Part shown: piece after piece, positions 1 through 64,000 of the stretch | How positions within the stretch are numbered: position 1 is the first letter of the stretch | Layout of the letters: each line of letters begins with the position of its first letter | From: a bacterium | GTDB lineage: Bacteria > Patescibacteriota > Minisyncoccia > Phycocordibacterales > UBA9973 | Length of the DNA stretch: 64,000 bases | Assembly: GCA_021831595.1 (NCBI GenBank) | Contig: JAKBMK010000020.1 | Location: 2,801 to 66,800 of the forward strand | Reading direction: 5' to 3' | Program-made: the position numbers and the translations under genes | The notes under the pieces: model-generated | What the model was told of the DNA's origin: nothing | The model's database searches: none | Seen by the model: only the letters and a program-made list of their open reading frames with translations

Positions 1-52
1 TTAACTTCAATTACTGTTATCATATGGGGCTTATAGTAACATATCTTATAAT

Positions 53-2011
53 TTATAGCAAATCTTCTGGATCAACATTTATTGAGAAAGAAGGGGAAAG
101 TCTGTATAGGTTTTCTTTTAGATGTTCGCTTATTATTTTCTTGTCATCAGTTAGAAGGGGCCAGAGATTTGGATCTATTTTAATAACAGTATTGGTGACG
201 TATTGGCCTTTAACTTTTCCAATGAAAGCACTGAAAACCTGTGGTTCATAACCTCCTAGGAATTTGTCGATGAAAGTTCGAGCCTTCTCTGTCTCGGCAC
301 CACTTCCTGCGAAAGTTATTTTGATTAATCTCTTGAATGGAGGGTAGCCGTATTGCTTTCTCTCTTTCAAATCTTCGCGATAAAGGGGTAGGACATTTCC
401 ACTCATGATATGCTCGAGAATTGTATTATCTGGACTTCTTGTTTGTATTATTAAATTTCTTTTTGTTATATCATGAAGCTTCTCCATGATGTGGAGAATT
501 TTTTGAGTTATGTTGAAACTAGGAATAGATAGGAGTCCATCGAGAGATATGATAGCACTATGTGTCACCTCTGTATTTATGTATGAGAACATCATTTCTG
601 TTCCGATTAGGATACTGCCTGGATTTTTGTAGAATGAAGTTATTGCCTCATGAGCTTCTTTGTCTGTCGTTATAACTTCCTTATCCATTTGTATAATTTT
701 GGCTTCTGGATATGTTTTTTTGACTTCGTCATAGACTCTATCTGTCCCAATACCGAGAGGAGTAAGATTCCAGCTTTGGCATTCTGCACATCTGACCTCT
801 GTTGTTTCTTTGTGTCCACATTTATTGCACATAAAAATACGTGAATTTACTATTTTTGTAGCATTGCGTTGCTTCGAACCATAGAGAACTACTGGAGTGG
901 AACAATTCGGGCATAGAAGAGTGTAGCCGCAATCATTACACACAGTGACTCCAGCTAAACCTTTTCTAATAGTAAATAGCAAAACAGATTCATTGTGTTC
1001 TAATGCGTATGAAATCATTTTCTTGGTTGTGTTAGATAAAATTGCGAAAGTTTTGGCTCCTTTTTCATCTACTTCATCTTTCATATCTATTACTATCTGT
1101 CTCTCTGCTTGAGGTAAACGAAAGAGTGGTGAAGCAACTTCTCCAAGTTCTCCTTGATCATGTCTGTATAGTGTATCGGGACGTAGAAGTGTATCTCCAA
1201 ATATTAATTTAGTTTTATTAATAGAAGAAAGTATTTCAGCGAAGCTCCGTATATCTACGAAAGGGCGACCAAACTGCTTGTAAGCATCCGAGCTTTCATG
1301 CTCTATTATGATAGTTTTGATATCGTGTCTTGGAATAGAGAGGAACATACCAGTTCCTATTATTAATATAGGATGTGTTTCTTCTATACAAGAATTATAT
1401 GTATTTATAAGGGTTTTCTTGCTTAGATCGCTATGGAAAGAGAAGACGTACTGGCTTATTCCTTTTGTTAATTCACTATTTAGTTGCTCTATATCAAAGC
1501 GGGTAGGAACACAAATGAAAACAGACTCTTTTTTGGCGAAAGCTTCTCTGATTAGAGTTCGGTACCAGCTCAGTCTATCAGGAGTGAGAGCTTGGAAAAT
1601 TAATTTTTCTTGTTTTAAGTTTAAAATTTCTTCACCAGCGATATCATCGTTTGCTCTTGATGTTTTCAAATTTTTTAAATTATCTAGGAAGATTGCAGGA
1701 AGCAAAGATTTTATGATAGTTCCAGTATTGCTGACAGTATAATCTCGCATTTTCTCGCAAGCTTTAAAAAATGCAGGAGAAAAAGGGGAATGTCCTTTCA
1801 CTCCGACAACTTTTTTTAATTGAAAATCTGCATTCTTTAAATCAAATTTCTGATCTCGAGCGTTTTCTACATTAATAACAATGCCATCGATATTTTTAGA
1901 TCGCAATGGGACAGAAATTATACTTCCAAGAGGAATATCATTGGGGGAGAAGTATGAAAGGTTTTCCTTCTGGAACCCCTTTTGTATAGGAATGACCGTT
2001 ACGATATACAT
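53..2011 (-). CDS. priA: primosomal protein N' (replication restart helicase PriA)
   Basis: 652 aa; DEAD/DEAH helicase layout with Cys4 zinc-binding insert (CNDCGYTLLCPNCS...CNKCGH) typical of PriA. Confidence 0.85.
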   Translation of the reverse strand: MYIVTVIPIQKGFQKENLSYFSPNDIPLGSIISVPLRSKNIDGIVINVENARDQKFDLKNADFQLKKVVGVKGHSPFSPAFFKACEKMRDYTVSNTGTIIKSLLPAIFLDNLKNLKTSRANDDIAGEEILNLKQEKLIFQALTPDRLSWYRTLIREAFAKKESVFICVPTRFDIEQLNSELTKGISQYVFSFHSDLSKKTLINTYNSCIEETHPILIIGTGMFLSIPRHDIKTIIIEHESSDAYKQFGRPFVDIRSFAEILSSINKTKLIFGDTLLRPDTLYRHDQGELGEVASPLFRLPQAERQIVIDMKDEVDEKGAKTFAILSNTTKKMISYALEHNESVLLFTIRKGLAGVTVCNDCGYTLLCPNCSTPVVLYGSKQRNATKIVNSRIFMCNKCGHKETTEVRCAECQSWNLTPLGIGTDRVYDEVKKTYPEAKIIQMDKEVITTDKEAHEAITSFYKNPGSILIGTEMMFSYINTEVTHSAIISLDGLLSIPSFNITQKILHIMEKLHDITKRNLIIQTRSPDNTILEHIMSGNVLPLYREDLKERKQYGYPPFKRLIKITFAGSGAETEKARTFIDKFLGGYEPQVFSAFIGKVKGQYVTNTVIKIDPNLWPLLTDDKKIISEHLKENLYRLSPSFSINVDPEDLL

Positions 2012-2126
2012 CCCGTACGAAGCAGGTCGCGGTCATCATTTTATAAATAAACCGAATCTGCTGTAATTAATTTACTAATATACTTTAAATTATGTTATAT
2101 CCCGTGACCGCGGTTTCGTACGGGAT
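2010..2126. repeat. 117-bp element bounded by 14-bp inverted repeat ATCCCGTACGAAGC / (G)TTTCGTACGGGAT, copy A
   Basis: 5' arm 2010-2023 overlaps the priA start codon (2009-2011 on the minus strand); 3' arm 2114-2126; the interior is AT-rich and unrelated to copy B. Confidence 0.7.
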
Positions 2127-2206
2127 ACATACTTATATGTTAGCACAAAATAGTATATTTTAAACATTTAATTTTTTATGATATAGTTCTATTATCAAAC
2201 AATCAT

Positions 2207-3220
2207 ATGGCTTTATTTTCTAAAAAATTAGGGATTGATTTGGGGACAGCAAATACCCTTGTATATCTACCTGGTAAGGGGGTAGTTTTGAATGAGCCGT
2301 CAGTCGTAGCTGTGTCTGAACAAGACAACACCATTTTGGCTATTGGACTTGAAGCCAAAGAGATGATTGGTAAAACCCCAGAGAGTATCATCGTATATCG
2401 TCCAATGAAAGACGGTGTGATTGCTGATTATAGAGTGACAGAAGCAATGCTTCGTTATTTCATAACTAAAACTTTGGGAAAATATAATTTATTCAAACCA
2501 GATGTCATGGTCTCAGTCCCAGCTGGAATAACTTCTACTGAGCGTCGTGCTGTGGTAGAGGCAGCAGTGAAAGCTGGAGCTGCCAATGCTTATGTCGTGA
2601 AGGAGCCAATATTGGCGGCGATAGGAGCAGGTATACCAATTCATGAATCAAAAGGGCACATGATTATGGATATAGGTGGGGGAACAACTGACGTGGCAGT
2701 TATTGCTCTTGGAGGCATTGTGGCTTCTACTTCTGTAAAATGTGCTGGAGATAAAATAGATCAAGCAATTGCCGACTATATAAAGAAGACTTTTAATCTC
2801 GCTATTGGTGACAGAACAGCTGAAGCAATAAAGATAAAAATAGGAGCTGCTATTCCACTAGAAGAAGAACTTACAATTACTATAAAAGGCCGCGATTTCA
2901 TACAAGGTTTACCTAGAACAGCTCAGATTTCTACAAATGAAATAGTGAGAGCTATAGATAGAGAGTTACGCACAATGATAAGTGCCATAAAGGACGTTTT
3001 GTCGCAAACTCCACCCGAATTATCTTCCGATATTATTGATGACGGTATAATAATGACAGGAGGATCATCGCTTCTCAGAAATTTATCAGAACTCATATAT
3101 AGGCGAACAGGCGTAAAGGCTCGAGTAGCAGATGAAGCGATACTCTGCGTTGCGAAAGGTACAGGGGAAGCACTAAACCATTTAGACACATACAAAAAGA
3201 CAATAATAAGTAAAAGATGA
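2207..3220 (+). CDS. mreB: rod shape-determining protein MreB
   Basis: 337 aa; GIDLGTANTLVY, DIGGGTTD actin-fold motifs; TGA stop overlaps the next ATG. Confidence 0.93.
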   Translation: MALFSKKLGIDLGTANTLVYLPGKGVVLNEPSVVAVSEQDNTILAIGLEAKEMIGKTPESIIVYRPMKDGVIADYRVTEAMLRYFITKTLGKYNLFKPDVMVSVPAGITSTERRAVVEAAVKAGAANAYVVKEPILAAIGAGIPIHESKGHMIMDIGGGTTDVAVIALGGIVASTSVKCAGDKIDQAIADYIKKTFNLAIGDRTAEAIKIKIGAAIPLEEELTITIKGRDFIQGLPRTAQISTNEIVRAIDRELRTMISAIKDVLSQTPPELSSDIIDDGIIMTGGSSLLRNLSELIYRRTGVKARVADEAILCVAKGTGEALNHLDTYKKTIISKR

Positions 3221-4335
3221 AAATTTTAAAAAATAAAAGTATATTTGAAATTATCTTAATAATAACATTTTTTGGATTAGCCATAGTTGGGCTAGTATTT
3301 TCTGTGGTCTTTGTGGCGATGAGATTACATTTAACGGATGTTAAAGGAAGTATTGATGCTAGGAATGAATATTTTAAAGAGATACAAGATACAACAGCCA
3401 AGATTTCTACTATAGACAAAACGGAGAACGAACTAAATATAAGAAGGGTTAATGCGGAAGTTGAGTGCAAAATTATTACCGTTTTGTCTGATTTCCCTAT
3501 AAATGGACAAAAAATCCTCGATACTTATATTAAGACCAAAGATCAGACTCTCGTTCTCAAAATGGTTGATGCTTTGGTGTCAGTCACGGCTTATGATAAT
3601 TCCTTGAAGGACAAAATAGATCGATGTACCTTTATGGCGAAGAATAATTTGTCTAAAAATGATAGTTTGAGCAATCAAGATATATTCAACTGGATATCAT
3701 CTTCTGAATGGATAACCCTAAGAGATGCATTAATAAAAGATAAAGACAATATTTTGGAAGCTAGTCGTGTGTCTGGGGTGCCAGCTAGAACGATAGTCGC
3801 AACCGTTATCTCAGAACAGTTTAGATTCTTTACTGCAAACAGAGAATCATATAAAAAGTTTTTTGAACCTTTGAAAATTTTGGGCAATGGGACAAAATTC
3901 TCTTATGGAGTAGCTGGAGTAAAATTTGAAACTGCTAGAATGATTGAAAACAATTTAAAAGATAAAAATAGTCCATATTATCTCGGTTATGCCTATGAAA
4001 ATGTTTTGGATTATACAGACCAGAATACAGATGCAGTGCTGATGGATAGACTTACCAACAAGGATAATCATTATTACTCATATCTCTATACAGGTCTCTT
4101 TTTGAAGCAAATAATGAATCAATGGAAGAATGCTAGCTATCCTATCGGTGATCGTCCAGAAGTGCTATCTACCTTATTTAATCTAGGTTTTAATAAGTCT
4201 ACGCCAAAAGAAAATCCAGATATTGGAGGGTCTACTATTACTATAAATGGCCGTGATTATACCTTTGGCGGACTTTCTTATGAGTTCTACTATTCTGGAG
4301 AACTTTCCGAAATTTTCCCTTTCGCGGTACAATAG
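3217..4335 (+). CDS. hypothetical membrane-anchored protein (positionally MreC-like, unverified)
   Basis: 372 aa; N-terminal TM helix, coiled-coil segment; ATGA overlap with mreB implies translational coupling. Confidence 0.5.
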   Translation: MKILKNKSIFEIILIITFFGLAIVGLVFSVVFVAMRLHLTDVKGSIDARNEYFKEIQDTTAKISTIDKTENELNIRRVNAEVECKIITVLSDFPINGQKILDTYIKTKDQTLVLKMVDALVSVTAYDNSLKDKIDRCTFMAKNNLSKNDSLSNQDIFNWISSSEWITLRDALIKDKDNILEASRVSGVPARTIVATVISEQFRFFTANRESYKKFFEPLKILGNGTKFSYGVAGVKFETARMIENNLKDKNSPYYLGYAYENVLDYTDQNTDAVLMDRLTNKDNHYYSYLYTGLFLKQIMNQWKNASYPIGDRPEVLSTLFNLGFNKSTPKENPDIGGSTITINGRDYTFGGLSYEFYYSGELSEIFPFAVQ

Positions 4336-4339
4336 TCTT

Positions 4340-5038
4340 ATGAATAATTTCAGTCAATTATTCCCAGAGAATTTGTATCATAGTTATGTGATAGAAGGCG
4401 ATCCTCTCGAGATTGTTTATCTTCTTCGTATATATTTAGAAGAGAGAGGTGATGTGAATAAATATAGTCCTGATGTCATGCTAAACCTCTATGATGCTTT
4501 TAATATTGAAGATGGTCATAAATTGAAAGAATGGTACAAGAATAAACCCGTCGATGGAAAGAAAAAGATATGTATCCTCGGTGCCAAGTTTATCAATCGT
4601 GAAGCAGAGCAAGCCTTACTTAAAATTATAGAAGAGCCGACAGCTGAAACACACTTCTTCATCGTTGTACCTGATTCATCGCTTCTTCTTGGTACAATAC
4701 TTTCTCGTGTTCATTTGATAAAGAATTTGAAAAGCGATAACAAATTCGAAGACAAAATAGCCGGAGAGTTTATTAAAGCTAGTCCAAAAGAAAGAATTGA
4801 AAAAGTGGCCGAGATAATAAAAGAATTTAAAGATAATGAGAACAGTGGGGGACTCCGATATTATTCAATATCTTTAATAAACGGGATAGAGAGGATTGTT
4901 TATGAGAAATGGAAGAAAGATTTGAATAGTGGAGAATTAAAGTTTATTTTGGGTGAATTAAAAAATTGTAGGGGTTATCTCTCTACTCCTGGTGCTGCTG
5001 TCAAAATGATTTTGGAGCACGTCGCTCTTGTGGTATAA
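4340..5038 (+). CDS. holB: DNA polymerase III delta-prime subunit-like clamp-loader protein
   Basis: AAA+ clamp-loader-like; LGTILSRV (SRC-type motif) and EEPTAETHFFIV box; start moved to ATG 4340 just after the upstream stop. Confidence 0.6.
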   Translation: MNNFSQLFPENLYHSYVIEGDPLEIVYLLRIYLEERGDVNKYSPDVMLNLYDAFNIEDGHKLKEWYKNKPVDGKKKICILGAKFINREAEQALLKIIEEPTAETHFFIVVPDSSLLLGTILSRVHLIKNLKSDNKFEDKIAGEFIKASPKERIEKVAEIIKEFKDNENSGGLRYYSISLINGIERIVYEKWKKDLNSGELKFILGELKNCRGYLSTPGAAVKMILEHVALVV

Positions 5039-5047
5039 TATAAGCAT

Positions 5048-5584
5048 ATGGCATACAATACAACAAATTTTAAGACAAAATTAAAAGGGGCAGAAGAATG
5101 GCTTTCAAAGGAGTATGGTTCTGTACATACAGGCAGAGCAACTCCACTTATTCTTGACTCTGTTATGGTAGAAAGTTATGGAACATACATGCCCATCAAG
5201 AATGTGGCTAGTGTGTCTATCGAAGATCCAAAGACGCTTCGAATCGCTCCATGGGATAAGAGTCAGATCAAAGCGCTTGAAAGTGCTATCTCTGCAGCTA
5301 ATCTAGGACTTTCGGTGGTATCAGATAGTGACGGAGTTCGTGCTATCTTTCCAATGCTTACTACAGAGAACCGCAGCAAGCTTGTAAAAATATTGAAAGA
5401 AAAGCTAGAAGATGCTCGCATCAGTGTTCGCAAAGAAAGACAAGCCGAGATAGACTCGACTTCAGGATTACCAGAAGATGAAGCCAAAAGAGCAAAGGAT
5501 GATATCCAGAAATGTGTAGATGAAGCCAACAACAACCTTGAAGCAATCTTTTCTAAAAAAGAAACAGATCTAATGAATAATTAA
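5048..5584 (+). CDS. frr: ribosome recycling factor
   Basis: 178 aa; full-length match to RRF (NVASVSIEDPKTLRIAPWD...). Confidence 0.92.
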   Translation: MAYNTTNFKTKLKGAEEWLSKEYGSVHTGRATPLILDSVMVESYGTYMPIKNVASVSIEDPKTLRIAPWDKSQIKALESAISAANLGLSVVSDSDGVRAIFPMLTTENRSKLVKILKEKLEDARISVRKERQAEIDSTSGLPEDEAKRAKDDIQKCVDEANNNLEAIFSKKETDLMNN

Positions 5585-5587
5585 ATT

Positions 5588-5626
5588 AAAACCTCTAGAT
5601 TATAATCTAGAGGTTTTAATTTAATC
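5588..5626. terminator. intrinsic terminator inside a 44-bp perfect palindrome (5581-5624)
   Basis: aaaacctctagat-tata-atctagaggtttt followed by a T-rich tail immediately after the frr stop. Confidence 0.6.
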
Positions 5627-5637
5627 TAAATATCAAT

Positions 5638-6747
5638 TTGTGGTATGATGGCTTCATGTCAATCATAATTTTTATTGTTATTTTATTAGTATTAGTTGTT
5701 TCCCATGAATTTGGACACTTTATAGTGGCGAAAAAGTCTGGAATCAGGGTAGACGAATTTTCCTTTGGCTTTCCTCCTAAAATTTATGGAAAGAAAGTAG
5801 GAGAAACGACCTATAATCTCAACGCTCTTCCTTTTGGTGGATATGTGAAAATTTTCGGAGAAAATGGTGATGATCCAGATGTAAGCGAAGAAGATAAAAA
5901 AAGAAGTTTTGTAAATAAACCAAGATATATTCAGGCCGCAGTCTTGGTCGCTGGTGTTGTGATGAATTTCCTAGTAGCCTGGCTTTTGCTCTCTGTTGGT
6001 TTTATGTCGGGGCTTCCTTCTTCTGTTAGTATGGCTCCTAGTGGATCAAATATAGACAATAGGTATATAACAGTTACGAATGTGGTGAAGAGTAGTCCTG
6101 CAGAGATAGGAGGACTAAAGACAGGTGATAAATTATTGAAACTAGTAACCCCTAAAGATTATACAGAAGTTTCTTCAGCAGAAAGTGTTCAGTACTTTGT
6201 CAAAAAGCATGCTGGTGAGTCTATTAAAATAGAGTATTTAAGAGGCAAGGAAAACAAAGAAACAGAAGTTACTCCGATAAACAACAAGGAAGGTGTCCCA
6301 GCGATAGGTATTGCGATGGATACAATAGGTACTCTCAAATTGCCAATCCATAAAGCTGTTTGGGAAGGATTGAAGCTTACAACAGATATTACGATAAGTA
6401 CGGCTGTGGGATTCTATAACTTGATAAGTCAGGCAGTTGTAGGTAAGGCAGATATGTCGTCTGTCACAGGACCTGTCGGAATCGTCGGAGTTGTCGGAGA
6501 TGCAGCTTCGTTTGGATTCATATATTTGCTTTCTTTCACTGCTCTCATATCTATAAACTTGGCAGTTATAAACTTGCTCCCATTTCCAGCTCTTGATGGA
6601 GGTAGACTTCTCTTCCTTTTGATAGAGAAAATAAAGGGTTCACGTATTAAACCTGAAATTGGGAATTTGATAAATATGATAGGTTTTGGGTTACTTATGG
6701 TATTGATGGTTTTCATCACTTATCACGATATTGTTAAGTTGTTTTAA
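5638..6747 (+). CDS. rseP: RIP zinc metalloprotease RseP (site-2 protease)
   Basis: HEFGHF zinc motif in TM1, central PDZ domain, C-terminal LDGG motif. Confidence 0.9.
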   Translation: MWYDGFMSIIIFIVILLVLVVSHEFGHFIVAKKSGIRVDEFSFGFPPKIYGKKVGETTYNLNALPFGGYVKIFGENGDDPDVSEEDKKRSFVNKPRYIQAAVLVAGVVMNFLVAWLLLSVGFMSGLPSSVSMAPSGSNIDNRYITVTNVVKSSPAEIGGLKTGDKLLKLVTPKDYTEVSSAESVQYFVKKHAGESIKIEYLRGKENKETEVTPINNKEGVPAIGIAMDTIGTLKLPIHKAVWEGLKLTTDITISTAVGFYNLISQAVVGKADMSSVTGPVGIVGVVGDAASFGFIYLLSFTALISINLAVINLLPFPALDGGRLLFLLIEKIKGSRIKPEIGNLINMIGFGLLMVLMVFITYHDIVKLF

Positions 6748-6756
6748 ATGTCACAG

Positions 6757-6795
6757 AAAACCCCGCTCTGATAAATGTCGGAGCGGGGTTTTTAT
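6757..6795 (+). terminator. rho-independent terminator
   Basis: ccccgctc-N12-gagcgggg stem followed by tttttatt. Confidence 0.8.
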
Positions 6796-6878
6796 TTACA
6801 AAATCAGAAAAGTATGATAAAGTATACGTAGCTCGCCACAAGGCGATTTTATTTTTAAACTAAAAAGAATTTACAATA

Positions 6879-8699
6879 ATGAAACCAAACGAAATCCGAA
6901 ATATAGCTATAATCGCCCACGTTGACCATGGGAAAACAACTCTGACTGACCAACTCATGAAGCAATGCGGAATGGTGGAGGAAGGGGTTTCTATGGATTC
7001 CAATGCTCTAGAACTTGAACGTGGTATAACTATTTATTCAAAAAATACATCTGTTAACTATAAAGGAACAAAAATAAACATTGTGGACACACCAGGCCAC
7101 GCGGATTTCGGATCTGAAGTTGAACGTGTTCTCCGTGCCATTGATTCTGTTTTGTTACTTGTAGATGCTCAAGAAGGGCCAATGCCTCAGACGAGATTTG
7201 TTCTCAAGAAATCTCTTGAATTAGGTCTAAAACCTATAGTTGTTATAAACAAAATAGACAAGCCGGCCGCAAATCCTGATCGTGTTCACGAAGAAGTCCT
7301 TGAATTATTCATGGAGCTTGGTGCAACCGACGAGCAAATCGATTTCAAAACTATATATGCGATAGGTCGCGAAGGCAAGGCCTTCGCAAAACTAGGTGAT
7401 GAGTCTAAAGATCTTACTCCGCTTCTTGATCTAATTCTTTCTGACGTCAAAGAAGCTTCGAGTGTAGAAGATCGTCCTTTCCAAGCCCAAGTGTTCAACC
7501 TAGGCTATGATAACTTCATGGGGCGTTTAGCTATTGTTCGTGTTTATACAGGTATGGTTAAAACTGGATCAACTATCATAGTGAAGAATGTAGATGGTAC
7601 ATCAAGAAATGCTCGTATTTCCAAAATGTTTACATTTGAAGGTATTAATAGAAAAGAAGTTGATGTTATAACTTCTGGAGATATCGCTCTCATTGCTGGA
7701 ATTCCTGATGTGTATATCGGCGAGACTATTTGCGATAATATAGACACTGAAACTCTACCTTCTATCGCTATTGATGAACCAACCATCTCTCTAAATTTCT
7801 TGGTGAATGATTCACCTTTCTGTGGACGCGAAGGTAAATATGTTACAAGTCGCCAAATCAGAGAGCGGTTAGAGAAAGAGCTTGAAATAAATGTGGGTTT
7901 AAAAATTAATTTTGATGGTACTGATCAAGAAGAACAGCAAGAAGGATATTTAGTATACGGAAGAGGGGAACTCCATATTGCAATCTTGCTTGAGAATATG
8001 CGTCGCGAAGGATATGAACTTCAAGTCTCTCAACCTCACGTAATTATCAAAGAGGAAAATGGCAAACAATTAGAACCTTACGAAGAAGTGACTATAGATG
8101 TTCGAAGTGATGTTTCTGGAGCAGTAATAGAGAAACTCACAGCTCGTCGTGGACTTATCACAAGTATGCATGAAAAGGATGGAATAGTCCGAATGCTCAT
8201 GGAGATTCCTACGAGAGGTTTACTTGGATACAGAGGACAATTCGTCGTCGATACTAGAGGAGAAGGATTAATCGCTTCTCGTTTTATTGGATTTAAAGAT
8301 TATGCTGGAGAAATAAAGAAGAGGGATGTGGGTTCGATGACTTCTATGATTACTGGTAAGGTCGCTGCTTTTTCACTTTGGACTTTGCAAGAAAGAGGAA
8401 TACTATACGTTGAACATGGAGATGAAGTTTACGAAGGTATGGTTATTGGTAATGTTACGAAAGGAGACGAGATGGTTGTAAACCCAACAAAGGGGAAACA
8501 ACTTTCCAATATGCGTGCTTCTGGTTCTGATGAAGCAATAAACGTAAAACCACCATACAAACTCTCTATCGAGCGAGGACTTGAGATAATGGCAGATGAT
8601 GAATTCCTTGAAATTACACCAAAGAATACTCGTTTGCGCAAGAAATTACTAACAGAGCAAGACAGAGCAAAAGCTAAAACAGCAGCTAGTAAGAAGTAA
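6879..8699 (+). CDS. typA: translational GTPase TypA/BipA
   Basis: 606 aa; AHVDHGKTT G1, DTPGHADF G3, NKIDK G4; EF-G-like domains. Confidence 0.92.
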   Translation: MKPNEIRNIAIIAHVDHGKTTLTDQLMKQCGMVEEGVSMDSNALELERGITIYSKNTSVNYKGTKINIVDTPGHADFGSEVERVLRAIDSVLLLVDAQEGPMPQTRFVLKKSLELGLKPIVVINKIDKPAANPDRVHEEVLELFMELGATDEQIDFKTIYAIGREGKAFAKLGDESKDLTPLLDLILSDVKEASSVEDRPFQAQVFNLGYDNFMGRLAIVRVYTGMVKTGSTIIVKNVDGTSRNARISKMFTFEGINRKEVDVITSGDIALIAGIPDVYIGETICDNIDTETLPSIAIDEPTISLNFLVNDSPFCGREGKYVTSRQIRERLEKELEINVGLKINFDGTDQEEQQEGYLVYGRGELHIAILLENMRREGYELQVSQPHVIIKEENGKQLEPYEEVTIDVRSDVSGAVIEKLTARRGLITSMHEKDGIVRMLMEIPTRGLLGYRGQFVVDTRGEGLIASRFIGFKDYAGEIKKRDVGSMTSMITGKVAAFSLWTLQERGILYVEHGDEVYEGMVIGNVTKGDEMVVNPTKGKQLSNMRASGSDEAINVKPPYKLSIERGLEIMADDEFLEITPKNTRLRKKLLTEQDRAKAKTAASKK

Positions 8700-8732
8700 A
8701 AAAGCTTTATTTTAAAGGATTTGTAGAAAAAT

Positions 8733-8761
8733 TTGACTTTATTTGATAGTAATGATATTAT
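8733..8761 (+). promoter_or_regulatory. sigma70-type promoter (TTGACT-17-TATTAT)
   Basis: -35 at 8733-8738, 17-nt spacer, -10 at 8756-8761; 42 nt upstream of the ATG at 8804. Confidence 0.5.
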
Positions 8762-8803
8762 CAAAAAACAGAATAATAAATTATTAATTTAATTGAAAAG
8801 ACA

Positions 8804-9835
8804 ATGGCAAATACTATAACATTCAAACCTAAACAAGTTACCAAGAAAATACTTTCAAATTTACCCACACGCGCTTACGACGTAGTCGTGAATCGTTTTG
8901 GAATTACCACAGATGGAGAAAGAAAGACATTAGAAGCTATCGGTAAAAAGTATGGTATCACTCGTGAACGTGTACGTCAGATAGAAAATTCTGCCTTGTC
9001 TCTAATTCGCAAAAGTGACGCATTCAAAAGTGAAAAAGCTGTTTTCGAAGAGTTAAAGAGTCTCATGCATACTATGGGAGCTATTGTCTCAGAACATGAT
9101 TTCCTTAATCATCTCTCGAAAGATAAAATAACTCAGAACAATATTCATCTCTTCATGACTCTTAGTGATGAATTCACAAAACACAAAGAAGATGCACATT
9201 TCAAAACTCGTTGGAGTGTAGACGCAGAAGTTTCTGACAAGATTCACAAATCTCTTAAAAATCTATTTGAAAATCTCTCTGATAATGAATTAATCTCTGA
9301 AGGAGAATTAGTTGCAAAGTTCTTAGAAGAAGTCAAAGACTTGGCTGATAAATACAAGAATGAAGAGATAGCAAAGAGATGGCTCTCAATATCCAAGACC
9401 TTGAACAAGAATCCTCTTGGTGAATGGGGTAAATCTACTTCATCTTCTATTAAGGCTCGTGGAGTTAAAGATTATGCATTCCTAATGATGAGAAAGCATG
9501 GATCTCCTATGCACTTTAGAGAAGTTGCAAAGGCTGTCGCCAATACTTTTGATAAGAAGTGCCACACAGCAACTTGCCACAACGAACTTATAAAAGATCC
9601 TCGCTTTGTTTTGGTTGGACGCGGAATCTATGCTTTATCTGAATGGGGTTATAAGTCTGGAGTTGTACGTGATGTCATCAATGAACTTCTAAAGAAGAAT
9701 GGTCCAATGAGTAAAGATGATATTGTGGATCAAGTAATGAAGGAGAGATACTTGAAGAAGAATACAATCCTAGTCAATTTACAAAACGCAAAATATTTTA
9801 AGAAGAATAAATCAGGACTTTATACAGCAGTTTAA
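8804..9835 (+). CDS. DNA-binding protein with sigma-70 region-4-like HTH
   Basis: 343 aa; LEAIGKKYGITRERVRQIENSALSLIRK resembles sigma70 region 4.2; the rest is uncharacterised. Confidence 0.55.
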   Translation: MANTITFKPKQVTKKILSNLPTRAYDVVVNRFGITTDGERKTLEAIGKKYGITRERVRQIENSALSLIRKSDAFKSEKAVFEELKSLMHTMGAIVSEHDFLNHLSKDKITQNNIHLFMTLSDEFTKHKEDAHFKTRWSVDAEVSDKIHKSLKNLFENLSDNELISEGELVAKFLEEVKDLADKYKNEEIAKRWLSISKTLNKNPLGEWGKSTSSSIKARGVKDYAFLMMRKHGSPMHFREVAKAVANTFDKKCHTATCHNELIKDPRFVLVGRGIYALSEWGYKSGVVRDVINELLKKNGPMSKDDIVDQVMKERYLKKNTILVNLQNAKYFKKNKSGLYTAV

Positions 9836-9840
9836 AAAAA

Positions 9841-9873
9841 TCCCGCGAATCGCAAGATCCGCGGGATTTTTGT
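9841..9873 (+). terminator. rho-independent terminator
   Basis: tcccgcg-N12-cgcggga followed by ttttt. Confidence 0.8.
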
Positions 9874-9984
9874 TTGTAAAATTTCCTAAATTAACTTCGA
9901 GGTGTTATATGGAATACCATATAGCAACAGCATTCGGACATTACACAAATGAATAATCGTTCATTTGCGTATGTTCCTCATTTG

Positions 9985-9993
9985 TTGCTATAA
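9985..9993 (+). promoter_or_regulatory. extended -10 element TGCTATAAT
   Basis: TGnTATAAT lies 7 nt upstream of ATG 10001, which would give a leaderless transcript. Confidence 0.35.
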
Positions 9994-10000
9994 TAGAGGC

Positions 10001-10105
10001 ATGAACAATCGAGGTTTTGCAAATATTCTTTTAATTCTTTTAGGCATAATAATGATTGCGATAATTTTAGGATTTTTCACTTCATCTAATTTAAGAGTTT
10101 GGTAA
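10001..10105 (+). CDS. 34-aa hydrophobic small membrane peptide (candidate)
   Basis: MNNRGFANILLILLGIIMIAIILGFFTSSNLRVW; single TM; below the ORF-track size cutoff. Confidence 0.3.
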   Translation: MNNRGFANILLILLGIIMIAIILGFFTSSNLRVW

Positions 10106-10125
10106 ATAACATAGACTAAATAAAC

Positions 10126-20394: not shown

Positions 20395-20487
20395 CGAAAA
20401 AATTAAAACCAAAAAATGGTTTGGGGCGTCACAATAGTGGCGCTCTTTTTTGTTTTTATTTGCTTATAGACATTATTTATTGGTATA

Positions 20488-21684
20488 ATGAATACACATA
20501 TGGGATTATTTTCATCTAAAAAAGAAAAAATTGTAGCCATTTTTGATATTGGATCAGGAAGTGTTGGGGGTGCATTAGTGAGTGTCCCTTTTGATGATAA
20601 AAATTTACCAACAATCATAAAATCAACCCGTACAGATATAGTCACAAGGAAAGAAGTAGACTTTGAGTTATTCTTAAAAGATATGATTTTGGCTTTAGGT
20701 TTCGCTTCCAAAGCTTTATATCATAGCAAGCTAGGAGCACCAGATGAAATAATTTGTGTATTAGCTTCTCCTTGGTATGTCAGTGAGACCAGAATGATAA
20801 AAATGACGAAAGAGCACTCATTTACTTTCACGAAGAGTATAGTAAATGAATTATTAGAAAAAGAAGTGTCAGCTTTAGATGCTTTGTATAAAAATAAATA
20901 CGAAAACGTAGAAGGAACTTCTGAGATTATAGAGCATCCAATTCTTGGTATTTCACTCAATGGATATCAGGTAGATGACCCATTGGGCAAGAGGACTCGT
21001 TCTGTCGAGATGAATATGGTTATATCTCTTTCCCCAAAAATATGTTTGGATAAAATAAAAGAAACCATAGAGAAGACATTTCATCATAATGATAATATTA
21101 CCTTTTCTTCTTTTATGATGGATTCTTATATTGCTGTTAGAGATAGATATATGAGTCATGAATCTTATCTATTACTAGATATAGGGGGTGAAATCACTGA
21201 TATAGCTGTTGTTTCCAAGGGTATATTGAAAGATTCTCTGTCATTCCCTTATGGCAAGAAGAGTCTACTTCGAGATATAAGTAATAAATTAAAAATAGAA
21301 TTACGCGATGCCAAAGAAATTTTCAGTCTATATAATGGTGGTGTAATTTCAGAAAAAGAAAGTGCAAGACTTGAGCCTGTTTTGAATTCAATAAAAGAAT
21401 CCTGGATGGCTTCTTTCAGAGAATGTATAAGCGCTCTTCCGAAAACTTTATCTCTACCGAACGCAATGTTTATTACTATAGATGGAGACATAAAAGATTG
21501 GTTTATAAAAATTATAAAAGATGAAGAATTTGTACAATCTACTCTTCTAAATAAGAAGTTTGCGATAATACCACTCGATGGCCCGGTATTTTTAAACATG
21601 TGTGATGTCAGGAATAGTGGATGTGATTCATTCTTAATGATTGAAGCTATAAGTGCTAGGAGAAAAATGAATTTGTATGACTAA
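20488..21684 (+). CDS. actin-fold ATPase, PilM/FtsA-like
   Basis: IVAIFDIGSGSVGGALV and LLLDIGGEITDIAVV phosphate-binding motifs of the PilM/FtsA family. Confidence 0.55.
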   Translation: MNTHMGLFSSKKEKIVAIFDIGSGSVGGALVSVPFDDKNLPTIIKSTRTDIVTRKEVDFELFLKDMILALGFASKALYHSKLGAPDEIICVLASPWYVSETRMIKMTKEHSFTFTKSIVNELLEKEVSALDALYKNKYENVEGTSEIIEHPILGISLNGYQVDDPLGKRTRSVEMNMVISLSPKICLDKIKETIEKTFHHNDNITFSSFMMDSYIAVRDRYMSHESYLLLDIGGEITDIAVVSKGILKDSLSFPYGKKSLLRDISNKLKIELRDAKEIFSLYNGGVISEKESARLEPVLNSIKESWMASFRECISALPKTLSLPNAMFITIDGDIKDWFIKIIKDEEFVQSTLLNKKFAIIPLDGPVFLNMCDVRNSGCDSFLMIEAISARRKMNLYD

Positions 21685-23119
21685 AAGAGTTTTAGAAGAT
21701 ATCAAACTAAATAAAAACAATGCTTCAAATACTGCTAAAACAGTAAATATTCCTGTTGTTAATACTTTTAAACCAGAAGTTAAGATTGAGCCAAAACCAG
21801 AATCAAAACCTACTATAACCCCAATAGTAGAAACAAAAACAAAAGAAGAAGTAAAAACCGAAATTAATTCGGAAAAGAAATCTGAAAGTATAACAGGAAA
21901 TAAATATGAATTTTTGAAAAAACATTCCAGTTTTAATAATAGCAACAAGAGGATTTCATATACACCCCAAATGCCCTCGAAAAGGCGTTTCAATAAAATT
22001 ATTCTTTATGCTTTCATAATCTCCATCATTTTGGGTGTTTTCTACCTTTTCTCTACTACTTTCTTTATCGCGAAAGTAACTGTAGTTCCCAAGAGTAAAA
22101 TTTTTAATCTCGATGGTCAAGAATTTCTAGCTTCAAAGAAAAATGGTGTGCCTTTTGAGGTTATGATTGTTGATGATACAGAGAGTAAGAGTGTAGTTCT
22201 GACATCATCAAGAGAGGCTTCCGATAAGGCGAAAGGACAGATAACCCTATACAATAGTTATAGTAATAAACCTATTAAATTCACGGCAGGAACTTTTATT
22301 TCTGATGAAAAAGGTAAATCATACAAGATAGATACTGCTGTGTCTGTGCCTGGCTATACCACAAAAGACTCAAAGATTATTCCAGGTGAAGCAGTTGTTA
22401 GTATCACATCTTTCTTGCCAGGAGAAGCATATAATGGATCTCCAGAAATGTTTTATATAAATTCCTTCAAGAATACCGATAAATATAAAAAGATTTATGG
22501 CAAAGTAAAAAGTCCTTTGGTGGGTGGAGCTTTAGGGTCAGTATATTTTGTGGACGATGGAGAAAAAGAAAAAATTCTTTCGAATGTTACTACATCTAGA
22601 GATAAACTTTTGAAGAAAATGAATGCTTTGGTTCCAGAAGGTTATATATTGTATAAAGATGCAGTAAATTATTCTTATAATATTGATCCAAACTTTTTAT
22701 CAAAGACACCAAACACAAAGATAGATATACATGGAAATTTGTCCGCAATATTATTAAAAAGAGAGGAACTCGCATCTCTTGTTATAGACAAGCAGCTTCC
22801 TGATATAAACAGAGCGGAGAAAAAAGAAATTTTAGAGCCAGATTTATCTTCCTTATCATTTAATTTTACTGACAAGAACTTTATTATAAATAAAGAAGTT
22901 GAAAGTTTTGAATTTGAGCTAAAAGGGAATTTGACTCTCAATTGGAATCCTGATGTTAATAAATTGCAGACTTCTTTGGTGGGGAAAAATAAGGCCGACA
23001 TACCGAATATTTTCAAGCAAGACCCAGGAATAACTAGCGCCAGTGTGAAAATAATCCCATTTTGGGCCAAGAAGGTACCACTAAAGACAGAAAAGATAAA
23101 TATTATAATGAAAAAGTAG
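21677..23119 (+). CDS. hypothetical bitopic membrane protein
   Basis: 480 aa; Lys/Pro/Glu-rich cytoplasmic N-terminus, one TM near residue 115, large extracytoplasmic domain; 8-nt overlap with the upstream gene. Confidence 0.5.
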   Translation: MTKRVLEDIKLNKNNASNTAKTVNIPVVNTFKPEVKIEPKPESKPTITPIVETKTKEEVKTEINSEKKSESITGNKYEFLKKHSSFNNSNKRISYTPQMPSKRRFNKIILYAFIISIILGVFYLFSTTFFIAKVTVVPKSKIFNLDGQEFLASKKNGVPFEVMIVDDTESKSVVLTSSREASDKAKGQITLYNSYSNKPIKFTAGTFISDEKGKSYKIDTAVSVPGYTTKDSKIIPGEAVVSITSFLPGEAYNGSPEMFYINSFKNTDKYKKIYGKVKSPLVGGALGSVYFVDDGEKEKILSNVTTSRDKLLKKMNALVPEGYILYKDAVNYSYNIDPNFLSKTPNTKIDIHGNLSAILLKREELASLVIDKQLPDINRAEKKEILEPDLSSLSFNFTDKNFIINKEVESFEFELKGNLTLNWNPDVNKLQTSLVGKNKADIPNIFKQDPGITSASVKIIPFWAKKVPLKTEKINIIMKK

Positions 23120-23170
23120 TCATAAATGTTGACTAAAAATTATATATTTGTTATGATGATAGTACATTAA

Positions 23171-23386
23171 ATGAATCAAAGAGACGACAACAATACAGTA
23201 ATTGGCACAGTGACAGAGGCCCTTCCTAATACTCTATTTAGGGTAGATATAGGAGATGGTAAAGTGATTCTAAGCTACTTGTCTGGAAAGATGAGAATGC
23301 ATAGAATTAAGGTACTTTTAGGGGATAGAGTTGAAGTCCTTCTTGATCCATATGGTGGAAAAGGCAGGATTATTAAGAGAGGTTAA
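23171..23386 (+). CDS. infA: translation initiation factor IF-1
   Basis: S1-like fold; GKMRMHRIKVLLGDRVEVLLDPY. Confidence 0.92.
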   Translation: MNQRDDNNTVIGTVTEALPNTLFRVDIGDGKVILSYLSGKMRMHRIKVLLGDRVEVLLDPYGGKGRIIKRG

Positions 23387-23491
23387 GAGCCCCTCTTGCA
23401 TTTTTATTTAAATAGTGTAGTATATTTCAATGCTTGAGTTTTATATAGGGCATAAGACCCTCTATTTTTCTTTTGTGTAGAAGATAATATT

Positions 23492-23602
23492 ATGAAAATC
23501 AAATCATCAATTAAGAAAATCTGTGCGAAATGTAAAATGGTAAAACGGGAAGGTCATCTCCGTATTATTTGTTCTAATCCTAAACATAAACAAAAACAAT
23601 AA
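23492..23602 (+). CDS. rpmJ: 50S ribosomal protein L36
   Basis: [36 protein letters not shown]; zinc-ribbon CxxC...C..H; found by eye, below the ORF-track cutoff. Confidence 0.9.
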
Positions 23603-23607
23603 TTTAT

Positions 23608-23988
23608 ATGAGAATTCTAGGTATAACAATTCCAAACAATAAACATTTAGATGTTGCCCTTACTGCTTTATACGGTATCGGTATCTCTCGTGCTCGTACT
23701 ATTTTGAAAGAAGCAGGTATCGATCCTTCTGTCAAAGCTGACACCTTAACCGTAGATGAAGAAAATGCCATCCGTAAGATTATAGAAACTATGCAGATTG
23801 AAGGAGTTCTAAAGCGTGAAATCGCCTCCAACATCAAGAGACTTAAAGACATCAAATCATACAGAGGAATTAGACATATGAGAAGATTGCCAGTGAATGG
23901 TCAGCGAACAAAGACTAATTCTAGAACAATAAGAGGTAATGTTAGAAAGACAATGGCATCTGGTCGCCGCAAGGAATCAAAGACATAA
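23608..23988 (+). CDS. rpsM: 30S ribosomal protein S13
   Basis: MRILGITIPNNKHLDVALTALYGIG. Confidence 0.95.
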   Translation: MRILGITIPNNKHLDVALTALYGIGISRARTILKEAGIDPSVKADTLTVDEENAIRKIIETMQIEGVLKREIASNIKRLKDIKSYRGIRHMRRLPVNGQRTKTNSRTIRGNVRKTMASGRRKESKT

Positions 23989-24019
23989 TCACTAGCTACT
24001 AGAAATTAATTCATATCAT

Positions 24020-24472
24020 ATGGGAAAGATTAAAATAATAAACAAAAAAGAAGACGAGAAGAAGGTAGATGAAGAAGCAGTTGTTGAGACTGCTCCCAAG
24101 GCATCTCTCAAAGTACCAAAAGCTAAAATTGTTGCTGGAACTTTGCACGTAGAAGCCACTTTCAATAATACAAAAGTAATTCTCTCAGACAAGAATGGTA
24201 ATACTTTGTTCTGGACTTCTGCAGGATCACTAGGTTTTAAAGGTGCAAAGAAGGGTACTCCTTTTGCTGCATCAAAAGCTGGTTCTGTAATTGGCGAGAA
24301 AGCTAAAGCTCTTGGAATCAAAGAAGTTGATGTAAAAGTTAAAGGAGTAGGATCGGGGCGAGAACCTACGATTAGAGCTTTCATGGCTTATGATATAGAT
24401 ATATCAGGAGTCAAAGATTTAACACCAGTTCCACACAATGGTCCTAAACCAAAGAAACCTCGTAGAGTATAA
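24020..24472 (+). CDS. rpsK: 30S ribosomal protein S11
   Basis: HVEATFNNTKVILSDKNGN...TPFAAS; Lys/Glu-rich N-terminal extension. Confidence 0.93.
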   Translation: MGKIKIINKKEDEKKVDEEAVVETAPKASLKVPKAKIVAGTLHVEATFNNTKVILSDKNGNTLFWTSAGSLGFKGAKKGTPFAASKAGSVIGEKAKALGIKEVDVKVKGVGSGREPTIRAFMAYDIDISGVKDLTPVPHNGPKPKKPRRV

Positions 24473-24481
24473 TAATCAATT

Positions 24482-25096
24482 ATGAAAACAGTAAAAAAAT
24501 ATAAAATAGGAAGAAGATTGGGCGCAGGAGTGTTTGAGAAATGTCAAACAGCTAAGTTCGTCGCATCTGAAGCTCGTCATTTAAAAAACTCCAAGAATAA
24601 AAAGCCTAAAGTACTTTCAGGCTATGCTCTTCAATTCGTAGAAAAGCAAAAAGTTCGCTTTATGTACAACATAAGTGAAAAGCAATTTTCAAATTATATT
24701 AAAGAAGCTGTTTCTACCAAAGCCAAGGGTGCTGTTGCTACAGAAGTTTTATATGAATTACTTGAAAATAGACTTGATAATGTGACTTACAGACTAGGAC
24801 TTGCTCACACTCGTCGTCTCTCTCGCCAAATGGTTTCTCACGGACATATAACAGTTAATGGAATTAAAACAACAGTTCCATCTCTACGTGTTAAAGTTGG
24901 AGATATCATTGCTGTTCGCGCAGGAAGCCAAAAGAGTCCAATGTTTGCGGAGATGGTTAAAAAGTCAAAAGAATATACAGCTCCAAATTGGCTCACTTTT
25001 AATGCGGAAACTCTAACAGGTAAAGTTGTAGGTAAACCAAAGAATGTAGATGGTTTCCTTGATCTAAACACTGTGCTTGAATTTTATAGTCGTTAG
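24482..25096 (+). CDS. rpsD: 30S ribosomal protein S4
   Basis: S4 domain LDNVTYRLGLAHTRRLSRQMVSHGHITVNG. Confidence 0.93.
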   Translation: MKTVKKYKIGRRLGAGVFEKCQTAKFVASEARHLKNSKNKKPKVLSGYALQFVEKQKVRFMYNISEKQFSNYIKEAVSTKAKGAVATEVLYELLENRLDNVTYRLGLAHTRRLSRQMVSHGHITVNGIKTTVPSLRVKVGDIIAVRAGSQKSPMFAEMVKKSKEYTAPNWLTFNAETLTGKVVGKPKNVDGFLDLNTVLEFYSR

Positions 25097-25160
25097 TATA
25101 TTAGTAACGTATGGTTAATTTTAATAAATAATTTATTGCGGGGTAACTCGCCAATATCAT

Positions 25161-26135
25161 ATGTCTCATTTAAATATCATTTTACCATCCAAGTTATCTA
25201 TAGTTTCTGAAGCAGATACAAAGGGTGTATATGAAATAGAAGGACTTTATCCTGGGTATGGACACACTCTAGGTAATTCTCTTCGTCGTATAATACTCTC
25301 ATCTCTTTCTGGAGCAGCTATTACTACCGTAAAAATTGAAGGAGTTGATCATGAATTTTCAGTTATGGATGGTGTAAAAGAAGATGTTATAACAATCTTA
25401 CTTCACTTAAAGCAAGTTCGTTTTCGTCTACTTACAGATGAACCACAAACAGTCAAACTTTCAGTAAAGGGACCAAAGCTAGTTACTGCTGCTGATATTA
25501 CAGCGGGTGGTCAAGTTGAAGTTTTGAATAAAGATTTATATATTGCAGAGATAACATCCAAGGCTAATTTTTCGATAGAAATGACAGTAGAAAAAGGATT
25601 AGGATTTGTTCCTAAAGATGTTCATCAAAAGAGTAAGAATGAAGTTGGCACTATTTCTTTAGATGCTATATTTACTCCTATTCGTCGCGTTTCTTATGAA
25701 GTTGAAAATATGCGTGTCGGCGACAAGACAAACCACAATCGTCTACGTATGACTATCGAGACAGATGGAACTCTCACTCCTCGTGAAGCCCTAGAACAAG
25801 CTATTACAACAATGGTAGAACAACTTCAAGCTATTGTTGGATTTACAGTTGCAAATCGTTCAGCTATTGAAAACAAAGCAGAAGAAACAGAAAAAGGAGA
25901 AGCACCTGAAGAGAAAGAGGAAGGAAGTGAATTTACTGATATTTTAAAGACCCGTATTGATACTCTTAAGCTTTCAACTCGTACACTTAATGCACTTACA
26001 GATGCGAATATTCGTACTATAGGTGGTATAGCGAGAAAGAAGAAAGAAGATCTACTTGAGATCGATGGTATCGGAGACAAAGGTATCCAAGAGATCAAGA
26101 AAGTTCTTGGTGAGTATAATATAACACTTAAATAA
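25161..26135 (+). CDS. rpoA: DNA-directed RNA polymerase subunit alpha
   Basis: GHTLGNSLRRIILSS N-terminal domain; C-terminal domain with helix-hairpin-helix (LSTRTLNAL). Confidence 0.95.
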   Translation: MSHLNIILPSKLSIVSEADTKGVYEIEGLYPGYGHTLGNSLRRIILSSLSGAAITTVKIEGVDHEFSVMDGVKEDVITILLHLKQVRFRLLTDEPQTVKLSVKGPKLVTAADITAGGQVEVLNKDLYIAEITSKANFSIEMTVEKGLGFVPKDVHQKSKNEVGTISLDAIFTPIRRVSYEVENMRVGDKTNHNRLRMTIETDGTLTPREALEQAITTMVEQLQAIVGFTVANRSAIENKAEETEKGEAPEEKEEGSEFTDILKTRIDTLKLSTRTLNALTDANIRTIGGIARKKKEDLLEIDGIGDKGIQEIKKVLGEYNITLK

Positions 26136-26158
26136 TTAGTAATTAATCAGTAACATAT

Positions 26159-26512
26159 ATGAGACACGGAAATAATGTAAGAAAATTTGGAAGAACTAAG
26201 AATCAACGTCATGCTTTGATGAAAGGTTTGATGCTTGCTCTTATTGCTCACGGCAAGATCGAAACGACAGAAGCAAAGGCAAAAGAACTTCGCCCAGCTA
26301 TTGAGAAAATGATAACAAAAGCAAACGAAGGTACACTTGCTTCACGTAGACTTGTAATTTCACGTTTGTATGGATTAACAAGTGAAGCTTCAAAGTTGAT
26401 TGATACCATAGCTCCTAAGTATAAAGGTCAGAAGGGAGGCTATACACGTATTACAAAGATGCCACGTCGCCTTGGGGACGCTAGTAAAATGGCAATAATC
26501 GAATTTATATAA
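26159..26512 (+). CDS. rplQ: 50S ribosomal protein L17
   Basis: MRHGNNVRKFGRTKNQRHALMKGL. Confidence 0.93.
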   Translation: MRHGNNVRKFGRTKNQRHALMKGLMLALIAHGKIETTEAKAKELRPAIEKMITKANEGTLASRRLVISRLYGLTSEASKLIDTIAPKYKGQKGGYTRITKMPRRLGDASKMAIIEFI

Positions 26513-26513
26513 T

Positions 26514-26864
26514 ATGACAAAAGTACACACAATTGATGCCACAGATAAGGTTCTAGGTCGCGTTGCAAGCGCTGCCGCCAAGGCTCTCATGGGTAAAACA
26601 TCTGCTGATTACAAAGCTAATCAAGTAGCTGATGTCCGTGTTTATATCAAGAATGCTTCAAAAACAAAAATGTCTGAAAGAAGAATGAGAGAAACTCTAC
26701 ACGAGACTTACTCAGGACAGCCAGGAGGATTCAAAGTAAAAACAAATGAAAAGATAATAGAGAAGAAAGGATGGAAAGGACTTTATGAACTTGCTGTTTT
26801 CGGAATGCTTCCCTCAAATAAACTAAGACCATTAATGATGAAACGTTTAACAATAACAGATTAA
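26514..26864 (+). CDS. rplM: 50S ribosomal protein L13
   Basis: HTIDATDKVLGRVASAAAKALMGK. Confidence 0.9.
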   Translation: MTKVHTIDATDKVLGRVASAAAKALMGKTSADYKANQVADVRVYIKNASKTKMSERRMRETLHETYSGQPGGFKVKTNEKIIEKKGWKGLYELAVFGMLPSNKLRPLMMKRLTITD

Positions 26865-26872
26865 TAATTTTT

Positions 26873-27286
26873 ATGGCAGAAAAGAAAACAACAACAAAAG
26901 AATATTTTAGAGCTATTGGCCGTCGTAAGACTGCTGTGGCTGTAGTACGTTTGTACAAGGCAGCAAAAAATTCATACAAAGTAAATGGTAAAGATTTTAC
27001 AGAATATTTTCCAACACCAGAGCTAAAGAAGATAGTTACAGGAGCATTTGAGACAGCTACACCAGCTGAGAAGTTTGAAGTAGTAGCTACCACCAAGGGT
27101 GGAGGCTCACATGCTCAAGCCGAAGCTGTCCGTCACGGTATATCACGCGCATTAGTTCTCTTTGATACTGAACTTCGTTCACCACTCAAGAAGGCTAAAA
27201 TGCTTAAACGCGATCCTCGTGTCGTTGAAAGAAAGAAATTCGGACTCAAGAAAGCAAGAAAATCACCACAATGGTCAAAAAGATAA
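26873..27286 (+). CDS. rpsI: 30S ribosomal protein S9
   Basis: C-terminal KFGLKKARKSPQWSKR. Confidence 0.93.
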   Translation: MAEKKTTTKEYFRAIGRRKTAVAVVRLYKAAKNSYKVNGKDFTEYFPTPELKKIVTGAFETATPAEKFEVVATTKGGGSHAQAEAVRHGISRALVLFDTELRSPLKKAKMLKRDPRVVERKKFGLKKARKSPQWSKR

Positions 27287-27294
27287 TAAAAATA

Positions 27295-27324
27295 AAAACT
27301 CCCATATGGGAGTTTTTATTTTTC
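27295..27324 (+). terminator. rho-independent terminator after rpsI
   Basis: aaaactccca-ta-tgggagtttt followed by atttttc. Confidence 0.85.
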
Positions 27325-27348
27325 TGCAATAGATTGTATAATAAAATA

Positions 27349-27711
27349 ATGAAATTTAATTCAAAAATTTGGAGTAATTTATTTTTTCTTGCACCTCTAA
27401 TAATATCCTTATATTATAGCCTGTTTTTGTATTCTATATTAGTATTTTTGTTGTTTATTTTTTCATTTCTGTATCATATTTCAGGAGAAAAAAAGTTTTT
27501 AATGGCAGATAAAATATTTGCTTATTTATTGATAGGGAGTAATCTTTTTCTTTCCTATTTATCAAATTTTAAAGAACCATATTTTTTATTAGCAATAGTT
27601 TCTGTAATTTTTGGTTTCTATTTCTTTTATATTAAAAAGAGGGATGATTATGAGTGGCATTTTTTCTGTTCAATGATAAGTTTATTTTGTTTATTATCAT
27701 ATATTTTATAA
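27349..27711 (+). CDS. hypothetical small polytopic membrane protein
   Basis: 121 aa, very hydrophobic and AT-rich; start moved downstream of the rpsI terminator. Confidence 0.35.
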   Translation: MKFNSKIWSNLFFLAPLIISLYYSLFLYSILVFLLFIFSFLYHISGEKKFLMADKIFAYLLIGSNLFLSYLSNFKEPYFLLAIVSVIFGFYFFYIKKRDDYEWHFFCSMISLFCLLSYIL

Positions 27712-27714
27712 ATT

Positions 27715-27749
27715 TTAGACCTTGAAAAAGTCTAATTTTTTGTTACAAT
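27715..27749 (+). promoter_or_regulatory. grpE promoter (TTGAAA-16-TACAAT) overlapped by inverted repeat TTAGAC-N9-GTCTAA
   Basis: IR 27715-27735 overlaps the -35; the -10 ends 6 nt before ATG 27756. Confidence 0.4.
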
Positions 27750-27755
27750 GTAAAG

Positions 27756-28355
27756 ATGAATGATGAAAATATACAACAAGAAAATACAGAATTAGATGAA
27801 TCAAAATCAGAGGAATTTCAAGACTTAGAATTCGTAGAATCTACAGAAGATGGGGAAATCTTGCCTACGAAAGATGTCGCGAAGAAGCTTCGTGAAGAGA
27901 TAAAAACTTTAAGAAAAGACAAAGAAGAATATCTAACTGGCTGGCAGAGAGCAAAAGCTGATTATGTAAATTTGCAAAAAGAGCTTGATTTAGCTCGTAT
28001 AAATATCGCTATTCTTACAAAAGAGAAAATGGTAGAGAAATTACTCCCTGCTCTTGATAGTTTTGATATGGCATTTTCCAATAAGGAACATTGGGAAAAG
28101 ATTGACAAGGATTGGCAGGATGGTATCACTTCTATTTATCAGCAAATTCTATCTGGTTTAGAGAAATCAGGCATAGAAAAAATAGATGAGAATGGAGTTC
28201 CTTTTGATCCCAGTATTCACCAATCGATCAGCATAATAGAAACAGATGAAGAGAAAAAAGATCACACAGTAGCGAATGTTTTGCAAGTTGGGTACAAGAT
28301 AGGAGAGAGAGTAATCCGCCCTGCAAAAGTCACAATTTTTGAGCACAAAAAATAA
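27756..28355 (+). CDS. grpE: nucleotide exchange factor GrpE
   Basis: Acidic N-terminus, long coiled coil, GrpE core (LPALDSFDMAF ... GVPFDPSIHQ). Confidence 0.88.
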   Translation: MNDENIQQENTELDESKSEEFQDLEFVESTEDGEILPTKDVAKKLREEIKTLRKDKEEYLTGWQRAKADYVNLQKELDLARINIAILTKEKMVEKLLPALDSFDMAFSNKEHWEKIDKDWQDGITSIYQQILSGLEKSGIEKIDENGVPFDPSIHQSISIIETDEEKKDHTVANVLQVGYKIGERVIRPAKVTIFEHKK

Positions 28356-28418
28356 TTCAATTTTATAAAAAGTTATCCACAGAAAATGCCTTAAATTTCT
28401 AGGTTTAAGGTTTTTTCT

Positions 28419-31301
28419 ATGATAAAATATATTAGTATTTTGTATCAAAAAATGAAATCAAAAATACTACAATTTATCAAATTGCATTGGCCTAAAATTA
28501 CATCGATATTTTTATTTATTTTGCTGTCTTTAGCATACGCAAATATTTTTGCTGTCTTTACTCCAGGCGAGACTCTTGATCCAAATTGTGCTCCTGGGAC
28601 AGTTGGTTGTACTGTGAATGTCTCTAGTACAGAGACGGACCCTGTTTGGTCTGTCGACAAACCTAGTTATTCTACAAAAGCAGTTGCTGATACTTTGTAT
28701 AAACTGGCCGGATACACTCCTGACTTATCTGCCTATTCTACCAAGTCTGTGGCCGATACTTTGTATCTCGGTATTAATTCTGTTGCTACAAATTCTTCTA
28801 GCTTAGAAGGTCACAGTGCAAGTTATTTTCAAACTGCTCTAGGCTACACACCATACAACGCAACTAATCCAAATGGTTACATCACAGGTATCACATCTCT
28901 AAATGTTACAACTGCTCTTGGTTTTACTCCTTACAATTCTACAAATCCAAATGGCTATATCTCTTCCTATACAGAAACCGATCCAACTATTTCCGCTTGG
29001 GCAAAAGCAGGAGTCAAACCTTCATATTCTTATTCTGAAATATCATCTACCCCAACTCTACTTTCTCAATTTACAAATGATCTAGGTAACTATGGCGGAT
29101 TCGTCACGGGTACACCATGGACTTCTATGGGTTACTTAACATCCTATACAGAAACAGATCCAACTATTTCCGCTTGGGCGAAGGCTGCTACGAAGCCGAC
29201 GTATACTGCTGCAGAAGTAGGTGCTCCATCTGGTTCTGGAAATTCTACAGGAACAAATACTGGCGACAACGCCGTAAACTCTTTGTATTCAGGTCTAACA
29301 GCGTCTAAACAAGATACATTAAACGGTACAGGATTTGTGAAGTCTACTGCAGGAACTATTTCATACGATACGAATACATACCTCACGAGTATTAATTCTG
29401 GGAATGTTACTACTGCCCTTGGTTATACCCCTTACAATGCCACCAATCCAGCTGGATATATTTCTTCTTATACAGAAACCGATCCTACTATTTCCGCTTG
29501 GGCGAAAGCTGTAACTAAGCCTACTTATACAGCAAGTGAAGTAGGACTTGGTAATGTTCCAAATCTTTCTTTCTCAGGAAGTAACACTGGTGACGAAACG
29601 ACTTCATCTATCAAAACAAAACTCGGACAAGCCAATACCACAACTGATGGATATATATCTTCTGTTGACTGGAATACTTTCAACAACAAGCAACCAGCAG
29701 GAAGTTATCTTACTTCCTACACCGAAACCGATCCTACTGTTTCCGCTTGGGCAAAAGCAGGAGTCAAACCTTCATATTCTTATTCTGAAATATCATCTAC
29801 CCCAACTCTACTTTCTCAATTCACAAATGATCTAGGTAATTACGGAGGATTTGTCACTGGAACTCCATGGACAAGTATGGGTTATGTTACAGGTACTCCA
29901 TGGACTTCTATGGGTTACTTAACATCCTATACAGAAACAGATCCAACTATTTCCGCTTGGGCAAAGGCTCTCGTAAAACCTACATACACAGCAAGCGAAG
30001 TAGGACTTGGTAATGTTACGAATGAGAGTAAGGCTACAATGTTTACAAATCCTACTCTTACAGGTACAACAAATATTGCTAATGTGAGTATTACCGGAAG
30101 TATTATTCCTACGGTAGACAATTTTTATTATCTTGGTTCTCCAGCTTTCAGATGGCATTCTCTTTACGTCGGACCGGGTTCTATCTATGTTAACGGACAG
30201 AAAGTTCTTCAGACAGATATGTCGAACAGTGTCGTTATGTCTGCTGATGATGCTCAAAATGTTATTGTTAAAACTACAGGTGGAGGAAATATCGAGCTCA
30301 ATCCTGCTTCAGGTGGTGGAGGAATATTACTCAAGAGTAATGTCACTTTGACTGCAGGCAAATCATTTAGAACTTCTGACTTAACTCCTGTTGTATTTTC
30401 AGATGGCACAAAATCGGGGAATATAAATATCATAGGGAATACGATTTCATCAGGAAACACAAATGGAGATATTGAATTTGCTCCGAATGGAGCCGGGAGA
30501 ACATATGTATCTTCTGGTAATTTTGGAATTGGTAATACTGCTCCAGGGGAAAAGTTAAGTGTCACTGGCAACATTCTCGCCACTGGTACCATCTTGGGTT
30601 CAAATATTTCAGGGAACACAAGTGGCACCAACACTGGTGACAATGCAGTGAACTCTCTATACAGTGGACTTGCATCTTCAAAACAAGATGTACTAAGTGG
30701 TACAGGATTTGTGAAGTCTACTGCAGGAACTATTTCATATGACACGAATACATACCTCACAACGGCATCAGCAGGTTCAACTTACATTCCTTATACAGGC
30801 GGTACTTCAAACGTTGATCTTGGAGCTCATAATCTTACAGTTGATACAAATACACTTTTTGTTGACGCCACAAACCATAAAGTAGGTATTGGGATGACAA
30901 ATCCGAATTATGTTTTGGATATTGCTGGTAATGGAATTCAAGTAACAAGAAGTGGTTCAAACCCATCTGTTATTTTGAGCTCTACTGGTTATACAGGAAG
31001 TGCTGGAGACACAGTTGGCTCATTAGCATTTCGTGGAAATGATAATAGTGCCTCAAATGTTTTGTTTGGTTCTATAAATGGATTCGATGTCGTTCCTACT
31101 GCTGGAGCTGTAACTGGTGGAATTAATTTTAAAGTTCCAGTAGCTGGTACTCTTACTGAAATTATGAGAATAAATGGGAATAATGTCGGAATTGGAATTA
31201 CAAACCCATTTTCTCCATTGAGTGTTGTTAGTGGAGAACAAGAAACTGCAACTGCATTTTTCCATCAAAACGCTCCAACTAATAAACCAACATACACATA
31301 A
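28419..31301 (+). CDS. giant fibre-like surface protein, N-terminal segment (probably the same gene as 31424-39049)
   Basis: 960 aa; N-terminal signal anchor; at least 6 copies of YTETDPT[IV]SAWAKA modules; the C-terminus already begins GNNVGIGITNP-type repeats. Confidence 0.75.
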   Translation: MIKYISILYQKMKSKILQFIKLHWPKITSIFLFILLSLAYANIFAVFTPGETLDPNCAPGTVGCTVNVSSTETDPVWSVDKPSYSTKAVADTLYKLAGYTPDLSAYSTKSVADTLYLGINSVATNSSSLEGHSASYFQTALGYTPYNATNPNGYITGITSLNVTTALGFTPYNSTNPNGYISSYTETDPTISAWAKAGVKPSYSYSEISSTPTLLSQFTNDLGNYGGFVTGTPWTSMGYLTSYTETDPTISAWAKAATKPTYTAAEVGAPSGSGNSTGTNTGDNAVNSLYSGLTASKQDTLNGTGFVKSTAGTISYDTNTYLTSINSGNVTTALGYTPYNATNPAGYISSYTETDPTISAWAKAVTKPTYTASEVGLGNVPNLSFSGSNTGDETTSSIKTKLGQANTTTDGYISSVDWNTFNNKQPAGSYLTSYTETDPTVSAWAKAGVKPSYSYSEISSTPTLLSQFTNDLGNYGGFVTGTPWTSMGYVTGTPWTSMGYLTSYTETDPTISAWAKALVKPTYTASEVGLGNVTNESKATMFTNPTLTGTTNIANVSITGSIIPTVDNFYYLGSPAFRWHSLYVGPGSIYVNGQKVLQTDMSNSVVMSADDAQNVIVKTTGGGNIELNPASGGGGILLKSNVTLTAGKSFRTSDLTPVVFSDGTKSGNINIIGNTISSGNTNGDIEFAPNGAGRTYVSSGNFGIGNTAPGEKLSVTGNILATGTILGSNISGNTSGTNTGDNAVNSLYSGLASSKQDVLSGTGFVKSTAGTISYDTNTYLTTASAGSTYIPYTGGTSNVDLGAHNLTVDTNTLFVDATNHKVGIGMTNPNYVLDIAGNGIQVTRSGSNPSVILSSTGYTGSAGDTVGSLAFRGNDNSASNVLFGSINGFDVVPTAGAVTGGINFKVPVAGTLTEIMRINGNNVGIGITNPFSPLSVVSGEQETATAFFHQNAPTNKPTYT

Positions 31302-31423
31302 GACAAACAGGGGCAGGAGGTAATGCAAACGTTAACCAAGGATTATTAGTACAAGTTCAAGGAAATGTAAGTAGTAATATAGCAGATTTTGCTTACTGGG
31401 ATGGAGCAACTTCAACAAGCAGA

Positions 31424-34400
31424 ATGATAATTAGACAAAATGGTAATGTTGGAATCGGGATTTCTGCTCCGGCAAATACGTTGCAGGTAGGAGGACTTGT
31501 TAGTTGGGGTAGTGCATCCTCTCGCTATGGAATTTTGGATTACGCAACAGGGAAGGCAATGCTCTATGGCACATCTGGCAATGCTTTAAGTCTTGGTGCA
31601 AATGGGACAGGAGATTATTTGTATATAACAACCGCAGGACTGGTCGGTATAGGCACTGTCAGTCCAACACAAATAATGCATATATACGGCACTTCTATTC
31701 GTCCACAAATTGAAAGTACCGCTAATGGCGGTTATAGTTCGTTGCGGTTTGTGGGGAAAAATAGTGCAGGGACAGCAAGGGTATTTGAAGTTGGGTTAAA
31801 CATAACAGCAGATGATGTTTGGCAAATAACAGATGGTAGTAGTACTTTTGTAAATGTGAACACCTCTGGCAATGTTGGAATTGGAACTGCGGCACCTTCT
31901 ACAAAATTGGAGGTTGTTGGAACAGCACTTATAGGTAACTTAGCCAATACTATTTCAACCCCAAGTGTTAGATTTTCTGGAGTTGGTATTTATCATCCAG
32001 ATACAAATTACTATGGTGATTATGCTGGATTATTATTGAATGCATCTAGTGCTTGGACAGGTTCTGCAAAAAGATTCCTTATTACAAATGCATTAAATGC
32101 AAACAAATTTGCAATTATAAGAAGTGTAGATTCATCAACTGATCCAGCACTTGGAACTGCTGGTGCTGTTTCTTCTGGTACTGCAGATTTTGTTATTGAT
32201 GCATCTGGTAACATCGGAATCGGGACAACAAGTCCATCACATAAACTTACAGTTACCGGTGGTAACTTAGCAGTAGAAAATGGAAATATGTATTTAGCTT
32301 CAGGTTACCCACTTTATTTTGATTATGGAATTACAAATGATTATTCTATTGCAAAAAGTGGTACAGTTTTGCAATTAAACACAGCTGGCTCGTTTGCAAT
32401 GATGGGTGGTAACGTCGGAATCGGGACGACGAGTCCATCAACAAACTTAGAGATATATGGCTCTAGTCCTATATTAAAAGTAACTCAAAATCCAGGCGTT
32501 GCTGGTGGGGGAACTATTGCTTTGACCGCAGCTGGAGTTGGTTCAGATACAAATGCTGCTACTTTAAATTTATATAATGGTTCTCTTTGGAGTAGAACTG
32601 ATGGATCAGGCATAAGATTTGGTAGTGCAGATAAAACTTCAACATGGGGGATTCTTGGGAGTAATGTTGGTGTCGGAACAACGAATCCTACAGAAAGATT
32701 AGATGTTGTTGGTAATGCGAAAATTTCATCGACGTTACTTCTTGAAGGGCAATATGTTGATTTTTATAATACAAACCCAACATTTAGAGTTGTTACTGGT
32801 CCTGGTACATTCTTAATTGGTGATGATGACAATGTCTCTTTATCTTCCGGTAGATTTTTTGTGAAAAATAACGGCAATATCGGTATCGGCACTACGAGTC
32901 CACAAAATAAATTACAGATTGCAAATGGTGGAATATATTTAACATCGGATAATTTTGATACAGATGGAATTCATCAGCCACTTGCATGGAATCCTAGCTC
33001 CAGTAATTTACAACAATCAATTATTGGTAGTGTAAATTCTGATTATGCAGATACAAGTAGTACAGGAGGAACTCTCGGTATTCGTATAGGTGCAAATGGT
33101 GGATTGTATGAAGGAGTCCCAGGATATATGAATGCAGGTATGCAAGCATTGATTTATGGAAATGGAGGAGATGGGGCTAAGGGTGGAGGATATCTTCAAT
33201 TTTTGACAAAAGATAATACTACTTCATATTCTGCAAATGGAGATGTGCGGATGACCATAAACCCAATTGGTAATGTCGGTATCGGGACGACAACACCGGT
33301 ATCTTTGCTTGGATTAACACACGGTAAGATTACCGTTGGACAGGGGGCTAATGATAAAGCAGAACTACAAGGTGGAACAGGATTTGGTGCTTTGTTGAGA
33401 TTATATGAAGGATCAGGAGGAACAGAAACTGTCAGATTAGATGCCGGTGGTGGTGGAGGAACAAGCTGGATAACAAGTGGTAACGTTGGTATTGGAACGA
33501 CGAGTCCAGATAATAAACTTTCTGTAGTAGCAGGTGGAGCGGCTGGTGGTTTTAGTCAAGGGTTAAGTATCATAACAGGGAATAATTCTTATACAACAGG
33601 ACATGGTGGAATGCTCCAATTTCAAAATGAAGATGTTGTAACTGCTGGGATTAGAGGGGTAAGAGAAGATAGTTGGAAATCGGGATTAAGTTTCTATACT
33701 CACAGTTCAGGTGTTGGTAATACTTTTGATTCAACTTTCTTAGAAAGAATGAGAATAGATGGTAATGGTAATGTTGGAATAGGGACGACGGGGGCACTGA
33801 CTAAGCTGGATGTAAATGGAGTTATTGGTAAAAGACATACAGTTGCTGGTACAGTTGCATCTCCATCCGTTGAAGGCGCTTTACAATTCGTCACTGGTGA
33901 TACTTCAACATTACTTGATGTAGGAATGTTTTTTGTAAATGAATTTTTTAATAATAATGCTGCTTATATGGCATTCAAAACTAGAGATGCGGATACTACA
34001 ATCAGGACAGCAATGACAATATATAAAAATGGTAATGTTGGAATCGGGACAACGAGTCCAAGTCAAAAATTACAAGTTGCTGGGAATATTGCTCTTGATG
34101 CAGAACTAACAGAAAGATTTATACGCATAGCAGGGTCTTATGGTGGAGCTATAAGATTCAGAGGTAATGCTAGTGCTGTTGACGATAGATCACTTCAATT
34201 TGGAACGATGGATGGGAATAATTTGTTTACCCCAAGAATGATCGTAGACACAAACAGTGGTAACGTTGGTATTGGAACAGTAACTCCTGCAAAAACACTT
34301 GAAGTTAATGGTGATATTATGGCTAGTAGTAGTGGTAAGATAGGATTTAGATATTCAGGTGCAGATAATAATTTTTATAGTTATATAGAAGGATATCCAG

Positions 34401-37400
34401 CTGGTGGTGCTCTTACTCTTGCGGGAGGATTGTGGACAAGTTCTGCTACACAAAAAGCTATTACTTTCAAGACTCAAGGAGTAGCAGACGCAATGTCTAT
34501 TTTGAATAATGGAAATGTCGGTATCGGTACGACGAGTCCACAAACGAAACTTTCTGTTTCTAATGGAGGGAGTCAAAATATTGAGATTGATCCAGGTTTT
34601 ATTCAAAGCTTCAATCGTACTACTCCAGGTTATGCTGCTTTACCATTTTATGGAAGTAATTTTAGTTTTAATGTTGGTAATGTCGGAATCGGAACAACGA
34701 ATCCTACATATCCATTAGAAATTAAATCAGCAGTAGGTGCTGGAGCTTTAGCTTTAGTAGGGAGAGATGCTGATAATGTCTCATCTTTTGAATTTTTAAA
34801 TAGTGGAAAAACTTCTAGCGCTTATATCCAAGGTAATGGTTCATGGATAAGATCCAGAGCAGATGGAGGGTTTCATTTCTCAAAAGGATCTACTCCTATA
34901 GTTACAGGAACTGATTTTACAATAGAAGGTTTGAATGTCGGTATTGGAACAACTTCTCCAAATGCAAAACTTGATGTGGCTGGAATCATCAGATCAAATG
35001 CTTCGAATGTAGGTACTTTAAATCTTGGTTCAGATTCATTCAGTAGTACATACACAACTGCTCAAATAATAGGGTCAACCTCTCCTTCATATACAAGTAC
35101 TGGTAAATTATCTTTTAAAGTTTTAACTTGGGGTGTTAATACTGATTATGGTTTAACAGAACAGATGTATATTGATGTTCCTGGTGCTGATTCAAAAGCT
35201 GCAACTATAGTGATGGCACCATATGGTGGCAATGTGGGAATTGGCACGACAAGTCCTCAGTATTCTTTGCATTCTCCGGGGAGTGCATCATTTGGTTTAG
35301 GATCAGAACTACTTTTGAATAATAGTAGTTTTGAATCGGATACTTCTTCTCCTCCAAGTAGTTGGTCCAATCTGGGGAATACCACAGGTACAGCTGTCGT
35401 AGACGGATCTGCTCCTTCGGGGAATAATGTTGCGGAAGTAGTTGCGACTGGTAGTGGAACTATTGGGTATAATGCTTTTAAAACAGCCTCACCATTAGTA
35501 TTAGGCAAGACTTACAAGATTACTTATTATGCTAAAAGTATTAGTGGTGGAACAACGATAAGTCTAGGTATCCAAGCAACAGTTGATTATCAGTATAACC
35601 AAGCCATTTCTACTTCATGGTCTCAGTATTCAGTAACACACACAGGAACAATTAATCCGATGACTATTGGTTTTTCTTCTGCTAGTGGGGCAGCAACTTT
35701 TAGGGTTGATAATATTTCGGTAAAAGAAGTAAATAATCTTTATGTTGGAACAAATGGAAGTGTAGGTATTGGATCTACATCACCAATAAGTGTTCTTGAA
35801 GTTAAAAGTGCTGCTCCAATTTTGACAATTAATGGAACTGACAACTCACAATTCAAAGGAATTAATTTTGCAACGCTTGGAAGCGTGCAAGCTAGTTTGT
35901 TGTCGAATATTGCAACAGGAGAACTGAAACTTCAATCAGGTACTTCTGGTTTCGGTGGATTTATGACATTTAATTTAGATGGTAGTGAGAGAATGAGAAT
36001 TCAAGCAACAACAGGTAATGTAGGTATTGGAACAACGGCACCAGGAGCGAAGTTTGAAACATCTAGTGTTTCAAGTGGTTTAGTTTGGAATGGAATTTTA
36101 AGAAATGACTATAATGCCAATGCAACAAATTATGGAGTCGGATTGAAATTAAAAGTTAGTAGCGATGGAGTGCCAAATGAAATTAATAAATGGGTAGGTC
36201 TTGCTGCTGTAGCTGGCAGTACATATTCTAATAGGACAGATTTGGCCTTGTATACATCTGCATCATCAGCAACAGACCCAACTGAGAAAATGCGAATTGA
36301 TGGAAACGGTAATGTTGGAATTGGAACACAAACTCCTGGAGCAAAATTAGATGTAATTGGAAATATTTATCTAAGTTCAGCTAATCCTTATGGTGGTTCG
36401 AGTGTTTATAATGTCCAAAAAGAGCAAAATGTTAGCAGCGCAAGTGTGGCTGGAGCGGGATGGTATCGTGTTGCTCAGCTTGGGGATGTACGTGGACAAA
36501 ACACAGTTACTATTTACACCACAGGAGGAAGTTATGCCCCACAAAGTACAACGATAAGATGGTGGCATGATTGGTCAGCTCAAGGTGGATTAAATGTCAT
36601 TTCAGAATTTGGTTCTAGCTTTTGGAGTCAAGCACGAGTGACAAGTGATGGCATAACTAATTCATATTTGGAAGTTTACTTTAATCAAGCTATGGCAGGT
36701 GGTGTCTATCTTTCAATGCAATATGATGGAGGTTTTGCAAAAGGATCACTTTATAGTGGGTCTTTGCCTGTTGGTGGTGATACAGTAAGAATGACTACAA
36801 CAACTGGATTACTGTCTGTTGGGGACAAATTGACTATAAATAATTCTGGCAACGTTGGAATTGGAATAACAAGCCCAAGCCAAAAATTAGATGTAAACGG
36901 TATTCTTAAAATAGAAGGACAGGCTAGTTCGACCTTTAATTCAACCTCGCAAGGAATTTCTTTCTTTGCTGGTAATGATAACTATAAGATTGGTTTTGAT
37001 AGTCAAGCTGGATCAAGGGGTTATATTCGTTACAACGTAGATACGAATGATAGTGTTCACGGACATATTTTTTCAGCTGGTGCATCAGGAAGTCAAACAG
37101 ACTTAATGACAATTCTAGGTAACGGCAACGTCGGGATTGGTACGGCGAATCCAGGGACAAAACTTGATATCCAAGGAGCGATAAATACTTCCCCTGTATC
37201 AATAGCACAATCTGGCGCAGCAAACAATACATTCGGTGATTATATAGGTCTTGATTTCAAGATGTCAAACGAGATGTCGCAGTATACGGGCAATCCTGCA
37301 GCGAGAATCTCAGCGTATCTGGAAGGAGGAAGCAATGGTTACGGATTGGATTTTTGGACGAAGCTCGATGCAGCAAACTTTAGCAAGGCAATGAGGATAA

Positions 37401-39049
37401 ACAGGTATGGCAACGTAGGTATTGGGACAACAAGCCCGGGAGAAAAGTTGCATATATATCAAGCTTCAGGAGAGCCTCATTTAGCATTAGAATCTGGCGA
37501 TTCAAACGCAGGAATATATATTAAAGCAGCAGCTGCAGCGTTTCCTTATATTAGATTTTATCAGGGTGGAGTAGGAAAATTTGAAATGGGAAAAGTTGCT
37601 TCGAATGGAAATTTTTACTTCAACAATACAACAGCATCTGGAGAAACAAATGCAACGATGGTAATTTCATCTGGTGGCAACGTCGGAATTGGAACAACGA
37701 GTCCGGATTATAAACTAACCGTAAATAGTTCAGGGAATACAAGTTCAGCTGCAAGTGCGTTGCATGGTCAATATTATGGACCGATGATTTCTACTGGACA
37801 AACAAGTTCGAGTTATTATGCTTTGAATATTACCAATAATGCATCAAGTCCAGGAACAGGAAATTCAATTTTTTATGTAAGAGCTGATGGTAATATTGGT
37901 ATCGGAACGACAAATCCTAGAGCAAGTTTAGAAATTGCTGGTGGTATTAGGGTGGCTGATGGTGTATACGGCGTTTCAAATAGTGCTGGTAATCAAATAT
38001 TAGCATCGTCGAGTGGCAGTAATTATCTATATAGCAGAACTTCTGGCAACCTTATAATCAGAAATGGTGCGGATTCAGCTGAGTTGTTAAGAATTACAGA
38101 TTCCGGTAACGTTGGGATTGGTACAACCAGCCCAAATCAGAAATTGGAAGTCAGTGGCACGATTAGACAAAGTGGTTGTACTACAGCGGGAACGATATCG
38201 GTCAATGCATCAGGAGATATTATATGTACTCCTTCATCAATCAGTTTCAAGAATACTAGAGAAGATTTAGAAGTAGGCTTGCAGACTTTGATACAACTAA
38301 AGCCAGTATCGTACAAATTCAATGACAATATGGATATGGGCGAGAAGACTCACTTCGGATTCATTTCAGAAGAAGTCGACTATGTTCTCCCTGAGCTTGC
38401 AACTCATGATAAAGACGGCAAGCCTTATGGCCTTGATACCAATGCGATTCTTGCGGTGACAGTAAACGCTGTGAAGGAGCTCAATACCAAAGTCGAAGAA
38501 ATGAATTTGAAGATTTCTGACTTGTCATCACTCGACACTACGAAGGCCACTTCACTCGGAAGTTTGATAAAGACTTTCCTAGCAGATGAATACAACAGAG
38601 TCGAAAAGATATTTGCCAAGACTGTCGTCACCGAAGGCCTCGAGATGAAAGATAGCGCAACAGGCGAGACATATTGCGTAATGGTCACAAATGGGGAAAT
38701 AAACAAAGTGAAAGGGAAGTGTGGCGAGCCTATTGTCGCTCCAGCTTCACAAGCAGCTTCGCCTGTAGTTTCTACTCTTCCTACTCCTAGTTGTACTGAC
38801 GGCATAATGAATCAAGACGAGACGGGGATAGATACGGGTGGTATATGCGATGTCCCAGTACTTGCGGATATGACTGCATACGATAATGCTCTTGCTGCAA
38901 AAGTTGAAGCGGACTATACGACAGATAGTTGGGCTCTCTACAAAGCAGTTCTCGATGCCAACATCGTCACAAATACTAATACTCAAGTCGAAGTCGACAC
39001 CGCCGTTGCCAACATCACCTCCGCCCAGGGAAGTCTAATTCCAAATTAA
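31424..39049 (+). CDS. giant fibre-like surface protein: about 25 GNVGIGTTSP repeats, CBM4_9-like insert, Peptidase_S74-like intramolecular chaperone domain, FIVAR-like C-terminus
   Basis: 2541 aa; this frame is open from 31286, overlapping the upstream ORF by 15 nt. Repeat starts G-N-V-G-I-G-T-T-S-P-x-x-K-L-[DE]-V. CBM at roughly nt 35300-35730 (NSSFE...GKTYKITYYAKS...FRVDNISV). S74-like at roughly 38230-38530 (LQTLIQLKPVSYKFND...FGFISEEVDYVLPELA...GLDTNAILAVTVNAVKELN). FIVAR-like at roughly 38870-39040. Confidence 0.8.
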   Translation: MIIRQNGNVGIGISAPANTLQVGGLVSWGSASSRYGILDYATGKAMLYGTSGNALSLGANGTGDYLYITTAGLVGIGTVSPTQIMHIYGTSIRPQIESTANGGYSSLRFVGKNSAGTARVFEVGLNITADDVWQITDGSSTFVNVNTSGNVGIGTAAPSTKLEVVGTALIGNLANTISTPSVRFSGVGIYHPDTNYYGDYAGLLLNASSAWTGSAKRFLITNALNANKFAIIRSVDSSTDPALGTAGAVSSGTADFVIDASGNIGIGTTSPSHKLTVTGGNLAVENGNMYLASGYPLYFDYGITNDYSIAKSGTVLQLNTAGSFAMMGGNVGIGTTSPSTNLEIYGSSPILKVTQNPGVAGGGTIALTAAGVGSDTNAATLNLYNGSLWSRTDGSGIRFGSADKTSTWGILGSNVGVGTTNPTERLDVVGNAKISSTLLLEGQYVDFYNTNPTFRVVTGPGTFLIGDDDNVSLSSGRFFVKNNGNIGIGTTSPQNKLQIANGGIYLTSDNFDTDGIHQPLAWNPSSSNLQQSIIGSVNSDYADTSSTGGTLGIRIGANGGLYEGVPGYMNAGMQALIYGNGGDGAKGGGYLQFLTKDNTTSYSANGDVRMTINPIGNVGIGTTTPVSLLGLTHGKITVGQGANDKAELQGGTGFGALLRLYEGSGGTETVRLDAGGGGGTSWITSGNVGIGTTSPDNKLSVVAGGAAGGFSQGLSIITGNNSYTTGHGGMLQFQNEDVVTAGIRGVREDSWKSGLSFYTHSSGVGNTFDSTFLERMRIDGNGNVGIGTTGALTKLDVNGVIGKRHTVAGTVASPSVEGALQFVTGDTSTLLDVGMFFVNEFFNNNAAYMAFKTRDADTTIRTAMTIYKNGNVGIGTTSPSQKLQVAGNIALDAELTERFIRIAGSYGGAIRFRGNASAVDDRSLQFGTMDGNNLFTPRMIVDTNSGNVGIGTVTPAKTLEVNGDIMASSSGKIGFRYSGADNNFYSYIEGYPAGGALTLAGGLWTSSATQKAITFKTQGVADAMSILNNGNVGIGTTSPQTKLSVSNGGSQNIEIDPGFIQSFNRTTPGYAALPFYGSNFSFNVGNVGIGTTNPTYPLEIKSAVGAGALALVGRDADNVSSFEFLNSGKTSSAYIQGNGSWIRSRADGGFHFSKGSTPIVTGTDFTIEGLNVGIGTTSPNAKLDVAGIIRSNASNVGTLNLGSDSFSSTYTTAQIIGSTSPSYTSTGKLSFKVLTWGVNTDYGLTEQMYIDVPGADSKAATIVMAPYGGNVGIGTTSPQYSLHSPGSASFGLGSELLLNNSSFESDTSSPPSSWSNLGNTTGTAVVDGSAPSGNNVAEVVATGSGTIGYNAFKTASPLVLGKTYKITYYAKSISGGTTISLGIQATVDYQYNQAISTSWSQYSVTHTGTINPMTIGFSSASGAATFRVDNISVKEVNNLYVGTNGSVGIGSTSPISVLEVKSAAPILTINGTDNSQFKGINFATLGSVQASLLSNIATGELKLQSGTSGFGGFMTFNLDGSERMRIQATTGNVGIGTTAPGAKFETSSVSSGLVWNGILRNDYNANATNYGVGLKLKVSSDGVPNEINKWVGLAAVAGSTYSNRTDLALYTSASSATDPTEKMRIDGNGNVGIGTQTPGAKLDVIGNIYLSSANPYGGSSVYNVQKEQNVSSASVAGAGWYRVAQLGDVRGQNTVTIYTTGGSYAPQSTTIRWWHDWSAQGGLNVISEFGSSFWSQARVTSDGITNSYLEVYFNQAMAGGVYLSMQYDGGFAKGSLYSGSLPVGGDTVRMTTTTGLLSVGDKLTINNSGNVGIGITSPSQKLDVNGILKIEGQASSTFNSTSQGISFFAGNDNYKIGFDSQAGSRGYIRYNVDTNDSVHGHIFSAGASGSQTDLMTILGNGNVGIGTANPGTKLDIQGAINTSPVSIAQSGAANNTFGDYIGLDFKMSNEMSQYTGNPAARISAYLEGGSNGYGLDFWTKLDAANFSKAMRINRYGNVGIGTTSPGEKLHIYQASGEPHLALESGDSNAGIYIKAAAAAFPYIRFYQGGVGKFEMGKVASNGNFYFNNTTASGETNATMVISSGGNVGIGTTSPDYKLTVNSSGNTSSAASALHGQYYGPMISTGQTSSSYYALNITNNASSPGTGNSIFYVRADGNIGIGTTNPRASLEIAGGIRVADGVYGVSNSAGNQILASSSGSNYLYSRTSGNLIIRNGADSAELLRITDSGNVGIGTTSPNQKLEVSGTIRQSGCTTAGTISVNASGDIICTPSSISFKNTREDLEVGLQTLIQLKPVSYKFNDNMDMGEKTHFGFISEEVDYVLPELATHDKDGKPYGLDTNAILAVTVNAVKELNTKVEEMNLKISDLSSLDTTKATSLGSLIKTFLADEYNRVEKIFAKTVVTEGLEMKDSATGETYCVMVTNGEINKVKGKCGEPIVAPASQAASPVVSTLPTPSCTDGIMNQDETGIDTGGICDVPVLADMTAYDNALAAKVEADYTTDSWALYKAVLDANIVTNTNTQVEVDTAVANITSAQGSLIPN

Positions 39050-39068
39050 ATTAATTAAAAATTAAGTC

Positions 39069-39100
39069 AGGACAAACTCTGCACCTGCAGAGTTTGTCCT
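39069..39100. repeat. palindromic hairpin AGGACAAACTCTGCA-cc-TGCAGAGTTTGTCCT, copy 1
   Basis: perfect 15-bp arms; 33 of 34 nt identical to copy 2; lies between the giant gene stop and the PaaX-like gene. Confidence 0.8.
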
Positions 39101-39128
39101 AGATAAAATTTGGGTATATAATATTTGT

Positions 39129-39608
39129 ATGTCTATTGTAAGAGAAATATTAGATGAACTTTGGAATACAGAATACAATTACAAGGGAGTAAGGGTAAAT
39201 ATTTTTGGTATTCCGCGATTTAAAAAATATTCTGATAGTAGTTTACAACGAACGATAAATCGTTTAAAAGAGAAAGGAATAATAGAAAAAGAATTATCTG
39301 GAATTGTGCTTTCTAAATATGGTAAAAAATATTATCAGAAAAAGTTTGATTCTCTAAAACAATTTGAAAGACCCAAGAATCAACCCAAAGAGCGGAAACT
39401 CTTGGTAATGTTTGATGTTCCAACAGAAAAGAAGGGCGAGAGGGAATGGCTCCGCTGGCATTTAAAGAAATTCGATTATATTATGATTCAGCAAAGTGTC
39501 TGGGTTGGCCCATCACCACTACCTAAGGAATTTACTGAGTATTTAAAGAGTATAAAGCTGGATAGATGTATTAAGACTTTCAAACTAGAAAAACCATATT
39601 TTATTTAA
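39129..39608 (+). CDS. PaaX-like transcriptional regulator (wHTH plus PaaX_C-like domain)
   Basis: 159 aa; C-terminal KLLVMFDVPTEKKGEREWLRWHLKKFDYIMIQQSVWVGP matches the PaaX_C pattern (W..D.PE...R..LR..L...GF..L..SVW..P). Confidence 0.55.
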   Translation: MSIVREILDELWNTEYNYKGVRVNIFGIPRFKKYSDSSLQRTINRLKEKGIIEKELSGIVLSKYGKKYYQKKFDSLKQFERPKNQPKERKLLVMFDVPTEKKGEREWLRWHLKKFDYIMIQQSVWVGPSPLPKEFTEYLKSIKLDRCIKTFKLEKPYFI

Positions 39609-39630
39609 TATATTGTATTATATATAAAAT

Positions 39631-39664
39631 CAGGACAAATTCTGCACCTGCAGAGTTTGTCCTG
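39631..39664. repeat. palindromic hairpin CAGGACAAATTCTGCA-cc-TGCAGAGTTTGTCCTG, copy 2
   Basis: 16-bp arms with one T:G wobble; lies between the convergent PaaX-like genes. Confidence 0.8.
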
Positions 39665-39685
39665 ATTAATATTTATATATTAATG

Positions 39686-40207
39686 TTATTTGCACAGTTC
39701 GAAAAATTCTTTTTCGGTGGATTCGTCGATTTTATCAGTGACGATGATGATGAGTTCGGTAGAAAGATTTAAATCTTTTTTGATATTTGTAAAGAGATGC
39801 TCAAAAGGATATACAGATATCCAAACAGAATTTTTGAGGCAAGTGAATCCTGCTTTTTTGAGTAAGTAGCGAAGAGCTTCACGCTCACTCTTTCTTTCTT
39901 CTGGCATATCGAGAAGTATTATTCTCCAAAATCCATCCCAAGTATTACTTACTATGGCATTATCGCACTCAAGCTTGAGACTGTTGGCCTTCTTCTTGCC
40001 TTCTTTTGTAAGTTTGGCGTATTTATTCTGGCCAGAGTCCACACTTTCTATGAGTCCTGCGTCTTTTAGACCCTTTATAGAGCGATTTAGAGCATACTGG
40101 CTATCCTTATCTAGGGCAATCTTGTCTTCTAGTTCAGAGACGGAAACAGCCGGTCTTTCGGACAGGATTTTGATAATTTTCTTTGAAAAATCACGCTTTT
40201 TTAACAT
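39686..40207 (-). CDS. PaaX-like transcriptional regulator (paralog), divergent from dnaK
   Basis: 173 aa; N-terminal wHTH; C-terminal WDGFWRIILLDMPEERKSEREALRYLLKKAGFTCLKNSVWISVYP. Confidence 0.6.
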   Translation of the reverse strand: MLKKRDFSKKIIKILSERPAVSVSELEDKIALDKDSQYALNRSIKGLKDAGLIESVDSGQNKYAKLTKEGKKKANSLKLECDNAIVSNTWDGFWRIILLDMPEERKSEREALRYLLKKAGFTCLKNSVWISVYPFEHLFTNIKKDLNLSTELIIIVTDKIDESTEKEFFELCK

Positions 40208-40208
40208 G

Positions 40209-40308
40209 TTGACATTATATCATAGGTGATTATAATATTCAACAAGTATTTTGCGGTCGCTAAATACTTGTCAAAAAATAAGTGTGAGTGTATACTGGGA
40301 GTGTGAGT
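40209..40308 (+). promoter_or_regulatory. dnaK control region: two tandem sigma70-like promoters plus inverted and direct repeats
   Basis: P1 is TTGACA(40209-14)-16-TATAAT(40231-36). P2 is TTGTCA(40268-73)-17-TATACT(40291-96). IR ACAAGTATTT-N10-AAATACTTGT (40242-40271) overlaps the P2 -35. Direct repeats AGTGTGAGT at 40281-89 and 40300-08 flank the P2 -10. Confidence 0.45.
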
Positions 40309-40352
40309 AAATTTTATTATCAAAAATTATTAGTTAATTATTTAAAATAAAT

Positions 40353-42248
40353 ATGAGTAAAATAATAGGTATAGATTTGGGTACAACAAACAGTGCAGTT
40401 GCCATCATAGAAGGTGGACAACCAAAAATTATTGAGAATATCGAAGGAGCACGTACAACTCCATCAGTAGTTGCCATCACAAAGAATGGTGATAGAATGG
40501 TGGGTCTTCTTGCCAAGCGTCAGGCAGTGACAAATCCGGAGAATACCGTATATGGTATCAAGAGATTCATTGGCCACATGTATGATGATCCTGAAATACA
40601 AAAAGACGAGAAAACAATTCCTTACAAAATTCAAAAAGGAAGTACAGGAGGAGTAGAAACTAAAATCGGAGATGGTTGGCTTCGTCCAGAAGAAATTTCT
40701 GCGATGATATTAAGTAAAATTAAAGCTGATGTCGAAGCAAAACTCGGTGAGAAAATTACTGAAGCGGTTATTACTGTGCCAGCTTACTTCAACGATGCAC
40801 AAAGAAAAGCTACGAAAGATGCTGGAATTATCGCTGGACTTGATGTGAAGAGAATTATCAATGAGCCTACAGCCGCAGCTCTCGCTTATGGATTTAATAC
40901 AAAGAAGAATGAGAAAATAGTTGTTTATGACTTTGGGGGTGGAACGTTTGATGTTTCAGTTCTTGAGGTTGGAGATGATGTTATCGAAGTAAAGTCTACA
41001 GACGGAGACTCACACATGGGAGGTGAAGATATAGATCAAAAGATTGTGAAGTGGATTGCTGATGAATACAAGAAAGAGTCTGGTATTGATGTCACGAAAG
41101 ATATGCTTGCACTACAACGCTTAAAAGAAGCTGCTGAGAAGACAAAGCACGAACTTTCAACTACTACTGATTCAGAAATAAATATTCCATTCATCACTTC
41201 TGATGCTTCAGGGCCAAAGCACTTACTCCTAAAGATGTCTCGTGCTGTTCTCGAATCTCTAGCTGAAGAATATGTTACTCGTTCTATAGAGATCACAAAG
41301 CGTGCTATTGAAGCTTCACCATTTAAGATGGGAGAAATAAATGAAATAATTCTCGTTGGTGGACAGACAAGAATGCCAATGATTGTAGAAGCAGTAAAGA
41401 AATTATTTGGCAAGGAACCAAATCGTTCTATCAATCCAGATGAAGTTGTCGCTCTCGGTGCTGCTGTTCAGGCTGGAGTATTGCAAGGAGATGTACGTGA
41501 TGTTCTTCTTCTAGACGTTATTCCTCTATCTCTTGGTATTGAAACATTGGGAGGAGTTTCTACAAAACTTATAGATAGAAATACAACAATTCCTTCTTCA
41601 AAGTCCCAAATATTCTCAACTGCTGCAGATAATCAGACAAGTGTAGAAATCCACATAACTCAAGGTGAACGTCCAATGGCAAGTGACAACAAGAGTTTGG
41701 GCCGATTTATTCTAGATGGTATTCCACCTGCACCAAGAGGTATTCCTCAAGTAGAAGTTACTTTTGATGTGGATGCAAACGGAATTCTAAATGTGAAGGC
41801 TATGGATAAGGCTTCAGGTAAGGTTCAATCTATACGTATTGAAGCTTCATCAGGCCTCACAGATGCTGAAATAAAGAGAATGCAAGATGATGCAGCAGCT
41901 CATGCCGCTGAAGATGCCAAGAAAAAGGAACTTGCAGATGTGAAGAATACTGCCGAAATGATGATCTTCACAGCAGAGAAATCTGTGAAAGATTATGGAG
42001 ATAAAGTAGACGCTGCTATTAAGACAGAGGTAGAAGCCAAAATAGCCCTACTTCGAACAGCAAAAGATGGATCTGGTATGGAGGCTATTAAAAAAGCGAC
42101 AGAAGATCTTTCAGCTGAAATGTCTAAAATAGGTGAAGCTATGAGTAAAGCAGGTACAGGACCAACCGAAGGTACCAATCCTACACCTGAGGCTCAAGAA
42201 CCAGAAATAAAAGACGCAGAAGTAAATGAGAACCCAGAAACTAAGTAA
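40353..42248 (+). CDS. dnaK: molecular chaperone DnaK (Hsp70)
   Basis: [18 protein letters not shown], full-length Hsp70. Confidence 0.97.
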
Positions 42249-42261
42249 AGTTTAAAGCTAC

Positions 42262-42367
42262 AACGGCGCAATATATTAAAATTTTACTCGCTTATCCCTC
42301 TCCGCAAGTATTAACTTGCTCCGGCGCGCCCACACCTACTCGTAAAATTTTAATATATTGCGCCGTT
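42262..42367. repeat. perfect 26-bp inverted repeat with 54-bp GC-rich spacer between dnaK and dnaJ
   Basis: AACGGCGCAATATATTAAAATTTTAC (42262-87) and its exact reverse complement (42342-67); the spacer holds nested palindromes GCAAGTattaACTTGC and GGCGCGCC. Confidence 0.8.
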
Positions 42368-42385
42368 TATGCTACTATAAAAATT

Positions 42386-43471
42386 ATGCCCAAAGATTAT
42401 TACAAAATATTAGGAGTAGACAAGAAAGCTTCAAAGGAAGAAATAAAAAAAGCTTTTCATAAACTAGCTCATGCTCATCATCCAGACAAGAATAATGGTG
42501 ATGACAAAAAGTTTAAAGAAGTGAATGAAGCTTATCAAGTTCTTTCTGATGACAAGAAGAGGGCTTCTTATGATCAATTCGGTAGTGCTGACGGGCCACA
42601 AGGCTTTGGTGGTGGAGGATTCGGAGGCCAGGGAGGATTTGGCGGATTTGATTTCAGAAATGGACAGGGAGGAATGGAATTCGATATGGGCGACCTAGGA
42701 GAAATCTTTGGTGACTTTTTTGGAGGTGGAAGAACTAAAAGTAAATCTAGAAAAGGTAGAGATGTACATACAGAAATTTATTTATCTTTTGAAGAAGCTG
42801 TTTTTGGAGTTGAGAAAAAGATAAATTTAAATAAACAATCTATTTGTAGTGTGTGTGGTGGAACAGGTGCCAAGGTTGGTACAAAAATGGATAATTGTAA
42901 GACTTGTAATGGCCAAGGTCAAATAAGAGAAATTCGTCGTTCAATACTAGGCAATTTTGAATCTGTAAAGACTTGTGAGACTTGTTTTGGAAGTGGTAAA
43001 GTTCCAACGCAGAAATGTAGTGAGTGTCGCGGCGCTGGGGTTGTAAAAAAGAATGAAGAAATAACCATAAAAATACCATCAGGTATAAATAATGGAGAAA
43101 CTTTACGTGTGCGTGACCAAGGAGAAGCTATTCAAGGAGCTTCTGCTGGGGATCTGTACATAAAGATGAATGTCAAAAACCATACGGTCTTTACTCGTGA
43201 AGATGCAAATTTATTGATGGATTTGAAGATAAAACTCACAGACTCACTCTTAGGGTTTAATTATAATTTGAAAACCTTGGATGGACATAACATAGAAGTG
43301 AAGATTCCAGAAGGAATAAATAACGGCGAAATGCTTCGTGTTCGAGGTAAAGGTGTGCCCGTCGGCGGAGGAAGAGGAGATATAATCATCAAGATTCATG
43401 TAGATATACCTAAGAAACTTTCTCGCAAAACAAAAGAAATAATAGAAGAGCTCAAGAAAGAAGGGTTGTAA
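42386..43471 (+). CDS. dnaJ: molecular chaperone DnaJ
   Basis: J-domain with HPD, G/F-rich region, four CxxCxGxG zinc-finger repeats. Confidence 0.95.
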
Positions 43472-43584
43472 AATCTTTACAAATCCCACAGATTTGCTAT
43501 TATTGTCAATATTATTATTTATTTATCAAGAGCCGAAGGTACTGAGAGATTTCTCGAAGTACAGATAATGCTTGATGTAAAGAA

Positions 43585-44961
43585 ATGACAAAACGTTCAA
43601 TCGCTTCTCGAAAACTTTGGAAGCTTGGTGTAAATGATTTTAATACTCAATATTTTGATTTCAACAAAGACGGTGATTTAATCGCCAAAGAAGGAAACAA
43701 TGTTTACAATATTCGCTATCTAGCTGAGAAGTTCGGAACTTCCCTTGAGATCCTTTTCCCATTCATTATCGAGGAACGAGTAGAAGACCTTCTTGACCTT
43801 TCGGCCTCTCTTATAAAAAAGCATAAATATCAGGGTAAATTCTATTATCACTATCCTATGAAGAGTAATCAGACCAAAGAGGTTGTTCAAGCTGTGGTAG
43901 GAGAAGGTGCAAATATTGAAACTGCTTCGTATAATGAATTGTACATAGTGAAGAAAATGCTCGAGCAAGAATCATTCAATGAGAAAATGAGAATTCTTTG
44001 TAATGGACCAAAGACGGATAAATATATAAATCTAATAGACGAACTTCAACATAGAGGTCTCAAAGTCATTCCTATCATAGAAGGACCTTCAGAACTTAGT
44101 ACATTCCAAAATTCCAAGTACGATGTTGGTATCAGACTCGATATCCCAGTAAAATCCAAAACTAATTGGAACAAGCAAATAGATAGATTTGGTTTCAGTA
44201 GAAATGAAATTTTGAAAATGTCATCATTTAAAAATTTGAAAGTTCTACATTACCGAATAGGTAAAATAGAAAAGCTCTCTGATTTGGTAGAAACTACAAA
44301 ATATGCTTTGAATGTTTATTTTAAATTAAAAGAGAAGAATCCATCTCTCGATACTCTCGATATTGGAGGAGGCATGCCTATTCCATTTGAAAGAAATAAA
44401 AAATATCCTGCTGATAAAATTCTCGAAAAGCTATTTGAATTATTGAAAAAGGAAGCTGAAAAGAGGGAAATGCCGCATCCAAATTTGATTTGTGAATGGG
44501 GAAGATACATGGTTGCCCCTGCGCAAATTACTATTTTTAAAGTTATAGATACCAAGAAAATATCTCACAAAGGAGTTGATGCAAAGAAATGGTATGTTAT
44601 TGATGGAAGTTTAATGAACGATCTCATTGATACTTGGGCTATAAATCAAAAATGGTTTGTTGCTCCTATAAACAATAAGTTAGACGGGGAATTGAATGAT
44701 GTTTGGATTTCTGGTTCTAGTTGTGATTCTGATGATATCTATACAGGTATAGGAGACTCTGTGACTCTACCAGACTATGATTATAGTCCAAATGAGCCTT
44801 TCTATGTAGTATTCTTTGATACTGGTGCATATCAAGACGCCTTGGCTTCACATCACTGCATGCTTTCTTCTCCTATTAAAATAATTGCAGAAAACGGACA
44901 TATAGTTGTTGCTAGAAAAAGAGAGACTCCAGAAGATGTTGGTAAAGAATTTGGTTGGTAA
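43585..44961 (+). CDS. PLP-dependent decarboxylase, biosynthetic arginine decarboxylase (SpeA)-like, compact
   Basis: YPMKSNQ PLP-lysine motif (compare SpeA FPIKVNQ), LDIGGG, CEWGR, GSSCDSDD (CDSxD). Confidence 0.55.
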   Translation: MTKRSIASRKLWKLGVNDFNTQYFDFNKDGDLIAKEGNNVYNIRYLAEKFGTSLEILFPFIIEERVEDLLDLSASLIKKHKYQGKFYYHYPMKSNQTKEVVQAVVGEGANIETASYNELYIVKKMLEQESFNEKMRILCNGPKTDKYINLIDELQHRGLKVIPIIEGPSELSTFQNSKYDVGIRLDIPVKSKTNWNKQIDRFGFSRNEILKMSSFKNLKVLHYRIGKIEKLSDLVETTKYALNVYFKLKEKNPSLDTLDIGGGMPIPFERNKKYPADKILEKLFELLKKEAEKREMPHPNLICEWGRYMVAPAQITIFKVIDTKKISHKGVDAKKWYVIDGSLMNDLIDTWAINQKWFVAPINNKLDGELNDVWISGSSCDSDDIYTGIGDSVTLPDYDYSPNEPFYVVFFDTGAYQDALASHHCMLSSPIKIIAENGHIVVARKRETPEDVGKEFGW

Positions 44962-45269
44962 ATATTATGATTTGGCTTTTATTGGGCGGATTTATATTAA
45001 CTATAGGAGATATTTTCTTTAAATTCTGGACTAAACACCCACATAATTGGATGTATCTTGTTGGTATCAGTATTTACATTATAGGATTAATGTTTTTAAT
45101 ACAGAGTTTTAAAAATACAAACATTGCGGTGGCTTCTGCTATCTTTGTGATTGCAAATATTGTTACTCTTGCTGTCGTTAGTTGGCTGTTTTTTCATGAA
45201 CCACTTTCATATCTGCAAATATTTGGAATCGTTTTGGCGATAATAGCTATCTTTATATTAGAAATATAA
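44955..45269 (+). CDS. small multidrug-resistance/EamA-like 4-TM transporter
   Basis: 104 aa, four TM helices, SMR-like size and topology. Confidence 0.5.
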   Translation: MVNIMIWLLLGGFILTIGDIFFKFWTKHPHNWMYLVGISIYIIGLMFLIQSFKNTNIAVASAIFVIANIVTLAVVSWLFFHEPLSYLQIFGIVLAIIAIFILEI

Positions 45270-45338
45270 TAAAAGGCTCGACTTGTTAATTTATATTATT
45301 TAAATTATAATACAAACATGTTAAAGAAGGGTAGTTAT

Positions 45339-45377
45339 ATGAATATAGCATGGTGGACAGCTCACATTTGTGGGTAG
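45339..45377 (+). CDS. candidate trp leader peptide MNIAWWTAHICG
   Basis: 12 codons with tandem TGG TGG at 45351-45356; 42 nt upstream of a terminator; precedes trpB. Confidence 0.45.
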   Translation: MNIAWWTAHICG

Positions 45378-45419
45378 TCTTCATTGTATTTATAATTATC
45401 TCTGAGTAATAAAAGACAA

Positions 45420-45440
45420 CCCACATTTGTGGGCTTTTTT
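45420..45440 (+). terminator. attenuator terminator hairpin upstream of trpB
   Basis: cccac-attt-gtggg followed by cttttttatt; the 12-mer cacatttgtggg also occurs at 45363-45374 inside the leader ORF. Confidence 0.5.
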
Positions 45441-45554
45441 ATTGTCAAATTTAAAATCATATGGATAAATTTATTTTTAAACAACATTGTACTGAGTTCT
45501 GGCGCTAGTAAAAACGCTTAGTTTTTACATTACTATTTTAAAAATAAAAATTAT

Positions 45555-46760
45555 ATGAAAACAAAAATTAAATCATTAAAAAATTTACCAGACAAAGATG
45601 GGTATTATGGAAAATTTGGAGGGAGTTTTGTCCCTGATCAACTAATAAAACCATTAAAAGAAATTGAACAAGAATATTTAAAAGCGAAAGATAATGTAGA
45701 ATTCCAGAAAGAATACTTAAATCTCTTGAAAGACTATGTCGGGCGTCCATCTCCACTTTATTTTGCTAAAAATTTAACAGAAAAATTAGGAGGAGCAAAG
45801 ATTTATCTTAAACGAGAAGACTTGAATCATACAGGGGCTCATAAGATAAATCATTGCATTGGTGAAGCTTTACTTGCAAAAAGAATGGGTAAGAAGAAAG
45901 TCTTAGCCGAGACTGGTGCAGGCCAGCATGGTGTTGCACTGGCTACAGCCGCTGCTCTCCTTGGTCTTGAGTGCGAAATACATATGGGTTCAATAGATAT
46001 TGAAAAAGAACGTCCAAATGTAATACGCATGAAATTATTAGGAGCCAAAGTGGTAGAAGTTAATACGGGAGGTAAATGTTTAAAAGACGCTGTTGATAGT
46101 GCCTTTGGAGTATTTATGAAAGAATACAAGACTACTTTCTTTGCAATAGGTTCTGTTGTAGGCCCTCATCCTTATCCAATGATAGTAAGAGATTTTCAAT
46201 CTATCGTTGGTCGAGAAGCAAAAGAACAGATATTAAAAAAAGAAAGAAAACTTCCTGATTATGTAATTGGCTGTGTTGGAGGAGGTTCAAATGCTATGGG
46301 ATTATTCCATGAATTTTTAGATGACAAAGTAAAACTCATTGGAGTTGAACCATCTGGTATAGGATCTAAGATTGGCGAACATGCTGCAACTATTAGTTAT
46401 GGAACAAATGGGGTGATACATGGGATGAAAACTCTAGTATTGCAGAACAATAAGGGCGAACCAAATAGTGTTCACTCTGTTGCCTCTGGGTTAGATTATC
46501 CTGGGGTTGGGCCTATCCATGCCTATGTGAAAGATATTGGCAGAGCAGAATACGTAACTGCTTCTGATGATGAAGCGATAAAAGCTTTCTTGGAATTATC
46601 TAGAGTTGAAGGTATAATTCCAGCACTTGAGAGTGCTCATGCTATGGCTTATGTCATGAAGCTAGCCACGACATTAGATAAAAATAAAATCATAATTGTG
46701 AATCTCTCAGGAAGAGGAGACAAAGATATAGAATATGTATCTAAATTATTAAAAATATAA
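45555..46760 (+). CDS. trpB: tryptophan synthase beta chain (stand-alone)
   Basis: [37 protein letters not shown] (PLP-lysine), [10 protein letters not shown]; no trpA or other trp genes nearby. Confidence 0.88.
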
Positions 46761-46765
46761 ATATA

Positions 46766-46796
46766 AAATGCACTAGGTAAGGCCTAGTGCATTTTA
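46766..46796. terminator. bidirectional terminator between convergent trpB and asd
   Basis: aaatgcactagg-taagg-cctagtgcattt followed by a T-run. Confidence 0.8.
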
Positions 46797-46808
46797 TATA
46801 GTGATTAT

Positions 46809-47897
46809 CTATTTAATGAACCCTTTTTTTACTAGAAGTTCAGCGTTGAGTATTCCTCCACCGGCTGCTCCACGAACTGTGTTATGTGAGAGAGCAACAA
46901 ATTTATAATCAAAAATCTTACAATCACGTAGGCGTCCGATAGTGACGGCCATACCTTTGTCGTTATCACGATCTTTTCTTGGCTGAGGACGATTTTCTTC
47001 TTCTTTGTAGATTATTGGATTAATGGGTGCAAAAGGAAGCTTCAAATCTTGAGGAATAGATTTGAATTCATTCCAAATTTTAATTATTTGTTCTTTAGTA
47101 GGCTTTTTATCTTTGAACAAAATATTTACAGTTGCAAGATGTCCATCGATGACTGGTACTCTAGTACAAGTAGCAGATATACTTATATCTTTACTCTTTA
47201 CAAATTTACCATTCTTTATTTCCCCAAGAATTTTGAGTGGTTCTTCTTCTGTTTTCTCTTCTTCACCACCGATAAATGGTACGACATTGTCTATCATGTC
47301 GAGACTTGGTACTCCTGGATATCCAGCACCTGAAACAGCCTGTAGGGTAGTAATCATTACCTTTTTTACAGGAAAACCCGCCTTATTTAGGGCATATATA
47401 GGGGTTAGATAGCTCTGTAGAGAGCAGTTTGGCTTCACAGCGATAAATCCTTTATTCCATCCATGATTTTTCTTTTGAGAAGCAATAATATCTAAATGGT
47501 TAGCATTTATTTCAGGTATAAGCATTGGAACGTCTTCACTCCATCTATTAGCAGAAGCGTTTGAAACTACAGGAATTCCCATTGCCGCATATTTTTCCTC
47601 AATTTCTCTTACAAGATTTTTATCACCTATTTCGAATGCAGAAAAAACAAAGTCACATTTTTTTGATGCTTTTTCTATATCATCAACATTTTCTACTTTT
47701 ATATTACTTACCTTAGCTGGTATTGGAGTAGGCATCTGCCATCTTCCTTTTACAGCTTCTCCATAAGACACTCCTGCTGAGTTAGCTGAGGCTGCTAAGT
47801 AAACAACATCAAACCAAGGATGCTTTTCAAGAAGTTTTATATAATTTTGACCTACCATACCTGTCGCTCCCAATATTCCTACTTTTAGTTTTTTCAT
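46809..47897 (-). CDS. asd: aspartate-semialdehyde dehydrogenase
   Basis: GILGATGMVGQ Rossmann fold; catalytic Cys in NCSLQ context; archaeal-type Asd length. Confidence 0.85.
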   Translation of the reverse strand: MKKLKVGILGATGMVGQNYIKLLEKHPWFDVVYLAASANSAGVSYGEAVKGRWQMPTPIPAKVSNIKVENVDDIEKASKKCDFVFSAFEIGDKNLVREIEEKYAAMGIPVVSNASANRWSEDVPMLIPEINANHLDIIASQKKNHGWNKGFIAVKPNCSLQSYLTPIYALNKAGFPVKKVMITTLQAVSGAGYPGVPSLDMIDNVVPFIGGEEEKTEEEPLKILGEIKNGKFVKSKDISISATCTRVPVIDGHLATVNILFKDKKPTKEQIIKIWNEFKSIPQDLKLPFAPINPIIYKEEENRPQPRKDRDNDKGMAVTIGRLRDCKIFDYKFVALSHNTVRGAAGGGILNAELLVKKGFIK

Positions 47898-47898
47898 A

Positions 47899-49293
47899 TT
47901 ATTTTTTAATAAATTTTTTATATAAATTGTTTACGACTTTTTCAATATTATCTGTTCTTATGACCGCCTCTATTCTTTTACAGTTTTCAAAATAGAAAGC
48001 ACTTATTTGTAAATCTGTACCAAGTTTTACAAGCAAGCTGTTGAAATCATTTACATCCTTGGCCTCAAAGTTTCCGACAAGGAAAACCATACTAGCTTTT
48101 ATTAATTCAATTTTTTCTACTTTACTTTTTATCTCGTTATAGACTTTTTCTATTTCATCATTTTTTTCTGCAACTATTTGCAGACTGTATCTTGTATTGC
48201 TTACAAGAATCATTTCCACTTTATGTTTTTTGAATATATCGCAAACCAAGAGTAGTAAGTCATTAACTTTTATAACCTCATCTGTGATTAATAATAAGTT
48301 CAAATCTTTCTTTATGCTAACTATTTTTGCACCCTTCTCTTTCTTTTTAATTTCTCCGATTTTTGTAGTGAGCTTAGGATTAGCGATGGAAGCAATCTCT
48401 ATTTCTGTTTTGTGCATTTTCACATACTGTATTGCCTTGTCATGGATAATTTTTCCTGCTTCTTCAGCTTCCAAATATGAGATGAAGGGGATAGTCTTGG
48501 CTGTTTTTACTATCTTAGGATCAGCAGAGAGAACCCCTCCGACATCTTTCCATAAAATAACTCTTTTAGCTTCTAGCGCTGCTCCTACAAAGCAGGCTGT
48601 TGTATCAGTTCCTCCTCGTCCGAGAGTTGTTACTTCACCATCGTTAGTTATTCCTGTGAATCCAGGGATAACAACAACTTCTTCTTTTTCTTTTATTTTG
48701 TTTTTTACATTTCTTGAAGAAACCAAGTAATCGATATTTGCATTTTTGAAATGATCATCGGTTATTATTGGTATTTCTTCGGCAATAAACTCTTTAGCGT
48801 TAAGGTTGTTGGATTTAAAATAATAGGTCATTATTATGGCTGAAAGTTTTTCTCCACAAGAAACAACCTTATCTTCTAGGGCGTTAGTTACAGCACCAAC
48901 CTTTCCTTCTGTCTTTTTATGGTCTATTTTGAGATCATCCTCTAGTTTAGTCATGACATTCTCTAATTGTGTAAAGACTTCATCTTCATACTCTTTAGAA
49001 ATTTGTATATCTTTCACTATTTGTTTGTGTCGATTGAGTAAATTTTGAGCAAATGACTCAATTAATTTTCTATCATAATTCTCCTTAAGACTACTTAAGA
49101 AATTAAGTATCTCATCTGTGACCTTTGGCATAGCAGAAACGACAGCAATACTTTGATTGCCTTTTTTTACCTGTTCCTCGATTCTTTTCTTCATCAATGG
49201 GATAAATTCCTTTGTCAGAATTCCGCCCCCAAACTTGTTCACAATGATTGGTTTAGACATTTCTTTTGGTAAATATAATTTATTAATAAACAA
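47899..49293 (-). CDS. aspartate kinase
   Basis: IVNKFGGGIL amino-acid-kinase N-terminus, GRGGTDTTA, C-terminal ACT-like region. Confidence 0.8.
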   Translation of the reverse strand: MFINKLYLPKEMSKPIIVNKFGGGILTKEFIPLMKKRIEEQVKKGNQSIAVVSAMPKVTDEILNFLSSLKENYDRKLIESFAQNLLNRHKQIVKDIQISKEYEDEVFTQLENVMTKLEDDLKIDHKKTEGKVGAVTNALEDKVVSCGEKLSAIIMTYYFKSNNLNAKEFIAEEIPIITDDHFKNANIDYLVSSRNVKNKIKEKEEVVVIPGFTGITNDGEVTTLGRGGTDTTACFVGAALEAKRVILWKDVGGVLSADPKIVKTAKTIPFISYLEAEEAGKIIHDKAIQYVKMHKTEIEIASIANPKLTTKIGEIKKKEKGAKIVSIKKDLNLLLITDEVIKVNDLLLLVCDIFKKHKVEMILVSNTRYSLQIVAEKNDEIEKVYNEIKSKVEKIELIKASMVFLVGNFEAKDVNDFNSLLVKLGTDLQISAFYFENCKRIEAVIRTDNIEKVVNNLYKKFIKK

Positions 49294-49520
49294 GTTGATT
49301 ATAGTATATATAGTAGATAAATCAAGGACATTTTCATTGACTTATGGGGGTAGCAATAGTAAACTAATATTGTTATTAAAATTGTAATTGCGCTTCGTCA
49401 AAATAGCTTTCTTCAAAATGCACACAATAATTTTCTGCTGAAAATTTTGCTCGTACTCGGGCCGTCGCCCTCCGTAAGTCATTTTTCAGAAACTATTTTA
49501 ACTACGCTATAAATCATATT

Positions 49521-50771
49521 ATGAACAAAATTTTAGTTATTGGTTGCGGAAATGTAGGAAGTGTCGGTTTGCATAAAATGGCACAATTTAAAGATACTTT
49601 TTCAGAGATACACGTAGTAGGTAGAACTCTTTCTAAGTGCGAAGCTGTCCGTCAGTCTGTTTTAAAAAAGACGAAAGGGAAAGTTGATTTAAATATTCAC
49701 ATAGCTGACGTTGGTAATGGAGATACATTCTTAAGACTCCTCAAAGAAATTAAACCTACTTTAGTTGTAAACTGGGGAAGTCCTTACGATAATTTGGTTG
49801 TAATGGATGCATGTCTCGAATATGGAGTCAACTACATTGATACTGCTTGTTATGAGAATCCAGAGAAGTATGGCTTCTCTTATAAACTTCAGCTTGCTAA
49901 AAATGAAGCTTTCAAGAAGAAAGGGTTACTTGCTATTCTTGGTTCAGGCTTTGATCCAGGAGTTTCAAACATTTATTCAGCTTACGCTCGCGATTATATG
50001 TTCGACAAGATAGATACTATCGATATCTTGGATTGTAATGGAGGTTCAAAAGATGCCAAGATTAAATTTGCCCCAAACTTTGACCCAGAGATAAATCTCC
50101 GTGAACTTATACTTCCTATTAAATTCTGGGAGAAGGGTAAATGGCAAGAGAGAATGAAACTCATCGATGAAGATGCACCATTCTTTGAATTTAATTTCCC
50201 TGAGGCTGGTAAATTCACTCCTTATCTTATGTACCACGAAGAACTAGAAACTATCCCTACACACATACCAGGACTCAAGCGTATTCGTTTCTGGATGACA
50301 TTCTCAACTACATACCTCACATACCTCCGCGTACTTTACAATGTCGGACTTACACGTATCGATACGGTGGATTATGATGGCAAGAAGGTTGTACCAGTCA
50401 AATTCTTGAAGGCAATTCTTCCTAAGGGTGAGGACTTCAATAGTGGATACGTTGGCAAGACGAATATTGGAAACATTATCACAGGAACAAAGAGTGGTAA
50501 GAAGAAAGCTGTATATATCTACAACGTTTGCGACCATAAGGCTGCCTTTAAAGAGACAGGAGGCAATGCTATAGGCTACACGACAGCTATTCCAACCGTT
50601 ACTTGTGCCAAACTCGTCCTAGAGGGCAAATGGGGAGGAGTAGGAACGAAAAATACCGAAGACAAGAGTCTTGATTCAAAGATCTTTATCGACGAAATGG
50701 CAAAAGTAGGTCTTACAACAAACATAAAAACTCTCAAAGACATACCTGCTGCACTTAAAAAAAGCTATTAA
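49521..50771 (+). CDS. carboxynorspermidine/carboxyspermidine dehydrogenase (saccharopine dehydrogenase family)
   Basis: ILVIGCGNVG Rossmann fold; CASDH-like length; followed by the CANSDC gene. Confidence 0.7.
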   Translation: MNKILVIGCGNVGSVGLHKMAQFKDTFSEIHVVGRTLSKCEAVRQSVLKKTKGKVDLNIHIADVGNGDTFLRLLKEIKPTLVVNWGSPYDNLVVMDACLEYGVNYIDTACYENPEKYGFSYKLQLAKNEAFKKKGLLAILGSGFDPGVSNIYSAYARDYMFDKIDTIDILDCNGGSKDAKIKFAPNFDPEINLRELILPIKFWEKGKWQERMKLIDEDAPFFEFNFPEAGKFTPYLMYHEELETIPTHIPGLKRIRFWMTFSTTYLTYLRVLYNVGLTRIDTVDYDGKKVVPVKFLKAILPKGEDFNSGYVGKTNIGNIITGTKSGKKKAVYIYNVCDHKAAFKETGGNAIGYTTAIPTVTCAKLVLEGKWGGVGTKNTEDKSLDSKIFIDEMAKVGLTTNIKTLKDIPAALKKSY

Positions 50772-50784
50772 TTAAACATTTCCA

Positions 50785-50808
50785 AACAGTGGCAAAACCA
50801 CTGTTTGG
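50785..50808 (+). promoter_or_regulatory. strong hairpin immediately upstream of the CANSDC ribosome-binding site
   Basis: ccaaacagtgg-caaaa-ccactgtttgg, then GGAGGA and ATG 50817; no T-tract. Confidence 0.4.
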
Positions 50809-50816
50809 AGGATTAT

Positions 50817-52034
50817 ATGTCAAAAAATAATGAAAACATTTTTATAGAACCTTGGATTGATACGGAAGGATGGGATAAACTGGACTTTTCGAAAGTAGAG
50901 ACTCCATCGTATGTAGTCTCCTTAGAGAAGCTCGAGAATAATCTAAAAATTTTGAAAGAGGTAGAAGACAAGACTGGCGCTCATATACTTATGGCTCTCA
51001 AAGGATTTTCGATGTTTTCGACGTTTTCTTTAATCAAAAAATATCTTTCAGGATCTGAAGCAAGCTCTGTAAATGAAGCTCGTCTTGGATATAAAGAATT
51101 CGGAAAAGAAACTCATGTCTTCTCGCCATCATATACAGAAGAAAATCTTAGGGAATATATAAAGTATGCTGATCATTTAGTTTTTAACTCTTTCTCTCAA
51201 TGGAATAAATTTGCCGCCTTCGTTAAAACTACGGCAGGCCGAAGAAAAATATCGTGTGGAATTAGAGTTAACTTAGAACATAGCGAAGTAGAAACTTCTA
51301 TGTACGATCCCAGTAGTGAGAATTCTCACTTTGGGGTGACAATAAAAAACTTTGAAAGAGAAAATATAAAAGGGTTAGAAGGTTTACATTTTCATAATCT
51401 TTGTGAACTTGATGCTGATGCACTAGAAAGAAGTCTCAAAGTTTTTGAAGAGAAATTTGGTGAATTTTTAGGGGGGATGAAATGGGTAAATTTTGGCGGA
51501 GGACATCATATAACCAGGAAAGATTACAATGTGTCTTTGCTTTGCAAAATATTAAATGATTTTAAATCACGATATCCTCATCTCGAAATTTATTTAGAGC
51601 CAGGAGAAGCGATAGCTCTCAATGCTGGTGTTTTAGTTGCAAGCGTAATAGATATATTCAAGAATAATAAAAATATTGCTGTGCTTGATGTGTCTGCCAC
51701 CACTCACATGCCAGATGTTCTAGAAATGCCTTATTTACCAACGATTTTAGGTGCAGAGCCTTCGCACAAAGCTACAGTCGGCGAAGAAAGCCATATATAT
51801 AGATTAGTGGGGCCAAGTTGTCTTACAGGAGATGTGATAGGAGAGTATTCATTCACCAAACCGCTTGAAATAGATCAAAAACTTGTATTTATGAATATGG
51901 CTATATATACGATGGTGAAGAACAATACTTTCAATGGAGTAAATTTGCCAAATATCACAACAGTAGATAAAACTGGGAAAATAAAAATTATTAAAAAGTT
52001 TGGATATAAAGATTTTAAAAATCGATTATCATAA
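50817..52034 (+). CDS. nspC: carboxynorspermidine/carboxyspermidine decarboxylase
   Basis: alanine-racemase-fold decarboxylase; VNFGGGHH, EPGEAIA, GPSCLTGD; one of the few clear GGAGGA Shine-Dalgarno sites in the window. Confidence 0.7.
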   Translation: MSKNNENIFIEPWIDTEGWDKLDFSKVETPSYVVSLEKLENNLKILKEVEDKTGAHILMALKGFSMFSTFSLIKKYLSGSEASSVNEARLGYKEFGKETHVFSPSYTEENLREYIKYADHLVFNSFSQWNKFAAFVKTTAGRRKISCGIRVNLEHSEVETSMYDPSSENSHFGVTIKNFERENIKGLEGLHFHNLCELDADALERSLKVFEEKFGEFLGGMKWVNFGGGHHITRKDYNVSLLCKILNDFKSRYPHLEIYLEPGEAIALNAGVLVASVIDIFKNNKNIAVLDVSATTHMPDVLEMPYLPTILGAEPSHKATVGEESHIYRLVGPSCLTGDVIGEYSFTKPLEIDQKLVFMNMAIYTMVKNNTFNGVNLPNITTVDKTGKIKIIKKFGYKDFKNRLS

Positions 52035-52038
52035 TATT

Positions 52039-53097
52039 ATGAGTAAAGAAGAAAATTTAAAAAAGAGGGAGGAAGTACTAAAAGATTTTGATTCTAATGA
52101 AAATGGATTAACACACCATGGAATATTTGGTTTGCCGTTCAGCACAGAGGAATCGAGTCTTGTTCTTGTCCCTGTACCATGGGAAGCAACTGTAAGCTAT
52201 AAAGGAGGAACAGCGGAAGGCCCAAAGTCTATACTGGATGCATCACAGCAAATTGATCTCTATAATTTTCTATATCCAAACGGATGGAAAGAGGGTATAG
52301 CTATGCAAGATATACCAACGAGTATTTTGTATAACAATAAATACACTAAAGAGAAAGTCTCAAAATATTTAGATAAATATGTAGAAGGAGAAATTGATAA
52401 AAATTTACAAAACGAAATTAATAATGATTGTTTAGAATTAAATAAATATGTAAGAGAAACAACCAGTGAATTTTTGAAAGAAGGTAAAATTGTTGGTATT
52501 GTAGGGGGTGACCATAGTACACCTCTTGGTTATCTGGAAGCTTTAGCTGAAAAATACGACGATTTTGGGGTTCTACATATAGATGCTCATGCTGACTTGA
52601 GGAATGCATATGAAGGAATGACTTACTCTCATGCTTCTATATTTTATAATGCATTAGGAATAAAAAATATTTCAAAACTTGTCCAAGTTGGTATTAGAGA
52701 TTTCTGCGAGCAGGAATATGAATTAGTAAAAAAGGAGAAAAAGAGAATTTCTTTCTTTACAGACTACGAAATAAAAAAATTTATTTTTGAAGGAGGAACA
52801 TTAAAAAAGAAATTTCATGAGATTATAAAATGCTTGCCTAAGAATGTATATATTTCATTTGATATAGACGGCCTGACGCCATCCCTAAGTCCTAACACAG
52901 GTACACCCGTAGCTGGAGGATTTTCTATGGAAGAAATGGTTTTTCTTTTTGAAGAATTATTAGACTCTGGTAAAAAAATTATAGGATTTGATTTGTGTGA
53001 AGTAGCTCCTGGAAAAGAAGAAGAATGGGATGGGAATGTTGGTTCTCGTATGCTCTATAACCTCTCTCTAACTGCTCTAAAAAGTCAAAAAGAGTAA
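52039..53097 (+). CDS. speB: agmatinase (ureohydrolase family)
   Basis: GGDHS, LHIDAHADL, SFDIDGL manganese-binding motifs. Confidence 0.8.
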   Translation: MSKEENLKKREEVLKDFDSNENGLTHHGIFGLPFSTEESSLVLVPVPWEATVSYKGGTAEGPKSILDASQQIDLYNFLYPNGWKEGIAMQDIPTSILYNNKYTKEKVSKYLDKYVEGEIDKNLQNEINNDCLELNKYVRETTSEFLKEGKIVGIVGGDHSTPLGYLEALAEKYDDFGVLHIDAHADLRNAYEGMTYSHASIFYNALGIKNISKLVQVGIRDFCEQEYELVKKEKKRISFFTDYEIKKFIFEGGTLKKKFHEIIKCLPKNVYISFDIDGLTPSLSPNTGTPVAGGFSMEEMVFLFEELLDSGKKIIGFDLCEVAPGKEEEWDGNVGSRMLYNLSLTALKSQKE

Positions 53098-53150
53098 ATT
53101 GCAATTTATTTATAGTAGGTTGGTAGCATATGGCTTGGATATGAAAATAT

Positions 53151-53678
53151 TCAAGCCTTTTTTGTTTTATAATATTTATATCCTTCTAGAATAATATCTT
53201 TAACTTTTGATTCTAGTACTTCACTATCAGAAGAACCAAAGAATCCTATTTGTGAACAAGACCCGTCTTGACATCCAGTAGGTTTACTTTTTGCAATTAC
53301 AATATAGTGCGGGTTATAAGCATATTTAGGGTATGGTTTTCCGTTTACTTTATTTATCTTTTCTGTATCAGGATTGATAATTTCATTGTAACCGAACATC
53401 TCTAAAGAGATTATATCTTCCAGACCAGCTTCTTCTTGGAGCTCTCTCATCAAAGCTTCTTCGATTGATTCACCTTCTTCAATATGACCTCCTGGTAATT
53501 CCCATCCTCTTTTAATGTTTTCCACCAGAACAATTTTACCATCCCAGATAATTAAACCAGTAGCTGTTGTGGCAATAGCTTGTTCAGGTAAATTCGGCGA
53601 TATGTAAAAATTCCAAAAAGTAGTGTTTTTCCAATTTCCAGATAATACCAGATTTCCTTTTTTGTTATCATTACTCAT
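53151..53678 (-). CDS. NUDIX hydrolase
   Basis: Nudix box GGHIEEGESIEEALMRELQEEAGL. Confidence 0.85.
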   Translation of the reverse strand: MSNDNKKGNLVLSGNWKNTTFWNFYISPNLPEQAIATTATGLIIWDGKIVLVENIKRGWELPGGHIEEGESIEEALMRELQEEAGLEDIISLEMFGYNEIINPDTEKINKVNGKPYPKYAYNPHYIVIAKSKPTGCQDGSCSQIGFFGSSDSEVLESKVKDIILEGYKYYKTKKA

Positions 53679-53720
53679 ATTTATATTATATAAGTTTCCT
53701 TAAAAATAACAAATTGTGGT

Positions 53721-54653
53721 ATGATAAGCAGTATGAATTGGTTTTTAATTGCACTTGGAGCCCCGTTCTTGTGGGCGATAGTAAATATTGCAGACGATTA
53801 TCTTGTCACAAAATTTTCCAATAAAGAAACAGAGAGAGGATCGGGAGGACTTGTATTGTTCTCTAGTCTTATTGGTCTTTTTATTGCCTTTTTTATTTGG
53901 TTTTTTGTCGGAGGAGTTTTAGATGTCTCATCGATGGATAAAATTCTCCTTCTGGTAACTGGCGGTTTAACAATTGTTTGGATTATTTTTTATCTATATG
54001 CTCTTGAAATAGAAGAGATTTCTTCTGTTGTTCCATGGTTCCTTGTTTCTCCAATCTTTGGATATTTTTTTGGCTATATATTTTTAGGAGAAACTCTTAC
54101 AAAATTCCAAATCATAGGCACCCTTATAATATTATTTGGTGCATTTTTGATATCAATAGATTTCAATGAAAAAGTAAAGAAGATAAAGAGAAAGCCTGCC
54201 TTCTATATGATATGTGCTTGTGTCGCTATTGCCATATCTGGTGTAATTTTCAAATCGGTGACAATAGAAGGGAACTTTTGGATTTCATCATTCTGGGAAT
54301 ATTTAGGACTAGGTATGTTTGGAATAATAATTTATATATTTATACCTAAATATCGTCGGGAGTTTCATTTTATGAATAAAACTGGTGGAAGAAAGATATT
54401 TTTGATAAATACAGTTAGTGAACTTATGAGCGTGGCAGGGAACCTACTAACCAACTTTGCCTTATTGTTAGCTCCAGTCACAATGGTCTATCTAGTTAGT
54501 ACATTTCAACCAGCTATAGTTTTAGTTCTCACAATACTAGGAACAAAGTTTATGCCTCATATTATTAAAGAAAATATTTCAAGAAAAGCACTAATTCCAA
54601 AAATGATAGCAATTATAATTATGATTTTAGGCAGTGTATTTCTATTCGTTTAA
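53721..54653 (+). CDS. EamA/DMT family transporter
   Basis: 310 aa, 10 TM helices, duplicated EamA-like halves. Confidence 0.7.
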   Translation: MISSMNWFLIALGAPFLWAIVNIADDYLVTKFSNKETERGSGGLVLFSSLIGLFIAFFIWFFVGGVLDVSSMDKILLLVTGGLTIVWIIFYLYALEIEEISSVVPWFLVSPIFGYFFGYIFLGETLTKFQIIGTLIILFGAFLISIDFNEKVKKIKRKPAFYMICACVAIAISGVIFKSVTIEGNFWISSFWEYLGLGMFGIIIYIFIPKYRREFHFMNKTGGRKIFLINTVSELMSVAGNLLTNFALLLAPVTMVYLVSTFQPAIVLVLTILGTKFMPHIIKENISRKALIPKMIAIIIMILGSVFLFV

Positions 54654-54681
54654 AAATAAGGTATAATATACAAGCTTTAAT

Positions 54682-55065
54682 ATGGAAGACAAACCCAAAA
54701 AATTATTGACCCCGTTTACTATATTAAATATAGTGTTGTTTTTGTCTGTCATGGTTAGCAGTTTTTACTTCTTTTATATCAAAAAGAATTTCAAATTCAT
54801 TGTAGAAACTACTTGTGATCCAAGTATAGAGCAATGTTTTTTAAGAGATTGTACTAATGCAGACGATTGCCCTCCAAATGGTTTTTCTCAATTCAAGCGA
54901 TATGAGTTAAATACTAATGATTTTAAGTATTGCACAAACGAAGACTGCAAAATAGCTTGTGAAAGCAAACAAATAAAATGCGAACCTATTGCATGTTCAG
55001 AAGATGTAGAATCAGGAGAAAGCTGTTCCAGTTTAATACAAGAACAACAAATTCAAACCCAATAA
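54682..55065 (+). CDS. membrane-anchored cysteine-rich small protein
   Basis: 127 aa; one N-terminal TM helix followed by 12 Cys in the C-terminal 85 residues. Confidence 0.5.
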   Translation: MEDKPKKLLTPFTILNIVLFLSVMVSSFYFFYIKKNFKFIVETTCDPSIEQCFLRDCTNADDCPPNGFSQFKRYELNTNDFKYCTNEDCKIACESKQIKCEPIACSEDVESGESCSSLIQEQQIQTQ

Positions 55066-55066
55066 T

Positions 55067-55885
55067 ATGAACAATACTTGCAATTCTAGTGAAATAAATG
55101 AAGAGAAGAAAGCATTTTATGAATTGGTATATACCTCTCTTTCAGAGGCTATCAAGATCTTAGAAGAGAGACAAAAAGATAAAGATCTCATAGAAAAAAT
55201 AGATAAAATCTTGAATAATAACATACCTGAACCTCTCAAAAAAATTGATAAAAATGGAGTTTTGTTCAGACAGGTTGCTACACCAAACTTTGAGGCTAGA
55301 TGGTTTATTGAGCTTACAAGAGATCATGGCCTTAAAACTAACTTTTTTGAATATCATTCAGATAAATTTACATCAAATAACTACTACAAACATTCTTTGG
55401 GTCAGTTAAGAGTACATAAAGATAAACATAACAAAAACGGAGATAATATAGAAGAAAAAATAACAATTGTTGATTTTGCTAAATATGATGGCAAAAAATT
55501 AAAAGAAGTTTACACCACATGGAATGAACCACTAATTTCATTTCATAAAAAAATATTTGATGTTTACAAATACAACCCTAAACAATTATTTTTTTATGAT
55601 ATAACAGACTGGCTAAAAATTAGCGGGGAAAAAGCAGTAGATTATTATACAAATTTTATATTATTATTTATTTGCAGAGGTATCTTATTTGAAAATTTTT
55701 TGTTTGCTGATAGTGAGGGTGATTTTACAAAAAAAATACTTCTTCCTGCTTTTAAAAGAGCCCAGGAAATATCCGGAATTAAACCATTAGTAGTTCCAAT
55801 TCCTCCAATGGATCCAGATATTGAAGAAGATATGCACTGGCATTCTTATCATCCAATTATAAAGTCATTAATAAAAAATATATGA
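55067..55885 (+). CDS. hypothetical soluble protein
   Basis: 272 aa; no motif recognised; starts 1 nt after the upstream stop and its stop overlaps the histidine kinase ATG (ATGA). Confidence 0.5.
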   Translation: MNNTCNSSEINEEKKAFYELVYTSLSEAIKILEERQKDKDLIEKIDKILNNNIPEPLKKIDKNGVLFRQVATPNFEARWFIELTRDHGLKTNFFEYHSDKFTSNNYYKHSLGQLRVHKDKHNKNGDNIEEKITIVDFAKYDGKKLKEVYTTWNEPLISFHKKIFDVYKYNPKQLFFYDITDWLKISGEKAVDYYTNFILLFICRGILFENFLFADSEGDFTKKILLPAFKRAQEISGIKPLVVPIPPMDPDIEEDMHWHSYHPIIKSLIKNI

Positions 55886-57585
55886 TTGAATTTGATCCAC
55901 TTTTAAATACCTGTTACATTCTTACAAATGGTAGTATACGCACATTAGCTTATTATTCTCACTTAATTCCAATTTTTTTCTCACTAAGTTTGGCCTTGTT
56001 GGTTTTTATTAAAGCCCCTAAAAACATTCTCTCAAAAGTCTTTTTAGCTTTTTCAATTGTATTTTCTTTTTGGCTAGTAGCAGATCTTATAACATGGGTT
56101 TCAAATAATTATTCTTTAGTTTATGCATTTTGGGCACCAGTGGACTACATAGAAACGATTATGTATATTCTTGGCTTATATTTTGCGATGGTCTTTGTCA
56201 ATGGATCTGATATTTCATGGTTTAAAAAAATATTATTATTTCTAATAACAATTCCTCCATTTTTTATCACTATAACTCAAAAATCTGTGTTAGGTTTTAC
56301 CCATCCTGTGTGTGAAGCTGTTAACAATGGCTTTTTATTAAATTATAGATTTGCAATTGAAATATTATCTATAATAATTATTTTAATTTATGCAATAAAT
56401 CCATTCTTCATAAAAAAGTTAAAGGAGTTTAGAAAATCTAGATTTATAGTATTGGGATCCATGTTTTTGTTTTTAACAGTTTTTGGGGCAACGTCTTACC
56501 TTTCAGCTTCAACAGGGTATTATGAACTTAATCTATATGCACTTTTCGTAATTCCTTTATTCTTAATAGCAATAATACATAGTATTTTTAGTTTGGATAT
56601 TTTTAAGGTCAAAATAGTTGGTACTTATTTTATCGTTATAGGCTTTATTATTTTAATGGGTACCCAGTTACTATTTATTACAAGTGCTACAAACAAATTA
56701 TTGACTATATTAACCTTATTGTTGTCTATGATTTTAAGTTTCATCCTTTTTAAAAACCTCAAAAAGGAAACGGATCAAAGAATATATATTGAAAAACTTT
56801 CTGAAGTTATAAAACAATCAAAAAAACAAGTAGAAGAAACCAATGACAAGCTTGAAAAAGCTAATGAAAAACTTAAAGGATTGGATAAGCTAAAGACGGA
56901 ATTCGTTTCGCTCGCTTCCCATCAACTTCGTAGTCCTTTAACAGCTATTAAGGGCTATGCTTCTATGCTTATGGAAGGAGATTATGGAGATATAAGTAAA
57001 GAAGCCAAAGAGGCCATCGATCGTATGTATGAATCGAGTAAAAATCTGACTATTGTTGTAGAAGACCTTCTAAATGTTACAAAAATTGAATCAGGTGGAA
57101 TGAAATATGAAATGGTGATATTTGACTTGTCTCAAGTTGCAGAAGATGAAGCCAAAGATTTCACTATGGCAGCAGAAAAGAAAGGATTGAAATTAAACTT
57201 TGAAAAAGATGAAAGTACTTACTGTACTGTAAATGGAGATAAAGAAAAGATCCGACAAATTATAATTAACTTTATAGATAATTCCATCAAATATACTAAA
57301 GAAGGAAAAGTAAATATTTCCGTAAGAAATAAAGGGGACAAAGTACTGTTTTGTGTAAAAGATACAGGCGTAGGTATGTCTGAAGAGATAAAAGAAAGCC
57401 TATTTCATAAGTTTGCTCGTGGAGATGGTTCAAGGATGAACACTACTGGCTCTGGACTCGGACTATATCTAGCTAAACAAATAGTAGAGGCTCATCATGG
57501 CCGTGTCTGGGTAGAATCCGATGGTCCAGGCAAGGGTTCAGCCTTCTACATGGAGCTCAAAGCCGAATGCTGTAAAGCAGAATAA
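55882..57585 (+). CDS. sensor histidine kinase with polytopic (about 7 TM) sensor domain
   Basis: H-box HQLRSPLTAIKGYASML, N/G1/G2 boxes (DTGVGM, GSGLGL); no response regulator adjacent. Confidence 0.88.
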   Translation: MIEFDPLLNTCYILTNGSIRTLAYYSHLIPIFFSLSLALLVFIKAPKNILSKVFLAFSIVFSFWLVADLITWVSNNYSLVYAFWAPVDYIETIMYILGLYFAMVFVNGSDISWFKKILLFLITIPPFFITITQKSVLGFTHPVCEAVNNGFLLNYRFAIEILSIIIILIYAINPFFIKKLKEFRKSRFIVLGSMFLFLTVFGATSYLSASTGYYELNLYALFVIPLFLIAIIHSIFSLDIFKVKIVGTYFIVIGFIILMGTQLLFITSATNKLLTILTLLLSMILSFILFKNLKKETDQRIYIEKLSEVIKQSKKQVEETNDKLEKANEKLKGLDKLKTEFVSLASHQLRSPLTAIKGYASMLMEGDYGDISKEAKEAIDRMYESSKNLTIVVEDLLNVTKIESGGMKYEMVIFDLSQVAEDEAKDFTMAAEKKGLKLNFEKDESTYCTVNGDKEKIRQIIINFIDNSIKYTKEGKVNISVRNKGDKVLFCVKDTGVGMSEEIKESLFHKFARGDGSRMNTTGSGLGLYLAKQIVEAHHGRVWVESDGPGKGSAFYMELKAECCKAE

Positions 57586-57588
57586 TTA

Positions 57589-57620
57589 AAATGCGTTAGG
57601 CTAGCCCTAACGCATTTTAA
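57589..57620. terminator. bidirectional terminator between the histidine kinase and cysS
   Basis: aaatgcgttagg-ctagc-cctaacgcattt. Confidence 0.8.
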
Positions 57621-57622
57621 GA

Positions 57623-58816
57623 TTAAATTTTATCTAATCCAAAACCAAAAACTTTATCAAAATCAAGTAATGTAGCTTTCTTATCGGTAGGAGAGAGTTC
57701 TTTATTTTTTAGAATCTCCCAAACCAGAGATAAAGCTCGAGCTGTATTTAAATTGTCATCCATATATTCGACAAAACGAGTCTTATAGTTCACATCAACA
57801 ATTCCGATACCATCTCCGAGGGCTATATAGCCTTTTTTAAGACGCTCCAAAGCTACTTGTGCGCCTTTTATGGTCTCAAGTGTAAAGTTTACTTTGGTTG
57901 AGTAGTTGGAAGTATATAGCCAAAGTCTGAACGCAAGAGGATCAATTCCTTTTTCTATCAAATCTTTCAGTGTATAAAAGTTGCCAAGAGACTTAGACAT
58001 CTTTTTACCGTCTACCAAGAGATGCTCATTGTGCATCCAATATTTTACAAATTCTTTACCTGTTACGCATTCTGATTGCGCTATTTCATTTTCATGGTGG
58101 GGGAATATATTGTCTACACCACCAGTATGGATATCAAAACTCTCGCCGAGTTCTTTCATACTCATAGCAGAACATTCTATGTGCCACCCAGGGCGTCCTT
58201 TACCTAAGCTTGTCTCCCAAAAAACATCTCCATCTTTCTCATCCCAAGCTTTCCACAAGGCAAAATCTTGAGCGTTTTCCTTATCATATTCATCATTTTT
58301 TAATCGTCCCAAAGCATTTTCTTTCAAATCTTTTAAATCAAAACCGGACAATTTGCCATATTCTTTGTCTTTATGAATATCAAAATAGACAGACCCGTCA
58401 GTAGTTTTGTAAGCAAAACCTTTCTCTATTAAAATCTCTATTAGCTTTACCATTTCATTTATGAACGAAGTTGCCTTAGTGTAAATATCAGCCTTCACTA
58501 TGTTAAGTAAATCAAGATCTTTAAAGAAAGCTTCTATATAAAACGAAGTGAAATCAACCAAACTCTTATTTTCATTCTGTGATTCACGGATAGTTTTATC
58601 ATCCACATCTGTAATATTCATGACATGCTTCACGTTATATCCACTATATTTAAGATAACGTTTTAGCATATCGCCAAATATATAAGCTCTAAGGTTTCCA
58701 ATATGAGCATATGAATAAACTGTTGGCCCACATGTATACAGACCAACTTCTCTATCTTTAATTGATTTGAATTCTTCTTTTTCTCTTGATAATGTATTAA
58801 ATAATTTTAAAGCCAT
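57623..58816 (-). CDS. cysS: cysteine--tRNA ligase (compact)
   Basis: HIGN (HIGH) motif, KMSKS, zinc-binding Cys residues; 397 aa. Confidence 0.9.
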   Translation of the reverse strand: MALKLFNTLSREKEEFKSIKDREVGLYTCGPTVYSYAHIGNLRAYIFGDMLKRYLKYSGYNVKHVMNITDVDDKTIRESQNENKSLVDFTSFYIEAFFKDLDLLNIVKADIYTKATSFINEMVKLIEILIEKGFAYKTTDGSVYFDIHKDKEYGKLSGFDLKDLKENALGRLKNDEYDKENAQDFALWKAWDEKDGDVFWETSLGKGRPGWHIECSAMSMKELGESFDIHTGGVDNIFPHHENEIAQSECVTGKEFVKYWMHNEHLLVDGKKMSKSLGNFYTLKDLIEKGIDPLAFRLWLYTSNYSTKVNFTLETIKGAQVALERLKKGYIALGDGIGIVDVNYKTRFVEYMDDNLNTARALSLVWEILKNKELSPTDKKATLLDFDKVFGFGLDKI

Positions 58817-59301
58817 ATAAAAATGATAGAAATGATGATTAATATAATAATGTATATATTTCGATTTTTGATTTTTTTATTTCTGTCTATAATCTGATGC
58901 TTAAGTTTTTCTATTTGTTTGTGACTGTGTGATAGTTCAATTTCTCTATTTTTAAATAAATTTTTAAGTAAATGAGCAAAGAGTACCTTGTTGCTATTTA
59001 TCTTTTCTATCGAAACCATGTCTATTTCTAGCTCTTTGGATGCTGTCGTAAAGGCTGGCATCGGACACTCGTGTATACTTAGGATAAACTTGTCACAAAC
59101 AACAAAAGTTATTTTATTATCTATGGAAGTATAGATAAAGTCATAAATCACCTCGAATTTATCGGCCTTGTTCTTACTATAAAGTAAATCTTTTATATTT
59201 GGAGGTACTGAATACTCATCTATGATATGCTCTATTTCTCCATCGGTAGGAGACTCTATATCTACCCAATTCAAATCCTTATGATTATACTTTGATATCA
59301 T
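58807..59301 (-). CDS. hypothetical protein resembling the N-terminal domain of CorA, with a C-terminal TM anchor
   Basis: NWVDIESPTDGEIEHIIDEYSVPPN resembles the CorA cytoplasmic domain; no GMN motif; a single TM helix. Confidence 0.35.
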   Translation of the reverse strand: MISKYNHKDLNWVDIESPTDGEIEHIIDEYSVPPNIKDLLYSKNKADKFEVIYDFIYTSIDNKITFVVCDKFILSIHECPMPAFTTASKELEIDMVSIEKINSNKVLFAHLLKNLFKNREIELSHSHKQIEKLKHQIIDRNKKIKNRNIYIIILIIISIIFIWL

Positions 59302-59364
59302 ATATTACATAGTATACAGTGCCACTTGCATTTTTGCCAACTTTTGTGTATTATATGGTCTGTT

Positions 59365-59727
59365 ATGGCAACAAAGACAAAAGCAACAAAAAAGGAAGTT
59401 AAAGACAGCAAAGAATTTGCAGTTATTTTTACAGGGGGAAAGCAATACAAAGTTGCTGTTGGGGACGTCCTTAAAATCGAGAAATTGGAAGGGGATTTTC
59501 AAGCAGGAGACAAGATAACCTTTGACAAGGTCTTACTCGTGGACAACGGAGTAGATACAACCATTGGTAATCCTTATATCACAGGAGCAAAAGTAGAATC
59601 ACTCTTTCAGAAAGCAGGTAAGCGTCCTACCGTTACAGTTGTTAAATACAAACAAAAGAGTAGATACCTGAAGAAGAACGGCCATCGCCAACCATTCATA
59701 GAAGTTAAAATATCAGCAATCAAATAG
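59365..59727 (+). CDS. rplU: 50S ribosomal protein L21
   Basis: FTGGKQYKVAVGDVLKIEKL...KQKSRYLKKNGHRQPF; the ORF track started this at a TTG; ATG 59365 chosen. Confidence 0.88.
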   Translation: MATKTKATKKEVKDSKEFAVIFTGGKQYKVAVGDVLKIEKLEGDFQAGDKITFDKVLLVDNGVDTTIGNPYITGAKVESLFQKAGKRPTVTVVKYKQKSRYLKKNGHRQPFIEVKISAIK

Positions 59728-59736
59728 ACATTTAAA

Positions 59737-59765
59737 ATAAGCCCTACAAGAGGGCTTATTTTTTA
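59737..59765 (+). terminator. rho-independent terminator
   Basis: ataagccct-acaag-agggcttat followed by tttttt. Confidence 0.8.
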
Positions 59766-59851
59766 TTAAAAAGATGTTGTTTTTTTTAATTTGATGTTAT
59801 AATACATATAGTCGTTATAAACAATAAGTTTTTTAATCTATCATCATAACT

Positions 59852-62071
59852 ATGAAAAATCTAGCAAAGTTATCGTTTGTCGGTATTATTTTTATTTTTT
59901 CTTTACTTTTATCTAGTAATGTATCTGCCACTACTGTAAAAGCAACTGCTATAAAAGCTAAACCAGCAGAAGCTATAATCCTAGCTGAAGTTAATATTCA
60001 AAATGCCAAAATTGATAAACAGGACAACAATAATTTTGATATATCTTTTTCGCTTTCAAATGGTAAGGGTCTTCAGACGGGAGTAAAATATGGAGTAGAG
60101 CTAATTTCTAAGTCAAAAAAGATTCAAACTGTCGTTGATGAAAAGATATATGATGAATCTCTAACCTTGCACGAGAACTCATCTGTAGAGAAAACCATCA
60201 AATATACAGCTCCAAATATGCTAGATGGGGTGTACTCTTTGTTCTTAACCAGCAAAAACGAAGCAAATTTCCCCTTCAGTACAGCTTATTTGGGTGAAGT
60301 TAGAATTAAACCAGTAATGAGAGGCCTTGCTATCGACCCTCTCTCTTGTGTCTATTATGTAAATAATTCAAAAGATAAGTCCCTTTATTTAATAAATCAA
60401 GTTGTAGACATAGACACAACTGAATCTCTTGGGATCAAATGCGTAACTTTTAATAGTGGAAGCAAAGAAGTGCAAGTAACCCCTTCTTTTGTTACGAATG
60501 AAAAAAGTGTTTATGGAAAAATTGTTAAAACTGATACAGGAGATACAAAGACAGAAACATTCAAAGCCCTCGAGAAGAAAGTTATCTCCTTTACTTTGCC
60601 AAAAGCTTCACTCCCAGGTTTATATTTCTTGACAATGGGGTTAAAGCAAGACAAAGAAGAGGTCTCTAACACCATAAGCTTAACTTATTTAATTAGGGGT
60701 AATATTGCAAGTATCAATAATCTATTCCTAGACAAAGATTACTATCGCGAGGGCGATGTCGCCAATACATCATTCATGTGGAGCAAGGTGGAAGGCAAAT
60801 TACTTCGAGGAAGTTCTCCAAAGGATTCACCAATAACACTAACTGCTACTATTAAAGATTATAACAATAACAACTGTGCAAAACCTGTCACTGAAAATCT
60901 TGTTCGTGATTTATCAAAACCTAAAACAGAATTATTGATAAATATTACAAAGAATTGCTTTAACCCAACCATTACTCTCACCCTAAGGGATAGCTCTAAT
61001 ACTGTTCTCGATGAAAAAAGCTTTACAGTGCAAACTGTTTCAGTGAAGAAGCCAATAAATACAACGCCATTCATTATTATTGCATTATTAATATTAGCTG
61101 TAGCTATCTTTTATATGTATAAGAAGAATAAAAATACTATTAACCCTGGAACAAATAATAATATTAAAATAAATATTTTAATATTATTTGTGTTCTTGTT
61201 TGGAACGTTATTATTCACAAATAATGCTTATGCTGGTAGTTATTATGAACAGATGACTATCGGTAGTGCTTCTTGTTATATTGCATACAGTGCAAGTATA
61301 GACAAACCAACTGGTTATATAACCAATGATACACTGACAGCAAGTGCTACTATCGGCGCATGTGGCTGCAATGATGGTAGAGCTGCTTCTTGCGGAATAC
61401 AATCAACAGTGGCTCAGGGTGGAAGTTTGCTAAACCCTACATCTCCACAAACACTAAGTACTATGGAGACAGGAGGTGGATGTCCTGGCTCATATTCGTA
61501 TCAATTACCTAGCTGGGGTGGTAGTGGACAAGTCAACTTTATTTCGTCAATTAATGGTTCTTATGGAGGAACGGGCATTGCTTTTACTGTCTCAACTCCT
61601 CCCGCTGTCGGTTTGAATGTTTGGGCTGATAATAACGTTATAACTTTAGGATCACAAGCACATATTAATTGGGCTTCTACAAATGCAACATCGTGTATAT
61701 CTACCGATGGTGGCACTTATGACACACGTTTATCCGGAGATTACTACAACACGCCAACAGCCGACAAAACATACTCAGTTACTTGTTTTGGAGCAGGTGG
61801 AACTAATATTGTTAAGTCTACAACGGTTTATGTAACGACACCAACTCCAACAGTTAGGGCGTGGAAAAATAGCGCTGGATCAATTCCTTATAATACAACA
61901 GATACAATATATTGGAGTTCAACAAATGCCACAAGTTGTAGTTGTTATTACTATAATACTCAAAATTCAGGGAACTGTCCGGGTTTCCCAACACCAGGAG
62001 GAACAAGTGGTCAATTTGATACACCAAGTTTACTATCCAATACCACCTATAATTTTTCCTGCTCTAATTAA
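59852..62071 (+). CDS. surface or membrane protein with signal peptide, two central TM helices and C-terminal Cys-containing Ig-like repeats
   Basis: 739 aa; the W...I.W.STNATSC...TY..C motif occurs twice in the C-terminal 250 residues. Confidence 0.5.
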   Translation: MKNLAKLSFVGIIFIFSLLLSSNVSATTVKATAIKAKPAEAIILAEVNIQNAKIDKQDNNNFDISFSLSNGKGLQTGVKYGVELISKSKKIQTVVDEKIYDESLTLHENSSVEKTIKYTAPNMLDGVYSLFLTSKNEANFPFSTAYLGEVRIKPVMRGLAIDPLSCVYYVNNSKDKSLYLINQVVDIDTTESLGIKCVTFNSGSKEVQVTPSFVTNEKSVYGKIVKTDTGDTKTETFKALEKKVISFTLPKASLPGLYFLTMGLKQDKEEVSNTISLTYLIRGNIASINNLFLDKDYYREGDVANTSFMWSKVEGKLLRGSSPKDSPITLTATIKDYNNNNCAKPVTENLVRDLSKPKTELLINITKNCFNPTITLTLRDSSNTVLDEKSFTVQTVSVKKPINTTPFIIIALLILAVAIFYMYKKNKNTINPGTNNNIKINILILFVFLFGTLLFTNNAYAGSYYEQMTIGSASCYIAYSASIDKPTGYITNDTLTASATIGACGCNDGRAASCGIQSTVAQGGSLLNPTSPQTLSTMETGGGCPGSYSYQLPSWGGSGQVNFISSINGSYGGTGIAFTVSTPPAVGLNVWADNNVITLGSQAHINWASTNATSCISTDGGTYDTRLSGDYYNTPTADKTYSVTCFGAGGTNIVKSTTVYVTTPTPTVRAWKNSAGSIPYNTTDTIYWSSTNATSCSCYYYNTQNSGNCPGFPTPGGTSGQFDTPSLLSNTTYNFSCSN

Positions 62072-62202
62072 ATTTCATATCAATAAAGCACCTAGATACC
62101 TGGGTGCTTTCTTGGTATATATCCAATGTATTGACAATTAAATCTAAAAGTCATACAATACAATTGAATATGTATATTGTCAAATCTTTATAATATCAAG
62201 CC

Positions 62203-63117
62203 ATGAAAAAGATCAGATTACTTTTGATTATCTTTGCAGGCTTTTTTGTGAGCTGCAAAGGAGTGGTTGAGGATGTAGTAATTCCTCAGCCTGAAGTTCT
62301 TCTGGCTGTTGCAACCCCTGCAACAGTTAAGTACAACGGAAGCTCTACAGTAACTTGGCAATTAAAAAATGCTAAATATTGTGAAGTTTCGGTGAATGGA
62401 GTTGTTAAACCTGTAAGCGGATATTCTATCAGTCTTCAAAACCTGGTAGCTCCGACTTCTGTCGTAATCACAGCTATAGGTGACAACTTTTCATTAAGAT
62501 CCTCTACTACTGTGACCATACCAGTGGAAGCAGCTCCTACACCTTCATTAGTTATAACTGCCCCAACAGGCATTATTCCTTATGCAGGTACTGCGACATT
62601 TTCTTGGACTCTTGGTGACTTTACTACTAACGTTAGTGTCGATGGAGTAAATCAAACAGGAACATCTTTTAAAACCCCTGTTTTGTTAAACTCTAAAGAC
62701 TATAATCTGGTAGCAACCGGACCAGGAGGAAGTCAGAACTACAAAATTACCATCAGTGTTGCAAGTTGGGAAAGTTCTAAATTAGGACTTATCACTTACA
62801 AGCCGTGGTATTTGGTTAAATCTGAAAAACGTAACCTAACTCCTACTACTAGCGATTGGTATAATATGATACCTGATCCAAGTACCATTACAGATCATTT
62901 AGTCTTTAGTGTTGACTACAAGTTGCGTTATTTTGATGTAAATGAAGTTTTGTTTGGAGGGCCATACGACTGGTATTTCACAGGAAGTGGATTACAAGTT
63001 GTAAAAGGAACTCTCTACTCATCTGTGATTGTTAATAAAGATAATTTAGTACTCATTGGTACGTCACTAGGGTTTGGCACAACATCAGAAGTAAGAGACA
63101 CATATGTACACAAATAA
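62203..63117 (+). CDS. lipoprotein with tandem Ig-like beta-sandwich repeats
   Basis: lipobox FVSC; repeats VTWQLKNAKYCEVSVNGV... and ATFSWTLGDFTTNVSVDGV... Confidence 0.5.
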   Translation: MKKIRLLLIIFAGFFVSCKGVVEDVVIPQPEVLLAVATPATVKYNGSSTVTWQLKNAKYCEVSVNGVVKPVSGYSISLQNLVAPTSVVITAIGDNFSLRSSTTVTIPVEAAPTPSLVITAPTGIIPYAGTATFSWTLGDFTTNVSVDGVNQTGTSFKTPVLLNSKDYNLVATGPGGSQNYKITISVASWESSKLGLITYKPWYLVKSEKRNLTPTTSDWYNMIPDPSTITDHLVFSVDYKLRYFDVNEVLFGGPYDWYFTGSGLQVVKGTLYSSVIVNKDNLVLIGTSLGFGTTSEVRDTYVHK

Positions 63118-63252
63118 TGTGTAATGTGTCTAATTTATATAAAAGGTTATCATCGCAAGATTGATAACCTTTTTATAATTGACAAACTTGTAAATAAATT
63201 ATAATGTAAAAAAAATAAGTAATTTAAACATTAAATCTTTAAAAATAAAGTT

Positions 63253-63507
63253 ATGGCAAAAGAATTACAGAATGAGGTTGTGTTTGTGCAACTAACGAAG
63301 AGAACCATAGTTGACGAAGTACGTACAAAAACTAAATATGGATCTCCTGAATGGAAGGAAGAGGTAAAAAAACAAATTGGCAAGGCACAAGTTCTAGACT
63401 ATGCCGGAATTAAATTTGCTTTATCTTCTAATCTTGGAGTGTTCACAATTATGGTTAGTGAAAAAGATTCAAAAGAAGCTACAAGACTTTTGGAAAACAT
63501 TAAATAG
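63253..63507 (+). CDS. hypothetical small protein
   Basis: 84 aa; no motif recognised. Confidence 0.4.
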   Translation: MAKELQNEVVFVQLTKRTIVDEVRTKTKYGSPEWKEEVKKQIGKAQVLDYAGIKFALSSNLGVFTIMVSEKDSKEATRLLENIK

Positions 63508-63512
63508 ATTTA

Positions 63513-63546
63513 AAGCGTTAGCTCTGTGCTAACGCCTTATTTTTTA
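63513..63546. terminator. bidirectional terminator
   Basis: gcgttagc-tctgt-gctaacgc followed by cttatttttt. Confidence 0.7.
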
Positions 63547-64000
63547 TGCTCTATTCCTTAATGCATTCTTAATCGTTTCTGAGTCAGAGTATTCAAGTTC
63601 TGTGCCAGTGGAAAGTCCACGACCGAGAGAGACAATGTTTAGCTTAAATTTATCTTGAAGAGGAGTAAGGAGCTCTCTTAAATACATATCCGTATGTTCA
63701 CCCTGAGGATTGAGAGACAAAGCGATGATGACTTCCTTAAGACCAGACCCGCCTTGACTCGTAGGCGAGGCAGGTTCTTTTGCTTGAAGCTCAACATTTC
63801 GAAGTAATTCTTTTGTTCGAACATAATTTGGAGTATCTTTACTGACTATTGGAACCAAACCACCAAGTATAAAATACATACCACTATAATTTTTACTTCT
63901 TTTGATATTTTCATAGTCTGCATCTTTTTCAACAATCAAGAGGGAAGTCTTGTCTGTTTTTATATTACTACAAGTATCACAAAGCTGATCCTCTTTTGAT
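63544..64000 (-). CDS. recR: recombination protein RecR (N-terminus runs off the window)
   Basis: Toprim domain LLIVEKDADY...ELEYSD; zinc-finger CDTCSN continues to the window edge in frame. Confidence 0.85.
   Translation of the reverse strand, partial: SKEDQLCDTCSNIKTDKTSLLIVEKDADYENIKRSKNYSGMYFILGGLVPIVSKDTPNYVRTKELLRNVELQAKEPASPTSQGGSGLKEVIIALSLNPQGEHTDMYLRELLTPLQDKFKLNIVSLGRGLSTGTELEYSDSETIKNALRNRA

Follow-up and report, generated by a model that had tools for sequence, protein, structure and literature searches.

A probable ribosome-mediated tryptophan attenuator upstream of a stand-alone trpB gene in a CPR bacterium

We analysed a 64 kb stretch of DNA (hereafter the window) from a Nomurabacteria-like genome, which belongs to the CPR. 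Here a trpB gene lies between an upstream polyamine/SMR operon, whose SMR stop codon is at 45269, and a convergent asd gene. The features of the locus are the following:

45283..45311, plus strand: sigma-70-type promoter (-35 TTGTTA, 17 nt spacer, -10 TATAAT at 45306-45311)
45318..45377, plus strand: leader ORF 1 (trpL-like), 19 codons, MLKKGSYMNIAWWTAHICG and stop, with homologous peptides before related trpB genes
45329..45401, plus strand: hairpin 1:2 (anti-antiterminator, likely pause hairpin), core 45350-45365 paired with 45370-45384 in the MFE fold
45351..45356, plus strand: tandem Trp codons W13 and W14 (TGG TGG), the proposed sensing site, invariant in 28/31 aligned leaders
45369..45425, plus strand: antiterminator 2:3, UGUGGGU.GUCUU (45369-45381) with AAGAC.ACCCACA (45413-45425)
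45419..45440, plus strand: intrinsic terminator T1 (3:4), CCCAC-AUUU-GUGGG, C, U6, matched by a consensus scan
45461..45508, plus strand: ORF2, MDKFIFKQHCTEFWR and stop, with an invariant Trp codon at 45500-45502; found before trpB in 17 loci
45499..45528, plus strand: hairpin H2 and U-run, GGCG 45501-45504 (Trp-Arg codons) with CGCU 45515-45518, UUUUU 45522-45526
45555..46760, plus strand: trpB, tryptophan synthase beta chain, 401 aa, stand-alone (TIGR00263; Pfam PALP)
46761..46799, no strand assigned: 17-bp hairpin at the junction where trpB and asd converge (consensus scan)
46809-47897, minus strand: asd, converging on trpB

The gene product is a TrpB1-type enzyme, since it scores 573.4 bits with the NCBIfam equivalog TIGR00263 (cut-off 392.45) and stays well under the cut-off of the TrpB2-like model TIGR01415. 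The first-pass annotation had described this trpB as standing alone without trpA nearby, and within the window our searches agree. With the TrpA probe PF00290, validated at 350 bits, no trpA was detected in the 64 kb window or in 87 retrieved loci, none of 80 related trpB genes has trpA next to it, and no ORF downstream of trpB in eight loci encodes TrpA. These downstream ORFs instead encode a SpoU methylase, AsnRS/AspRS-like and TrpRS/TyrRS-like synthetases, a LacI-type regulator and others. The hairpin at the convergent junction with asd is likely a bidirectional terminator that ends the trpB unit. A published 'standalone TrpB' (PMC11917138) was set aside as not relevant, the enzyme described there having a TrpA partner.

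The promoter upstream of leader ORF 1 scores 10/12 in the consensus scan, and its -10 TATAAT ends 6 nt upstream of the leader ATG at 45318; of 27 unique related loci, 23 share the arrangement TTGCAA-17-TATAAT-6 nt-ATG/GTG. We infer that transcription starts at the A of this ATG or 1 nt before it, so that the leader mRNA is probably leaderless. The apparent SD sequence probably consists of mere codons, because SD use is rare in this genome (before 3 of 34 genes). A 12-codon ORF with tandem TGG codons had been reported at 45339-45377; its coordinates are right, and the inner ATG at 45339 through TAG 45375-45377 gives MNIAWWTAHICG, but this is the 3' part of a longer frame and the real leader probably has 19 codons from ATG 45318. 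The 19-codon form is the one kept in relatives, where 19-residue leader peptides upstream of trpB follow the pattern M.KK.NY.NTAWWTTHISG; in one relative (L011) ATA replaces the ATG. The position of the leader stop codon, the Trp pair and the promoter geometry are all kept among the related loci. The suggestion that TGG TGG is notable by composition in an AT-rich genome had to be abandoned, as the hexamer TGGTGG, with 44 copies in the 64 kb window, is not rare; what makes the tandem Trp codons significant is their conservation. Clustered regulatory codons in a short leader ORF, here with predicted translation, are a hallmark of trpL-type attenuators.

The attenuator region folds at -38.8 kcal/mol (z = -4.57), and none of 200 shuffled sequences is as stable. 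As in trpL, an intrinsic terminator separates the leader ORF from the structural gene: 42 nt past the leader stop codon, T1 is built of CCCAC (45420-45424), ATTT, GTGGG (45429-45433), a C and T6 (45435-45440). The first-pass annotation had read this hairpin and T-run from the letters at 45420-45440, and the consensus scan agrees. The T1 core has a stability of -7.9 kcal/mol, or -12.8 kcal/mol with its A/U extension; it is only 5 bp long, which counts against an attenuator. The 12-mer CACATTTGTGGG, said to be shared by the leader ORF and the terminator, indeed has exactly two copies in the window (45363-45374 and 45422-45433), where shuffles expect 0. Its leader copy forms a hairpin of its own (CUCAC/GUGGG) that is part of the 1:2 helix, and the design therefore has four segments, not three. 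The earlier proposal that the leader GTGGG pairs with the terminator CCCAC(A) survives as the 2:3 helix, placed within this four-segment arrangement. The 1:2 core (-11.7 kcal/mol) is prolonged by a lower extension in which leader codons 5-10 pair with the conserved spacer TTGTATTTATAATTAT. As in trpL, and according to both the MFE fold and covariation, the 1:2 helix sequesters segment 2 and overlaps the Trp codons. Masking the Trp codons makes the antiterminator 2:3 (-16.9 kcal/mol) the MFE structure; it is mutually exclusive with the terminator, again as in trpL.

We then folded the transcript with a masked ribosome footprint, the size of which was taken from E. coli. A footprint on the Trp codons frees segment 2 and leads to the antiterminator, while a footprint on the stop codon leads to the terminator, both in the window and in 12/12 close orthologous loci; the mutually exclusive pair that the first-pass annotation proposed to look for thus emerges from folds with and without the footprint. 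The geometry is that of trpL-type attenuators, a ribosome at the Trp codons masking nothing but segment 1 and one that has reached the stop codon masking segment 2. When all local 24-nt windows were ranked by their pairing with the 5' arm of the terminator, segment 2 came within the top 1% in 15 of 20 loci. The best fold of the free transcript cut at 45441 is 1:4 + 2:3, not 1:2 + 3:4, so the model has to assume a co-transcriptional order of folding. For several distant relatives, equilibrium folding with a stalled ribosome retains the terminator, and there the antiterminator is predicted only while segment 4 has not yet been transcribed.

About 30 loci, most of them from CPR and a few from gammaproteobacterial MAGs, have the same leader, helices and promoter geometry before an orthologous stand-alone trpB. 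Covariation was counted on a structural alignment of 31 sequences. For helices 1:2 and 3:4 taken jointly, 92.5% of cells are paired and 19 show double changes, the slid controls reaching 36-53% pairing; in the 2:3 core, 98.4% of cells are paired and 7 show double changes. Neither result was reached by any of 500 shuffles. In the T1 helix ("Helix 2"), 98.1% of cells are paired and 4 of the 5 pairs show double changes; the lower extension of 1:2 is paired in 82.9% of cells, its slid controls in 37-53%. These compensatory changes support all three helices. They accompany the expected conservation of a WW leader before orthologous trpB genes, which was likewise found. In the distant loci L026, L028, L031-L033, L093, L100 and L106 the segment sequences differ, yet segments 2 and 4 match each other. 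As a negative control, small ORFs with WW were found upstream of just 3 of 54 more distant trpB genes. The cassette accompanies trpB irrespective of the upstream gene. In related Nomurabacteria, trpR and a different WW attenuator precede the same trpB, which lends independent support to tryptophan control of this gene.

The folding pair, the conserved WW leader and the covariation uphold the ribosome-mediated geometry claimed at the outset, and we consider it highly probable that the 5' region of the monocistronic trpB transcript is a classical ribosome-mediated, Trp-responsive transcription attenuator. Transcription would begin at or next to the leader ATG, giving a leaderless mRNA on which the 19 codons would be translated. 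Under a shortage of charged tRNA-Trp, the ribosome would stall on UGG UGG and cover segment 1; segment 2 would then pair with segment 3, as the folds predict, no terminator would form and RNA polymerase would continue. With ample tryptophan, the ribosome would reach UAG 45375 and cover segment 2, and in the predicted folds CCCAC/GUGGG forms ahead of the U6 tract, so that transcription would stop at about 45440. With zero translation, the long 1:2 hairpin and the terminator would both form. Read-through transcripts would next cross ORF2 and its hairpin, probably a second checkpoint, and then trpB. The textbook attenuator requires tight coupling of translation to transcription; the model presupposes such coupling, as well as leaderless initiation, in CPR, and we count this against it. 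A conserved attenuator on a probably leaderless mRNA in a mostly SD-free genome is in turn a testable case of coupling in CPR.

The closest known system is the enterobacterial trp leader (trpL; RF00513), which likewise has tandem Trp codons near the end of a short ORF, alternative 1:2, 2:3 and 3:4 helices followed by an intrinsic terminator, Trp codons that fall within segment 1 and a stop codon located at segment 2. In contrast, it precedes trpE and not a lone trpB, whereas the present mRNA is probably leaderless with no Shine-Dalgarno sequence, its terminator is AT-rich with just 5 bp, its 1:2 helix has a long lower extension over most of the ORF, and a second conserved uORF and a CPR host are involved. 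Attenuators have also been predicted in Actinobacteria, before trpB1EDGC and trpB2A of Corynebacterium diphtheriae and before the trp operons and trpS of Streptomyces (PMC1262725). These also combine leaders with double or triple UGG with terminator/antiterminator pairs, show complementary triples conserved over the interacting segments, and precede operons in which trpB comes first; but the operons are GC-rich and hold further pathway enzymes, no second uORF is described for them, and the genomes are not ones that lack the rest of the pathway (PMC1262725). The mycobacterial polycysteine attenuators share a leaderless 5' short ORF rich in the regulatory codon that controls downstream genes according to the supply of the matching amino acid; they sense cysteine and belong to another phylum, while the present leader would sense tryptophan through a canonical terminator/antiterminator pair (bioRxiv 10.1101/834739).

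ORF2 is absent from the earlier account of this DNA and sits within the 115 nt that separate the terminator from trpB. The 17 loci that bear it were retrieved through TrpB alone; among metagenome matches to the ORF2 DNA pattern, trpB lies 90-125 nt downstream in 30 of 32. The peptide, with consensus M-x-[KH]-[FY]-I-F-K-x-H-C-[TN]-E-[FT]-W-R, is kept from Nomurabacteria to Legionella-like Gammaproteobacteria, unlike the N-terminal half of leader 1, which is not conserved across the CPR and gammaproteobacterial loci. Codon entropy is 0.66, 0.58 and 1.08 for positions 1, 2 and 3, the third position varying most, and neither the residues past Arg15 nor the position of the stop codon are conserved. 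A MAFFT alignment of the ORF2 hairpin yielded no consensus in RNAalifold, the 3' arms being out of register, and H2 was assessed by per-sequence folds and a shuffle test instead. GGCN is paired in the MFE fold of 30/38 unique homologues, the wobble base of the Arg codon covaries with its hairpin partner, and the shuffle test gave a mean z of -1.42, with 10 of 31 sequences at or below 5%. In the window H2 is weak, its -2.5 kcal/mol comparing with -5.9 for an alternative hairpin, GUAAAAAC/GUUUUUAC, at 45508-45528, and the U-run is absent in about one third of homologues. Two candidate roles were rejected. For Erm-type translational unmasking, a ribosome at W14 of ORF2 leaves the predicted accessibility of the trpB start unchanged (0.61 versus 0.60); pairing of ORF2 codons 2-9 with the trpB start region gives a weak signal (mean z = -0.73) that is missing from distant loci.

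A literature search for the ORF2 peptide motif found nothing. TnaC, SpeFL and the B. subtilis rtpA leader are short uORFs close before the regulated gene, with a conserved peptide and a critical residue near the C-terminus, and rtpA is controlled by transcriptional and leader-peptide sensors of tRNA-Trp charging in tandem. ORF2 resembles these leaders in position, peptide conservation and a critical residue on the C-terminal side, but has no sequence similarity to them, and arrest, ligand and Rho dependence are putative at most; the regulatory logic would also have to differ from that of TnaC, the gene here being biosynthetic. We tentatively suggest, as one possibility, that ORF2 encodes an undescribed regulatory nascent peptide acting in the ribosome, which with the Trp-Arg hairpin would form a second, mechanistically different checkpoint. 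It might, for example, sense free tryptophan or indole, or turn a single Trp codon into a sensitive sensor. If so, trpB would be expressed only when tryptophan is short and a second condition is satisfied. ORF2 is a candidate new regulatory peptide.

The ORF2 and H2 module could even be the dominant control point, the nascent peptide in the ribosome tunnel and H2 gating trpB and the WW attenuator being secondary. The conservation at the peptide level, the variable third positions, the strict linkage to trpB, the indifference to what follows Arg15 and the recurrent, covarying hairpin all speak for this. We nevertheless judge it unlikely, since it leaves the strong evidence for the WW attenuator in place, related trpR-type loci control the same trpB without ORF2, the instability of H2 and its missing U-runs weigh against it, and neither ligand nor arrest can be inferred from sequence.

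Other regulatory families were searched for around the leader. The best match was Rfam RF00513 (Trp_leader), the top sub-threshold hit, which aligned end to end with 22.2 bits (E = 0.065) and stayed under the gathering score of 41; at that score there was no RF00513 match in the window or in 12 related loci. The trpB leader is thus an additional case of the classical attenuator class, in a Nomurabacteria-like genome and outside the RF00513 threshold. A weak match to our own leader model, at 62075-62178, turned out to be merely the terminator of the preceding gene. No T-box was found in 44900-45700 even at E up to 10, and no other Rfam family in the region, the whole window or the 12 related loci. 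A TRAP site should comprise 9-11 (G/U)AG triplets 2-3 nt apart, and 45280-45560 contains no run of even three; the same interval holds no TrpR operator (GTACTAGT-type palindrome, up to 2 mismatches), and tblastn with TrpR found no trpR gene in the 64 kb window. Operator and trpR are both present in the relatives L017, L020, L021, L025 and L029. These results bear on a reading in which the two hairpins with CACAUUUGUGGG are sites for a Trp-activated TRAP-, TrpR- or PyrR-like protein that would select terminator or antiterminator in place of the ribosome. Near-identical hairpins about 59 nt apart could take a dimer, and TrpR is used at trpB in relatives. We nonetheless regard such a protein as very improbable: beyond the negative searches, the hairpin sequences vary by lineage while their cross-complementarity is kept, and the conserved ORF, its Trp codons and the placement of its stop would be left unexplained.

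Least probable of all is that the hairpin and T6 just end the upstream polyamine/SMR operon and that the WW ORF is a chance frame, for although no other obvious terminator lies between the SMR stop codon and trpB, short ORFs and T-runs are common at 36% GC and TGGTGG is frequent, a promoter separates the upstream gene from the leader, the leader, helices and terminator go with trpB despite unrelated upstream genes, frame, WW and stop position are conserved with covariation in three helices, and WW ORFs are rare before other trpB genes.

CPR/Patescibacteria are generally regarded as nearly incapable of amino-acid synthesis and as dependent on partner cells, and to our knowledge very little has been described of their gene regulation. 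The attenuator, as the preferred reading, indicates that the lone TrpB really serves tryptophan synthesis, and this CPR bacterium appears to keep only the last Trp-making enzyme, switched on when tryptophan is short. From the gene content seen here, we infer that the bacterium makes tryptophan from scavenged indole and serine only under such shortage; the indole is presumably environmental or host-derived, as in genital Chlamydia. The trpRBA operon of Chlamydia trachomatis offers a parallel, in that a reduced, host-dependent genome keeps the end of the pathway under tryptophan control (PMC7755916), and the related Nomurabacteria loci even have the order trpR-leader-trpB. Chlamydia keeps trpA, in contrast to the present window, in which none was found; its TrpL is long, without tandem Trp codons and unvalidated, attenuation being attributed to YtgR (PMC7755916), whereas the attenuator described here is canonical. 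The presence of the cassette in both CPR and gammaproteobacterial MAGs suggests a horizontal transfer of trpB along with its control region. TrpBs whose genes carry the leader fall into a single clade, with actinobacterial TrpBs as its sister group in a rough NJ tree.

When the sequence of 44700-47100 was read, the leader ORF, its tandem TGG codons, the hairpin, the T6 tract and the repeated 12-mer were all found where the first-pass annotation had placed them. The ORF runs from an ATG at 45339 to a TAG at 45375-45377 and encodes MNIAWWTAHICG, with TGG TGG at 45351-45356; its stop codon lies 42 nt before the hairpin. This 12-codon leader is a real ORF and forms only the 3' portion of a longer one, which starts at an in-frame ATG at 45318 (MLKKGSYMNIAWWTAHICG) and is the window's equivalent of the 19-residue leader of its relatives. 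Within it, the Shine-Dalgarno (SD)-looking AAGAAGGG probably just represents Lys-Lys-Gly codons. Exactly two copies of the 12-mer CACATTTGTGGG are present in the 64 kb (0 expected from shuffles). By composition, the tandem Trp codons are less telling than was first argued for an AT-rich genome: TGGTGG is present in 44 copies in the window (35.6% GC) and is not rare, so composition on its own is no proof of a leader. The elements are:

45283-45311, promoter TTGTTA-17-TATAAT (consensus scan)
45350-45365 with 45370-45384, helix 1:2 (anti-antiterminator), -11.7 kcal/mol, Trp codons in the 5' arm
45369-45381 with 45413-45425, helix 2:3 (antiterminator), UGUGGGU.GUCUU with AAGAC.ACCCACA, -16.9 kcal/mol
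45420-45433, terminator hairpin CCCAC-ATTT-GTGGG (helix 3:4), -7.9 kcal/mol, read in the sequence and also listed by the consensus scan
45435-45440, T6 tract, which follows the hairpin after one C (sequence read)
45461-45508, ORF2, a second upstream ORF (MDKFIFKQHCTEFWR*), within the 115 nt from terminator to trpB
45555-46760, trpB (TIGR00263, 573 bits vs a cut-off of 392)

Firstly, we analysed the folding of the region. The stretch 45320-45450 folds at -38.8 kcal/mol, compared with -23.8 ± 3.3 in shuffles (z = -4.57), and the leader copy of the 12-mer forms a hairpin of its own, hence a four-segment design. Ribosome footprints were simulated by masking positions -15 to +14 relative to the A site before refolding. 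With the window's leader occupied at either Trp codon, the antiterminator is the minimum-energy structure and the terminator is absent; a footprint over the stop codon gives the terminator. The mutually exclusive pair proposed initially is thus predicted, and the same footprint-driven switch was obtained in simulations of 12/12 close loci. Measured by pairing to the 5' arm of the terminator, segment 2 falls in the top 1% of all nearby 24-nt windows in 15 of 20 loci. The best fold of the free transcript cut at 45441 is 1:4 plus 2:3; the attenuator model therefore depends on the order of co-transcriptional folding, as does the E. coli attenuator.

Secondly, we assessed conservation. The close loci of the Candidate Phyla Radiation (CPR) carry the 19-residue ORF M.KK.NY.NTAWWTTHISG* upstream of trpB in every case, so that the Trp-Trp (WW) leader is kept before orthologous genes, while any upstream WW small ORF was found in only 3/54 more distant trpB loci, used as a negative control. 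The leader-bearing TrpBs form a single clade in a rough NJ tree. A covariance model built from 12 sequences recovered and aligned 31 leaders. In this alignment, 92.5% of the cells for helices 1:2 plus 3:4 are paired and 19 show double changes (slid controls, 36-53%); for the 2:3 core the values are 98.4% and 7 (slid controls, 34-58%). Neither double-change count was matched in 500 shuffles. In loci L014, L093, L094 and L100, segments 1 and 3 show A-to-G changes that are offset by U-to-C in segments 2 and 4, and in the more distant relatives L026, L028, L031-L033 and L106 quite different segments still form cross-complementary hairpins 1:2 and 3:4. The spacer TTGTATTTATAATTAT (45384-45399), which separates segments 2 and 3, hardly varies and includes a -10-like TATAAT. 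It can extend helix 1:2 downwards with leader codons 5-10 (82.9% of cells paired vs 37-53% in slid controls), a pairing that explains much of its conservation.

In the window (region 45283-45320), exactly 6 nt separate the end of the -10 box from the leader ATG. Since the geometry TTGCAA-17-TATAAT-6 nt-ATG/GTG is common to 23 of 27 unique loci, the leader is probably translated from a leaderless mRNA with a predicted start. In L011 (about 3756; identical in sequence to L099), the leader start is ATA, not ATG, and the remaining attenuator is intact. SD-like motifs precede only 3 of the 34 long ORFs in the window, and TATAAT lies just upstream of the ATG of several genes (for example 15510, 24482 and 62203), which suggests widespread SD-independent or leaderless initiation. 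We assign the genome to the CPR because the named members of the 90%-identity cluster of its DnaK are all Candidatus Nomurabacteria and the nearest trpB loci come from MAGs labelled Paceibacterota, Nomurabacteria or Saccharibacteria.

Thirdly, the gap between terminator and trpB revealed ORF2, absent from the initial account. It is present in 17 loci retrieved via TrpB alone, one a Legionella MAG, and as shorter variants in two further gammaproteobacterial-type loci. Its codon-position entropies are 0.66/0.58/1.08 (positions 1/2/3), the third varying most, and 29% of codon differences are synonymous vs 14% expected for random single-base changes; by these measures ORF2 is conserved at the peptide level across CPR and gammaproteobacterial loci. 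A DNA pattern scan of metagenomes gave 32 loci, 30 of them with trpB 90-125 nt downstream; codon statistics from this set, biased by the search pattern, were set aside. Sequences and stop positions no longer agree beyond Arg15. In 30/38 sequences, the GGCG of the Trp-Arg codons forms the 5' arm of a hairpin (mean shuffle z = -1.42; only -2.5 kcal/mol in the window); the Arg wobble base covaries with its partner, and a U-run is usually next (element 45461-45528). A ribosome stalled at W14 would cover this hairpin, and ORF2 is probably a second checkpoint before trpB. Prediction did not support an erm-like unmasking of the trpB start, nor was pairing of ORF2 with the trpB start region supported. 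In L010 (3905-4063) and L024 (1914-2069), ORF2 lacks a stop and runs in frame into trpB, which is compatible with chance in a few loci.

Other regulator classes fared poorly. TRAP triplets, a TrpR operator and a trpR gene were each looked for in the window and none was found; no Rfam family reached its gathering score there or in 12 related loci. The best match, Trp_leader, was sub-threshold (22.2 vs 41 bits), and that family does not capture the element. Four related Nomurabacteria loci (L017, L020, L021 and L030) possess trpR (PF01371; 3472-3762 in L020), and there the same trpB follows another kind of WW attenuator, in some cases with a TrpRS-like gene further upstream; as an independent line of sequence evidence, this supports Trp control of trpB. 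The order in these loci runs from the TrpRS-like gene through trpR, GTACTAGT-type palindromes and this other WW leader and its terminator to trpB; ORF2 is missing, and the arrangement is similar to trpR-trpB of Chlamydia. Upstream of 309 in L025 and of 4001 in L029, TTGACA promoters overlap the TrpR-operator-like GTACTAGTAC; both loci also have ORF2 and a leader with one Trp, NWQTTHLSG*. Given the Legionella MAG label of L029, the cassette is shared between phyla. In L026, a class I Trp/Tyr-type aminoacyl-tRNA synthetase gene (3434-4411) follows trpB on the same strand.

By its family score, the gene after the leader is a genuine TrpB. As first described, it has no trpA or other trp gene nearby: around it lie DnaK, DnaJ, polyamine-synthesis genes, asd and aspartokinase, and E. 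coli TrpA, used as a probe after validation against PF00290, matched nothing in the window or in any of 87 retrieved loci. In eight loci, the ORFs that follow trpB are likewise unrelated to TrpA; judged by local context, the whole clade therefore appears to be stand-alone. According to one survey, 15-18% of some groundwater Patescibacteria MAGs contain trpA and trpB (PMC8672522).

The element is thus well supported as a trpL-type attenuator before trpB: it is predicted to work as E. coli trpL does and displays all sequence-level features of that kind. Attenuators have been predicted ahead of trpB-first operons in Actinobacteria (PMC1262725), mycobacteria have leaderless short-ORF attenuators (bioRxiv 10.1101/834739), and indole salvage under Trp control in Chlamydia offers an ecological parallel (PMC7755916); in our literature search, leader-peptide attenuation in CPR bacteria was not described anywhere. 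Unusual here are the CPR host, the apparently orphan trpB, the probable leaderless mRNA and the attached ORF2, which merits experiments.

The surroundings of trpB (43585-44961 and 46809-53097) are a polyamine-synthesis neighbourhood with an arginine-decarboxylase-like gene, carboxynorspermidine synthase and decarboxylase and an agmatinase, together with asd and aspartokinase; in function, none has a link to tryptophan. Elsewhere in the window, adjacent convergent genes at 39129-39608 (+) and 39686-40207 (-) encode small proteins with PaaX_M/Cas2-like domains, adjoined by a 2541-aa ORF (31424-39049) with a weak Peptidase_S74 match.
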